Assembly: GCA_033442325.1 (NCBI GenBank)
Contig: JAWQFM010000006.1
Coordinates: 1,749,508-1,813,507, forward strand
Reading direction: 5' to 3'
DNA: 64,000 nucleotides
Source of the DNA: Salpingoeca rosetta
Lineage: Eukaryota > Protista > Choanoflagellata
Below are positions 1 through 64,000 of the stretch, in pieces. The notes under the pieces are model-generated. The model saw only the letters and a list, made by a program, of their open reading frames with translations, was not told the origin of the DNA and searched no databases. The position numbers and the translations under genes were made by a program. Within the stretch, counting starts at the first letter, position 1; each line of letters starts with the position of its first letter.

Positions 1-52
<52 letters not shown>

Positions 53-100
53 CACGAAAGCTGGTGTCAAATGTTCAGATGGGCACGGCCGCAAACGCAC

Positions 101-2101
101 TGTAGTTGCCGCGGTAGTAGAAGAGCTTCTTCATGTCGAGGTGGATGATGTCTGTGCACACGTTGTCAAGGAAGTCCTGGTCGTGGGACACAATCAGCAG
201 CGTGTTCTTCCACTTGGACAGGTAGTTGTCAAGCCAGATGACAGCATTCAAATCTGGCGGATGGAGTAAGTGGTGGCGGATGGAGTGTGAGATGGTGGGT
301 GAGTGGAGAGTGGAGGTGGGTGAGTGGAGGTGGGTGAGTGAAGGTGGGTGAGTGAGTGTGAGAGTGTGAGAGTGTGAGAGTGAGCGGAGGTGAGTGGAGG
401 TGAGTGAGTGAGTCATCCGTGTCAATGAGGGTACGGCAGCAGGTGAGTGCGCGTGCATCCACGTACACCCCGCACGGTGGCGGCCAAGCAGGCGAGGCAG
501 CAGGTTGCGTACCGAGATGGTTGGTGGGCTCGTCAAGCATCAGCAGCGTCGGTTCAATGAACAGAGCGCGGGCCAGCGACACACGCATCCTCCAGCCACC
601 GGAAAAGTTCTTTGTTTGCCGCGCCTGCATCTCCATGCTGAACCCAAGACCCTGCACCCCCGCAACAGGAGACACAAAGAGAGTCGAAGAGAGGGGGAGA
701 GGGGAGAGAAAAATAAGGAAGATTGTGTTGATGGTGAGTCACGCGAGTGTGTCGACGCGTGGATGGAACACAGCTGCGATGACACAGTCACGTTCACATC
801 AACGAACGACACTGCAGCGTCCGTGCGTCGTCCATCACGTCACGTGGTTCGCATGAGCGTAGCACGTACCGCCAGGATCTTGCGGGCCTTTGCCTCGGCA
901 GCAGCAACACCAGCGGCCTGCATCTCCGTGTACACCTGCGTGCAGTGATGTTGGATGACAATGATGGATGATGGAGGAGGAGTGTGGCCAAGGACGTGGG
1001 GGTGAGAAGCAATGCATCACAGATGAAATTGAAGGGATTGCGGTGCATGGTGGCACAAACGCAACGCCGGCACGAGATCGTGCATACAAAAAAGCACTTC
1101 AGTGCACACAGATTTCATCCCACTCCACCCAACCCCCTCACAAAACGGTTTCCGCACCTCTTCGAGTTCCTTTGTGGTCTTGTCGTCGCCCTTGCCTCTC
1201 TCCAGCAGTTTCGTGAGCTCCTTCTCCTTGGCGAGGAGTTCTGTGCGACGCGTATCCGCAGACAGCACGGCCTCAACAGCAGACAGGTCGTTTGCTTTCA
1301 CCTGGCGCGTCGAGCGTGGGTATTCGGTGAGACGAGAGCGAAGAGTGAATGGGCATGGAAGCGGGGAGAGGGGAAGGGGAGGGGAATGCGTCCACACCAC
1401 AGACACAAACACACAGACAGAGGGACAGACACAAACACAAACACAGGCACGGACGGGTACACACACACACAGACACACACACACACACACACACACACAG
1501 AAGCACACACAGGTACACACACAGACAGACAGACAGACACACACACAGACACGCAAACACACACACACACACACGCAAACACACACACACACACACACAA
1601 ACACACAGACACACCTCCTGCTCGCAGAGGAGGGCGTCGATGTTTGGCGGGAAGCGGAGTTTGCGCTCGGCAAGATGCTTCAGCAGCGTCGTCTTGCCGT
1701 GACTGCGAGTGGCAGTCCAAGAAGAGAAAGGCGGTGGGTTTGATGTGGCGGAATGGAAGCGAAAGATAGACGTTGTGCGCAGTGGATAGACAGACAGATA
1801 CACACATACACATACACAGACACAGACAGACACACACAGACAAGGCACAGTCAGACAGACACATGTACACAGATACGCACCCGTTGGGTCCAATGAGACC
1901 GTAGCGGCGGCCGTGTGTGATCTTGAGGGACGCGTTGACAAACAGGTCTTTGCCACGTGCGGAGATGGAGAAGGCATCGATGATGATATCAAGTGTTCCC
2001 TCGGGAATCTCGTCTGTGGACGCGCGCTGCGTGACGGAGAAGTTGCCGTCGGCTTCGCGGGCTGCCAGCATCGCATCGAACTTGGCCTGCACGTGATCGT
2101 G

Positions 2102-2141
<40 letters not shown>

Positions 2142-2143
2142 AG

Positions 2144-2186
<43 letters not shown>

Positions 2187-2428
2187 GGGCGATGAGTTGG
2201 CGGCACGGAATCAGCGCGCACGCACACACACACACACACACAACACACACACACACAGAAGGATGCATAGCAAGGCAAACACAAACACAAACGCACCTTC
2301 GCGGCCTCTTTCTTTCGCTGCTTGCGAGACTTTTTCTCTGTTGGTACGCAGATCATGTACATGACCACCTTGTGAGATCAATGTGCAAGCAAGCAAGCAA
2401 GCAAGTGCAAGCAAGCAACAACAACACC

Positions 2429-2460
<32 letters not shown>

Positions 2461-3640
2461 CAACAACACCAACATGATCATCATGATCGTTGTACCTTTT
2501 GGCTGCTGGTCCTCCTCTTCCTCCTGCTGTTGCTCCTCGTCACTGTTGTAGAAGTAATCCTCCTCCTCATCGCCATTCTCATCGCCACCTTCATTCTCCT
2601 CCTCATCCGCGTCTGCTTCCTCCTCGTCCTCGCTGATGGATGGCTGCTTGCCCTTCTTGCCCTTCTTCTTCTTGGTCTTCTTCTGGCTCTTCGTTGCAGG
2701 CTTTGGCACGTCCTCCACCTCCTCGTCCACCTCCTCATCATCGCCGATGTCGTTTGCTGCTTCTTCCTCCGCTTGCTCCTCCTTGTCTTCGTCCTCATCG
2801 GGGAACAGGTCCTGCTTCTTTCCCTTTTTGCCCTTCTTCTTCTTGTTCTTCTTTGACGCGGGCTGTGGGATGGCTTCCTCGACCTCCTCTTCCGCAGCGG
2901 CGGCAGCAAGCGGGTCCACGCCATCCTCCTCCTCGTCGTCGTCCCACAGGTCCTGCTTCTTGCCCTTCTTCTTGTTCTTCTTCTTGTTCTTCTTTGAGGC
3001 GGGCTGTGGCACGGCAGGCTGCTCGTCCTCCTGCTCCACGTTGTTGAGAACGTCAACGTCCTCGTCATCGTCGCCCCACAGGTCCTGCTTCTTGCCCTTC
3101 TTGCCCTTCTTCTTGTTCTTCTTCTGGCTCTTTGAAGCGGGCTGGGGCACGCTGTTTGTGGCCTCGTCGTCGTCGAGGGCCAGGTTGTTCAGCCCTGCGC
3201 GAGCAGAGGCCTCGTCCTCATCGTCGCTGTCGTTGCCGCGCTGCCCGCGGCGGCCCTTCTTTCCGCCCTTCTTACCACCCTTCTTACCGCCCTTGGCATC
3301 GGCGCTACCATTGTTGTTGTTGCCGTCGTTGCTTTGGCTCAGCGGGTCCACGACGCCAGCCTTTGCCTCCAGCTCGGCCCAGTCGTCGTCGTCGTCATTG
3401 CGACGTCCTTTCTTTCCCTTGCGACCTACATGCGCGAGCGTGCGTGTGTGTGTGTGTGTGTGCATATGCGTGAGCGTGCGTGTGTGCATATGTGTGAGTG
3501 TGCGTTCATGCATGTGGGTCGACTGGCGTGCGTGTTCTTGTGTACTTGTATGCGTGTCGTTTCCCTCAATGCACCCCACACGCACTCTTCCCCTCCCTCT
3601 CCCTCACACAAGTCAACACCAACCCCCCGGCCGTACCCAT
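101..3640 (-). CDS. ABCF1: ABC-F family translation factor ABCF1/ABC50, multi-exon; 3' part continues beyond the left edge of the window
   Basis: Spliced exons give a Lys/acidic N-terminus (2495-3425), Walker A GPNG|HGKTT split by an intron (~1881-2087 and ~1615-1702), signature [16 protein letters not shown], Walker [12 protein letters not shown]|DLNAVIWL and H-loop LIVSHD (101-253). No transmembrane segments. Start is ATGG|gtacgg at 3640-3637, spliced to tag|GTCGCAAG at 3425. Confidence 0.9.
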
Positions 3641-4587
3641 TGTCTTGGTTGGTTGGCTGTCCTTCGTACTGATGTGCGCAGACCTTCCGACGTTCTGTTC
3701 TCTTCTGTTACCCTCTCACCACCAAACCACGTGTGTTTCTGTGTGGAGCGAATGCGTGCGTCTCAGCGTTCGTAATCGCCTGCTGCACTGCTGTCTGCTG
3801 CGCCACACAAAATCTGGTCGTTCTTCCTACAGTTTGTGCTGTCGTGTCCGTAATTGAGCCGTGCGATAATTATTTGAAGATGTAAACAAATTATCGTCTT
3901 GGCCAGCGCGAAGAGAATTTTGCGTGGCCGCCAGCCAATCACCAGCAAGCAGCCGCCCACGCCATCAGCGTTTCTGCGACCTGACTCAGGCAGCGCTTTT
4001 TGCTGATGCCGTATGCGCCGTTCCTTCCCTTGTTTTGCCCTCTCCCTCTCCCGTTCTCTTCCTCGCTTTGCTTTGTTGTTGGTGTTTGGTGGTGTGGGAA
4101 AGCGCGCGGTTGGGGTTTGAACGGTCGGTCATCCCAACGGCCCGGCCCGTTCAGCTGGCAAGACAATCAACGCAGCGGCGCAGCTAACAACGTGGTTGCA
4201 CTCTGTGCCCGTGTTGAAGAAGGACAACACCGGCAGGAAGCACTCCAAGGAAGGACACCAAGGAAGGACGCTTGGCTGACGCGGAACAAGAACGACAGCA
4301 GCCAACAGAGGTGGGAACAGTGTGTGTGTATCGTGTGTGAGAAGGAGAGAGAGAGAGTGTGTGTGTGTCTTCATGACGTAAGTGCGCGGTGCATGGTGTG
4401 TGCCTTGTGAGTTGGTTTCCACCAGCACGCTCATCCATGCACTACCACCACCAGCACGCTCATCCATGCACCACCACCGCGCTCATCCATGCACCACCAT
4501 TACACTGTCACCATACAACGCCCCCCCCACCCACCTCTCTCGCACTCTCTTCCAGCAAAACGTCGTGCATACGCAAGCTTTGCAAGT

Positions 4588-4841
4588 ATGAGCGACGGCC
4601 AGAAGCAGCAAGCACCAGCACAACAGCAGTACTCGCAATTCAACGCACAGCCCGCCGGACTTCCTTCACAACAACAGCAGCATCAGCAGCAACAAGCCAT
4701 GGACTTGCCTCGGTCCGACACCTTCAGCGGACTCCCCTCATACGTCATCACCACATCGTCCAACGGTGGTGCCGGCGAGAACGTGCGTGCTGATGCCACC
4801 ACACACCACCAACACCACCAGCACCACCAGCAGCACGAACA

Positions 4842-4883
<42 letters not shown>

Positions 4884-5590
4884 CATGATCGTGAGCATGC
4901 CCTCGGGTGTTGTTGACCCGTCTGGAATGCAACAGCAGCACCAGTTCTCGCAGGGCCAAAGCGACCACCAGCGCTACCAGCAAAGCCACATGCCGCACGG
5001 GCACCCCCAGCAGCTTCACGCGGGTCTGCCCTCTGCTTTGCCTCACCACAGCCAGTACATGATCGTCCCGCAAAATGTGTCATATGCCGCAGCGCAGGAA
5101 CACGGTGGTGGTGAGCACAAGCTGTCTACCTCATCGGCCGACCCGTCCCTTATGCCCATGCTTAGCGTGCCGGCACCACACAGCCACGCTCAGCAGCAGC
5201 ACCAGCAGCAGTTACAGGAGCACCATCATCAGCAACACCACCAGCAGCACCAGCACCATCAACAGCAACAGCAGCACCACCAACAACAACATGACTCGCA
5301 AATGCCAGTGTCCATGGCTCCCATGATGCAGATGCAGATGAACCCACTTGCACAATCCCAGCAGCCGCAGCAGATGATGATGATGCCGGGCGCCGCCCAG
5401 CACGTGGCGCCGCACCACATGCAGGCAATACACCTCCCGCCACAGCAGGAGCAACAGGCCATGCAGGTGCTGCACCACGATCAGGACAAACAGCAACACC
5501 AGCAGCACCAGCAGCACCAGCAGCAGCACTCTCTGCATCAGCTTCCACACGCGCACCATCAGCACCCGCTGCTCGCCAACCAGCAACAGG

Positions 5591-5627
<37 letters not shown>

Positions 5628-8111
5628 GCAACAGCAGCAGCAGCAGCAACAGCAGCAGCAGGATGTGAAGGAAAGTGCACACATTGCGCAAGGTGTAGAC
5701 GAGCAACATCACGACGCCCACGCTCACCACCAGCAACAGCAGCAACAGCAACAGCAGCGGGAAGGAGAGACCCCAGCAGCTGCCAGCGCACAGTCCACAA
5801 ATCAGCAGCAAGACCAACACGCAAAACAGCAGACGTCTGTGGAAAGACAGCAAAGCGGAGATGCGCATGAGCAACAACAATCAGCACAACCGCACCACCA
5901 CCACCAACAACAACAACAGCAGCAACAACAGCAACAACAACATGCACCTCAAGAGGCCCAACACATACAACAGCAACAGCAGCAACAGCAGCAGTTGTCG
6001 CGGCACCACCATCAGCAGCAACGACACAACTTGGATGAACTGCTCCCCTCCGGGAGTGCGAGTGGCGGGGCGTCCCACCACCACGTCGCCCAACGCCACG
6101 CCGATGCATCCCACAGCTACATGATGACATGTGCGCTGTCGGCCAAGGTGTTGGACCTGCTGTTGCGCATCAGCACGTTCAAGGGCCACGGCGCTTTTGT
6201 GATTGGCTTCGCGCCGAGCAAGGTGCCTCGCCACCCGCGCTTCCCATTCGCAAAGGTGCTCGATGTGATCCAGGCGCCGCACTTGGACAGCGCCAAGCTG
6301 GCGAACCGCTACTACTTCCAGTCGTCACTGCATAGGGACGGCAACCTTGTGCAGTACGAGTCTAAGGGCGTCACGCCACTGGTTGAGCTGCGTCGCATCA
6401 TGCTCAAGGGCAACGGGGAGGAGGACCCTTCGTTGCCCGATACGCTCGCAGACCTGCTTATGCTGTCACCAACAGGGCACCCGCTGGTGCGAGACAACGG
6501 CTCTGAGATCACGTGCGAGGACGTGTTTTCCCACATCATGGACACGCCCGTGCGTGCCGACGACGACTTGTGGTGGCAGGACGTGACGGCGGCCCTGGGC
6601 ATCACGCTGCCGCTCAAGCGAGACGAAATCGTGGCCGTGGCCAAGAACATGATGGCATCGGACTTGCCCTCCCACGCCGCAAACATCAACGTGGAGCGGC
6701 TCATTGACTATGACGCTGCAACGGCGCAGTCGATGCAGGCCAGCGGGCAGCAGGTTCAAACAGGCGCGAAGGCCACAGGGGGCATGGGAACACATGCTCA
6801 GGGCCCAATACCACCGCCCTCGTCATCGGCAACCAACACGAGCCTGGCGCTGCTGGCTGACACAGCACTGCAAGGTCCCGTAGAAGCCACCACCACCACC
6901 ACCACCACCAGCACCACCACCAACAACAACGATAGCAGCAGCAGCAACAGCGAGATTCCCGCGACGAGTGGTGGCGGTGGTGGCAGCGGCAGGGGTGAAT
7001 TCCTGCCAGCAGGCGCGCAGGAGTGCACTGTGAGCCGCTACCAAAACAAGTCGCTTCGCGTTCCCCCCAGGCGTGGCCAGACCATGCACGTGTGCGCCGC
7101 AGTGGCCGTTGCCCTGTACCACGACAAGCACGGCGACGACGTTGCAGACGCGGCCACGGCACCAGCTGTTGGGAAGAAGGTGAAAGTGGCTTTCCCGCAC
7201 GCAGACAAGGCCCCGAGCCCCTTCCGTGCGCCCGATGGTGCCCAGCCGCTCGACACAACCGGCACCGCGTTCAAGCCCTTTGCAACAGGTCTGGACAATG
7301 ACCTCTTCTCCGCGTGTGCACGGCTGTTCAGCCTGCCGACGTTTGGTGGCCCGCCCAGCCGCACCACGAGCCGCGGGCTTGAGCGCATCTTCAGCTCGCT
7401 GCAGTCTCGTGCAGGCCAGGAGGCAGCACCACCCGGCACTGCCGCCAACACGAACACCAGCAGCAGTGGCGGTGGCGATGCGGGCATGGCAGGCAACTGG
7501 CTGTTCCGGCTGCAGAGTGATTTTTCCTCGCTCATTGCCAACACAGGCAACACGACCACAGCGGCGAGTGGGGCCACTGGATTTGGCATGCCTGCAGGCA
7601 CCGTGCCGGGGGTGTCGTCGACGGCAGCAGCAGCAGCAGCAGCAGCAGGGGCGATGCCCATGGCGCCGTCCACGCCGTTCACCGCCGGCCCACGTGGCAG
7701 AACTTCGGGCGACATGGCCGCTCCTGTTGCCGGCAGCGTGATGGCAACACCGCAGCAGCCTCGCCTGGGCACGCTACCCGACACGCCGGCAACCCCTGCC
7801 CTGGCGACCGTAACGCCTGGTCCTGGCGTCCCTGCTGTGCCGCCTGCCTCGTCACAGCGCTCGTCGCTGAGCGGCCTGCTGCCAGCCACATCGCACACGC
7901 CCGGCACCTCGCTGCCAGACACGCCAGTCGCACCCATGTCGACGTCGTATGCGCGCTCGGTGCACCCGATGAAGTCACGTGTGGACTCGCACTGGCCAGA
8001 GGAGTGGCTGAACATGAAGGTGGTCGACTTCAACCGCTTTGCAAAGTCCAAGCGCCTCACGCCAGACGAAATTGAAGACCTCAAGCGAGCAAGGTGCGTG
8101 TACTCTGCGTG

Positions 8112-8180
<69 letters not shown>

Positions 8181-8183
8181 GTG

Positions 8184-8222
<39 letters not shown>

Positions 8223-9164
8223 CTGTGTGCCTTTTTTTGTTTGTGTTTTTCGTGTTGAAGGTCCCAGCTTGTGCGAAAACCAACACACGTCCCAGTCCCC
8301 AAGCCAATTTGCCGTGCACCATTTATGGCCCTTTTGATTGACGCAGCTGCCTTCCTTGTCTTGCTTGTTTCCGGGTGTGCGCTCAGGCGTCGCAAGAAGA
8401 ACCGCCTGTATGCCAAGCGCAGCCGTCAACGCAAAACACAAAAGTCAGTTGCTGCACTACACTCGCCTGTCTGCTTACTTGTTTGTCTGCTCACTTGTTT
8501 GTTTGTTTGCTTGCTTGCTTGCTTGCCAGCTCAACTTTCCGCAAGGGCTTCCTACCTTGTGTGTGCTGTTCGTCATTTCCATGCTCATCATTGAAACGGT
8601 CACAACTGTGATGATGACTACCGCGGTTCTGCCACACTTCCTCACCCCCACCCAACTCACTCACCTACTTGTTGCACTTTCGCCTCCTTGCTCGTTGTGT
8701 GTGTGTGTGTGTGTATGTGTGTGTGTGTGTGTGCATGTCTCGTTTTGATCTCTGCCGCTGCTGTCTCTGCCGCTGCTGCTGTCAGGTTGGAGGATACACT
8801 GACCAAGTACGAAGAGCTGCAACGCACGCTCAGCCCAGGTGCAAATACTGGCACAGTGCACCATCACAGCACAGACGCGCCTGGCGGTGGTGGCGGTGGT
8901 GGCGGTGACGGTATCACAACAGCGACACCATCTTCGTCCATCGCCACATCGGTTGAAACGGGCACGGCAGGGAACAACCACAACTCCGGCAACGCGGCCA
9001 ATGCGAACGCCAGCGCAAATGATGGCGCCGCGTCTGCTACCGACGATGCCGCTGCCACCACCACTGTTACATCGGACGCTGATGTGAGCATGACACCACG
9101 GAGCCACCATGATGACGTTGGCAGTGGCGCTCCGCCCGCAAAGCTTGCCAAGACAACCGAATAG
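4588..9164 (+). CDS. Poly-Q/His-rich bZIP transcription factor with Maf-like extended homology and basic region (3 exons)
   Basis: Exon 1 (4588-~8093) ends EEWLNMKVVDFNRFAKSKRLTPDEIEDLKRA. Splicing to ~8387 gives RRRKKNRLYAKRSRQRKTQ, and splicing to ~8786 gives KLEDTLTKYEELQRTLSP, with a stop at 9162-9164. KNRxYA resembles the Maf basic region (KNRGYA). Confidence 0.75.
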
Positions 9165-9762
9165 AGAGAGTGTGTATGTGTGTGTGTGTGCGTAAGAGTG
9201 AGAGAGAGAGAGAGTGAGTGTGTGTGTGTGTGTGTGCGTGCGTAAGAGTGAGTGTGAGTGTGTATGTGTGTGTATGTGTGCGTATGTGTGTGTATGTGTG
9301 CGTGTGCATTCTGCGTATGCTTGCGTACGTACCTCTTTTCCTTGCGTTGGTTGCACGGTCACCCCCACAACCACCTTGCTTGTGTACCACCGCCTTGTGT
9401 TCTTCCTTGTGTTTGCCCCCTCTGCCCTCAAATCCTTGTGCCAACCCCCCCCCCCCTCCTCATTTGGTGCACACGTTCCCATGCATGACTGAACAAGAGC
9501 AAAAGAGTCCTCAATCGGTGCGAATATGTCTATGACGATGGCTGTTGAGCCGAGGAAGAGGGCACGACGCAACAAACACGTACCGCAAGTTCACTCGAGC
9601 TGTGAGTTGGGGCACGTTCATGTGTACAATACAGGAGACACGTGAAACAGCAGCAAGGCAAGAAAGGTGAAGAAACCTCGCATGCAAGGAAGTGGTGTGA
9701 TGCGAAATGTAACGGCAACACGCACGGACGGCGAGCAAGCAAGACGTGCAGATGCATCAGCA

Positions 9763-10116
9763 TCACTGGGAAGATGGGGGCTGTTGCGGCGGGAGGGCTG
9801 GCTGTGTGGATGGTGCTTGCGCCGATGATGATGATGATGATGGTGGTGCTTGTGATGAGGAGGATGATGAGCCTTGGAGGTACTGCTGGGACTGTGTTGC
9901 CAGGTAGTTGAGGCCACCAAGCAAGGCAGATCCCACCCGGTCCGTGACCCTGTACTCTTGGTTCAGTTCGCCAACCTTCTTCACGCTCGCAGATGCAATG
10001 GTGCCCACCTTCTGCTCAAGCGAAAAAGCGCGGGTCAGAGAGTGAGTGAGTGCGCAGAAGGTAGAGGACTGCGTAATGTCAACGATTGGGAACAAAGGCA
10101 GAAACAGCCCATCGAG

Positions 10117-10164
<48 letters not shown>

Positions 10165-10201
10165 GTACACATGCGGACACACGCAACACACATACACCCA
10201 G

Positions 10202-10232
<31 letters not shown>

Positions 10233-10687
10233 CTCTCTCTCTCACACCAAGATCCCCCCCCACACACACACACGCACACACACACGCAACACCTCACCTT
10301 GGTGATTTGATGCTTCTCGTTGAGTTGGACGGCAGAGCCATATGCTGAGGAGACGCCTGCCTTGACATTGTCCACCACCTTGTACTTTTCATTGGCAGCA
10401 ACGGCGGCGCTGTAGGTTGACTTGACGCCAGATGCAATGGTGTGCGTGATCTGGTGTCGTTCGTTCAGCTCCTTGGCTGTTTGATAGCCCTGCACAAGGT
10501 ACTTGCCACCGTCTCGATTTGCCGCCTTCAGTTGCAAGAGCGTTTGAGAAGAACAGGCATGGAAGGTGGGGGCGGGCGGGGAGTGAGCGGCTGGATGGAT
10601 ACAATGCATGTGGTTGTGTTGACGGACACGCACACACAGACACACAGACACGCAGATACACAAACGCACAGACACACAGACACACAG

Positions 10688-10726
<39 letters not shown>

Positions 10727-11106
10727 GACAGACACACACAAAGACAGACACACAGACAGACACACAGACACACACAGGCACAGACACGCAGACACACTCA
10801 ATTACACACCTTGACGGCTTCGACGCCAACGTCGACAACGGATGGGTCTTGTGCTGGGGTGGCGAGGGCGGTTGACGCTGGGCCACCATTGCTCGTTGGC
10901 GGCGCAGGAAGCACGGGGAGAGCGCCAGACATTTCCTTGTGGAGGGAGTCGACGCGGGCTGCGTAGGATGCACGGCACTGCTTCACGGAATCACGGGACT
11001 GCGAAAAGGATGGGTCTGCGAGTGCTTGGTCCAGGTTCTGAATAGCGTGAGAATACAAGCCAATCGCTTCCTTGTAATTGCCTGCAGCGTGAAGGCGTGC
11101 GTGCGT

Positions 11107-11156
<50 letters not shown>

Positions 11157-11398
11157 CGAAGAGAATGGACAGGCGCCCGTGGTTGGACTCGCATATGCAT
11201 ACACCACCCACTCTCGAGCCCTCAAGCCGAAGCAACGCATGACTCATGGCTTGCTTGCTTGCTCGTTGAGCAACAGCGTGCAATGCAGCGCATGGATATC
11301 TTGCGCGCAAACTCACCCAAGTTGTCCATCTCCACGGCTGCATGTGCAAACCGGGAGGCTTGTTCGAGCCGAGGGTGCATCTTTTGCGTCGTGGCCAT
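9763..11398 (-). CDS. MIT-domain protein with C-terminal amphipathic repeats (4 exons)
   Basis: [27 protein letters not shown]|[21 protein letters not shown]...[12 protein letters not shown] fits the MIT three-helix pattern (A-x3-D-x2-G-x-Y-x2-A...Y-x2-R). It is followed by repeats [11 protein letters not shown] / [11 protein letters not shown] / [11 protein letters not shown] / [11 protein letters not shown]. Confidence 0.7.
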
Positions 11399-11747
11399 GT
11401 CTGCTATCGATGTGCTGGGGGTGTATGGAGACAGTGAGGTGTTCGTGTGTGTTGATGTGATGAGAATTGCTTGTCTTGTCTTGCGTTGTCGTCGTCTGCT
11501 ACTCTCATTGATGAGTCATCAAGCGTCGTTGGCTGCGTTTATTGGTTTCCAAGAAAGAAGCACCACTCGTCGTATCTCATCGTATCATGCCGCCGCAACC
11601 ATGCCAAACTACAACACACACACACACACACACGCAGAACACACACACACACACACACACGCAGAACACACACACACACACACACACAGAACACAAACAC
11701 ACACACACACACACGCAGAACACAAACACAGGTGCATCTATCTCATC

Positions 11748-14700
11748 TCAGCACATGGACTCCTCGTGGTTTCCCGTGGAGGAAGGGGCTGCCATCCACT
11801 CGTGCGTGCTGGTAAGGTGCGACGCCGCCTGCGACGGTGCCGTGGCCTGTGAGCTGGCAGTTCGCGAAAACGACCCTTGCGATCCGGAGCTCGACACCTC
11901 CATCAGCGGGGAAAGCGGCTGGTTGCGCAGATCCCGCACATACGAGGACGAGCGCTGGCTGCCGGGCCCGGACGACGCCGAATATGACGACGACGCAAAC
12001 GAAGCTGTGGAATCACCGCGCTGCCCATCGTGCCCCTGTTGCTGCTGTTGCTGTTGCTGTTGCTGCTGCTGTTGCTGCGCTTGCTCCTGCTGCTGCATCG
12101 AGTCGCCGTTTGGCCGCACGTGGTCCTGGTGCCCGTGGTCAACCACAACAACATGCTGCTGCTGCTGCTGCTGCTGGGCGGACCCCTTCTTCTTGCTCTT
12201 CTTGTTCTTCGAGTGCTTCTGCTTGCCCTTGCGGTTCACAATTGGCGGGTGCACCTCCACAGATGCGTCCGCTGCCGTGGACGCCGTTGGTGCAGGGCCG
12301 CTGTGCACATCCGCTGCCGTGCCCGCGGTGGCTGGGCTGGGCGGCGATGGTGTCACCGGTGCAGTAGTCAGGTCCTCGTACGAGCCCTCAACAGAGGCAG
12401 ACGACCGCTTGCTGGCTGCCGAGGTGCGCCCGTGCTGCCCGTCGTGGTGGTGGTGGTGCAAGGGGTGCAGCAGCGTCTGGAAGTGGCGCCACAGGCCCCG
12501 ACGAGGCGCAGCATGGCGCAGCTGCACATCTGGCACAACAATCGACGTGTGCTTGTGCATCTGCTTCTTGTGGCTGCGCATGCGCCGTGTTCCGAGCGGT
12601 GCCTTCTCGTGCACTTGCGTGCTTGTGCGCTCAAACGCGTGGCGCGACAGCCGCACCGTGATCTTGTCGCCCAGGTCCGCGCACACCTTCACCACTTCGT
12701 CGAGCGTGGCGTGCTCCAGGTCGTGCCACGTCGTTGCGTTGGTGTTCTTCACCTTGAGCAGCCGCTGACCCGGCTTCACCTTGCCAGAGAGGCGGTCCGA
12801 CGTCACCTCGTCAACAACAAGGCGGCTCACGCGCGTGTTGGGGTCGTACACGTCCGCAAACAGCAAGCCGTAGTTGTCCCCTTCCTTCTGAATGTGCACG
12901 TCGTGGTGCGAGAGGTCGTCCTTCAGCGGCCACATGTGCCGATACATCACGTCCGTCACAATGCGCGTTGGCTTCTTCGACACGTGGCTGGAGCGGCGCC
13001 GCCTGGGTTTCTCCGCGCCCTCACCGCCTGCCGCCGCCTGCATGTCAGCCTCGGTCGGCATGGGCAGCCCTGCGCGCGGGAGCATTGCGCGCACGGGCAC
13101 AAACGTGGGCTTGGCGCGCGGCACGCTGGCGAAGATGCACGGGCGGTGCTTGAACCAGTTGACGTACATGCGCAGGTGGCCATACGACACGGGCCGCTGC
13201 GTGGTTGCGCGCAGCACCACCATGTTGAGCACGTCGCTCTCGGCCGCCATCACCTCCAGCGACTCCAGCGTCAGGTCCTTGCCGTGCTGATCGTTCACCG
13301 CAACAATGCGGTCGCCGCAAAACAGCAAATTCAGCGCAGAGGACCCGGCCTCCACGCCAGAGACATACAGCTCGTGATGGGCCGTCTCAATCACGTCAAA
13401 GCCAAGGCACTCTGCGTTGACGTTGCGGCGCACCTCCACCTCCTTCACAGCGAGCAGCGGGCCCTTGGTGGTACGCGCAGCCATGTCGCTCTTCGACCTG
13501 TGCTTCGTGTGCAGCTTGGGCATTGGGCCTGCGCCCGTGGTGTCGATGCCGGTGGCCTGCTGCATCTCCATCATGTTCATGGCGCCGCCCTCACCAGCAA
13601 CGGGCCGTCGCACCACCAGCTTGATCTGCAGCACGCCCAGGATGATGCGCTCTGCCTCCGCAGCCGTCAGGAACCGCGTGTCCTCGCCGCCAACCAACAG
13701 CACCTCGTCCAAGGGCTGCAGCAGCCGGTGCGCCAGCGAGCCGGCCACCGTGTGCTTGACATAGATCTTCGAGCCCAGCGACGTGAGCGAGAAGCCAAAG
13801 TCCTCGCGGAAGTCCTTGCGCTCCAGCACCACCGTGAACACGTCTCGGCCGGTCGCGGGCATGGGCGGGTACGAGTCGCGGCGGGCGGTGCGGCCATCGC
13901 CACTTTCGCCCTCTGTTCCGCTCTCGCTCGAGCGGCGCATGCTGCCGCCACTGCTGCTGCTGGTGCGGCGGCGGCGGCGGCGACGGTGGCTGCCCTTCTT
14001 CTTCCTGCCACCGGCACCGCTGGTCGATGAACGGCGTGGCCGCGGTGCTCCGCCACCACTGCCATCCAACAACACGCCATCCTCATCGTCCTCGTCCTCC
14101 TCATCATCCTCGTCCTCCTCCTCGTCCTCGTCATCATCCTCGTCATCATACTCCTCATCCTCGTCTTCTTCGTCCTCTTCCTCTTCATCTTCATCTTCCT
14201 CCATGAGGTCACTGAGGCTGCTGCGGGGCGATGCGCGCGGGGTGGATGGTCGCGCCACCCGCCGCCTGTGGTGCCGCTTGCGCCACTTCTTCCGCTCCTG
14301 CGCACGCCGGTGCTGCCAGCTGGCCACCGTGTCTGCGCGGCCACGTGCCTGGCGCCTGGCCAGAGCCACCACCACGTCGGCGTGGCTCGTGATGAACTGC
14401 TTGACGTCCTCGTGTGACCACCCCTTCACGGGCACCTTGTTCACCTCCACAATGCAGTCGCCCTCCTTCAGGCCAAAGTGCTCTGCGATCCCGCCCTCGT
14501 TCACCTTGGTGATGATGTGGCGGCCCTTGTGCGTCGTGCCAAAGGTCAGCCCAAACGGCACGTTGGACGTGCGCTGCAAGTTCACGCGGATCATCTGCAC
14601 GTGCGACTGCTTGCGGCGCTTGTGCGTGAAGAACGCAGCGTGTGCACCGGCAACGTGCTTCAGCAGCTCGTACTGCTCCATGCAGATGTTGGAGTTGGAC

Positions 14701-15994
14701 GTGGCCGTGAGCCAGTGCAGCGGGTTGTCGTCGTCCGCGCCCGGTTCCGGCAGATTAATGTCCTTCATCTCACCCGTCTCGTCGTGGTAGTTGAAGGCCA
14801 CTGTCTCAATCCACGCGTTGTCCGTGTTGCGCGGGTCGTGCAGGAGGCCACGGTACACCTCCAAGATGGCGGCGCGGCTAAGCCGTTCCTTGATCATCTC
14901 TTCCAGCGCTGCCGAGGACAGGCTCGTGCCGCCAGCACCACCGGCACCGCCCTCCGTCGTCGACGCCGCTGCCGCTGCTGCTGACGCTGTTCCAGCCTGT
15001 GTGGCTGTGACGGTCGCGGGTGTGGCTGTTGGCCCGCCTTTGTTCGTGGCGTTGGCGGCGTGCAGCTGCAGGTCCTGGGTGGACACGATGTTGGCCAGCT
15101 TGGACGCGCGCACCGTCTCTGTGCCGACCTTACCGCGGAAGGCAAGCTCAAGCGCACGCTGCATAGCCGTCTGCAGCTCCTCGCCAGGGCGGATGAACAC
15201 GGAGGGGAGGTAGCTGGTGCCTGTGACGCTGTTCTTCAGCGCAAGCACTTCCAGCACGGGGTGTTTGTCCTGCGTCACCACCTGCCCCTTGGAGTTGCGC
15301 TTCCAACGGGAGATGATCATGTGCACGGCGTGGTTTGGACCCCACAGCGCAAACATGCCGCGGCCAGCAACGCCCGTGCGCCCGTACGGGTAGAGGGGGA
15401 GGCCGCGCGGATTGAGGTCGTACAAACCCTCGTAGCTGCGGCGGTCCACCTCGTCGTCGTTGGAGTTGAAGTGGGGCAGGTCGCGGCTTCGCACACGGCC
15501 CTCGGCAATGGCCTGCAGCTCACGGATGTTGGGATCTGCGCGTGGGTGCTTGAGCACATTCGGCGCCGTGTAGAACGGTGGACGGTACACGGACACGGGG
15601 TGGCCCCAGTCTGTGTCGCTTGGCGTCGCACGGCGCACATCCTCCGTGCCAGGGTACATGCCCTCGCACACCCGGCAGGACAGCGTGGGCAGGCCAACGT
15701 CATCCGCTGGCGACTCCTGCTCTTGCTCCTGCAGCTCCTCTTCTTGCTGTTGCTGTTGCTGTTGCTGCTGTTGTTGCTGCTGCTGCTGCTGCTGGTCCAC
15801 TGCAGCATCACCGTACGAGAAGGGTGGAGACGAAGTCGCGGTGGTTGCTTCCGTCGTGGTTGCTTCCGTCGTGGTGGCGGTCGTTGTCTCTGTTGGTGCG
15901 CCGCGTTGCGTCCACTGCCCTGTGGGCGACGTGGCTTCCGCTGCCTGCACCGGGCGAGCTGGTGCTGCTCCGGCATCGTCCACGCTTCTTCGCT

Positions 15995-16025
<31 letters not shown>

Positions 16026-16859
16026 TTGTGACGCGACCATCGCGCCCGTGCTGGCTGCGCCCTGGGAGGAAGAGGCGCTGTACGAGCCATCGAGCATGGG
16101 CGTTGCGCCGTCAATCGGCGCCGGGTGCTGGCGAGCGAGCGCGCCCACCTCGGGCTGCTTCACCACCGTGAGCACAAACGACGGTGGCTGCCGCTGTAGG
16201 AGGCGGCGCACAAGCCCCGCGTTGGCCGTGTGCACGTCAAACTGCCCAATGCGAAGGATGTGGTCGTACTTCTGCAGGCCAGCGCGCTTGGCGGCGCTGT
16301 TGTTGTACACGCGCAAGATAAACGTGCCCTCCTGCGCAGCCGGGTTGGTCTGGATCTCGTTTGGGTCGCAGCTGCCCAGCACAACGCCAATGTCTGCCTC
16401 CACATCTGTTGCCTGCGGGTTTGGGCGTGTCAGTGTGCATTCGCGCGTGGGATACGCCGCAACGTGGGGCTTGAGCTTCATGTCGCTGCGCTTGTACAGG
16501 TCATATGCCTTCGGCTCATGGCGAACGACGAGCGTGACGCGGTCCATCGCCTTGGCCAGCGCCTCCTGCGCATGTGAGACCTTCACTTCCTCCATGGGCC
16601 GGCCGTTGATGGACAGAATGCGGTCGCCCTCGCGCAGGTCGCCGTTGGCGTCGGCGATGGAGTTCGGTAGGATCCTGCCGATGAAGACGGGGGCGCGGCG
16701 GTCCGTTTCGCCCAGCAGGCGCAGGCCAAGGTCCAGGGTGTTTCGCGGCTTGCGAAGGTTCACGCGGCGTGTTTCACCGGTGGAGCGCACCTCAAGCTCC
16801 CGCTCTTGCTGCGCAACGGCAGCGGCCAACCGGTCTGACCCTGCGCACGCGAGCGATGG

Positions 16860-16940
<81 letters not shown>

Positions 16941-19694
16941 TGAGTGAGTGAGTGAGTGCCTCAGTGTCAGAAGAAGAAGAAGGCAAGTGCTCGAGGGAAC
17001 GAAAAAAGGAGGAGCAGGAACAGCAAAGGCAAGGACTACGACAGAAGCGAGGAAGAAGAGGAGCGACTGCGTGCGCGTACCTTGCACGACGTCGGGCACC
17101 GGGGAGGTGTCATCAATGGGCTCGTCGATCTCGCTGCTGTTGCTGCCTGTACCCGCTGTGAACTTGGCGTGGTGGCCGTGTGACGTGCGCACGTCTCCGG
17201 ACACGGCGTCCTCCACGTCAAACGCAGAGGCAGACACGTGTGGGACTGGCATGGAACGGTCACTCATGGGCGTGAGAGGTTCACCAGAGTCCTCTGCGGG
17301 CAGTCGAGGGCTGATGCGAGGCAGGTTGGGGAACTTGTTGAAGTCGGTTTCAAGCGCCAGCACGGGCTTGCTCTGCGTGTCTGCAATGTTGCCTGCAGTC
17401 ACACGCTTCTCACGCTCATCCATGTGCACATGCAAACCTACAGCGCATGTGTGTGTTGGGGGAGGTGAGGAGTGGCACATGGGGTGCGTCGAGGTGGGTA
17501 CGCAACATGCAATATGAAGCGCGGTTGTGCAGGCACTCAACCAGACGCACATGCGAACATGTGGTACGGGAGCATGCACACAGCGAACTAAAATCCCACC
17601 CACCTTTGGGGTTGTAAGCGACTGTGATGACGGCCTGTTGCACAGCGTGCAGCTGGGCAAGCACCTCAACCACGCTCGCCTTTTCCACGCTGCGGCCATT
17701 GAGCGTGAGAATCTGGTCACCAACATGAAGATGGCTCACCTACAAGACGAGAGACGCGGCGGCACATCACAGTGCGTGAGAAGGAAACGACGCTTCTCGT
17801 GTGGGGATGGGTGAAGTAAAAAGGAAAAGGAAAGGGAAAAGGAAAACTCCACCGGATTCTCTGACAGACGCGTATACACACACATACACACAGACAGGCA
17901 CACAAAAGCACACACAGACAGACACAGACACACACACACGCAGACACACAGACACAGACGCAAGATGACATACGCGATCAGCCATGCTCTGTGGCACGAT
18001 GCGGGAGATGAAGACGCCTGTTGGGCGGTACATGTCGACGTAACCGCTGGGGCCGACAATGTCGATGCCAAAGCTGTTGTTCTGGCGCACAAGCTCCGTC
18101 TGCTCGTGGTTGGAACAACATGAGGGGAAGGGGAGGGGTGCGTGTGATGGAGAGTCAATGGAGGCCAGGCAATTCGCGCATGACAAACTGCGCGATAACA
18201 AAGCACAGTCGAACGAACAAACAAGCGAACAAGCCAAACAGGGTGATGGTGCAAACACGCGAACGTTATCATCAAAGCAATCACAACACGCGCAAGTAAA
18301 ACGTGCAAGCGCCACGCGCGCACCTCTCGAACAGACTGCGCAGCGAGGACGGGCGTGTCCTCCTGGCGCGGGGACCAGACAGGGCGATCTGTGGACTGCT
18401 GGCTGGCGGCAGCAGGGGGCGAAGTCGCCTGCTGGGACGACTGGAAGCGCGGTGGCAGCCACGACTCCGTTCGCCGCAGGATGTCAGACTTCATCACCGT
18501 CCGCGTCTGCACAAATATGTGTATGACGTGTTTGTGGCAGGGATTTGTGAGCAGGAGCGAAACTGCTTGGGGGTTACGCAGCGTGACGCACACAGGCTTA
18601 CTGGCAAACAGACTGACAGACACACAAACACACAGAAGCGTAAACGTCCCCAACACCCACCCACCCACCCACCCACCCACCCACACACGTGCGCGCGCAC
18701 ACACACCAGCTTGTATCGTGCGCCAATTTCCTCCTCGTCGGCGTCGATGCGCTGCAGACGGCGGAGCGCATCGACGTGCATGGCGACCTCAAGCTCAACG
18801 TGGTCACGCGCCTTGGATAGGGCTCCAGACACCTGCCGCACACTCCACGAGTGCGCGTCCACGCCGTTGATGCGGAAGATCTGGTCGCCGACGCGTGGCA
18901 GCTCGCTGCCGGGCCCAAGCACCTCCACCGCAGACACAAACACGCCGCTGTGCTCAGCGGGGACAACGCCTACGGAAAGGGTCGCAGCGATTGTGGAAGA
19001 CACGCAACGTGTGCCCATGCGTGAGTTAATGTGTGTGTGCGTGTGTGTGTGTGTTAAGTGTGTGAAGTGTGTGTGTGTGTGAAGTGTTTGTGTGGCGGTG
19101 AGAAGCACTGCTCGCACACGATGATGCACAACACGCGGCAGCCACGACAACGACGACAACACAGCAACAGCCAGGACAAAGTCAGTACGGCTGCAGCATG
19201 ACATGACACGCACGCACCGAGACGCTTCCCGTGACCGGTGAGGCCAATGAGGGAGATGGGGAACTGGCCGTCGACGCGGGCGAGCGTGAGTGTGCGGCGC
19301 GCGCCGAGATGCGACTTGGGGGACGTGCTGCACAGGTCATGTGCGTGCGTGTGTGTTTGTATGTGTTTGCGTATGTGTGTTTGTATGTTTGTGTGTTAAT
19401 GAGCGAGTGGGAAACAACGGATGGAAGTTCAAGAACAAAAGAAAGAAGTGTAGGGATCATACAAGGCATGGTGATAGCAGCAGACATGGGCGGGACACGC
19501 GATGGTGATGGTGACTCACGGGCGCTCTGGGATCTCCTGCTCCCGCGTCAACTTCACGCCAATGCGGTATCTGGTCAGGGCACAAGCACAACACAACATG
19601 AGGGGCAAGGCGAGACAGCAGGGAACGCATTCGATTGCACACAAATAAAACCACGCACAGGGTACAACAAGCGTGAAACACACAAGCAAATGCG

Positions 19695-19725
<31 letters not shown>

Positions 19726-19946
19726 AAAGGGTGCAGCTGTGCGTACTTTGATCGGCCAACGATAAGCGTGACCTCTTGATCACAGGCCTGCAGCTGGCGA
19801 ATCACTTCGGGGAGTGTACAGTTGGACACATCCACACCATTCACGTTCAGTAGGCGGTCAAATTGCCTGTGCATGCAAGCACAAACATGTAGAGAGACGC
19901 CATAGATGTGAGGGAGCAAAGGGGGTGGAATGTGTCATGCAATGCC

Positions 19947-19983
<37 letters not shown>

Positions 19984-20641
19984 GTGCGGCCCATGCAGCG
20001 CACCTCAGTCGCCCATCCCTGTGGGCAAGGCGGTTGGGGATGATGGCACTGATGCGAACACCAGCACGCTTGCCCTGGCAATTCAAAACAAGACGTTTGT
20101 GTGCCATGCACAAGTGATCATCAGTGACAAGGGAGAGTGAGGAGAAGGAATGCACACGGAAATAGTGTGTATGCACGGCCTCAAACGCAAGGTACTAGCA
20201 GCGAAACACCCACGCACACAGACACACAGACACACACACACTACACCCACGCACGCACCTTCTCCGCAGCCTCTGAGATGTTTGACATGGACGAATGCGT
20301 GCTGGAGCGAGAGGAGACGAGGAACCCAAGACCTTCCGTTCCGCACTTGCGCTCCAGCTGTGCAACAACACACGTAGGCGTGAGAGCAACAAACATGGGT
20401 GAATCAGAATGCGCACCAAGGTAGATTTGGAGTGGGAGCGAGCGAGTATGGGTATGGGTCACCGCAGCGTGCATGAAGTGCTTGTGGTTGCGCGCATACC
20501 TGATCCTGGTTGACGGTTGCCCAAGATTCTGTGTCGACCAGCTGGCTCTGACTTCCGCGCGTCTGAGTGGCAGTGCCGTGATGTGCAGTGCATTGGTGAG
20601 CAATGTATCCGACGTGAAGGTGAGCTTGTGATCAAAGCATG

Positions 20642-20737
<96 letters not shown>

Positions 20738-21299
20738 GCTGCAGTCGCCCCGTGAAGGACGGGTCTGCGTCCTCCGTCTGGAACTTGAGCGGACGAAGAA
20801 ACTCCTTTGGCGGCTGTGGCGTTGGGAAACACAAGGGCGAGCGTGGTCCGCGAGAACGGTGTGGTGACGATCATAATTGCAACAAAGTCACAAACACAGT
20901 GGCACGAATAAACCAACGAAAACACACACACACACACACGCACGCACACGGCACACTCACACACACACGCACGCACACGGCACACTCACACACACACGCC
21001 CACACGCACGCACGAGAGCAAACACATACGCAGAGGTCGGAGAAGCGAACATGAACGCACCGTCTCCATGGTGTCCATCATGTCTTCGATCCTGCGCGCA
21101 TTCCGGCACACGGAGCGCCACTGATCTTTTTCAAGGCGCATCACGCACACGTCCACAATGTGCGACACCTGTGGCAAGCGGTGGAGGTGTTGGCGAAGAG
21201 GAGAAGCAACACAAATCCACACATGAATGGGTGTAGGAGAAAGCAGGAGGAGCGAGGAAGGCCGAACAATCAAGAGTCACAGTTCACACACAAACACAA

Positions 21300-21332
<33 letters not shown>

Positions 21333-23415
21333 AACACACAACTCACGGATTGGAGGATGGCCATTGTATCTGCGTATGTGGCGCCGACGAGGCCGATGTT
21401 GTCGATGGAGAGAAGGCGGTCACCGGGCTGCAGTCCAGCAACAGCCGCGCGCGTGTGCGGCATTACCACAGACACAAACGATGCACCATACGGCCTGGTT
21501 TGGGTCGTCAGTAGTTGTCGCCGTGGTGGTGATGGTGGTGTTCGTGAGACAGGGCCATCAAGATGCAAGCATGCACACTCACATGCCTACAAGCAAAAAA
21601 CAAACAAACAAACAAACAAACAAACAAACAAACAAACAAACAAACAAACAAACAAACAAACAAACAAACAAACAAACAAACAAACAAACAAACAAACAAA
21701 CAAACAAACAAACAAACAAACAAACACGCAAAGGTGCCCTAACAAACAAACAACCAACCAAACACACACACACACACAAACAACCAACCAAACACACACA
21801 CAAACAAACAAACAACCAGCCAAACAACCAACCAGCCAAACAAACAAACAAACAAACAAACAAACAAACAAACAAACAAACAAACAAACAAACAAACAAA
21901 CAAACAAACAAACAAACAAACAAACAAACAAACAAAGCAAGCTTACGTTTCGCAGCCGCCGATGACCTGGAAGCCGAGAATGCCGCCTGGTTCGTGCTCG
22001 TACGGGACAATGATCACCTCGCCGCTCGTCGGTATCAGGTCGAACAGCTGCCCGCCTTTGTTCTGGCGCGCTCCCTGCACGTGTGTGAGTGGATGTGCGT
22101 GAGAGAGATAGTGTGTGTATGTGTGTGTGAATGTGTGTACAGGTGTAAAATCAAAGGAAAGCGAGGCAGAGAGAGAGAGAGAGAGACATGTTGGAGCATT
22201 TTTCGAGGGAAGACGCAGGGCTGGCATGGCGGTTGCATGCATGCAAGCACGTACCGCGACTTGTGATTGCTTCTGTCTTGTTTCCATGCGCCTGTATGCC
22301 TTTGTCGTCAAAAAGTCATGCAGTTGCGCCCTGCAAACCCACACATGCATGAGGGAAGAGACCATTGTTGAGCAGTGGAAGAACGGGGCAACATGGGGTG
22401 CATGCAAGCAATGCAGGGACATGGAGTGCATGCACACAATGCCATGCAAAAAGGCGAGCAATGGAGCAAACAGCAGCAAATGTGAAGGCGCACACACCTG
22501 TTGGCGTCGATAATCCCATAAGCAGAGCTGACCTGTAGCATGCAAAGGCATGCGAACAGGGTGTTAGAATGCAGGCAAGCATGTGTATACGAGGACCAAC
22601 AAGGTGCAGACACTGGAGCACGTGCTACCCACACAAACATAATCACAAATGAATGCACACGCACACACAAACACACAGGAGTACACACATAAACACACAC
22701 ACACACGAGTCCACACGAGTACACGCAACAGAACTGACCCTGTGCAGGGAGTTGGAGCTGTGCAGCTGCTGTGAGAGCGGCATTGACTCTGGCACGGGCG
22801 ACGTCGTCTCACTGCGCGAGCGCATGCGGTGGACGTGTCCACGCTGCTGCTGCAACGACGACGACGACGATGATGGCAGCTGGTGTGACGAGCGCCGGTT
22901 TGGTGCGTTGGACAGGCGGGCGGACAGCTCTCGCATGTCGACACCGCCGCGTGGCCGCAGGTGCTGAGGGAGACTCGACACACGCGTGAGACCACGTTGC
23001 TGTTGCTGCTGTTGCTGCTGCTGGTGACGTGGCTGCCACTGTTGCCACGGTTGCCACTGCTGCCTGCGAGCATCATCACCAAGTGTATCGGCAGCGGGCG
23101 GGGCCGGGGTGGCTGTTGCAGTGGTGGCGGCCGTGAATGACGGCGATGTAACGCTGGCGGTTGTCGCTGCTGTCTCTGCGAGCCCATCCTGCGGCCACTG
23201 CGCCTGGCGTTGCTCGTACTCTGTCTCGGGGAAGCTTCCAGAGCGCATGTGGCCCTGCTGCAGCGCTGCCGTCACAGGCACGTGTTCGGCGCCCTCCATC
23301 GCTTGCTTGGCCGCAGACGATTCCCTGTCGACCACAAACCCTTCATACTGTGGCTGCTGGTGCTGGTGCTCGTATTGCTGGTGGTATTGTTGTGGCTGCT
23401 GCTGCTGTTGGTAGT

Positions 23416-23484
<69 letters not shown>

Positions 23485-24211
23485 GATAGTGTGTGTTGTG
23501 GTGCGTGTCGGCGCTGGCTGGGGTGATGGCGGTGGGCTTGAACACGGGCGGCAGCTGCTCACCTGCGGGCAGGCGGCGCGCCTGGGCCATGGTCGCATCG
23601 GACACTGCACTCGACCCGTGCACCTCCTGCAGCGGGGCCGCGTGCGTGCGAGCTGCGGATGATGGCGGCGATGGCAGGCGATGGTGGTGGTGGTGCCCGT
23701 TGGGATGGGGGTGACGAGAGTGGGGTGGCGCTGTCTCTGTTGGTGGCGGGGCCGGCAGGCGGCGGCGGGCCGATCGCGGTGACAGCGGCTGCTGGTGCTG
23801 CACGGGCTGCTGGTGCTGCACGGGCTGCTGGTGCTGTAGTTGTGCGGTAGGGAGCACTGCCCCAAGGTCGTGCGCGGGCGCCCCAAAGTCCACCGTGCGC
23901 AACGCTGCACTCGTTGGTGGCGGCGAGGACCCATGCTGATCCATGCGCTCGATGTCGTGGCGCGTGGCGGTGGCGGTGTCGCCGCTGGCATCTGTCACGG
24001 TGAGCTCAAGCTTGGTGGTATGTGACATGAGGTTGTCCAGTAGCTCGGCGGTGAAGGCGGCAGTTGGCAGGCCGTTGATGGCAACGACGCGGTCGCCCAC
24101 ACGCAGGCCCGGGTTGGACGACACCGTGACGATGATGCCGTCATCTGTGTGGGTGAGCTGACACGGCCACGCGCCATCAGGTGCGCAGTTGATGCTGACA
24201 CTTCTTGTCAT
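11748..24211 (-). CDS. Very large multi-PDZ (~11 PDZ) scaffold with an internal NUDT9-homology (ADP-ribose pyrophosphatase-like) domain; 5' exon structure approximate
   Basis: PDZ signatures (GLGF-like loop plus GDRI/GDQI-x3-NG) at about 23990-24205, 21150-22020, 19755-20360, 18780-18970, 17605-18100, 16520-16765, 16160-16440, 14355-14590, 13605-13840, 13210-13445 and 12645-12900. NUDT9 motifs GRTGVAGRG...WGPNHA...ISRWKR and DPRNTDNAWIET..NYHDETG at ~14625-15680. The last ~5.1 kb is one open exon. Confidence 0.8.
14625..15680 (-). other. NUDT9-homology domain with a degenerate Nudix box
   Basis: Matches NUDT9 along its length (YPG, ADP, P-x-FN, GRTG..GRG..WGPNHA, DPRNTDNAW). The Nudix box reads PSVFIRPGEELQTAMQRALELAF (~15138-15207) instead of PGGMVDPGE...LKREFGEEA. 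Confidence 0.85.
21595..21936. repeat. (CAAA)n tetranucleotide microsatellite in an intron of the PDZ gene
   Basis: Two long perfect CAAA runs seen directly. Confidence 0.95.
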
Positions 24212-25419
24212 GGTCGCACACTGCTGCGTCTCTCACAACAATCGATGCCTTGCTTGGAAGGGCGCAGAAGATGTGGGGGCGGACGGGAAACGAAAGTTTG
24301 CGTTGTTTGGGCTCGTTCTATGCGGTTGCTTGTGTGAGCTTGTGTGAGCTTGCTTGCTTGCGCACTCACTCGCTCGTATTCATTCCAAGGTAAAGGGGGG
24401 ATTCCAAACTAGCTTGCTGTTGGCCTGGGGCGTGCACTCTGTCAGTCTGTCGTCGCATGTGATGCTGGACGGGAAGCGGGAGCGGCGCGGTCGTGGCTCA
24501 TGTGAAAGGGAAGCTGCGAAGACGCCGTTTGCCAGACGTAAACGAACAGCGCTCAGAGACAAAGAGCGACTCGCTTGAACCTGTACGTGCGTGCGTGCGT
24601 GCGTGTGCGTGTGCGCGCGTGTGTGTAAGCAGCAATCTGAAGGGAGAACAGCTGAGGAGAAGCAAGAAGAAGCAAAGCAACCACAAGAACGAGTCAGCGA
24701 AGGAGACGGAAGGCGTGCCGGGCGGGGGGGGGGGGACAGCCCACGAGGGGGCAAAGGGAGAGGAGCAGTTGCAACAGAGGAAGGAAACACGAAATCAAAC
24801 GTGTAGAGGCGAGAGCAACAATCAATCAATCACATCACATCACCAACACACGCACAGGTGATGAATGTGATTGGCTGTGGCAGCACGGTGGAGTCGCTGA
24901 TCGCAACCAGCACAAGAAGCACGCGAAAGAGGAGATGGAGATGTTCTTGAAGAAGAAGAAGAAGAAGGAGCACAAGAAGAAGGAGCACAAGAAGCAATGG
25001 AGAGAGGCTGAGACAGATGGAGATGGAGCCAACAGAAGCAAAGCAAAGAAGAGGAAAGCGATCGAGCCCAACGCAGCTCCCAACAACCGCAGGCAGCAAC
25101 CGCAGCAGTTTGATTCATCAACCCATCCACGCACGAACCACCAACCAAATCCATGCATCCGCACCTGTCTGTGTCGCCTTGCTTGCTTGCTGGCTTGTCT
25201 CGTTGCTTCTGCTGCTTCTGGCTTGCGTGGAGCACACGCTGATCGCTTCCCAACAAGCACACGCACAAGGCGACAGAACGCAACAACGACTGTCAAAACT
25301 GAATTCAGTCTCGTGTCCGGAAGAGGCCGAAGGAAGGCAAAGGAGAAAGGAAGGCAAAGGAGAAGGAAGGCAAAGAGGAAGCACAGAAAGAGCTGAGCAC
25401 TTGCACTGTGTCACACACC

Positions 25420-30964
<5,545 letters not shown>

Positions 30965-31190
30965 AGGAAATGACACCAAGAGGTGAGACACCAGTGAGAG
31001 CATGTTTTCGCGTGCCATTACGAAGGAGCGTTGTTTATATAAGAGCGTGTTTCACGTCAACACAGTTGCATTAATAAAGATAAATAGGTTGCCCCCCCCC
31101 AAAAAAAAAAGGAGCTCTGGAACCAGACAAACGGCTTGGGTGTAGAACCAAACACAGCGCATGCGCACGCAATTGTGCAAGTCTCGATCT

Positions 31191-31233
31191 CTACAGCAGC
31201 ACACACATCTTCGACTTTGGCGCAGCAAGCGAC

Positions 31234-31321
<88 letters not shown>

Positions 31322-31529
31322 GCCACTGCTGAAACCGCTTCATCAGCAGCGCCGCCGGTGCCAGACGAATACCGGCTGCATGCAGGGACTCGCATGACAC
31401 CTGACCAGACTCTACGAGGATGGCGAGCAGGTCAAAGCTGACCACACCAAGGTGCAGGAATGTGGCGTGGACGTGTGAATACAGCTTGCTTGATTCAAGC
31501 CACGCCTTGAACTCTGGGTCAAACTGTGG

Positions 31530-31627
<98 letters not shown>

Positions 31628-34252
31628 GCAGTGGTGCCTGCGCGGAACATGGACAGAGGAGAATGACAGGATACAAAGGAGCTATGGCGTGAGTGATGGG
31701 GTATGAACATGCACACACGCAGGCACACACAGGCACACACAGGCACACACAGGCACACACAGGCACGCACGTGCGTCCTCACCCTCTGCACGCCGGTATC
31801 CCGTGCAGACGCCACGACCGTGCGAATGGTGTCTGCGTGCACGCGCAGCTGCTGTGCACGATCACCACCAGCAGCGCCAAACTCAACCACGGCGTCGATA
31901 TCAAACAGCGCCAGCACAGCCGCTCGTACCGTGGCGTGCTGCTGTGGTGGCGGCACGTGCAGCACTTGCGTGAAGTACTGGTCAAGGGCTGTGGCTGTCG
32001 CTTTGCTGACAACATCTGGCAAGGTCATCGCCAGCTCGCGAATGCCATGCAGCGAGTCACCTGCAGTCTCGTTGGCAGCGGTACGGTCACCGGCTGTGCT
32101 GTGGCTGTTGTGCCACGCGCGACCCACAAACATGGGCACAACACGACGCAGACGAATCGTGCCAGCGAGCTGATGTGCCCGGGACTGCAGTGCCAGCATC
32201 GTCATCCACTCCAGCAGCACGTTGTCGCAGTAATCGTCTTCGTTCAGTGTCTGCATGCGCGCAAGAGCACCCGCAGAGACAATGGGGCAGGCCACCAGGC
32301 TCAGCCCAATCGCCGTCATGAACGACAGCTTAAAGTTGAGGCCCGTCTCCAGGTTGTTGGCATCCAGGAACGCGACCAGGTTGCGCTGCTCCAACAAGGG
32401 ATGCAGCGCCATCACCAGCCCGCTGTTGGCGCGTTGCCTGTGGTGAACGTATTGTGGTGATGGAGGTTGACGTGAGGAGGGGAAGTTGTGGTGGTAGGTT
32501 GCAGCGACACACACACACATACACATACACATACACATACACACGCAATACACATACACATACACATACACGCGCAATACACACACACACAACTCACCTG
32601 TAGCTGATGAAGACGTCGTACTTGTCCTGCAGACCGAGAACGGGCAAGAGAGAGCCGTACTTGGCGACCAGATCATCGAGCGACAGCAGCTGTTCGTCCA
32701 CCCACATGTCCTGCTTGCTCTTGTGGTGGTGCAGCACATCCTCAAAGAACAGCAGCGTCTTGTCGTCAAATGGCACCAACAGGCTGCTCTTCAGCTCGGG
32801 GTAGCGCCGGTGAACGGCTTGGCGCACTGTGCTATGCAGCATGTGCAGCATGGCGCGCGGCTGCGCGCTCGTGATCTTCATTTTGATGCCGCCAACAGCC
32901 GGCACAAGCTGCAGCTCAAGCTTAGTCGACTCCATGAAGCAAACAGCGTGGGTGCGGCTCAGCTTGGGCGCCTGAGATGCGCCGTGCTGCGCATGCGCCA
33001 TCACGTGGGCCAGCACCACCGTGAACAGTCCTTCGGGCAGGAAGGTCGCGTGCTTGATTCCAGCAACTTGCACGCTCGCAGCCTTCTTGAACTGCTTCAG
33101 GCTGAAAGCCACGTAGGCCGTCTTCTCCTCGTGTCCAGCGTATGGGTTGGCCTGCTGTGCTGCTGTTGTGCTCAGCGACACGGATGCCATGGTGCTGGTA
33201 TTGTGACAAATCGTCATCGGCAGGATGGCAGGGACCAGGTACTGCTGTTCTTGCTCTGTTGTGTCGGTTTTGACACTGGCGTTGTCTACTGCTGCACCGT
33301 GGCCGGCATGGCCGCTACTCGCTGTAGTGTCGCCACCCACCAGCTTGGGTGGAGAATACTCAATGCACAGCCCGTACTGCATCATGAGGCGCAGGAACGG
33401 CATCACCAAGTTGCTGTGCACGTCGTTCCACAGCACGTCCAGCAGGCGGCGGTGCAGAATGCCACAGTCAACGAGGTCGTCCCACAGCTGCGCACCAACG
33501 GCCCTCGCCTCGCTATCCCGCACGTCGTGATGCAGGTCGAAGTTGCGGATGACGCGCGTCATCGTGTCCACCGCCCACTGCGGGCTCAGGATCACATAAT
33601 CTTCCATGCCTGGCACGTGGTCGTAGTACAGGACCATGGAATACAGGTGCAGGAACTGGAGGCAGGCCCGTGTCTCGTCACGCGTGCGCAGCCCACACGT
33701 GCACGCAATGTCCACCACCTCGTCAAACGTCAGCAGCGGCCGTTTGTCGTCCTTGCTCAGTGCCATCAGTTTGTCGTAGAGATGGAGGTAGGGGACAGCC
33801 ACTTCCTGGTTCACGTACTCCTGCGCCAGTGCTGTGGAGGAGATCGTCTGGCGCAGGTCCTGGATCATGGGATCACGGATGGACTTGGTGTTGTCGACGG
33901 GCCAGAACCACAGACCATGCTTGTCGTTGTGGACGACGCCAGGGAAAGCGGGGTTGTGCCGCAGGCGGCTGTAGATGTCACGGGAGATGGCCTCATGCTG
34001 TTTCCGCTGGCTGACCACATCAGCAAAGGTGCCAACGATGAGGACGGGTGCGCCCTTGGCGTGGAGGTGAAGGGAGGAGAGCCAGTGCTCCATAAACTCC
34101 CACGTCTCATCTCGCTTGCTCTCGTCTTGGTGCAGCAGGTCCTCCATGGAAAACACCAGCAGGTACACCGCGTACCTGTTGGGTGGGGGAGCAAAAGGGT
34201 GGGGATGTGGTGAGGGTGTCAGGTGAGGGAAGGTGTGGCGGTGGACAGGAGG

Positions 34253-34323
<71 letters not shown>

Positions 34324-34853
34324 TACACGCACACAACTTGGACTCACTCTGTGAGGAAGAAAGGGTGGAAGATGTAGAAGGTGGACTGGCCGCCCAGGTC
34401 AAATACTTTGAACGTGACCCGCGCGTTTTCTTCACCGATGGTCGCGTCCAAATTGAGGTCTTTGATCGCCTTCTCCAACTCTTCGTCCACCACAGCTTGC
34501 GCAACAGCACCCGTTGTTCCTTCCGCTTGCTCACCACCACCATCGCTATTGTGTTTGTCAGACAACGGGCGAGTTGAGTCACCTTGCTTCACGTGCGCAC
34601 TCGCGGTGGATGCACCAACTGCCGCGTCGTTATCTGCATGCAACAAACCCAGACCACCACACACTTCACTGCCATCATCGCCACCCTCATCTGTGCCTTC
34701 ATGCCCTGCATCAGCTCTGCCATCTTCATCGCGCGCTTCCCTCTTCAGCCGTTGCTTGTGCGCGTGCAGCCGCTGTGCGAGCGCCGTGTCTCTCAGACTC
34801 CGCGCCGCCTCTGAGATGTTCGCCGTCACCGCCTGATAGGGAGAGACAGAGAC

Positions 34854-34921
<68 letters not shown>

Positions 34922-35908
34922 TGTGTGTGTGTGTGTGTGTGTCTGTGTGTGCAGTGAAGGTCGCGGCGCCACCGTTTCAACACCCCCTTCTCAAACAGAC
35001 TTCTTGACAACACCTGAAACAAAGCAGGTAGGAGTGAACAGCAGCGCACCTTCCACTGGCAAATCTCCATCGCGTCGAGGGTGACAGCCATGTCCTGGCT
35101 CGCGGCACCAAGGGTGGAGTGCTGGCTCTTGTTGAAGTCTTGCTCCATCAGCGATTGCAGCGTCGTCGTCTTGCCTGCTCGGCCCTCGCCCACAAGCATG
35201 AGCTTGGCCCGTGCCGCCATCTGCATGTCTCCTCTCTCCGCGATGGTACGCATCATCGCCTTCACTTCACTGAAGTAGCGAAGCGTTGCCTGCAAGCAGC
35301 ACGTGCAGCGAGTGCAACATGGACATGTCAGCCAGACAGTGAACACAAGCATTCGTCCCGGCAGATGTGTTCACGTTCACAATGGAGAGGGTGTGTGTGT
35401 GCGTGTGTGTGTGTGTGTGTGTGTGCGTGTGTGTGTGTGTGTTGCAAACAGACAGACAGACACACTGAAAGACAAAGAGACAGACACACTGAAAGACAAA
35501 GAAACAGACTCACAGACAACGTGCCCCCCCCCACACACACACACACATACACGCACACCCAGGAGTACAGGGCATCATACTCACGTCCTGCTCCTGTTCG
35601 TCTTCGTCGTCATCGGCATCAGCAATCCCGGGCTCGGCGTTGTTGAAGCGCCGCTGAAATGCTTCCTGCTCGCGGTCAGACCTGGCACATGGTATTGTGG
35701 CGACGGTGGTGGTGGTGGTGGTGGTGGTGGTGAATGAGTGGCATCAGACACACGCACACACATGTACGACATACATACATGGCTTCAGATACGCACCCCA
35801 CACTCACCAGCTGAGTTGGATGTTGCGGTCTGGCGGGAGATGCGCAGCAAACGCCTGCGCCACTTTGCGTCCATTCACTCGAAGCCTGTGCAAAGGGGAG
35901 GGGGGTTG

Positions 35909-35975
<67 letters not shown>

Positions 35976-36476
35976 GGGCAGAACGCAGCAGCGAGGCACA
36001 AGCATGGTCTGAAGAGTTGCGTACCGAAGAGTCTCCAGCGTTGAGTTTTCCTTCAACGCCTTTGCCAGTTCCGCGCCGCTTTTGGCGTTGAGTTTGCACT
36101 TGGACAGGCTGCAGTTGGACAGCAAGCAGCGACCATGGTGATGGCAATCCACATACAGGCGTGCGTGCGTGCGTGTGCGTGCGCGTGAGCACTTACAACA
36201 GTTTGCATGGTGCGTCCAAACGTGTGCTTGCGCGAGCCGGCACAATCTACCACACGACACACCACCGACATCGTATTGACTCTTTTGAAACACGTACTCG
36301 AGCAGCTTGAGGGCGGTGTTGGAGCGCAGCATGTCGGCCAGCGCCAGGGCACCGGCAGCACCGACCGAGTTGTTCTCCAACCTGCACCCGCCCACAGGCA
36401 AGATCACATGCGCAAAGCAAATGCTGGTCACCTCGTAGCACATCAAAGACAGGGAGGGACAGAGACAAACAGACAA

Positions 36477-36516
<40 letters not shown>

Positions 36517-36533
36517 ACAGATGGAGAGAGACA

Positions 36534-36594
<61 letters not shown>

Positions 36595-36833
36595 GCTGGC
36601 TGACTGACACACCTAACACGCATTTACGCACGGCCACATCCAAAAGCACATTCACACATACACGAGAGCCTCGAGTGGTGACGTTCGGAGGGCGTCCGCA
36701 AGCATGGCGACACCTTGACCTGTCAGGTTGTTCTGCTTCAGGCTGGATGGACGAACATGTGAATGGCTCATGAGCTACAGATTGGTGTACACATGGACAC
36801 GGAGAGAAAGGGAGACACACACACAGGCACAAG

Positions 36834-36911
<78 letters not shown>

Positions 36912-37086
36912 CGTACTTGACGGATTGAAGAGTGTGGTTGCTGGAGAGCATTCGGACCAAATCGCCTGCAGCGTCATCTGAGATGCGATTCCCCCACAGC
37001 CTGCACCACATCCATGGGATGGGTTACAAGAGAGCATGTGTGCAGATAAGCAGGACTCATGTGGCCAATCACACACACACACACAC

Positions 37087-37132
<46 letters not shown>

Positions 37133-37139
37133 CACACAG

Positions 37140-37203
<64 letters not shown>

Positions 37204-37990
37204 CCCGAGTTTCTGGACGGTCTTGTTTGTCTGCAGAACCTTTGCAATCGCCTTGACCCCTTGATCGCCGATGGAGCTCATGCTCATGCTGATATCACAC
37301 ACAAGTCCGAGAAGCGGCAACATGTCAAGGGGTGAGGCAACACACTCATATGTGCGTATGCAGCCAGATGGATTGGTTCCAGCAGGGTGGCGCTGTCTGG
37401 CACACGGAGAGGCTGAACGACAGCCAGCAAAAGCCAGTGGCGTGTGCACTTGTGTCTGTGAGTGTGCTGCACACGTACTAGAGCTTGGTGACGGATGCGT
37501 TGGCCTTCATGGCCTCGGCCACGCACTTTGCGCCATGGACCCCGAGGCGGAGGCCAATGAAACTGTAAACCGATCAAGCAGGCAAGAGGGCAAGCAAAGC
37601 AGGCGTGCAGCAGTGGCAGCACAGTTGTCAGTGGCAGCACAGTTGTCGGCGGTGACATCACACTTTCAAGTCTGAGCAGCAAGCAGCAAGCAGCAAGCAG
37701 ATCGGCGAGGATGCGGCTCAACGCAAAAGTCGCTCGTTCAATCGATCCAAGCTCACATTGCATCACACCCCTTTCCCCCCCCCTCTCTCTCTCTTCCTTG
37801 GCACTTGATGCTCTCATCCAATATCCAACTCATTCGCAGCTCACTCTGCCGTGTCGCCGCATGTGTTGTCTGCGATGGACAGGATCTTGTTCTTCACCAC
37901 ATCTGTGAGCTTCCCCTTGTCAAGTAAGGCCCTGAGATCCTTCTTGAACAGCGAGTCAGAGGTTGACACGGCATTGGTGGTGCTTGTCAT
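31191..37990 (-). CDS. ROCO protein: RI-like LRRs, ROC GTPase, COR, TIR, SAM-like domain, CaaX
   Basis: 28-aa RI/NLRC3-type LRRs (35808-37562). ROC P-loop KLMLVGEGRAGKTT (~35167-35190), G3 FDLGGQ and G4 IVGTFAD. COR region (~32650-33880). TIR YDVFISYR|Q...AFLD...DNVLLEW (~31850-32625). SAM-like FKAWLESSKLYSHVHATFLHLGVVSFDLL. Ends PKSKMCVLL* (TAG at 31193-31191). Confidence 0.88.
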
Positions 37991-38524
37991 GGTGGCCGGC
38001 GTAGTTGAGAGATGGATCGATTGCTTCAACGTTGTCATTCATGTCATGCGACGACCAGTGAGGACGTGGGTACAATTTGTTTGCTTGTTGCCAAGAAGCG
38101 GGAATGGATTTGCGCTCTTTTTGTCCTTGACTCCACTTCACACATAAGTTGATTTGGTGGTCAGAGCCACAGTTTACTCTTGAGTCACACCAAGGCAATA
38201 CAGTTGCCTGGCAAGCAAGAAGTACACAAAGGCACTGGTGATGAGAAGAAAGGCAAGTAGACGGGCGGAGCACTGCGATCGAAGCGAGTCCACACTCAAC
38301 AAGCAGAAACGTCGAGGGGCGTCAACTCCAGGTCGCTTGCTCATACAGTACAAGAGAAACAACCCGCCACTTCACACAGTCAAATATCACAGTTCATCAT
38401 CAAAGAGAGAAGAAAAAAGAGGGGAAGATCAAAGGCAGTCAGAACAGGGGAGAAAAGGGGGAAGGTTCAAGTACATTACAAGGGAGCAGCAAAAGGCATG
38501 ACGGCAGATGCGACATGGAGATGC

Positions 38525-38926
38525 TTAGTACTCCTGGCTCTGGGAAGCGGCCTTCTTGCCACCCTTGCCCTTGGGGATGAGGTTGCTGTGGATGTGGGGG
38601 AGGACACCACCCTGGGCGATGGTGACGCCGGAGAGGAGCTTGCTGAGCTCGTCATCGTTGCGGACGGCGAGCTGGATGTGGCGGGGGTTGATGCGGTGCT
38701 TGTTGTTGTCACGGGCAGCGTTGCCGGCGAGCTCGAGAATCTCAGCGGCGAGGTACTCCATGATGGCGGCGAGGTACACGGGGGCGCCGGCACCGATGCG
38801 CTGGGCGTAGTTGCCCTGGCGGAGATGGCGGTGGATACGGCCAACGGGGAACTGCAGACCGGCGCGGGAGGAGCGGGTCTTGCTCTTGCCAGTGGAGGCC
38901 TTGCCAGACTTGCCACGACCAGACAT
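38525..38926 (-). CDS. H2AX: Histone H2A, H2A.X type (C-terminal SQEY), intronless
   Basis: MSGRGK...[15 protein letters not shown]...IAQGGVLP...ASQSQEY*, 133 aa. Confidence 0.97.
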
Positions 38927-39754
<828 letters not shown>

Positions 39755-40499
39755 GCGAGCCAACCCTTTGTTCCCACGACTTGCCTCATATGTGGTCTTC
39801 CCCTGTCTCCCTCCCCTCTATCTCTCTCTTTTATCGATCCCTTCCCTCGCCCCTCTCTTTGCTCCTCGTGTACATACTCGACACCGCCGCAGGTTGCGTG
39901 TGTGTGCCTTGTGTCCGTTCTCGCTGTACGGTTGAACGGAAGAGCTCTGGTTTTGCTGTGGTGGCTCTTTGGGCTTGTCCGGCCTTGTTTCCTTCGCTGG
40001 CTGTGCGTCGCCTCCTTTGTCCTCTGTGCTGATGGCACGCCTCGAGTAAACTTGGCTCTTCTCAAAAGCCACAAACCAACAACTTGAATCATGTGCCAAT
40101 GGTGTGGGGCGTTGTAACTGAAGTGGTTGCTTGTGGAGTGTGAGCTCAAAGTACTTGAAGCTGCAAATGAGAAGAAAAGGCATGCGGATCACCTAGCAGC
40201 AAGTGTGTATCATCTGACGTGGTTTGCTAAGTGAGAATTGTCATCACATCAACTAACACTGGCTGCCCTGACTTCACGGCGATCGTGTACGCGTGTATTT
40301 TTCCATTTGAAAAGACAACCATGTCTTGTTCGACGGCACAAAACAACAATGAGAGTGAACGATGTGTGTTTGGCGGGTTACGGACAACAAACATCAAGGG
40401 TGTGGCGACTCAGCATACAGCGAAGTTGCGACACCGGCGTGCAAAACGCGCAAGAGGTGCGACAGCTGCAACATGTGCGGGCGGTGGGTTGTGGCGGGT

Positions 40500-40871
40500 T
40501 TACATGTTCTTGACAAGGGCCTCGCCAAACTCGGAGCACTTGAGGAGCGTCTTGTCGCCGTCCATGAGGCGGTGGAAGTCGTACGTGACTGTCTTGTTGG
40601 CGATGGTAGTGTCCATCGACTTGAGGATCAGGTCTGCTGCCTCCTTCCAGCCGAGGTGACGCAGCATCATCTCACCAGACAGAATCACAGAGCCCGGGTT
40701 GACCTTGTCCAGGTTGGCGTACTTGGGCGCAGTGCCGTGCGTGGCCTGGAAGGTGTGTGCGTGTGCGTGTGTGTGCGTGAGTCGTCACCTCAACTGAATA
40801 TCACAGCACAGATCGCTGGCGCAACTGCAACGAAACAATGAACCCCGCACACGCAAGGCAAACACACAAAG

Positions 40872-40962
<91 letters not shown>

Positions 40963-41438
40963 AACAAACAAACAAATAAACCAACGCCCGGGCGCACCTC
41001 GAAGATGGCGTGACCGGTCTTGTAGTTGATGTTGCCGCCGGGGGCAATGCCAATACCGCCAACTTGGGCAGCGAGCGCATCGGAGAGGTAGTCGCCGTTC
41101 AGGTTCATCGTCGCAATCACGTCAAAGTCCTTGGCGCGCGTCAGCACCTGCAAGTGGTGTGTGTGTGTGTGTGAATGTGTGTGATGTGTGTGAATGTGTG
41201 TGTATGTGTATGTGTGTGTGCGTGCGTTGAGACCTAGCCGAACGGTGCACATGTGCACAAACAAAGCAAACGCCATCCGTGCGTTCACACCTGCTGGAGA
41301 GAGATGTCGGCGATTGCGTCGCGGACGAGGAGCTTGGACTTCCATGCGCCGTTGCCGTGGGTCGGCAGGATGGCCTCAAGCACACCGCTCACCTCAGCCT
41401 GCGCAATGCCGCGTCAGGAAATGGTGTGCGTGTGTGTG

Positions 41439-41481
<43 letters not shown>

Positions 41482-41960
41482 ATCCCGAAAGGGACACAAA
41501 TCCAAACACGCACTCACACAAGCGCAATGGCTACTTCACAACATTCACTGTGTGTCATATGATCACATACGCACACACAACCATCCAAACAACGCACACA
41601 CAACCATACAAACAACGCACACACACACACCTACACACCTGGAGGGTCTGCTGCTGGGTGTCGGTCATCATGTCATAGCCAGGCTCAATGGCCTTGCAGT
41701 TCTCCACCACGTCCGTCACGCCCTGCTCGTAGTTGTCCAGGATCCAGCTCTCGCGCTCAGTCACCTGCAGCCGCCACATGTGTTCGCAGAGCAGAGCGGT
41801 GAGGGTCCATCAACGAAACACAAGGCACTGACTGCGAGCCAGTTAAAGCACACACACACGCACATATGTGCGGATGCATGCATGCAAGCAATGCAGATAC
41901 GAACCAAAACCAGCAAACAAACAGAGCAACACACATACACGCACACACACACACGCACGC

Positions 41961-42049
<89 letters not shown>

Positions 42050-42145
42050 AACAAACGAGCAAGCAAACAAGCAGGCAAGCAGGAGGGCGCACCACTTGGT
42101 CGCGGAACTTTGTGACGGCGACGTCGTAGCCCCACTGCTTGAATG

Positions 42146-42179
<34 letters not shown>

Positions 42180-43738
42180 CACCAGCGCCACGCTCCGGCG
42201 GCCGTTGTCAAGCGCATACTCAATCGCAGCCTGCAACAGGGGGGAGGGGGCGGATGGGGGTGTATTCGTCATGATGTGTGATAGAATGCGAGTCAGTCAA
42301 CGCAATGTGTGTGTGTGTGTGTGTGTGAAAGGGGAAGGCGGGGACTATGCGTGAATGCACGCTTGTCGCAACACAAACAACCAGAACAAAAACAGAAAGA
42401 GGCATGTCTTCACCAACGATCATCGCACCTCAACAAGGCGGGACGTGCCCTCCTGGGAGACAGGCTTGATGCCAAGGCCAGACGTCTCGGGAAAGCGAAT
42501 CTACGCAAACAGACGCACACAGATGTATGCATGCACAAGGTGAGCAGAGGAGAGGTGCTGCAAGCGTGTTCAGTGTGTTCAGTGTGTTCAGTGTGTTGCC
42601 ACCTACCAAACAAACGACACACAACCCCAGCCGCCAAACACGCCAGGAAGCGGGCACGACCCCCACCTTGTTACCGACGCCCTTCTCGTTGAGGAAGGCA
42701 ACGAGGTCCTTTGCGTCCTGGGTGCCGCTCTGGAACTCAATGCCGGCATAAATGTCCTCCGTGTTCTCGCGGAAGATGACCATGTTCACGTCTTCGGGCT
42801 TGCGCACAGGCGTGGGCACGCCTGCACCCCACGAAAAATGAGTGTGTGTGTGTTTGAGTGTGCGAGTGTGTGAGTGTGTGAGTGTGCGAGTGTGTGAGTG
42901 TGTGTGTTTTTGTGCGTTTGCAAGTCAGTGCGTCGAAGAGAGAGAGTGTGTGTGTGAAAGACGCGCAGGAGCCAACGAGAAGCACACACACACACACATA
43001 CACACACACGCACGCACGCACGCACGCACTAACACGTTGAAAAGTGCAGGGCACGTGCTGGCCCGCGGTTTCATGACGCACCTGTGAAGTAGACGACGGG
43101 GCGGAGGCAGACGTACAGGTCGAGCTCCTGGCGAAGGGCGACGTTCAGGGAGCGCATGCCACCGCCAATGGGGGTGGTCAGAGGCCCCTGGTGCAAAGTA
43201 AAGTTGGTGTTGTTGGGGCAACGGGAGGTGGCATGGCGTGAGGAACGAACGGGGTCGTGATGTACAAGCTGGCAGGCAATGTGCATGCGCAACAAACACA
43301 CACGTACAAACATACCCAAATCACGCAAACACGCACAAACACAAATGAACACACACACACACAAACAAATGAACATACACACACACACCTTAATACCGAC
43401 GAGGTACTTGCGGTAGGCGTCGAGGGTGGCCTCAGGAAGCCACTCGCCAGTCTGGCGGAAGGCCTTCTCGCCAGCAAGGACCTCGAGCCACTCAATCTTG
43501 CGCTCGCCATTGTAGGCCTTGGCCACGGCGCTGTCGAGCACGTACTGGGACGCACGCCAGATGTCCGGGCCGGTGCCATCACCCTCGATGAAAGGGATGA
43601 CGGGGTCGTTGGGCACCTGCAAGCGCGTGCGAGTTGATGCGCAAGAGCAAAGGGCGTAAGCGAATGCACATCAGCACGTGAGATGGAAAGCAGTTCTTTT
43701 GCGTCAGAACAAGTCATCTGACGACAGCAAAACGATAC

Positions 43739-43779
<41 letters not shown>

Positions 43780-43934
43780 AAGAGAGAGAAACAGTGTGCG
43801 ACAATAACAACAGCAGACACGCACAAATATCAACAACAAGCACAAGCACAACAGCATGCACACCAAAACACTGGCAAAACGACGACATGCCACAACAACC
43901 CCCCCCCCCCACACACACACACACACACAACCCC

Positions 43935-43965
<31 letters not shown>

Positions 43966-44087
43966 CTTCGACTGACCTGGAGGACGCCGTTGGAGTCCAT
44001 GGAGATGGTGGACGCGTTGCGCGTGGCACGCAGCAGGTTGGCGGCGCCAACGCTGGCACGGGTGGTGCGAGCAAGCATGGAGGCCAT
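40500..44087 (-). CDS. icd: NADP-dependent isocitrate dehydrogenase, bacterial (E. coli Icd-like) type, with N-terminal mitochondrial-like presequence; about 9 exons
   Basis: [16 protein letters not shown]|[79 protein letters not shown]|[17 protein letters not shown]. Arg/Ala/Thr-rich leader [25 protein letters not shown] has no acidic residues. Confidence 0.95.
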
Positions 44088-44444
44088 GACTGGTTCGATG
44101 GCGGTACGAAGGAGGAGAGGACGCTGAGGGAACAACAACAACAATCAACACAGGTGCGTGTGGTGCTGTGTGGAGATGGGAAATGGAGAGAGACAAGTGG
44201 GTCAGTGCAGTGAGTGGTGCATTCGTGCATTCGTGCACACTGGGTCAAATCCGCTGTGCGCAAAAAACGAAGAAGAATTATTTTATTTTTTGTTTTTCGC
44301 ACGCCCAATCTATTCGCGTTTGACTTGTTTACTGGAAGGAGCGAGCGAGCGGCGGCACACACAACAGCAGCACTCATGTCAACACACAAAACTCACTCAC
44401 CGCAAGCACGACCACCAAGCACAAGCACGACCGACCGACCAAGG

Positions 44445-45240
44445 ATGAGTGACGAGGGTGACCTTGGTGGGGCGAATGGCCACCGCAATGGTGCAGGGCC
44501 CAGAGGGTGCAGGGATGGTGGTGGACGGAAGGCAAAGGCTACCGTGTCCCCTGCTGGAGGGATCGCAGAGACGCCCGTGACCAGTGGAGACTTATCAGCA
44601 GAGCTCCCCACCACAGCGTTTGCGGCTGACGCAACCGACATCGATGGGGTGTGTGTATGCATGTGTGCATGTGTGTGTATGCATGTGTGTGTATACATGT
44701 ATGTATACATGTGTGGTGGCTGGTGTGTTTGCATAACATGGCTGTTGCGTGTGGATGATGGGGCGCCTTCGGAAGCGCATGCTTGCACACTCACTCATCA
44801 GCACATGCACGTGGATCTCACTCGTGTGCACAATCGTTCCAACGAACTTGTTGTGTGCAGGGCATCAAGGAGCCCGACGGAATGACATCGGTGCCCCTCT
44901 CCGGTGACACACAACACCTCGACACCTTCCTCATTGGAGACAATGACGAAATCATCGTAGGTTGCAAGGGAACGAACAACTCTGCTGCATCATGCACCGT
45001 ACTCATTGTCCCCGGGCGTGCTTGAACACTTGCGCATTGCACTCACTGTGCCGGGCGCACTTGAACACGCATGCACACACATGCGACATCACACATCACG
45101 TTGCATGTCACCATTGACACCGGATGGCTGGCTGCTCAAGGTTGAAGATCCCCACGTGAAGCGCGGCGGCGACAGCACCATCCCAGAGGCCGCCTTCAAC
45201 TTTATCAACTCTATCGTGGGCGCTGGCATCATCGGTGTGT

Positions 45241-45305
<65 letters not shown>

Positions 45306-45932
45306 GCGTGTGTGTGTGTGTGTGTGCTGTGTGTGATATGTGTGTGTGAGAGAGAAAGAGAGGTCTATGTGTGAACACGCACCATATGCAGCCCACCTTC
45401 ACCATGCAACTCCACGCTGCTGTTCACCGGACGCTATCAGGCATGCCGTTTGCGCTGCGGGAGGCCGGCTTCGGCCTGGGCGTGATCCTCATCATCGCCA
45501 TGGGCATCATCACATGTGAGCCCGCTTGTCCTCGCATATGCGTGTGTGTGGTGTCAAACCTGTGAGCGCACTGCTGACGTGGGTGTCCACACCGTCCCCA
45601 CAGCTGCTGACCAACATGTGCATGTAAACGATGATGCGCTTCATCGTATTTTCATACACATGTTGCACCACTGGCATCTCACCTCACCTTCAACCTCCCC
45701 CCTCCTCCCGTCTACTGCCTGTTCTTCTGCCCTTTGCAGCATATTCCATCAAGACGCTCATTCGATGTGGCGTCAAGACCCACAAACCAAACTACCAGGA
45801 CATGGTGATGCACTGTTACGGCAAACTTGGGTTCAACCTCCTCTCCTTTGGCCAGTTCTTCTTCCCCTTCTTCGGCATGATCGCATACTCCATCATCATG
45901 TGCGTGCGTGCGTGTGTGTGTGTGTGTGTGCA

Positions 45933-45995
<63 letters not shown>

Positions 45996-45996
45996 A

Positions 45997-46082
<86 letters not shown>

Positions 46083-46336
46083 TCCGATTTGCTTGTGCCT
46101 ACCTGCGCCCCTGGAGTCGACCCGTCGACCACCCAAAATCACAATCGCAATCACACAACACAGTGGGCAGACGCTGCCGAAGGTGTTTGAGGCGGTATTT
46201 GGGCACGGCTTTCTGTCCGATCGCAACACCGTCATCACCATCATGACCCTCTTCCTCATGATCCCGCTCAGCATGAACAAGGTGGCTTTGTTTGCACTGC
46301 CGCGTGCACACACTGTGTGTGTGTGTGTGTGTGTGT

Positions 46337-46409
<73 letters not shown>

Positions 46410-46626
46410 GTTTTCGGTGAGTGGGGTGCTCTGCGCACGTACCGAGTCTTTCTGTCTCCCTCACCTACTCACATACACAACACCCATTCACATGCTGCCT
46501 CCGCCTCTACTTGACCTCAGCACATTGAGTCGCTGAGCCGGTGGTCGGCAGTTGCGCTCACGGGCGTCTTTGTCCTCATCCTCATTGTCTGCATCGAGGG
46601 TGAGATGGGCAGCTTATGCAATTGCG

Positions 46627-46699
<73 letters not shown>

Positions 46700-48709
46700 G
46701 CGTGTGTGTGTGTGTGTGCGTGTGTGTTGAGCGGTGGATGGATTGATTTGGATTGATGTTAACCATTTCGAACCAAGGGCGTCACAACCAGACAACAGTG
46801 CACCTCCCGTCCTTCCTCACCACCGCCACCACCATCACCACCACCATCACCATCACCCTCGCCATCACCACCACCACCACCATCACCATCGCCATCACCA
46901 TCGCCATCACCATCGCCATCGCCATCACCATCGCCGCCACCCAGGGAGCCTGGTTGATCCGCCAGAGGACCGCGGCGATCCTGTCGCGTTCTTCCATCCG
47001 CGGTTCGTGCAGGCCATTGGCGTCATGGCGTTTGCATACGTCTGCCACCACAACTCGTTTCTCATCTACGACTCTCTCCAGAACACATCGGAACGCAGGC
47101 GCGTTTTGCTTGTTTGTTTGCTTGTTTGCTTGATTGGTTGTGTGTTTGCTGTGTGTTGTACTTGGTTGTGTGTTGTGTTGTGTTGTGTTGTGTTGTGTTG
47201 TGTTGTGTTGTGTTGTGTTGTGTACGTTTGCTTGTTTGCTTGTGAATGTTTGCTTTCTTGTTCGGTTCTTTACTTGCTTACTTGCTTACTTGCTTACCTG
47301 TTCGCTTGTTTGCTGTCCGGCTGCTCCCGTGACCTTGAATGCACCCTCCTTTGTTCTCGCACCACTGCACCATCACGCCCTCGTTGTTTGACCGATCACC
47401 GCCAGGTTTTCGATCGTCAACTACTCGTCCGTCACCATCGCAGCCGTTCTCTCCATCATGCTCGGCGCCGGGGGCTCGTTTGCTTTCGGAAACGCAACAA
47501 AGGGTGAGCCACGCATGTGTGTGTGTGTGTGTGTGCGTGTGCGTGTGTGTGTGTGTGTGTCTGCCTATCTGTCTGCATGTGTGTGTGCCTCTCTGTGCCT
47601 CTGTCTATATGTATGCGTGTGTATTTGTGTGTGTATGTGTGTGCATTGTCTTTATCGTCCCATTGCTGCTGTTCTCATTGATATTCCATCATATCCATCC
47701 CACACCCCACCACATTCACATTCACTCAACCCCCTCCCAAGACAATGTGCTGGACAACTTTGCCATTGATAACGCGGCGGCGAACGTTGCACGCTTCTTC
47801 TTCGCCCTCGCCATCATGCTCACATACCCCATCGAGTGCTTTGTTGCTCGCGAGGTGCGAACGGCCGCGAAAATGGAGTGAAACGGGGGGGGGGGAGGCG
47901 GGTGGACGGGAGGATGGTTCCTGTGTTTAGTTTGTTTGTTTGTCTGTCTGTTTGTTTGTTTGTTTGTTTGTCTGTCTGTTTGTTTGTTTGTTTGTTTGTT
48001 TGTTTGTTTGTTTGTTTGTTTGTTTGTTTATTTGTTTGTTTGTTTGTTTGTTTGTTTGTTTGTTTGTTTATTTGTTTGTTTGTCTGTCTGTTTGTTTGTT
48101 TGTTTGTTTGTTTGTTTGTTTGTTTGTGGGGGCACTTTTGCGTGTGTGTGTGTGTGTGTGATTTATCTTCGCGCTGTGTGCGATTGCCGTAGTCCACTGA
48201 TCATCATCTCCCAGTTCCTGATGCTCACATTACTCAAACCCTTCTTACTGCCCCTCCTTTTCTCCCCTCTGCACCTTTCAGGTGATTGAGAACTACTTTT
48301 TCCCAAACAGCCAGCCGCCAACAGACCTTCGACATTACTCAGTCACGTTGGCCGTCTGCCTGTGCGTGTTCATCATCGCACTCTCCATTGAAGATTTAGG
48401 AATTATTCTTGAGCTCAACGGCATAATCAACGCCAACCTCATCGCCTTTGTCATCCCAGGTGCCGCGCGCGCGTGTGTGTGTATGAGTGTTGCGTGTGTG
48501 CGTGTGTGTGTATGAGTGTTGTGTGTGTGTGTGTGTTCATTGTCAAACGTGAGAACCTCCTCCTTCACTCACTCCCATCATGCCATGTCTCCCGGGCTCT
48601 TGCCACACTTTACACTTGCAGGGGCGTGTGGAGCGAAATTGTTGGTCGGGGAAACGTTTTACAAGGGCGAGCGCATTTGGGCAACGCTACTCTTCGCCTT
48701 CGGCGTTGC

Positions 48710-48781
<72 letters not shown>

Positions 48782-48979
48782 CGTGCGTAATAGTGTATGC
48801 AGCTGCAAGTCAAATGTAGATTGCGTGCGTGAGTCGTTGTATGTCACAGCGACCCATTCTTCAAAGCTCACGCCAACCCCTTTGTCTGCTCGCTTGCCTT
48901 TGTGTTCTGTTGTGCGCAGCTGTTTGTGTTTGGAGTCATCCTCGTTGCCATCGATAGCTCGTCAACACCAACATCATGA
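44445..48979 (+). CDS. SLC38A11: SLC38A11/Avt2-like amino-acid transporter (Aa_trans family), multi-exon
   Basis: [16 protein letters not shown]|[33 protein letters not shown] and [13 protein letters not shown]|VIE are SLC38A11-family motifs. Many hydrophobic helices. Stop TGA at 48977-48979. Confidence 0.88.
47930..48126. repeat. (TTTG)n microsatellite in an SLC38A11 intron
   Basis: Seen directly. Confidence 0.95.
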
Positions 48980-49225
48980 ACACCACGCCGCCACCCACGC
49001 GTGCTCGCTCGTGTTTACGTGTGTGCGTGTGTGTGCGTGTGTGTGCGCGCGCTACAGAGAGCGATAAATAGGCAACCCGACTTGAACGTGTTTTTTGTTT
49101 CCAGTTCAGTTTCGTCCTTTCGTTTGTTCACTCTTCTTGTGTATGTGTGTGTGTGTTGGTGAGTACAACTGTAAACAACTGCGAATCTGCAAGCAGCCTG
49201 GTGCACGTGGCTGAGCATCATCGCG

Positions 49226-49331
49226 TCACTGCGCCTTCGTGAACGCGGACATGAACTGTAAACGCAATCATGTGCAATGGTGTTGTGCAGTCGTGTGAGG
49301 GGTACCATGAAGTGGCTTCAGAGCAGACAGC

Positions 49332-49404
<73 letters not shown>

Positions 49405-50572
49405 CCATATCGTACGTGAGTGTGCACCTTTTGCTTCGCCGCTGCTTTGGACGATGACGCCTGCTGCTGTGGCTGTTGTGGCTGTTGTTGTTGTGGCTGC
49501 TGTTGCTGTGTCCATGATGATGATGACGACGATGGCTGCTGGCGCGTGTCAAAGCCAAGGCCAGGTCGGCTGCGTCGCGGTTTCGACTGCGGTGCCGGCG
49601 CACCCCGACCCCGGCCACCCGGCGGCGGCTGCTGGTGCTGATGATACTGCTGTTGTGGCTGTTGTGGTTGCTGTTGTGGCTGTTGTTGGTGGTAATGCTG
49701 TGGCTGGTACTGTTGCGGTTGTTGCTGGTACTGTTGTGGTTGTTGGGAGTGCTGGTACTGTTGCGGTTGTTGCTGGTACTGCTGTGGTTGTTGGTAGTGC
49801 TGTTGTGGTTGCTGCTGTTGCTGGTGGTGGTATTGCTGTGGTTGCTGTTGGTAGTGCTGGTATGTGTCGTGTCGCTGTGGCCCAGGCCCCATCATGTGGG
49901 GTGGTGCGAATCCTGCTCCCCTTCCTCGCCCTCGCCCGCGTCCGCGCCCGTACGTGTGTTCACCGCGGTGGCGGCGCTGGCGAAACCTCGGGTCCTGCAC
50001 ACGTGATGCGATAGCGATCGTGCGAATGACATTGGTGAAGTGACATGGACGAGCTGCTCGGGCTGTCATTAAACGAGCAAGCACGCAATTAATGTCACCC
50101 AACAACAGGCCATGTACAAACACACACACACACATGAACATGAACATGAGTCAGCAGCGCACATCCCTCCTCCTCCTCCTCCAACCTCCTCCTCCTCCTC
50201 CTCCTTGCGCTGTCACCTGTTCGGCCATGTGCAGGAGCGCGTCTGAGACGCGTTGGCTGGCGGCCTCAAGACTCTCCACCAGCTGTGCGGCAAACGACGT
50301 CTCTGTGGGCAGCAGCAGCGTCCACGCTGTGCCCTTCACGCCCGCGCGGCCTGTACGGCCGATGCGGTGCGTGTGTGTGTCGATGCTCATCGCAGCATCA
50401 AAGTTGACCACGTTGCGCACAGATGGAATGTCCAGCCCGCGCGCTGGGGAAGCAGAGAAGGAGTGCAAGGATGATTTGGGTGTTGTGGTGTTGTGCCATG
50501 TGGTGTCGATGAATTGGTGAGCGCAACAACGAATGCATGTTTTGGTAAAGGGAGAAGGCACAGCGCTCGAGT

Positions 50573-50650
<78 letters not shown>

Positions 50651-51000
50651 GCACGCACACAAGTGAGCACGAGCGAGTAATATGTGTACATGCGTGCGTG
50701 TATATGCACCTGCGACGTCTGTGGCGACGAGGATGCGCACTGTCTGCTTCTTGAACTTTGACAGAACTTCCTGTCGCGTGATCTGGTCAATGTCACCGTG
50801 GATAACAACAGCTGAGACGAAATATGTGTGTGTGTGTGGGTGTGTGTCGGGGAAGGTAAATAGTGGAAGGGTGATGTGAGAGTTAAGAATGAGCTGCTGA
50901 AGATGTATTGTGGAGAAATAATTTGTTTTCGCTGTCGCCCTAAGACCTCTGATTGTCGCGAGGGAGGGGGTCACGAGAGCCAACCAAACACACACACACA

Positions 51001-51048
<48 letters not shown>

Positions 51049-51466
51049 CACACAGCGCAAATCCACGCATACACAAGCGCACCTTGAAACCCGGCAGCAA
51101 CCATGCTCTCGTGAAGTGTCTCTGCATCCGCCTTCTTGTTGACAAACACCAGCACGTTACCAGCTGTGGCATGGACAGACAACATTGAACCAACAAGCGT
51201 GAACTGAAACGCAAACAAACAGTTGCGACACAACACTGACAAAAGAGCTCAAGTCGAGAGCGAGCACGCTGAATTCACGTCCGCATTCTAACTGCCACAG
51301 CCATGGACACGCATGCATCCATGTGCATAGGTGTCGCACCTGACTGCATCTCAACCAGGTGTGCCTTGAGCCAGCCCCACTTGGAGGCGGTGTCCTGCAT
51401 AATCTCGACTCGCTGCTCAATGTCCGTGTTCGCCTGCAGCGAGCGCGCGTGTACATGTGCGTTTGT

Positions 51467-51519
<53 letters not shown>

Positions 51520-53357
51520 GAGAACACAAAAACGCTGTGGTGGTCGTAAACGTGTGGTGGTCGTAAACGTTTGGGGTGAACATACAACCCTGTCACACAG
51601 AAAGCTTTGTGGCGAAAATGGGGAGTCAACACAGCGATGGAGTGTGCGCGTGACGCCGGCGCACCTTTCCGACAGTGCCGACGACGATGCGAACAGGATT
51701 CCGCAACGCCTGGCGGGCCAATTTCTCCACCTGAAAATACACACACACACACACGCACACATACACACACATACACACACATACACACACATACACACAC
51801 ACACGTACACGCGAGTGTGAATACGAGAGCGAAAGACTGTCAGTGTGCATCAGGAGCGTAATACCAGCTCGTACTGTGATGACAGCGTCACCTTCTTCTT
51901 GAACGTCGCGGTGAAGAGGAGCGTTTGTCGATCAGGCCGCGTCTGGGGATGATGGCGGTTGAGGTGGTGGTGTTGATCAGGATGTGGGTGGATGTTGTTG
52001 AGGAGCACAATTACGATGATGATTAGGATGTGGGTGGGTGTTGTTGATGCGAAGGATGAAGGAACAACGGCAAACAACGCAGAACAGCTGTGTCATTGTC
52101 GGCGACCAGCAAAGCATTTCATAACACGACCCAATTCCACAAGCAGCCAAAGACTGCACACGCGCGCGCGCGACTCACGTGGTTGATGATGCTGTTGACT
52201 TGGAGACTGAACCCCATGTCAAACATCCTATCTGCCTCATCTAACACAAGATACGTCACCCGCCGCAGGTTCGTTGCCTGCGTGCACGCGATCACAGCGC
52301 GTAAGGGAGGGGGGTGCATGTATGTTGTGATGTTGATGTGCGTATGTGTATTTATGCGCTGGTGAGCGTGTGCCTGATGACTGTAAGCGCGTGCACCAGC
52401 ACATAACATAACCACACACATACATACACCTGTATACTCGACCCGGCAGCAACGCAGAACACTGTGTGTGCGTATGTATGTGTGTGTGTGTGTGTGTGTG
52501 TGTGGAATGAGAGCAGTGTTCGCACCTTGTCCTTGATGAGATCGATCAGACGACCTGGTGTCGCTACTACAACTTCGCACCCGTCCTTCAACGTCTTCAC
52601 TTGCTCGTATCGGCTCCCCTGAATGAGGAATGGCGTTGGGCGTCAACAAGCGAGCGGTTGCGGTGATGCGAATGAGCACCAGCCCACAAGCACATACACA
52701 TGCACACACGCATGCACACATGCACACGCACACACGCACACATGCACACGCACACACATGTACACACACATGCACACACACACGAACACATGCACATACG
52801 CAAAGAGCGACTCACGCCACCGTAGACGGTTGCAACGCGAATGTTGTAGTGCTTTGCATAGCGACGTGTGTTCTGGCTGATCTGCATGCACAGCTCTCGT
52901 GTCGGTGCAAGCAGGACGGCAATTGGGCCGTCACCCTGTGCATGCGGTGGTCCATTTGAAGGTGGATGAGGATGGCGTGAAGGAGGAGGCGGAGGTGGAG
53001 GTGGAGGTAATGAAGGATGAATTGCATTGACGACATAGCATGCGCAATCGAATTCCACGCATACACACAAGCAGACATCCGCACGCGCGCCCGCACGCCA
53101 ACGCAGACGCATTTTGACGTACGCGCTTGAGGTCTGGCTGGTCGAGGATGTGCTTGATCATTGGCCAGACAAAGGCGGCGGTCTTACCGGATCCTGTCTC
53201 CGCAATTCCAATCACATCGCGCCCGCTCATCACCGTGGGCACGGCCTTGATGGAAACACACAAGGGGGCGGGGGTGAGAGCAAGCGGGGTCTTGATGAGA
53301 AACACCAGGACCTGATTCAGTCGCACAAAATCGCCTGCATACCCAAGCAAACACACC

Positions 53358-53396
<39 letters not shown>

Positions 53397-53404
53397 AGCA
53401 CACC

Positions 53405-53445
<41 letters not shown>

Positions 53446-53521
53446 TAGGCATACACATGCATGCCCAAGCAAACACACACACAGAGCACACACACACAGC
53501 ACACAACCAAATCACAAACAA

Positions 53522-53557
<36 letters not shown>

Positions 53558-54880
53558 GGGCCTGGATTGGGGTTGGCTGTGCGAATCCCTGTCGCTGGAT
53601 GAGTTGCATCATGACATCGTCGAAGCCGAAATACGCAAAGCTGACGCACGGCTTTGGAACGCCACTCCCTGTTGCCTCAACGCCGAGCTGACGTCGCAAC
53701 TCCCGCACCTGGTTGATGGGTTGAGTCGGTTTGAGGGATGTGGTGTGTGTGTGTGTGTGTGCATGAAAAAGAAACGCAAGAAAGCAGCCCCTTCCTAACG
53801 CTTACACTAACACACTCACACACAACATCACACTCACACATTACACACATCACACATGACACACACCTCCGCGCTGTTGAGTTTGGAGACGTCCTCGTGT
53901 TCGGTGTAGAAACATCTGTTGAAGGGAGGATAGTTGATTTCGTCATGGTTAATCTCGCCCAGGGGATCCTTGTCCTTCTTAAAGGTGCGTTTCCGGATGA
54001 CCCTTCCGTCCTCGTCATACTCCACCTGAATCCAACAAGACACGCCACGTGTACGTGCGTGTCATTAAAGCGAAGATGGTAGGGAAGGCGGGCAAGATAA
54101 ACCCCCCCCCCTAAAAAAAAAAAAAAAAAACATCACCAGAGAGGTAAAGGAAAGAAGGCAGCAGAGGGGGAAGGGAGGGACCAATGAAGAAGTGTGGTAT
54201 GATACAGCATATGGAACCATGTTATACAATGGATTACATGATGCCATCACGCCAAGATGTTTTACCTCTTCGACGACCTCATCGGCGCGTTCCGCCTTCT
54301 TCTCCTCCAGATGTTTGAAGAGCTGTTCGTGCTCGTCCAAGTCCTCAATGTCGTCACGCCGCGGCTTCTTCTTTTCCTGTTGAGCGAATGTGGGAGGTGA
54401 TGCTAATGCAGTGTGTGAGCGTTTGTAGCCTGTGCATTGTTTTGGGGTGTCGTCGCAGATAGTGGCTCCAACAGCATTGTGACACACCCCACGCAAAGTG
54501 CAAAGACACACACACACACGCACACACACAGATACGCACACAGATACGCGCACACACACACATACACGAACTATACACACACCACAGAGCACAGAACTAC
54601 GGTACGACGCGTGTGAGCAATCAAGCACCGGCTACACTACTTGCCTGCCCAGCCGTGAGCTTTTCCTTCTCCACTTGATCGTCGATGCCCGCCATAAATG
54701 CGTCCAGCGGGTCCACCTCATCCTCATCTTCATCCTCGTCTTCGCCACCGGCATCATCGTCGTCGGTGCTGAACACGCTTGCAGCGGTCGCTTGGCGTGC
54801 AGCCTGCTGCAGCAGGAACGCCCGCTTCCGTGGCTGTCGTGACGTCGAACAACAACAACAGCAACAACAGCAACAACAGC

Positions 54881-54954
<74 letters not shown>

Positions 54955-55568
54955 CCCGCAAGCATAGCATGACAGAATGACATCGACATCATGTTGAGCC
55001 AGTGCAGGCGCGCGCACATGCACACGAACATGATAAAACATGAGTGAGTGAATGTGTGCAGCGGTATGTAGTGGAAGTGTACATGAACGTGTGAGTGCTC
55101 AACGCAGCCTCAATGAAAGCGGTGATGAACACAGTCATAAGAAAGTAGCACTTTGTGCAACAGGTCACCTGCTCTTTGGCGCCGCTTCCCTCTTCATCTC
55201 CGTCGTCTTCGTCAGCGAGTGGGTTGAAGCGTGGCTTGGTACCAGCAGATGTTACTGTGTTGTTCTTGGTTGCTGTTGCGCTGCTTGATCCCGACAGCCC
55301 AGCTGAGAAGGCCATGAATGGCTTCTTCTGTGCTTGTTGTGGCTCCTGTTGTACTTGCCGCTGAGGCGCGGTGACCTGTGGTGCTGCAGCAGGCTGCGTG
55401 ACCATGGACAGGATAGGATTCCGTGAGCACACATCATGCACATAAATGCACTCATCGTGTACACAGTAACCCATGCATCGTGTACACAAAAGCATACTCA
55501 TACGCTATATCACTGGCGTACCTGCACTGCCCACTCATGCGTGCACTCACTGACACACCCACACACAG

Positions 55569-55602
<34 letters not shown>

Positions 55603-55887
55603 TCACACTCACACGCACACAGCAACACAGCCACTCACCCACCGACACCCGACAGCCACTCATTCACTTCTTGCGCACCTGCTGTTGCCGCTGCAGCTCG
55701 GCAGGCTTGTCCCAGACAGACTGCTTTGTCGCGGTGTTGTAGTAGTACGTCCGCCCTTCAGGCGTGCTGCAATCACAAACACACACACACACACACGTTC
55801 CACGTCACAAACACACAGCTCACAGCCCCGCCACGCCCAGAACAGCGATGCCTCTACAGCCGATCCCGCGCACAGCCCACGTGCAGC

Positions 55888-55933
<46 letters not shown>

Positions 55934-56347
55934 GTTAGGGACTCCTATCGATTTCACATCACAGGCACCAGGTAACCCTCGACGGACTACCCGGCATTTG
56001 ACGGGGCTGGATCACGATCGGGAGTCAAGCAGTTAGTGTGATGGTCACATCAGGCGGTTACACAACGACTACTACCCCTTAGGTACGCCTGATACTTTTT
56101 TTTCGACCAAAAGAAGATTATCGTAGTTTTTCATTCTAAAGTTTACGTTCCTAATCGTTGGACTTGAGGAAGTCAACCGAAATTCTCTAGATAGGAAACT
56201 AGCGATCAACAAGTCCGGGCGGATCCGATGGCGCATGATTGCTAAGGCAAAGAGACGTCCAAAGTATGCGACAACGCGACTCGGAATATCACAATAGACA
56301 CTTCGTCAGTGAACTTACACATCTCGGCTGATATTCCCACCGTCGCA

Positions 56348-56398
<51 letters not shown>

Positions 56399-56451
56399 TC
56401 AACACACCTGTACTCCAGCCACTGCTGCTGGTGTTGCTGTGTGGAGCTCAT
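49226..56451 (-). CDS. DDX42: DEAD-box RNA helicase DDX42 (SF3b125) with an N-terminal WW domain, multi-exon
   Basis: [10 protein letters not shown] and RDDIED N-terminal motifs, Q motif [64 protein letters not shown]. First exons encode WLEYS|[21 protein letters not shown]. Last exon FMSAFTKAQ*. Confidence 0.9.
55933..56350. other. Unidentified ~420-bp hairpin-rich insert between two (CA)n tracts in DDX42 intron 1 (ncRNA or transposon remnant)
   Basis: High-complexity sequence, more AT-rich than its surroundings. Inverted repeats GACTCC/GGAGTC, ATCAGGCG/CGCCTGAT, GGACTTG/CAAGTCC and GGAATATC/GATATTCC. No convincing ORF. Confidence 0.45.
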
Positions 56452-56601
56452 CGTGGCAGTTGTGGTTGTCGTCCTTCTTCGTTGGGGTAGTGCTGAAATT
56501 TCTGCATGATCATCACCATTCCTCCTTATCCGCGTCTGCCATTGCTGGTCGAACGTTCTCTCTCACCACCTCAACTCCCCCTCACACTCCACTCCACGAC
56601 C

Positions 56602-59600
56602 ATGTCTCGGCGGGCGCTGGAGCACCAGCACGCCAAGGCGATGAAGCGCTACGAGGCGCGCGTTGCCGCTGGCCTCGTCATTCCAAAGCCACCGGAACAG
56701 GTGTGGTTGGTTGTCTGTACGTCGCGTGGCGTTGACTGCTGCTGTGTGACTGTGTGGGATTCGGTTCGTCGACTTGCTTGTACGGTGTTGTCATAGCACA
56801 TTGGCTCCCTGTGATGCTGAAGCGTGCGTGCTGAGCTTAGCTTCAACTGCATCAAGCACCGCTTCCACTCATGCACGCATGCGCTTGACACACCTCTTGC
56901 CTGTGCGACTCAGGACCCCGAGGACGTGTTCCCATACAAGTGTGACCCGGTCACGATGGACTTGGGCCATGTCTTGTACTCCAACATTGTCGAGTCGACA
57001 TACTTCCAGGACAACTGCGCGTAAGTTCTTGTTGACCCACAAGAAGTGGGGAACAGGGAGCAGAAGAAGAAGGAGAAGAAGAAGGAGAAGAAGGAGAAGA
57101 AGGAGGAGGAGGAGGAGGAGGGCGCTGTTGGTGGTGGGTTCGTCATTGCCCGATGCTCGTTGTTGACGTGCTCGTGTAAGTGCATGTTGAAAACTGTAAC
57201 GTGGGTAGAGTTAAAGCGGGTTGAAAGGCAAGAGCTCGACACACATTGAGAAGCCTGTTTTGTGTTTAATCACCGCGTTGCTCCCACCTCTGTCTCAATC
57301 ACGGCACACCATTCTGAAGCTTCTTCACCTTTGGCCACGCATGCATCTGGATGTTGTAGGCTGCGTACGATTCTGATTGATTGATTGTTTTATCGTCACA
57401 AGCTCACCTTGCGTCCCTGCTCTCCCTTGCTTGCTTGCATTCCTCGCGTTGCATTTGCATGTTCCTTTATGTCGTCTTCTTTGGACTCCTTCCTCTCGGC
57501 CAACCTCTCCTTCCCTCATCCAATCGCCGCTCGTGGTTTGTGCTCCTGAAACTGTGCACGTACACACCATGCGCACCATGCAATCACCCCCCCCCCTCGA
57601 TCCTACTCGCCCTGCGCTCAACACACAACACCCGTCCTGTGCATGTTTGAAACCTGAAGTGCTCTCAAGACATTTGAAGACATCGTTGACGAGATTTACA
57701 CGTTTGTCGATCATCTAGGTTAGTCACGAACGCTGAACAACGCGGTGGCAGCTCGCACCAGCGACGGTTGCCCATCGTGGATCAGTGGCGTATACGTGCG
57801 CGCCGGCAAAAGGCAGGCATGCCCCGAGAAGCGTGTGTGCGCGTGCTGTATGCGCTCTGTGTGTGTGTGCATGTTGTTGTGTGAGACTGTGCCGACGCAT
57901 GGCGTCTGGTGCATGTGCAGGGCTCGCCAGCCGAGCAAGCCATGGGCACTTGCCCGCACAGTTGCTCGCCACACGCACGCACACACACGCGCGCGCGTCC
58001 CCCCCCCCCCCCGCAACAGCAACAGCAAACTATCTTGAACTTGCGCACAAGGCAATGTCTCTTTCCATGTAATTGCCCAAGCGCGCTGCCCTGGTCCTGC
58101 TCGTCTGCCCTTGCTGTGAACACTGTCGTTGAATTTGTCGTTGATGTTGCGTCATTGATACCTCAAGTGTCGCGTGCTCCATATCCGTGTGTTCCCACTA
58201 ACCTTTTGTTCTCCTTGCTTCCTCTCTGCCTTGCTTGGCTTGGTTTCCCCTCCCCTCCCTTCCTCTTCTTGTTCTCTTCGCCTGCGTGGTAACCACAACA
58301 GAGCCCATCATCTTGTCGCCGCAGAACTCGCCCAGCACCGCTTTCTGCCTTCTCTACAGGGTGTGTACGCAATTCAAAGATGCTCTGTGTTTTTTTGTTT
58401 GAATATGTGTGTTGTAGTATTCAGTCTGGCTTGATCCACACTGTCCCGCACTCATGGTTCATGTACTTACACCCCTTTCTTTCCCCCGCCATCTCCTCCC
58501 CCCCCCCAATACCCCACCAGCTGTTCTGCTTGCGCCTGAACGAGGCGCAGCTTGACACGCTTGTGACGCACAAGGACTCTGTGTACATTCGGGCCATTGG
58601 CTTTCTGTACCTGCGCTACACAGCGGACCCCGAGACGCTGTGGACGTGGTTCAGCGACTACATTGACGATCCGGAGCCCGTCAAGGTCAAGATGGCCGCA
58701 GCCGCCCCGCAGATGCCGCTCGGCGAATACCTCCGCATGCTCATCACCGTGAGTGCTGCTGCTCTGCTGTCTGTGGCGCCGTGCGTGCGTGCGTGTGTGT
58801 GTGTGCGTTTGTGTGCGTTTGTGTCTGCATTTCAATTGCAGAAGAGTCATGTTGTGACCGTTGTTCTCCTGACCACCTGCCCATGATGCGTGCGACCACA
58901 GGAGCTTCAGTATCTGCATCCCGTGTGCCGCCTCCCGCGCATCCCCGTCATGGAGCACCGCGACATGCTCGACTACCTCGACAGCCACCCATACGACTCT
59001 CGCAGGTTCACAGGTCCGTCACACCACCCCAGCCAATGTGCGCGTGCACTCGCGTTTGCCTCCCACCCCTTCCTTCCTTCCTTCCTTACGTGCGTGTGTG
59101 CACCCTTTCCTGCCTCTTCTTCCGGCTGCTCCCCGCCAAACACACACGCGCACACAACACATTCGCACTCACCGCCCGTCCGTCTCCAACTTGACTGGTG
59201 TCCAGGTGAGCTGACAGAGGAGGAAGAGGCCGCCCGTCCCCCGCCGCCACCACGCCCCGATGATAGGGACGACCCATACGTGCGCGGGTACGTACTTCGC
59301 ACACCTACACACGCAAACGACCACACACAACACACACACACACATACACACATACACGCACGCACGCACACGCACACACACGCACGCACACGCACGCACG
59401 CACATGCACACCGCTCATTGCTTCCACCCCACTCCCCCAAACCAACCAATTGACAGCCGCCGCCACTCGCCAACGCCCGTGCGCTCCTCGCGTCCCCGTT
59501 CGCCATCGCGGTCGCGGTCTCGCCGCCGCCGCAGCCCGAGCAGAGACAGGCGCTCCTCCCGCCGCACCCGCAGCCGCACCAGGAGCAGGAGCCGCGATCG

Positions 59601-60018
59601 CGACCGTGATCGTGATCGTGATCGGCGACGGGACCACCGCAGCAGGAGTCGAGACCGCAGTCGCGACAAAGACAGGGACCGCGACAGGGACAGGCGGAGA
59701 CGCCGCAGCAGGAGCAGAGACAAGGATCGCCGTGACCGTGACCGTGATGATGACAGGCGACGTGACCGTGACCGTGATCGTGATCACGAGCGCAGCAGCA
59801 GTCGACGTCGTCGCAGCCGTGACCGCCACCGCGATTATGACGATGATGACCGCCGCCGCCGCCGCCACCGCCATCGCAGCCGCAGCCGTGACCGTGATCG
59901 TGATCATGATCGTGATCGTGATCGTGATCGTGACTCTGATCGGAGGAGGGGCAGCCGGCACGACAGGAGCCGCAGTCGCGATCGTGACAGGCGCTCGTCG
60001 TCCCGCCGCCGTGACTGA
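56602..60018 (+). CDS. PRPF38B: Pre-mRNA splicing factor PRP38B-like with C-terminal RS/RD domain, multi-exon
   Basis: TMDLGHVLYSNIVESTYF, LKTFEDIVDEIY..VDHL|EP, STAFCLLYR|LFCLRL, HKDSVYIRAIGFLYLRY, RLPRIPV. RS/RD-rich last exon at ~59457-60018. Confidence 0.9.
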
Positions 60019-60022
60019 ATGA

Positions 60023-60316
<294 letters not shown>

Positions 60317-60699
60317 CAACTACACCCGCTCAGCCATTGTTGGCCATATTCGACCTGAAACCCCCCCCCCCCTCCTCCCCCCCCCTCTTCTTTGCCTCTT
60401 GCTCGGTGTATGTGTAGCTCGCAAAGCTATGTGTCTCGTGTGTCCCACTCGCCCCGTGCTTGATCCCGCCCCCTCCCCCAAACACTGTGGTAGGAATAAC
60501 CCATGCTCCTTCCTTTCTGCCAACTCAACAACGTAAGCTCAAATGGAATCCGTTTACTCGAGAGACTTGAACGAACCAACGAACCAATCAAGCAACATCT
60601 GACTGACAGCCAGCGAGCGAAGGGGACACACACTCACACACACACACACACACACACTCACACACACACACTCACTCAACACAACGCATGGGACATATG

Positions 60700-63600
60700 C
60701 TAGCTGTTTGCCTCTGTGCATGCGAGACAGCCCCTGACGAGCGCCTGGCAGAGCGGCTGCTCGGATGCGGAACACACATTCACCAGAGCATGCACCGCTT
60801 CCTCAGAGAGAAGACCAGAGTTGAAGAACATGAGCCCAGCCATCAAAAACACGCGGTCAAGATCAACGCGTTTGGCCGTCGCCATATCTGCTGCAGTGGC
60901 GGCGCCCGCTGTTGCTGCGGATGAACTGCCACTCTCACCCTCACCGACCCGATCACCACCACTACCAACAGGGAAACCATCAGCCCTTTGAGTTGACACA
61001 GGTGCTGGTGCTGGTGATGATGACATGGACGACACACGGGATGACGGGCCTGTGGTGGTGCTGCCGAGCGCAAGGAAGAGTAAGCTGCGCTGGCGTGCGT
61101 CGCCGCAAGCGGCACTGAACAGACAGATGCACGCCTCGCGCCAGTGCTGTCCACGCAACACGTTGGGCAAGCTCAGGCACACCCACTCTGCCACCGCTGC
61201 GCCAAAACCAAGGCTCAGCATGCGCGCAAACACGTGGTACGTGATGTGTGCATGTGCAATGAGCCGCGAGCGCACGTCAGACATGAACGTGGGCCCTTCC
61301 TGCGGTTTTGTCCACTGCGCCATCACCATTTGCAGGATTTGCCGGGCTGGCCAAAAGTCCGTCAGCAAAAAGGACAGCGAGCGCGCCAAAACGAGAGCGG
61401 ACGGCTCGTCCACCACCGTCTCCACCATACGAGTGATGCGATCGCCAAAGTTCAGGGGCAGTCGCTCCACAACAGCGCGTGGGGACGCGTCTCCAAGCTG
61501 CTCGTGGATCAGGTACTCGTCCTTGGAGTACAGCAGCGCCGTGGCGCACACCGTCTCACTCACGTCCAGAAGAGAGAAGAGCCCAGAGCGGTTGTTGACG
61601 TTACCGGCAAGCGTCAGCAGCGCGTCTGTCTCGCGGCTGTCCAGCACAAACGACAGCACGAGCCGAACGAGCGCAGAGAGCGTGCGGGAGTATGATGCTT
61701 CTGAGAGGTTGCCGGGCGCCAAACACATGGACGACAAGTCAGCCGTCAGGTCATACGTCAAGTTTGCTTTGTCCGCCTCCTCGGGGAACGATATGATCAC
61801 CTGGCGATGCGTCGTGTGTTTTGGGGGGGGGGGCGGGGAAGGGAGGCGAGAGAGGATGTGAATCGGTGATTGGTGTGTTTGAAAGTTGTGTACGTGCAAT
61901 TGAGTGCGGGGGTGTGTGACACACAACAAAGCACACCACACGACTACCCAGAACGACGAGCAGAAAGCCACACACACACACACACACACACACACAAGAC
62001 ACACACATTCTCTCTCATACACACACGCACACACACACACACATGCACGCACACACGTGCACACCTGGATTGCTGCATCGAATGCGCGGGCCCAAAACAG
62101 GCGGGGAACCCAAGCCGTGGTGGCGGCGGTGATCTGGGAATGCTCGAGCAACGCGTGTTTGGTCAGCACCTGCACGGCGTCACGAACGTGATCGATAAAG
62201 GGCAACGCTGCCAGGCTCAAGTGGCCTTGTGCAAGATACCTGTGACGATGATGATGGTGGTGGCAGGTGAACGGAAGAAAGGAATGGTGTCTTGCGATTG
62301 GATGTTGTATTGCGGCGAACAATAATTGCCGTGACCCACGCGTTCATCGCACATGCCTTGCAGGTGTGCGAAAAGAGGCACATGCACACACGCACACGCA
62401 CACACGCACACACGCACACATGCACGCATGCACACATAGGCGGGCGCACACAGTAGCCGTCGTCGTTTACACTTACTTGATGCCTGTGAGTGCGGCCATG
62501 CGAACCGACGGGAGCTGGCTGCCGAGAGCCGTGTGGAGCATGTTCGAGATCAACTCCAGTCGGCGGTGGTCGCCCTGACAGAACAACCACACAGATAAAG
62601 TTGTCATGAAGACAACAACCAACATCGTTCAGCGTGCTTGGGTGATACAATACAATCCTACACAACAACAGCGTGGCCATGCGGCTCGGCAATTGCAACA
62701 CACACACACACACACTACACCCATGCGCACGCGTGAGACCTACACGCCATGGTGTTTCTCAAGGAGCACGTCGCATGACATACATCGTGGTTAATGGCCT
62801 GGAGCTTGCACAGGATGGGGATAACGGAGCGAAGAACAATGTGGTCGTCTGGGTTGGGGTGGGCAAAGCGAGGAGAGGGGGGGGGCCAAAACAAAATGTG
62901 AGTGGGGTGAAGTGGCAGCATTCAGCGCTCCCGATACATAAGCACCTTTCATGGGTTGTTGTTGCCTTCACACGCAAACACTGACACGCACGCGCGTACT
63001 CTTCGTTTCTCATGCACCCACCTGCAATCAGTTCACTGTTGGCCAAGTCGAAGAGGACAACAGCAATGTCACTGAGCTGCTTTGCATCATGCACTTTATC
63101 CAACAAGACGTGCAGCGCTTCGCAGGCGCCGTTGAGGATCTAAAGAGGCAAAAGTGGTTTGTGAAGGTGTGTTAATTGGGCACTGGTATGGTATGACGAT
63201 ACATTCCAACGACACATCGCAATCAACCAGACACACGAACAGCATACACGTAAACATGCAGCCACACACATGCAGCCACACACACACACACACACAACGG
63301 ATTGGGATACCTTGATAGCCTGGGAATCTCGCTGAACAAGCGACAGGCACATCTCGATGACCTGTGGCAGATAGATCAAGAAGCGGTGGCACTGGAGCTC
63401 GCCAGACGCAGCGTGCTCATCAACACAGCGCCGCAGCGAGGACACGGATTTCTGAAATGGGTGTGGGTGTGGGTGTGGAGATATGTTCAACAGGGGGTGC
63501 ACAAAATGAGGTTGGTCAATGGTGGTGAACTGTATGAAGGCAATAAACCCACAGTGGTCATCATACACACACACACACAAAAGCAAAGGAAACGAATCCA

Positions 63601-64000
63601 AACGCTTGCACACACACACATACGCGCGCACATACGCGCACACTTACGCATACACACTCTCTCTCACCGCCGTGTCGTCTGGGGAGATTTGGGTCATGCG
63701 ACGGCCGAGCTGGCGCCATGTTGTGCCGTGCGTTGCCATGTAGTCAAAGCGTTGCATGAGATGCACACGGTGCAGATAGAGCCCCGCAACCGTCTCCAGG
63801 TACGAGCTCAGGCTGTTCTCCACTTCAAGGTACGGCGGGAACACGCTCGTGTGCGCCTCAGGATCAATCATGGACAGCACCGTGGTGAGGGAGCGCACCG
63901 CCAGCAGCGTCGTCGTCTCTCGCGACTCGCGGGTGAGCTGGTCGTCTCGGAGCTCAACAATGTCGCGCAGCCACGTCCACAGCAGGCCAAGCGCCTCCTC
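60700..64000 (-). CDS. HTT: Huntingtin homolog, C-terminal HEAT region (5' part lies beyond the right edge)
   Basis: LLTDFWPARQILQMVMAQW...YHVFARM...AVAEWVCLSLPN parallels HTT FLDDFFPPQDIMNKVIGEF...YKVFQTL...MVRDWVMLSLSN. ALGSQLPSVRMAALTGIK|YL parallels [35 protein letters not shown] parallels DEILAQYLVPATCK. Confidence 0.8.

What the first reader, a model, noticed from the sequence alone, without database searches (positions are those of the whole stretch)
11748..24211. Multi-PDZ scaffold with a built-in, probably catalytically dead NUDT9-homology domain: candidate ADP-ribose-sensing scaffold
Seen: a complete NUDT9-like domain (~14625-15680) lies in frame within one exon, between PDZ7 and PDZ8 of about 11 PDZ domains. 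It keeps the ADPR-pocket motifs (GRTG..GRG..WGPNHA, ISRW, DPRNTDNAW). The Nudix box has lost the GG and the REFGEE glutamates (PSVFIRPGE...MQRALELAF). Known: NUDT9 is a standalone ADPR hydrolase. The best-known NUDT9H fusion is TRPM2, where vertebrates lost the catalytic glutamates and use the domain to bind ADPR. Inference: this is an independent enzyme-to-sensor conversion on a cortical PDZ scaffold rather than a channel. I do not recognise this architecture from characterised proteins.
Basis: partly seen in the sequence, partly recalled or inferred. Interest (0 to 1): 0.85.

Follow-up and report, generated by a model that had tools for sequence, protein, structure and literature searches.

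The report
Multi-PDZ scaffold carrying dead NUDT9 domain
A choanoflagellate (Salpingoeca rosetta) gene encodes a giant scaffold protein of eleven PDZ domains with a catalytically dead copy of the ADP-ribose-cleaving enzyme NUDT9 built into it. The combination is conserved in several choanoflagellates and apparently undescribed. It may link NAD-derived signals to protein scaffolding.

Summary
On the minus strand, a 5.1-kb terminal exon (16840-11748) encodes PDZ6-PDZ7-NUDT9H-PDZ8-PDZ11 in one frame. Stranded RNA-seq covers it without internal splice joints. The genome is Salpingoeca rosetta.

The inserted domain matches human NUDT9 (E 1e-41) and folds like it (pLDDT 84). All three REUXEE glutamates and the GG of the Nudix motif are gone, so ADPR hydrolysis is very unlikely.

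At least ten related proteins share the architecture, including ones from Monosiga brevicollis (A9V3B6, uncharacterised), Choanoeca flexa and Salpingoeca infusionum. In the seven aligned, the dead box is fixed. NUDT9H is also their best-conserved module.

The pocket is remodelled rather than simply kept. D-x-R of DPRNTDNAW and the adenine-stacking Phe remain. The stacking Trp, ribose-binding Asp, another Asp/Glu and the LYASH Tyr/His are fixed as Arg, His, Arg, Cys/Gln.

My best reading (about 0.5) is a metal-independent binding module for ADPR or a related nucleotide. A ligand-free interaction module is the main rival.

Independence from vertebrate TRPM2 rests on orthology logic, because the domain tree cannot exclude their grouping (AU p 0.63). 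I found no paper describing it. I rate it a new variant of a known kind.

The parts
11748..16840 (-). Terminal exon (5,093 nt including the stop codon) encoding PDZ6, PDZ7, NUDT9H and PDZ8-PDZ11 in one frame
   Evidence: Continuous stranded RNA-seq depth with no joints from 12200 to 16800. The acceptor CAG at 16843-16841 was deduced from the loose end at 17080 that matches 16828-16839.
14630..15695 (-). NUDT9-homology domain (cap plus Nudix-fold core), 355 aa
   Evidence: phmmer against human NUDT9 gives E 1.2e-41. AF2 model has pLDDT 84.1 and pTM 0.80. Foldseek top hit is 1qvj NUDT9, E 2e-23, TM 0.75.
15132..15209 (-). Degenerate Nudix motif LPSVFIRPGE..RALELAFRG. The GG became SV, the Asp/Glu before PGE became Arg, and REFGEE became RALELA.
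   Evidence: Alignments to NUDT9 and TRPM2. Column counts against 51 enzyme-type sequences.
14907..15131 (-). Family-specific insert after the Nudix helix. It begins with the conserved G-x-x-G-(T/A) turn and continues as a low-complexity, disordered stretch.
   Evidence: pLDDT is below 50 for domain residues 218-253. G188 and G191 are invariant in 7 of 7 members, and the rest is variable.
14811..14837 (-). DPRNTDNAW motif. The Asp and Arg equal srTRPM2 D1426/R1428 and hsTRPM2 D1431/R1433, which contact ADPR.
   Evidence: mapping to srTRPM2 numbering. Papers 10.1101/2023.03.16.533055 and PMC6759353.
15321..15383 (-). GRTG..GRG..WGPNHAVH block. The final His replaces the ribose-binding Asp (srTRPM2 D1330).
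15531..15551 (-). KHPRADP. Arg replaces the adenine-stacking Trp (srTRPM2 W1264).
14355..14603 (-). PDZ8, joined to NUDT9H by a roughly 10-residue basic linker. It is the best-conserved PDZ of the family, and its GWSH motif is conserved across the family.
   Evidence: PDZ HMM 1.5e-25. Family alignment. Mean pairwise identity 39.5%.
16518..16781 (-). PDZ6
   Evidence: PDZ HMM 2e-22. Pfam PDZ best stretch. DLG4 PDZ3 7e-18.
16158..16451 (-). PDZ7 (with a loop insertion)
   Evidence: PDZ HMM 2e-16.
13602..13847 (-). PDZ9
   Evidence: PDZ HMM 5e-18.
13209..13448 (-). PDZ10
   Evidence: PDZ HMM 2e-19.
12642..12905 (-). PDZ11, divergent
   Evidence: The HMM hit is weak (E 0.14 over the six-frame fragment set, 8e-4 against the single model protein). 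AF2 pLDDT 78.8, with Foldseek hits to GRIP1, SAP97 and MPDZ PDZ domains at TM about 0.7.
17081..17437 (-). Linker exon (no domain)
   Evidence: RNA-seq joint 17435/17602, a transcript contig, and the loose end at 17080. GT..AG boundaries read from the sequence.
17604..17739 (-). Exon with the C-terminal half of PDZ5
   Evidence: Joint and contig. PDZ HMM positions 47-85. Boundaries.
17974..18099 (-). Exon with the N-terminal half of PDZ5. It is spliced to an upstream exon that ends at 18326.
   Evidence: The loose end at 18101 (18 reads in run X22) matches 18326 onward. PDZ HMM positions 9-46.
18782..19332 (-). PDZ4, split over two exons (about 19327-19218 and 18969-18705 in the provisional model)
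   Evidence: PDZ HMM 1.4e-11. tblastn of the S. infusionum orthologue is collinear. Exon ends come from my own splice model only.
19752..20372 (-). PDZ3, split over three exons
   Evidence: PDZ HMM fragments. tblastn with P0002. Provisional model.
21344..22044 (-). PDZ2, split over exons
   Evidence: PDZ HMM 1.6e-9. tblastn with P0002 residues 248-381.
22643..24211 (-). Putative first exon ORF, with the start codon at 24211, PDZ1 (24115-23993) and a long poly-Q/low-complexity linker. Its membership in the same transcript was not verified.
   Evidence: ORF. PDZ HMM 1.9e-8. Pfam PDZ_6 is weak.

Best explanation
This is an expressed Salpingoeca rosetta gene for a scaffold of about 2,900 aa with eleven PDZ folds. 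A complete NUDT9-homology domain sits between PDZ7 and PDZ8. Shown: the domain has the NUDT9 fold but lacks every Mg-binding glutamate and the GG of the Nudix motif, so it is a pseudoenzyme. The same dead box and the same architecture are fixed in an orthologous family across craspedid choanoflagellates. NUDT9H, followed by the directly attached PDZ8, is the most conserved part of the protein. Inferred: the former active site is remodelled rather than decayed. Five acidic enzyme positions became His, Arg, Ala, Leu and Ala, and the stacking Trp became Arg, all invariant, while the D-x-R pair and the stacking Phe are kept. The most likely mechanism is that protein cations replace the lost Mg ions, so the domain binds but does not cleave an anionic NAD-derived nucleotide. 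That ligand could be ADPR itself or a close relative such as 2'-deoxy-ADPR or a phosphorylated ADPR. Occupancy would then change what the scaffold, and PDZ8 first of all, holds together. Sub-odds: architecture real 0.97; catalytically dead 0.9; ligand-binding module 0.55; ligand is ADPR itself about 0.35.
For: One transcribed exon is shown. The dead box combines both published inactivating lesions (PMC6461439), and those Nudix-box mutations leave ADPR affinity of nvNUDT9-H largely intact (same paper). Family members are P0001, P0002 (S. infusionum), P0024, P0025, P0026 (C. flexa), P0027 (M. brevicollis A9V3B6) and P0178-P0180, all PDZ plus NUDT9_N without a NUDIX Pfam hit. Forty-four positions are shared with the enzymes. 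Twelve switched positions are fixed in 6-7 of 7 members, and most lie at known ligand or metal contacts (10.1101/2023.03.16.533055; PMC6759353). NUDT9H mean pairwise identity is 46-50%, against 23-40% for the PDZ domains. The NUDT9H-PDZ8 linker is short and conserved in all members. The family is monophyletic (96/87) and its internal branching groups S. rosetta with S. infusionum and M. brevicollis with C. flexa.
Against: No binding data exist. Neither known adenine sandwich is intact: for the srTRPM2 type only the Phe of Trp+Phe is kept, and for the hsTRPM2 type only the Asp of Tyr+Asp is kept. The ribose-binding Asp is replaced. The related RasGAP/RhoGAP-fused NUDT9H domains have lost even the D-x-R arginine, which shows that this fold can persist without the canonical site. 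I could not inspect pocket geometry because no model coordinates were available. The NUDT9H-PDZ8 co-fold gave no answer. The 5' third of the gene model is not read-verified.
Confidence: 0.5

Rival explanations
1. The NUDT9H domain is a ligand-free protein-protein interaction or structural module. The old pocket surface would be conserved because it docks a partner protein, for example another NUDT9-H domain of the many S. rosetta TRPM2-type channels, or PDZ8 itself.
For: Known ADPR contacts are replaced (Trp to Arg, Asp to His, Tyr to Cys). Other choanoflagellate-type fusions (RasGAP-NUDT9H-RhoGAP; NUDT9H-PTB-kinase) have even more eroded sites. srTRPM2 NUDT9-H modules tetramerise (abstract of 10.1101/2023.03.16.533055). 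The Nudix clan includes non-enzymatic protein-interaction members (PMC5389931 abstract).
Against: The switched residues are invariant and sit exactly at nucleotide and metal contact positions. They turn an acidic metal site into a basic one next to the retained D-x-R and Phe, which looks like a phosphate-binding design. Forty-four enzyme-shared positions, including GRTG/GRG/WGPNHA/NTDNAW, stay fixed.
Confidence: 0.3
2. The domain is still a hydrolase. It would use non-canonical residues, or cleave a different substrate.
For: An acidic residue at the position of the catalytic base (srTRPM2 D1460) is present in the S. rosetta, S. infusionum, C. flexa and M. brevicollis copies. The PGE glutamate of the Nudix motif is kept in 7 of 7.
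Against: All three REUXEE glutamates are Ala, Leu and Ala in the family. Either the first-Glu or the last-two-Glu lesion alone abolishes NUDT9 or nvNUDT9-H activity (PMC6461439). The base position is Ser, Gly or a gap in other members. No Pfam NUDIX hit is seen, unlike enzyme-type relatives.
Confidence: 0.05
3. The fusion is an artefact: two genes, an assembly join, or a decaying pseudogene read as one ORF.
For: The upstream exons above 18326 were joined by my own splice model, not by reads.
Against: There is one uninterrupted frame of about 1,700 codons. Strand-specific RNA-seq is continuous in three runs with no internal joints. The same architecture appears in independent transcriptomes and genomes of other species.
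Confidence: 0.02

Closest known systems
Vertebrate TRPM2 NUDT9-H domain (non-catalytic ADPR-binding domain of an ion channel)
   Same: Both are NUDT9 fold fused into a larger signalling protein. Both have lost the Mg-coordinating Nudix glutamate, the stacking Trp and the ribose-binding Asp (Tyr or His in vertebrates, His here). Both keep the D-x-R pair (10.1101/2023.03.16.533055; PMC6759353).
   Different: The host protein is a soluble multi-PDZ scaffold, not a channel, and the domain is internal rather than C-terminal. All three box glutamates and the GG are lost. The human-type stacking Tyr is Cys. Extra Arg residues and a Gly-rich insert are present. It occurs in choanoflagellates, whose own TRPM2 NUDT9-H is an active enzyme.
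NUDT9 (mitochondrial ADP-ribose pyrophosphatase); S. rosetta has its own canonical copy on contig C20
   Same: This is the best sequence and fold match (E 1e-41; 1qvj TM 0.75). Cap plus core organisation is the same, and 44 conserved positions are shared.
   Different: NUDT9 is a stand-alone enzyme with REFGEE. Here the box reads RALELA and the domain is embedded in a scaffold.
Invertebrate and choanoflagellate TRPM2 chanzymes (srTRPM2, nvTRPM2)
   Same: They occur in the same organism (srTRPM2 lies on contig C13 of this genome, 100% match to PDB 8sr7) and have the same domain type.
   Different: Their NUDT9-H keeps REFMEE/AEFGEE and hydrolyses ADPR (PMC6461439). They form a separate, well-supported clade in the tree (not re-examined in the careful tree).
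Animal multi-PDZ scaffolds (MPDZ/MUPP1, PATJ/InaD-like, GRIP, PDZD2)
   Same: They also have ten or more canonical PDZ domains on one chain. Individual PDZ domains here hit DLG4, LIN7, InaD-like and MPDZ best.
   Different: No L27 domain was found, no orthology is evident, and none of the animal proteins returned by my searches carries a Nudix or NUDT9 domain.
NrtR-type bacterial regulators (catalytically inactive ADPR-pyrophosphatase-like Nudix domain used as an ADPR sensor); cited from my own knowledge, not tested here
   Same: The concept is the same: an ADPRase-like Nudix domain that has lost catalysis serves as an effector-binding module for an output domain.
   Different: NrtR belongs to a different Nudix subfamily, is bacterial, and its output is a winged-helix DNA-binding domain.
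Other degenerate-NUDT9H fusions found here (RasGAP-NUDT9H-RhoGAP-PH in Acanthoeca spectabilis and an MMETSP sample; PTP-RasGAP-NUDT9H-RhoGAP-SH2-PH; NUDT9H-PTB-tyrosine kinase)
   Same: These are dead NUDT9H domains inserted in signalling proteins. They group loosely with the PDZ family in the tree.
   Different: The partners differ. Their sites are more eroded (the D-x-R Arg is Leu in the GAP type). All are uncharacterised.

Membership tests
NUDT9 / NUDT9-homology domain (structural family) | Significant sequence similarity across both the N-terminal cap and the Nudix-fold core | tested here: met
   Human NUDT9 E 1.2e-41 in two stretches covering query residues 13-181 and 257-349. The relatives carry precomputed Pfam NUDT9_N.
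NUDT9 / NUDT9-homology domain (structural family) | NUDT9-type three-dimensional fold | tested here: met
   AF2 pLDDT 84.1 and pTM 0.80. Foldseek gives 1qvj E 2e-23 and TM 0.75, followed by srTRPM2 and hsTRPM2 NUDT9-H.
Active Nudix ADPR pyrophosphatases | Nudix box GX5EX7REUXEEXGU with the REUXEE glutamates | tested here: not met
   The box reads RALELA. E181A, E184L and E185A are found in 6-7 of 7 family members, against Glu in 41-47 of 51 enzyme-type sequences. The GG became SV.
Active Nudix ADPR pyrophosphatases | Mg-dependent hydrolysis of ADPR to AMP and ribose-5-phosphate | not testable with these tools
   This needs an enzyme assay. Published RILGEE and REFGKK mutants are inactive (PMC6461439).
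TRPM2-type NUDT9-H | C-terminal domain of a TRPM channel (SLOG/MHR, TRPM2 domain, ion-transport domain upstream) | tested here: not met
   Only PDZ domains flank it. TRPM2-like relatives show LSDAT, TRPM2 and Ion_trans Pfam hits, which this gene lacks.
TRPM2-type NUDT9-H | Phylogenetic placement inside the TRPM2 NUDT9-H clades | tested here: inconclusive
   The free careful tree puts the PDZ family (96/87) apart from vertebrate TRPM2, and the quick tree put it apart from the S. rosetta TRPM2-type clade. However, an AU test does not reject PDZ family plus vertebrate TRPM2 as one clade (p 0.63).
Non-catalytic ADPR sensor domains | Binding of ADPR without turnover | not testable with these tools
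   Only residue mapping was possible. D-x-R and Phe are kept. The Trp, Asp and Tyr contacts are replaced.
MPDZ/PATJ-type multi-PDZ scaffolds | N-terminal L27 domain followed by 10-13 PDZ domains | tested here: not met
   Eleven PDZ folds were found, but there is no L27 hit in the 5' ORF or elsewhere. Animal InaD-like and MPDZ hits carry PF09045, and this family does not.

The most novel reading that the evidence does not exclude
Choanoflagellates use a catalytically dead NUDT9 domain as a portable reader of an NAD-derived second messenger. In this scaffold, nucleotide occupancy would switch the attached PDZ8, and so the composition of a PDZ-organised complex. Sister fusions would place the same reader on Ras/Rho GAPs, a tyrosine phosphatase and a tyrosine kinase. 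This would be a nucleotide-gated scaffolding system in the closest relatives of animals. It would run in parallel to the TRPM2 chanzymes of the same cell and perhaps talk to them.
Probability: 0.2. Interest if true: 0.85.

Novelty: new variant of a known kind. Interest (0 to 1): 0.62.

Why it matters
Vertebrate TRPM2 is the textbook case of a NUDT9 enzyme turned into an ADPR-binding module. This family would be a second, far older and independent case, on a completely different output: a PDZ scaffold.

The same positions change in both cases (Trp lost, Asp to His/Tyr, first Glu to a hydrophobic residue). That gives a natural replicate for asking how an ADPRase becomes a binder.

It also points to ADPR or NAD-metabolite signalling in choanoflagellates beyond channels. 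S. rosetta is genetically tractable, and its NUDT9-H domains are already purified and solved, so the hypothesis is directly testable. If the domain binds nothing, it is still a clean example of a conserved pseudoenzyme module in a pre-metazoan scaffold.

Tried and rejected
- **Pfam scan of the domain.** It gave nothing. The local copy lacks the NUDT9_N model and the Nudix box is too degenerate. This does not argue against homology.
- **Word-indexed protein search.** It missed most family members. The exhaustive HMMER search and a second search seeded with the M. brevicollis protein found them.
- **S. rosetta's own protein record.** It was never returned.
- **Complex prediction on NUDT9H + PDZ8 with ADP-ribose riding along.** No verdict (score 0.00). 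This counts neither for nor against binding.
- **AU test of 'PDZ family + vertebrate TRPM2 = one clade'.** I hoped to reject it. It was not rejected (p 0.63), and the constrained tree was slightly better than the free search. I therefore dropped the tree as proof of independent origin. I did not repeat the test with the active-site columns removed.
- **My dynamic-programming splice model for 24211-18326.** The first run skipped PDZ3. The second was guided by PDZ hits.
- **Second degenerate NUDT9-H of S. rosetta on contig C5.** I suspected a GAP fusion. It is the C-terminus of a TRPM2-like gene instead.
- **Pocket geometry and electrostatics.** These could not be computed because model coordinates are not exposed.

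Full report
**Observation.** The minus strand carries a 1992-codon open frame at 11748-17726. Residues 678-1032 of it (window 15695-14630) match human NUDT9 at E 1.2e-41. They also match the NUDT9-H domains of Nematostella, human and Salpingoeca rosetta TRPM2 at 6e-35 to 1e-24. Pfam finds PDZ domains on both sides in the same frame.

**Organism.** The window lies on contig C6 of a 55.4-Mb assembly. An exon on contig C13 is 100% identical to the S. rosetta TRPM2 chanzyme of PDB 8sr7. Two other paralogues are identical to named S. rosetta ATCC 50818 proteins. The genome is therefore Salpingoeca rosetta.

**Gene structure and expression.**
- Three stranded RNA-seq runs cover 12200-16800 continuously on the strand expected for a minus-strand gene. 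They show no splice joints inside that stretch.
- Reads and sequence fix these exons: 16840-11748 (terminal), 17437-17081, 17739-17604 and 18099-17974, plus a junction to an exon ending at 18326. All introns are GT..AG.
- The intron 17080-16841 is 240 nt long and in frame. That is why the raw ORF seems to start at 17726.
- PDZ6, PDZ7, NUDT9H and PDZ8-11 are therefore encoded by one 5.1-kb exon of one mRNA.
- A PDZ profile built from the family finds five more PDZ domains in upstream exons. These are collinear with the S. infusionum orthologue.
- The eleventh PDZ (12905-12642) is too divergent for the profile. It folds as a PDZ (pLDDT 78.8) and matches GRIP1, DLG and MPDZ PDZ domains.
- A provisional full model has 2,879 residues and 11 PDZ domains, with NUDT9H between PDZ7 and PDZ8. 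Its 5' third is not read-verified.

**The domain is a pseudoenzyme.** An AlphaFold model built on a 59-sequence alignment has pLDDT 84 and pTM 0.80. It matches the NUDT9 crystal structure first (E 2e-23, TM 0.75), then the TRPM2 NUDT9-H domains. A roughly 75-residue insert after the Nudix helix is disordered. The Nudix motif reads LPSVFIRPGE...RALELA against PGGMVDPGE...REFGEE. NUDT9 with RILGEE or REFGKK, and nvNUDT9-H with the equivalent changes, are inactive. Those box mutations leave ADPR affinity largely intact (PMC6461439). Both lesions are present here at once.

**The pocket is remodelled, not simply kept.** I mapped the domain onto srTRPM2 numbering and took contact residues from two papers. 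For srTRPM2 (10.1101/2023.03.16.533055), W1264 and F1372 stack the adenine, D1330, D1426 and R1428 hold the ribose and phosphate, E1386 and E1390 bind Mg, and D1460 is the base. For hsTRPM2 (PMC6759353), Y1485 and D1431 stack the adenine and R1433 holds the alpha-phosphate. The table compares seven family members with 51 enzyme-type sequences.

| Position (srTRPM2 equivalent) | Enzyme-type sequences | PDZ family |
|---|---|---|
| 52 (W1264, adenine stacking) | Trp/Tyr | Arg, 7/7 |
| 125 (D1330, ribose) | Asp | His, 7/7 |
| 166 (second Gly of GG) | Gly | Val, 7/7 |
| 169 (before PGE) | Asp/Glu | Arg, 7/7 |
| 181, 184, 185 (E1386, E1389, E1390) | Glu | Ala, Leu, Ala |
| 338 (hsTRPM2 Y1485) | Tyr/Phe | Cys, 6/7 |
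| 341 | His | Gln, 7/7 |
| D1426/R1428 (D-x-R) | kept | kept |
| F1372 | Met in most (35/51), Phe in 8/51 (including srTRPM2) | Phe, 7/7 |

Forty-four other positions are shared with the enzymes. A new G-x-x-G-(T/A) turn directly after the Nudix helix is invariant. Five acidic positions that serve metal and ribose binding in the enzymes have been replaced by basic or neutral residues and then frozen. My inference is that protein cations took the place of Mg. That fits metal-independent binding of an anionic nucleotide better than it fits a decayed site.

**A conserved family.** Exhaustive HMMER over 1.84 billion representatives gives six long proteins and one fragment at 202-462 bits. The next hits, at 147 bits and below, are ordinary NUDT9 enzymes.
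- All of the long proteins carry PDZ domains on both sides of the domain.
- Named members are Monosiga brevicollis A9V3B6 / MONBRDRAFT_37693 (2,600 aa, 'PDZ domain-containing protein'), Choanoeca flexa and Salpingoeca infusionum. Three more unnamed members appeared.
- NUDT9H is the best-conserved module (46-50% mean pairwise identity). PDZ8 follows at 39.5%, and the other PDZ domains have 23-35%.
- PDZ8 always starts about ten residues after the NUDT9H C-terminal helix.

**Phylogeny and independence.** In the careful ML tree the PDZ family is one clade (96/87). Inside it, the S. rosetta copy groups with S. infusionum and the M. brevicollis copy with C. flexa. It sits in a weakly supported group with other degenerate NUDT9H fusions. 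In the quick tree that group was apart from the S. rosetta TRPM2-type clade (96) and the vertebrate TRPM2 clade (100).

However, an AU test does not reject a tree that forces the PDZ family and vertebrate TRPM2 together (constrained tree 9 lnL units better, p 0.63). The deep branching is unresolved. Shared substitutions at the dead site, or long branches, may pull the two groups together. Independence therefore rests on a different argument. Vertebrate TRPM2 lost its box within the TRPM2 lineage, because invertebrate and choanoflagellate TRPM2 keep canonical, active boxes (PMC6461439). The PDZ family is known only from choanoflagellates. I consider independence very likely (about 0.9), but it is inferred, not shown by the tree.

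**Mechanism and rivals.**
- Best reading (0.5): a non-catalytic nucleotide-binding module for ADPR or a close relative, coupled to the scaffold and most directly to PDZ8.
- Main rival (0.3): a ligand-free protein-interaction module. In its favour, neither known adenine sandwich is intact, and the GAP-fused relatives have lost even the D-x-R arginine.
- Residual enzyme activity (0.05) and a fusion artefact (0.02) are unlikely.
- A co-fold of NUDT9H with PDZ8 gave no verdict.

**Comparison and novelty.** In function it most resembles vertebrate TRPM2 NUDT9-H, with partly convergent substitutions. It is not a TRPM2-type domain by context. It is a NUDT9-fold domain but not an active Nudix hydrolase. 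The scaffold resembles MPDZ and PATJ only in having many PDZ domains, and no L27 domain was found. Full-text searches for PDZ with NUDT9, for the M. brevicollis accessions, and for Nudix fusions in choanoflagellate signalling found no description. The M. brevicollis protein is in public databases as uncharacterised, so the architecture is retrievable but unstudied. I rate it a new variant of a known kind, with interest 0.62.

**Related note from the scan.** The scan has separately noted a PTP-NUDT9H-RhoGAP-PH fusion elsewhere in this genome (s1-436337). That agrees with the GAP-type fusions I found in other species.

Noticed in passing
window 14803-14837: About 300-375 RNA-seq reads per run pile up on a 35-nt stretch (the DPRNTDNAWIE codons) with loose ends on both sides. 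The loose ends translate to AVVAYK|GYVDD. These reads therefore appear to come from the spliced mRNA of the canonical NUDT9 gene (contig C20, locus L008, REFGEE box), which shares 35 identical bases. This suggests canonical NUDT9 is much more highly expressed than the scaffold.
   Followed up: partly
L002, L003, L006 (contig C13, three copies within 30 kb), L004 (C36), L005 (C4): S. rosetta carries at least five TRPM2-type NUDT9-H exons. L006 is srTRPM2 itself. L005 (F2U348, annotated as 'ADP-ribose pyrophosphatase', 1442 aa) has RKFLEE instead of REFMEE. The Mg-binding first Glu is Lys, so this paralogue may also be catalytically impaired.
   Followed up: partly
L007 / L009 (contig C5, about 1853680-1859495): Another NUDT9-H has a degenerate box (KALLKNEAL), Arg at the stacking-Trp position and an acidic insert. 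It lies downstream of a TRPM2-like domain hit, so it appears to be the C-terminus of a TRPM2-like gene. This may be a separate loss of catalysis inside a choanoflagellate channel. The next gene is a sugar transporter.
   Followed up: partly
proteins P0137, P0161/P0174, P0109, P0136 (not in the window): Degenerate NUDT9H domains are also embedded in RasGAP-NUDT9H-RhoGAP-PH (Acanthoeca spectabilis and an MMETSP sample), in PTP-RasGAP-NUDT9H-RhoGAP-SH2-PH, and in NUDT9H-PTB-tyrosine kinase proteins. I found no paper describing them.
   Followed up: partly
window 16841-17080: This in-frame 240-nt intron contains a (CA)n microsatellite that translates as a (TH)n run. Because it has no stop codon, the mechanical ORF runs through it and through the next exon up to 17726.
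   Followed up: yes
window 14076-14204 and 15993-16028: There is a 43-residue pure Asp/Glu tract between PDZ8 and PDZ9. Poly-Gln tracts lie in the PDZ7-NUDT9H linker. RNA-seq reads appear cut at these repeats.
   Followed up: no
window 31191-37990: Another first-stage note places a candidate TIR-domain NADase (LRR-ROC-COR-TIR-SAM) about 7 kb from this gene. A TIR NADase would make ADPR-type products, so the proximity is worth remembering. It may well be coincidence.
   Followed up: no

What the first reader, a model, noticed from the sequence alone, without database searches (positions are those of the whole stretch)
31191..37990. LRR-ROC-COR-TIR-SAM protein with a SARM1-like catalytic glutamate: candidate GTPase-gated NADase immune receptor
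Seen: a TIR domain sits where LRRK-type ROCOs carry a kinase. Its helix-C motif NEDDYCDNVLLEW (Glu codon at 32211-32209) parallels SARM1 DHDCKDWVHKEI, and a SAM-like domain follows. Known: enzymatic TIRs (SARM1, plant TNLs, Thoeris ThsB) cleave NAD+ to ADPR or cADPR variants upon oligomerisation, and ROC-COR modules dimerise depending on nucleotide state. Inference: an NLR-like logic (LRR sensor, NTPase switch, TIR effector) built on a ROCO chassis in a unicellular relative of animals.
Basis: partly seen in the sequence, partly recalled or inferred. Interest (0 to 1): 0.8.

Follow-up and report, generated by a model that had tools for sequence, protein, structure and literature searches.

The report
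Choanoflagellate Roco GTPase with TIR-SAM tail
This is an intact gene of a choanoflagellate (Salpingoeca rosetta) that joins leucine-rich repeats, a Roc-COR GTPase switch, a TIR enzyme domain and a SAM domain. It is one more of about 30 sister genes, and the TIR domain of one sister has already been shown to make cyclic ADP-ribose.

Summary
On the minus strand, 38038..31191, lies a clean 13-exon gene. All 12 introns are GT..AG and the product is 1396 aa. Its order is N-terminal helix, five RNI-type LRRs plus cap, Roc GTPase, COR-A/COR-B, TIR, polyQ, SAM, polyQ, CaaX (CVLL).

The Glu codon at 32211-32209 is real (E1106, motif DNVLLEW). A family profile aligns it to the catalytic E642 of human SARM1. 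The TIR and SAM folds rest on family profiles and AlphaFold models, not on Pfam hits of this copy alone.

The gene is not unique. I found 30 annotated S. rosetta paralogs, and this scan already reported two sister genes on other DNA of the same genome.

A 2026 preprint (Hurieva et al.) expressed the TIR of paralog F2UB80/PTSG_12359, which is 56% identical to this one. It made cADPR. The preprint says a point mutation of the catalytic Glu abolished cADPR for all TIRs in its Figure 3, and no NAD+ depletion is listed for this TIR.

Catalysis is therefore well supported by proxy. GTPase gating and an immune role remain inference. Peculiar to this copy: no ankyrin repeats, pure polyQ tracts around the SAM, and a prenylation box.

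Verdict: new member of a known kind. No RNA reads could be laid.

The parts
31191..38038 (-). Whole coding span of the gene: 13 exons, 1396 aa plus stop
   Evidence: Spliced model translates without internal stops. All 12 introns are GT..AG.
37845..38038 (-). Exon 1: N-terminal region (aa 1-65). It holds the helix shared with the N-termini of paralogs.
   Evidence: tblastn of P0012 residues 9-39 hits 37945-37853. An in-frame stop lies just upstream of M1.
35808..37288 (-). Six short exons (37288-37205, 37000-36917, 36742-36662, 36381-36298, 36108-36025, 35885-35808). They encode five RNI-type LRRs of 27-28 aa plus a C-terminal cap (aa 65-230).
   Evidence: Splice sites read directly. Model aa 46-362 aligns to the LRR_6-positive N-terminus of P0034 at E 5.5e-47. 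Single exons are not significant in Pfam.
35585..35681 (-). Acidic linker exon (aa 230-262). There are no ankyrin repeats here, unlike most paralogs.
   Evidence: tblastn of the ankyrin-bearing P0012 and P0029 finds no Ank match in the window.
35050..35289 (-). Roc GTPase, G1/P-loop exon (GEGRAGKT, Lys302) and switch I
   Evidence: Pfam Roc E 6.5e-8, 33.3 bits, above the cut-off of 27.
34348..34832 (-). Roc exon with a low-complexity acidic insert of about 135 aa and the G3 motif DLGGQ (D487, Q491)
   Evidence: Pfam Roc 0.019 on its last 29 aa. 80-87% identical to paralogs at the G3 end.
32598..34175 (-). Large exon: rest of Roc (G4-like GTFAD), COR-A (about 33790-33227), COR-B (about 33055-32759), and the linker and first strand of the TIR (KYDVFISYR, 32623-32598)
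   Evidence: Pfam COR-A 1.1e-18 and COR-B 5.3e-5. 82-85% identical to six paralogs.
31783..32437 (-). TIR domain, main exon (aa 1030-1248). It is an extended TIR of about 225 aa.
   Evidence: The family profile hits SARM1 TIR at E 3.2e-9. The model of paralog P0001 gives Z 15.0 to RUN1 TIR and Z 12.6 to SARM1 TIR. 56% identical to the assayed F2UB80 TIR.
32209..32211 (-). Codon of the predicted catalytic Glu (E1106, in DNVLLEW)
   Evidence: Coordinates. HMMER aligns it to SARM1 E642. It is conserved in at least 90% of 28 family TIRs. It lies in the helix at model residues 94-111. The same column is Glu1118 of the assayed paralog.
31529..31627 (-). Pure CAA repeat encoding a polyQ tract between TIR and SAM
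31320..31532 (-). SAM domain (five-helix bundle, aa about 1284-1354)
   Evidence: AlphaFold pLDDT 95.5. The top 29 rows of the VIA-align scan of 48,161 chains are all SAM domains: p73 SAM Z 8.5 (rmsd 1.6, 60 aa) and SARM1 SAM Z 7.1. 15 of 23 family members hit Pfam SAM_2, but this copy does not.
31235..31321 (-). Second polyQ tract (CAA then CAG repeats) after the SAM
31194..31205 (-). C-terminal CaaX box CVLL (Cys1393), preceded by KSK. It predicts geranylgeranylation.
   Evidence: Read directly. CaaX-like ends also occur in P0020 (CALM), P0026 (CLLM) and P0032 (CVIA).

Best explanation
This is an intact, selectively constrained member of the Salpingoeca rosetta Roco-TIR-SAM family.

Shown here or in the literature:
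- The domain order is LRR, Roc, COR-A/B, TIR, SAM, CaaX.
- The TIR keeps every family-invariant residue, including the Glu that aligns with SARM1 E642.
- A sister TIR with the same motif makes cADPR. The preprint reports the activity as Glu-dependent.

Inferred mechanism:
- The Roc-COR module acts as a nucleotide-dependent dimerisation switch.
- The N-terminal LRRs hold the protein inactive or receive an input.
- On switching, TIR domains are brought together, and a TIR active site needs self-association to form.
- The C-terminal SAM domain helps through polymerisation, and the prenyl anchor concentrates the protein on a membrane.
- The assembled TIRs convert NAD+ to cADPR as a second messenger, with or without net NAD+ loss.

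The large paralog family has a conserved switch and catalytic core and divergent LRR and SAM ends. That pattern suggests a repertoire of sensors feeding one output, analogous to NLRs but not homologous to them.
For: - Gene model: 13 exons, canonical splice sites, no internal stop.
- Domains: Roc and COR by Pfam. TIR by family profile, with SARM1 TIR the best PDB hit at E 3.2e-9 and Glu aligned to E642. TIR also by structure, Z 15.0 to RUN1 and Z 12.6 to SARM1 with 140 of 140 residues aligned. SAM by structure.
- Glu conservation: at least 90% of 28 family TIRs, including distant relatives P0008-P0010.
- Paralog assay: F2UB80 = P0022 (1352 aa, TIR 1034-1255, Glu1118) is listed as active and cADPR-positive. 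The text says a point mutation of the catalytic Glu abolished production.
- The window TIR is 56% identical to the assayed TIR, with an identical DNVLLEW motif.
- Purifying selection: dN/dS is 0.09-0.49 in Roc, COR, TIR and SAM against two paralogs.
- Conserved core, variable ends: Roc G3-G5 is 90% and COR-A 81% identical to paralogs, against LRR 33% and SAM 28%.
- About 30 annotated paralogs.
- CaaX box read directly.
Against: - Nothing was measured for this copy. Its own TIR and SAM pieces give no Pfam or PDB sequence hit.
- The folded TIR model is of paralog P0001, not of this copy.
- The Trp four residues before the Glu in SARM1 (DWVHKE) is Asn here (DNVLLE). The assayed paralog shares this and is active.
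- The assayed isolated TIR is not listed as depleting NAD+, so a death-by-depletion role is not supported.
- No RNA evidence was obtained: read laying laid nothing.
- No annotated protein identical to this gene turned up in three searches.
- Control by GTP, LRR input, SAM polymerisation and prenylation are all inferred from domain identity.
- There are only five LRRs, and LRR dN/dS rests on 24-27 codons.
Confidence: 0.6

Rival explanations
1. SARM1-like executioner. On activation the TIR mainly destroys NAD+, causing metabolic collapse or cell death, rather than making a messenger.
For: The best sequence match of the family profile is SARM1 TIR. A SAM domain is attached, as in SARM1. The homologous long TIR of Guillardia theta L1IYH1 is listed with both cADPR and NAD+ depletion.
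Against: The S. rosetta paralog's row has the NAD+ depletion column empty, and the preprint says most tested TIRs did not deplete NAD+ even after overnight expression. An isolated domain in E. coli may under-report the activity of an oligomerised full-length protein.
Confidence: 0.2
2. Scaffold-only TIR. The TIR works as a protein-protein adaptor, as classically assumed for animal TLR/MyD88 TIRs, and the Glu is incidental.
For: TIR domains can act as adaptors (established knowledge). S. rosetta encodes other TIR proteins that could be partners (PMC6040629).
Against: The Glu and the surrounding DNVLLEW are nearly invariant across about 28 family TIRs at 28-93% identity. The paralog TIR is listed as active, and the preprint reports a Glu-dependent activity.
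Confidence: 0.08
3. Not immunity. The family is a general signalling module, for example sensing bacterial or environmental cues that steer choanoflagellate development, feeding or mating. cADPR or Ca2+ would be the output, and paralog number would reflect cue diversity rather than an arms race.
For: No test links any member to infection. dN/dS is below 1 everywhere measured, with no sign of positive selection. Neighbouring genes are ordinary (bZIP_Maf-like, multi-PDZ). Metazoan Rocos such as LRRK2 and DAPK1 are not dedicated immune receptors (established knowledge).
Against: LRR plus NTPase switch plus TIR is the hallmark logic of plant TNLs and of bacterial TIR defence systems (established knowledge). 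Lineage-specific expansion to about 30 copies with divergent ends is typical of immune repertoires. Pairwise dN/dS cannot detect site-specific positive selection.
Confidence: 0.3
4. Silent or decaying copy. The gene is an unexpressed duplicate on its way to becoming a pseudogene.
For: No annotated protein identical to it turned up in three database searches. Long pure CAA/CAG microsatellites lie inside the coding region. No RNA reads could be laid.
Against: The 4191-nt frame is open across 13 exons with 12 canonical introns. dN/dS is 0.09-0.49 in all domains. All family-invariant TIR residues are retained.
Confidence: 0.07

Closest known systems
S. rosetta F2UB80 / PTSG_12359 (P0022) and its roughly 30 Roco-TIR paralogs
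   Same: Same family. It has LRR_6, Roc, COR-A/B, an extended TIR with DNVLLEW and a C-terminal SAM. Its TIR was assayed and makes cADPR.
   Different: P0022 and most paralogs carry ankyrin repeats between LRR and Roc, and this copy has none (as in P0034 and P0035). This copy has polyQ linkers and a CVLL prenylation box. TIR identity is only 56%. This copy has not been assayed.
SARM1 (ARM-SAM-SAM-TIR NAD+ hydrolase of animals)
   Same: SARM1 TIR is the best PDB sequence match of the family TIR profile. The catalytic Glu, FISYR, the FxD...LExG BB-loop region and a SAM domain are shared.
   Different: The domain order is reversed (TIR then a single SAM). There is no ARM autoinhibitory domain, and a Roc-COR GTPase and LRRs stand upstream instead. 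The Trp of SARM1's WxxxE is Asn here. The TIR is about 85 aa longer, with a plant-TIR-like helical region. Choanoflagellates have separate SARM1 homologues (PMC6040629).
LRRK2 / Roco family (LRRK1/2, MFHAS1, DAPK1, Dictyostelium and bacterial Rocos)
   Same: Defining Roc-COR tandem with N-terminal LRRs. G1 is GxxxxGKT, G3 is DxxGQ, and the G4-like GTFAD resembles LRRK2 GTHLD (recalled from memory). The output domain lies C-terminal to COR.
   Different: The output is a TIR-SAM instead of a kinase-WD40 (LRRK) or a death domain (DAPK1). There is an acidic insert of about 135 aa inside Roc.
Plant TIR-NB-LRR (TNL) receptors such as RUN1, RPP1, Roq1
   Same: Best structural match of the TIR model (Z 13-15). 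Same logic of repeat sensor, NTPase switch and enzymatic TIR.
   Different: The switch is a Ras-like Roc GTPase, not a STAND NB-ARC ATPase. The order is LRR-switch-TIR rather than TIR-switch-LRR. This is analogy, not homology, of the whole protein.
Guillardia theta L1IYH1 C-terminal TIR (assayed in the same preprint)
   Same: A long TIR (226 aa) at the C-terminus of a 1337-aa protein, with matching motifs (FxSYRQ, the Glu followed by Trp, LPDIVP). It is listed with cADPR and NAD+ depletion.
   Different: It comes from a cryptophyte, and I did not check its upstream architecture. The relationship (ancient or transferred) is unknown.

Membership tests
Roco proteins | Roc (Ras-of-complex) GTPase domain with intact G1 and G3 motifs | tested here: met
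   Pfam Roc E 6.5e-8, above the cut-off. GEGRAGKT and DLGGQ read in the model.
Roco proteins | COR domain immediately C-terminal to Roc | tested here: met
   COR-A E 1.1e-18 (67.9 bits against a cut-off of 35.3). COR-B 5.3e-5, below cut-off.
TIR domain superfamily | TIR fold and sequence profile | tested here: met
   The family profile that includes this copy has SARM1, Roq1, L6 and RUN1 TIRs as its top PDB hits (E 3e-9 to 1e-4). The paralog model gives Z 15.0 and 12.6 to RUN1 and SARM1 TIRs. This copy's exon alone has no Pfam hit. Paralogs P0022 and P0035 pass the TIR_2 cut-off.
Enzymatic (NAD+-cleaving or cyclising) TIRs | Catalytic Glu on helix alphaC | tested here: met
   E1106 aligns to SARM1 E642. 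It lies in the helix at residues 94-111 of the model. It is nearly invariant in the family.
Enzymatic (NAD+-cleaving or cyclising) TIRs | Measured NAD+ turnover or cADPR production that depends on the Glu | not testable with these tools
   Reported only for paralog F2UB80, which is 56% identical. This copy has not been assayed.
SAM domain | Five-helix SAM fold | tested here: met
   pLDDT 95.5. The top 29 of 48,161 PDB representatives are all SAM domains, the best at Z 8.5 and rmsd 1.6. Sequence support exists only at family level: 15 of 23 hit SAM_2, and this copy does not.
NLR / STAND receptors | Central NACHT or NB-ARC STAND NTPase | tested here: not met
   Pfam finds only Roc/Ras-type GTPase and COR between the LRRs and the TIR. 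The logic is NLR-like, but the protein is not an NLR.
SARM1 orthologues | ARM - SAM - SAM - TIR architecture | tested here: not met
   There is no ARM domain, a single SAM lies after the TIR, and Roc-COR lies upstream.
CaaX-prenylated proteins | Cys at position -4 followed by two aliphatic residues and a terminal X | tested here: met
   The C-terminus is ...KSKMCVLL followed by the stop. Actual prenylation was not tested.

The most novel reading that the evidence does not exclude
The roughly 30 Roco-TIR-SAM genes form a choanoflagellate innate-immune receptor repertoire built on a Ras-like GTPase instead of a STAND ATPase. Divergent LRR/ankyrin heads would sense different microbial cues. A gene-converted Roc-COR-TIR core would turn GTP state into TIR assembly, with cADPR as the alarm signal. 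This copy and a few others (CaaX-bearing) would be stationed on membranes. That would be a third, independent invention of the sensor-switch-TIR design, in the closest relatives of animals.
Probability: 0.25. Interest if true: 0.75.

Novelty: new member of a known kind. Interest (0 to 1): 0.4.

Why it matters
TIR enzymes couple pathogen sensing to NAD+-derived signals in bacteria and plants, and SARM1 does something similar in animal neurons. A family that wires the same enzyme to a Roc-COR GTPase would help on two fronts. The Roc-COR GTPase is the switch mutated in LRRK2 Parkinson's disease.

- It offers a tractable read-out (cADPR) for how Roc-COR nucleotide state controls a downstream domain.
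- It could show what TIR signalling looked like just before animals arose.

This copy adds a membrane-anchor and polyQ variant to that family. The central idea and the catalytic activity of a sister TIR are already public, so the finding mainly extends a known family.

Tried and rejected
1. Pfam and PDB phmmer on this copy's TIR exon and SAM piece alone found nothing relevant. I therefore moved to family profiles and structure.

2. Pfam on single LRR exons was not significant, because the repeat unit straddles exon borders.

3. RNA evidence could not be obtained.
- The share of words held by the candidate runs (0.72) does not tell RNA from DNA.

4. I looked for the annotated protein of this very gene in three word searches spanning 365-2691 aa. 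None is identical; the best is P0034, 77% over 795 aa.

5. LRR dN/dS is not informative: only 24-27 alignable codons against P0026 and none against P0020.

6. I did not fold this copy's own complete TIR. Its first strand lies in another exon and frame, so it has no single reference. I folded paralog P0001:545-795, with this copy in the alignment.

8. A tandem cluster was rejected: only one Roco copy lies in the 64-kb window.

Full report
WHAT IS THERE

The minus strand between 38038 and 31191 holds long open segments in alternating frames, separated by (GT)n-rich stretches. That is the pattern of a multi-exon eukaryotic gene.

I read the junctions directly and assembled 13 exons. They give a 4191-nt frame with a single terminal stop and 12 introns that all begin with GT and end with AG. 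Most donors are GTGAGT, GTACGT or GTATGT.

The product is 1396 aa. Its parts, in order:
- An N-terminal region of about 64 aa.
- Five 27-28-aa ribonuclease-inhibitor-type LRRs, each on its own exon, plus a cap.
- An acidic linker.
- A Roc GTPase: P-loop GEGRAGKT, an acidic insert of about 135 aa, G3 DLGGQ, and a G4-like GTFAD.
- COR-A and COR-B.
- A TIR domain split by an intron right after its first strand (…DVFISYR | QRANSG…).
- A pure CAA-encoded polyQ tract.
- A 70-aa helical domain.
- A second polyQ tract.
- The C-terminus …KSKMCVLL.

31191 is the last base of the stop, 37990 is the second in-frame Met, and the Glu codon is exactly 32211-32209.

DOMAIN EVIDENCE

Pfam on stop-free exon pieces gives COR-A at E 1.1e-18, Roc at E 6.5e-8, and a sub-threshold COR-B.

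This copy's TIR exon and its SAM piece give no Pfam or PDB sequence hit on their own.

Searches with the COR exon and with paralogs retrieved 30 annotated Salpingoeca rosetta proteins with the same Roc-COR-TIR core, plus a few relatives from other samples. None is identical to this gene. The best match is 85% in the COR exon, 66% in the TIR exon, and 77% over 795 aa for P0034. The window is therefore a further paralog. That it comes from S. rosetta is an inference from these matches and from earlier scan notes.

A 28-sequence alignment of the TIR regions (A1, this copy included) shows the DNVLLEW motif nearly invariant, down to relatives at 28-37% identity. As a profile, A1 has human SARM1 TIR as its best PDB hit (E 3.2e-9). 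Roq1, AT1G72930, L6, RPV1/RUN1, AbTIR and TcpB follow. The printed alignment puts the family Glu on SARM1 E642.

An AlphaFold model of paralog P0001:545-795 (pLDDT 83, pTM 0.84) places that Glu near the start of a long helix, residues 94-111. All Foldseek hits with E up to 1e-3 are TIR domains. VIA-align gives:
- Z 15.0 to RUN1 TIR (166 of 173 residues aligned).
- Z 12.6 to SARM1 TIR (140 of 140 aligned, rmsd 2.5, 22% identity).

This TIR is a long one of about 225 aa, with a plant-TIR-like helical region.

The C-terminal piece of this copy folds with pLDDT 95.5 into five helices. Foldseek E-values are weak for such a short domain. An exhaustive VIA-align scan of 48,161 PDB representatives puts SAM domains in all of the top 29 rows: p73 SAM Z 8.5 (rmsd 1.6), EphA1 8.1, tankyrase 8.0, SARM1 SAM 7.1. 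Fifteen of 23 family members also hit Pfam SAM_2.

WHAT IS ALREADY KNOWN

Hurieva et al. (bioRxiv 2026, doi 10.64898/2026.04.20.719644) sampled eukaryotic TIRs with a predicted catalytic Glu and expressed them in E. coli. Their Table S4, entry 33, is F2UB80 of S. rosetta:
- 1352 aa, TIR at 1034-1255, catalytic residue 1118.
- Marked 'Active: yes' and 'cADPR: yes'.
- Nothing entered under NAD+ depletion.

The text says that for the TIRs of their Figure 3 a point mutation of the Glu abolished cADPR production. It names S. rosetta among the non-metazoan producers, and the figure legend lists Roc, COR and LRR among the architectures drawn.

I verified that F2UB80 is P0022 (PTSG_12359). The length matches, the TIR start matches, and residue 1118 is the Glu of DNVLLEW. 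Its Pfam architecture is LRR_6, Ank, Roc, COR-A/B and TIR_2 above threshold. The window TIR is 56% identical to it.

Richter et al. 2018 (PMC6040629) had noted cytosolic choanoflagellate TIR proteins with ankyrin repeats and separate SARM1 homologues. They do not mention Roc. I found no paper treating the whole Roco-TIR protein or its GTPase control.

Two earlier notes of this scan, on other pieces of the same genome, reached the same reading for sister genes. I arrived at it independently and checked the preprint myself.

WHAT DISTINGUISHES THIS COPY

- It lacks the ankyrin repeats found in most paralogs. P0034 and P0035 lack them too.
- Its SAM is flanked by pure CAA/CAG polyQ tracts, where paralogs have Ser/Thr/Pro linkers.
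- It ends in a CaaX box (CVLL, X = Leu, predicting geranylgeranylation) preceded by basic residues. Similar ends occur in P0020 (CALM), P0026 (CLLM) and P0032 (CVIA), but not in most paralogs. P0020 and P0026 also have the closest SAM domains.

EVOLUTIONARY SIGNALS

Across 21 full-length sequences, identity of this copy to its paralogs varies by domain:
- Highest in the second half of Roc (90%), COR-A (81%) and the first half of the TIR (72%).
- Lowest in the LRRs (33%), the Roc insert (26%) and the SAM (28%).

I made codon comparisons with the genomic loci of P0026 and P0020 (L001, L002).
- dN/dS is 0.09-0.49 for every Roc, COR, TIR and SAM segment, so the gene is under purifying selection and not decaying.
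- dS is 0.34-0.55 from Roc G3 through the first half of the TIR, but 0.76-1.9 in the Roc G1 exon, the second half of the TIR and the SAM.

That mosaic suggests gene conversion homogenising the switch and catalytic core while the ends diverge. Synonymous constraint is an alternative. The LRRs were too diverged for a meaningful dN/dS (24-27 codons).

The neighbouring genes (bZIP_Maf-like, multi-PDZ and others) are ordinary, and there is no second Roco copy in the window.

HOW IT MOST LIKELY WORKS

Shown: the domain order, the conserved catalytic Glu, and the cADPR-producing activity of a sister TIR, reported as Glu-dependent.

Inferred, from established knowledge of Roco proteins (nucleotide-dependent dimerisation through COR), of enzymatic TIRs (the active site forms only on self-association) and of SAM domains (polymerisation, as in the SARM1 ring):
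- The LRRs and the Roc-COR nucleotide state decide whether TIR domains can pair.
- The SAM and the prenyl anchor raise local concentration on a membrane.
- The paired TIRs turn NAD+ into cADPR.

The preprint's data favour messenger production over bulk NAD+ depletion for the isolated paralog TIR. An oligomerised full-length protein might behave differently.

An immune role is plausible, given the sensor-switch-TIR logic and the lineage-specific expansion. It is untested, and a role in sensing non-pathogenic cues fits equally well.

FAMILY MEMBERSHIP AND CAVEATS

The protein is a Roco and a TIR protein with a SAM domain. It is not an NLR, because it has no STAND NTPase. It is not a SARM1 orthologue, because it has no ARM domain and the domain order differs.

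- The SARM1 Trp four residues before the Glu is Asn here. The active paralog shares that change.
- No RNA reads could be laid. 
- The folded TIR is that of a paralog, because this copy's TIR spans two exons in different frames and has no single reference.

VERDICT

This is a new member of a known kind, and interest is moderate.

Noticed in passing
window 31194-31205 (-); also the C-termini of P0020, P0026, P0032: The protein ends in a CaaX box (CVLL after KSK). Three paralogs end in CALM, CLLM and CVIA, while most paralogs do not. A subset of the family may be lipid-anchored to membranes.
   Followed up: partly
window 34174-32182 versus 35289-34350 and 32181-31320 (-), compared with L001 and L002: Synonymous divergence to two paralogs is 0.34-0.55 in the Roc-G3/COR/TIR-N core but 0.76-1.9 in the flanking Roc-G1, TIR-C and SAM parts. 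This may reflect gene conversion of the core among paralogs.
   Followed up: partly
window 31529-31627 and 31235-31321 (-): Pure CAA (33 codons) and CAG/CAA (16 + 13 codons) microsatellites encode polyQ tracts on both sides of the SAM domain. Paralogs have Ser/Thr/Pro-rich linkers instead.
   Followed up: no
window 34832-34430 (-), model aa 343-478: An acidic, low-complexity insert of about 135 aa sits inside the Roc domain between switch I and the G3 motif. It is also present, but poorly conserved (26-48% identity), in paralogs.
   Followed up: no
P0036 (PTSG_02681), P0033 (PTSG_05418), P0008, P0029, P0038: Family members carry other added domains.
- P0036 has a PNP_UDP_1 phosphorylase-superfamily domain C-terminal to the core.
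- P0033 has a G6PD_N piece at its N-terminus, possibly a gene-model fusion.
- P0029 and P0038 (another species) have a Rab/Ras-like GTPase in front of Roc.
- P0008 (EukProt transcript) has a kinase upstream of COR-TIR. It may belong to the 'Kinase TIR' class of Richter et al.
   Followed up: partly
introns of the gene, e.g. 37141-37200, 36835-36906, 36535-36590, 35911-35972, 34256-34315: Nearly every intron carries a (CA/GT)n microsatellite of 30-72 nt. One intron also has a (CAGG)n tract at 36478-36513.
   Followed up: no
window 4489-8334 (+), 11751-17726 (-), 29204-30961 (+), 60703-62322 (-): The large neighbouring ORFs are ordinary: a bZIP_Maf-like protein, a 1992-aa multi-PDZ protein, a weak TFIIA-like low-complexity ORF, and a weak huntingtin-HEAT-like ORF. 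There is no cluster of immune-type genes.
   Followed up: partly
window 31191-38038: No annotated protein identical to this gene appeared in three database searches covering lengths of 365-2691 aa, although 30 paralogs did. The gene may be unannotated or mis-modelled in the public S. rosetta annotation.
   Followed up: partly
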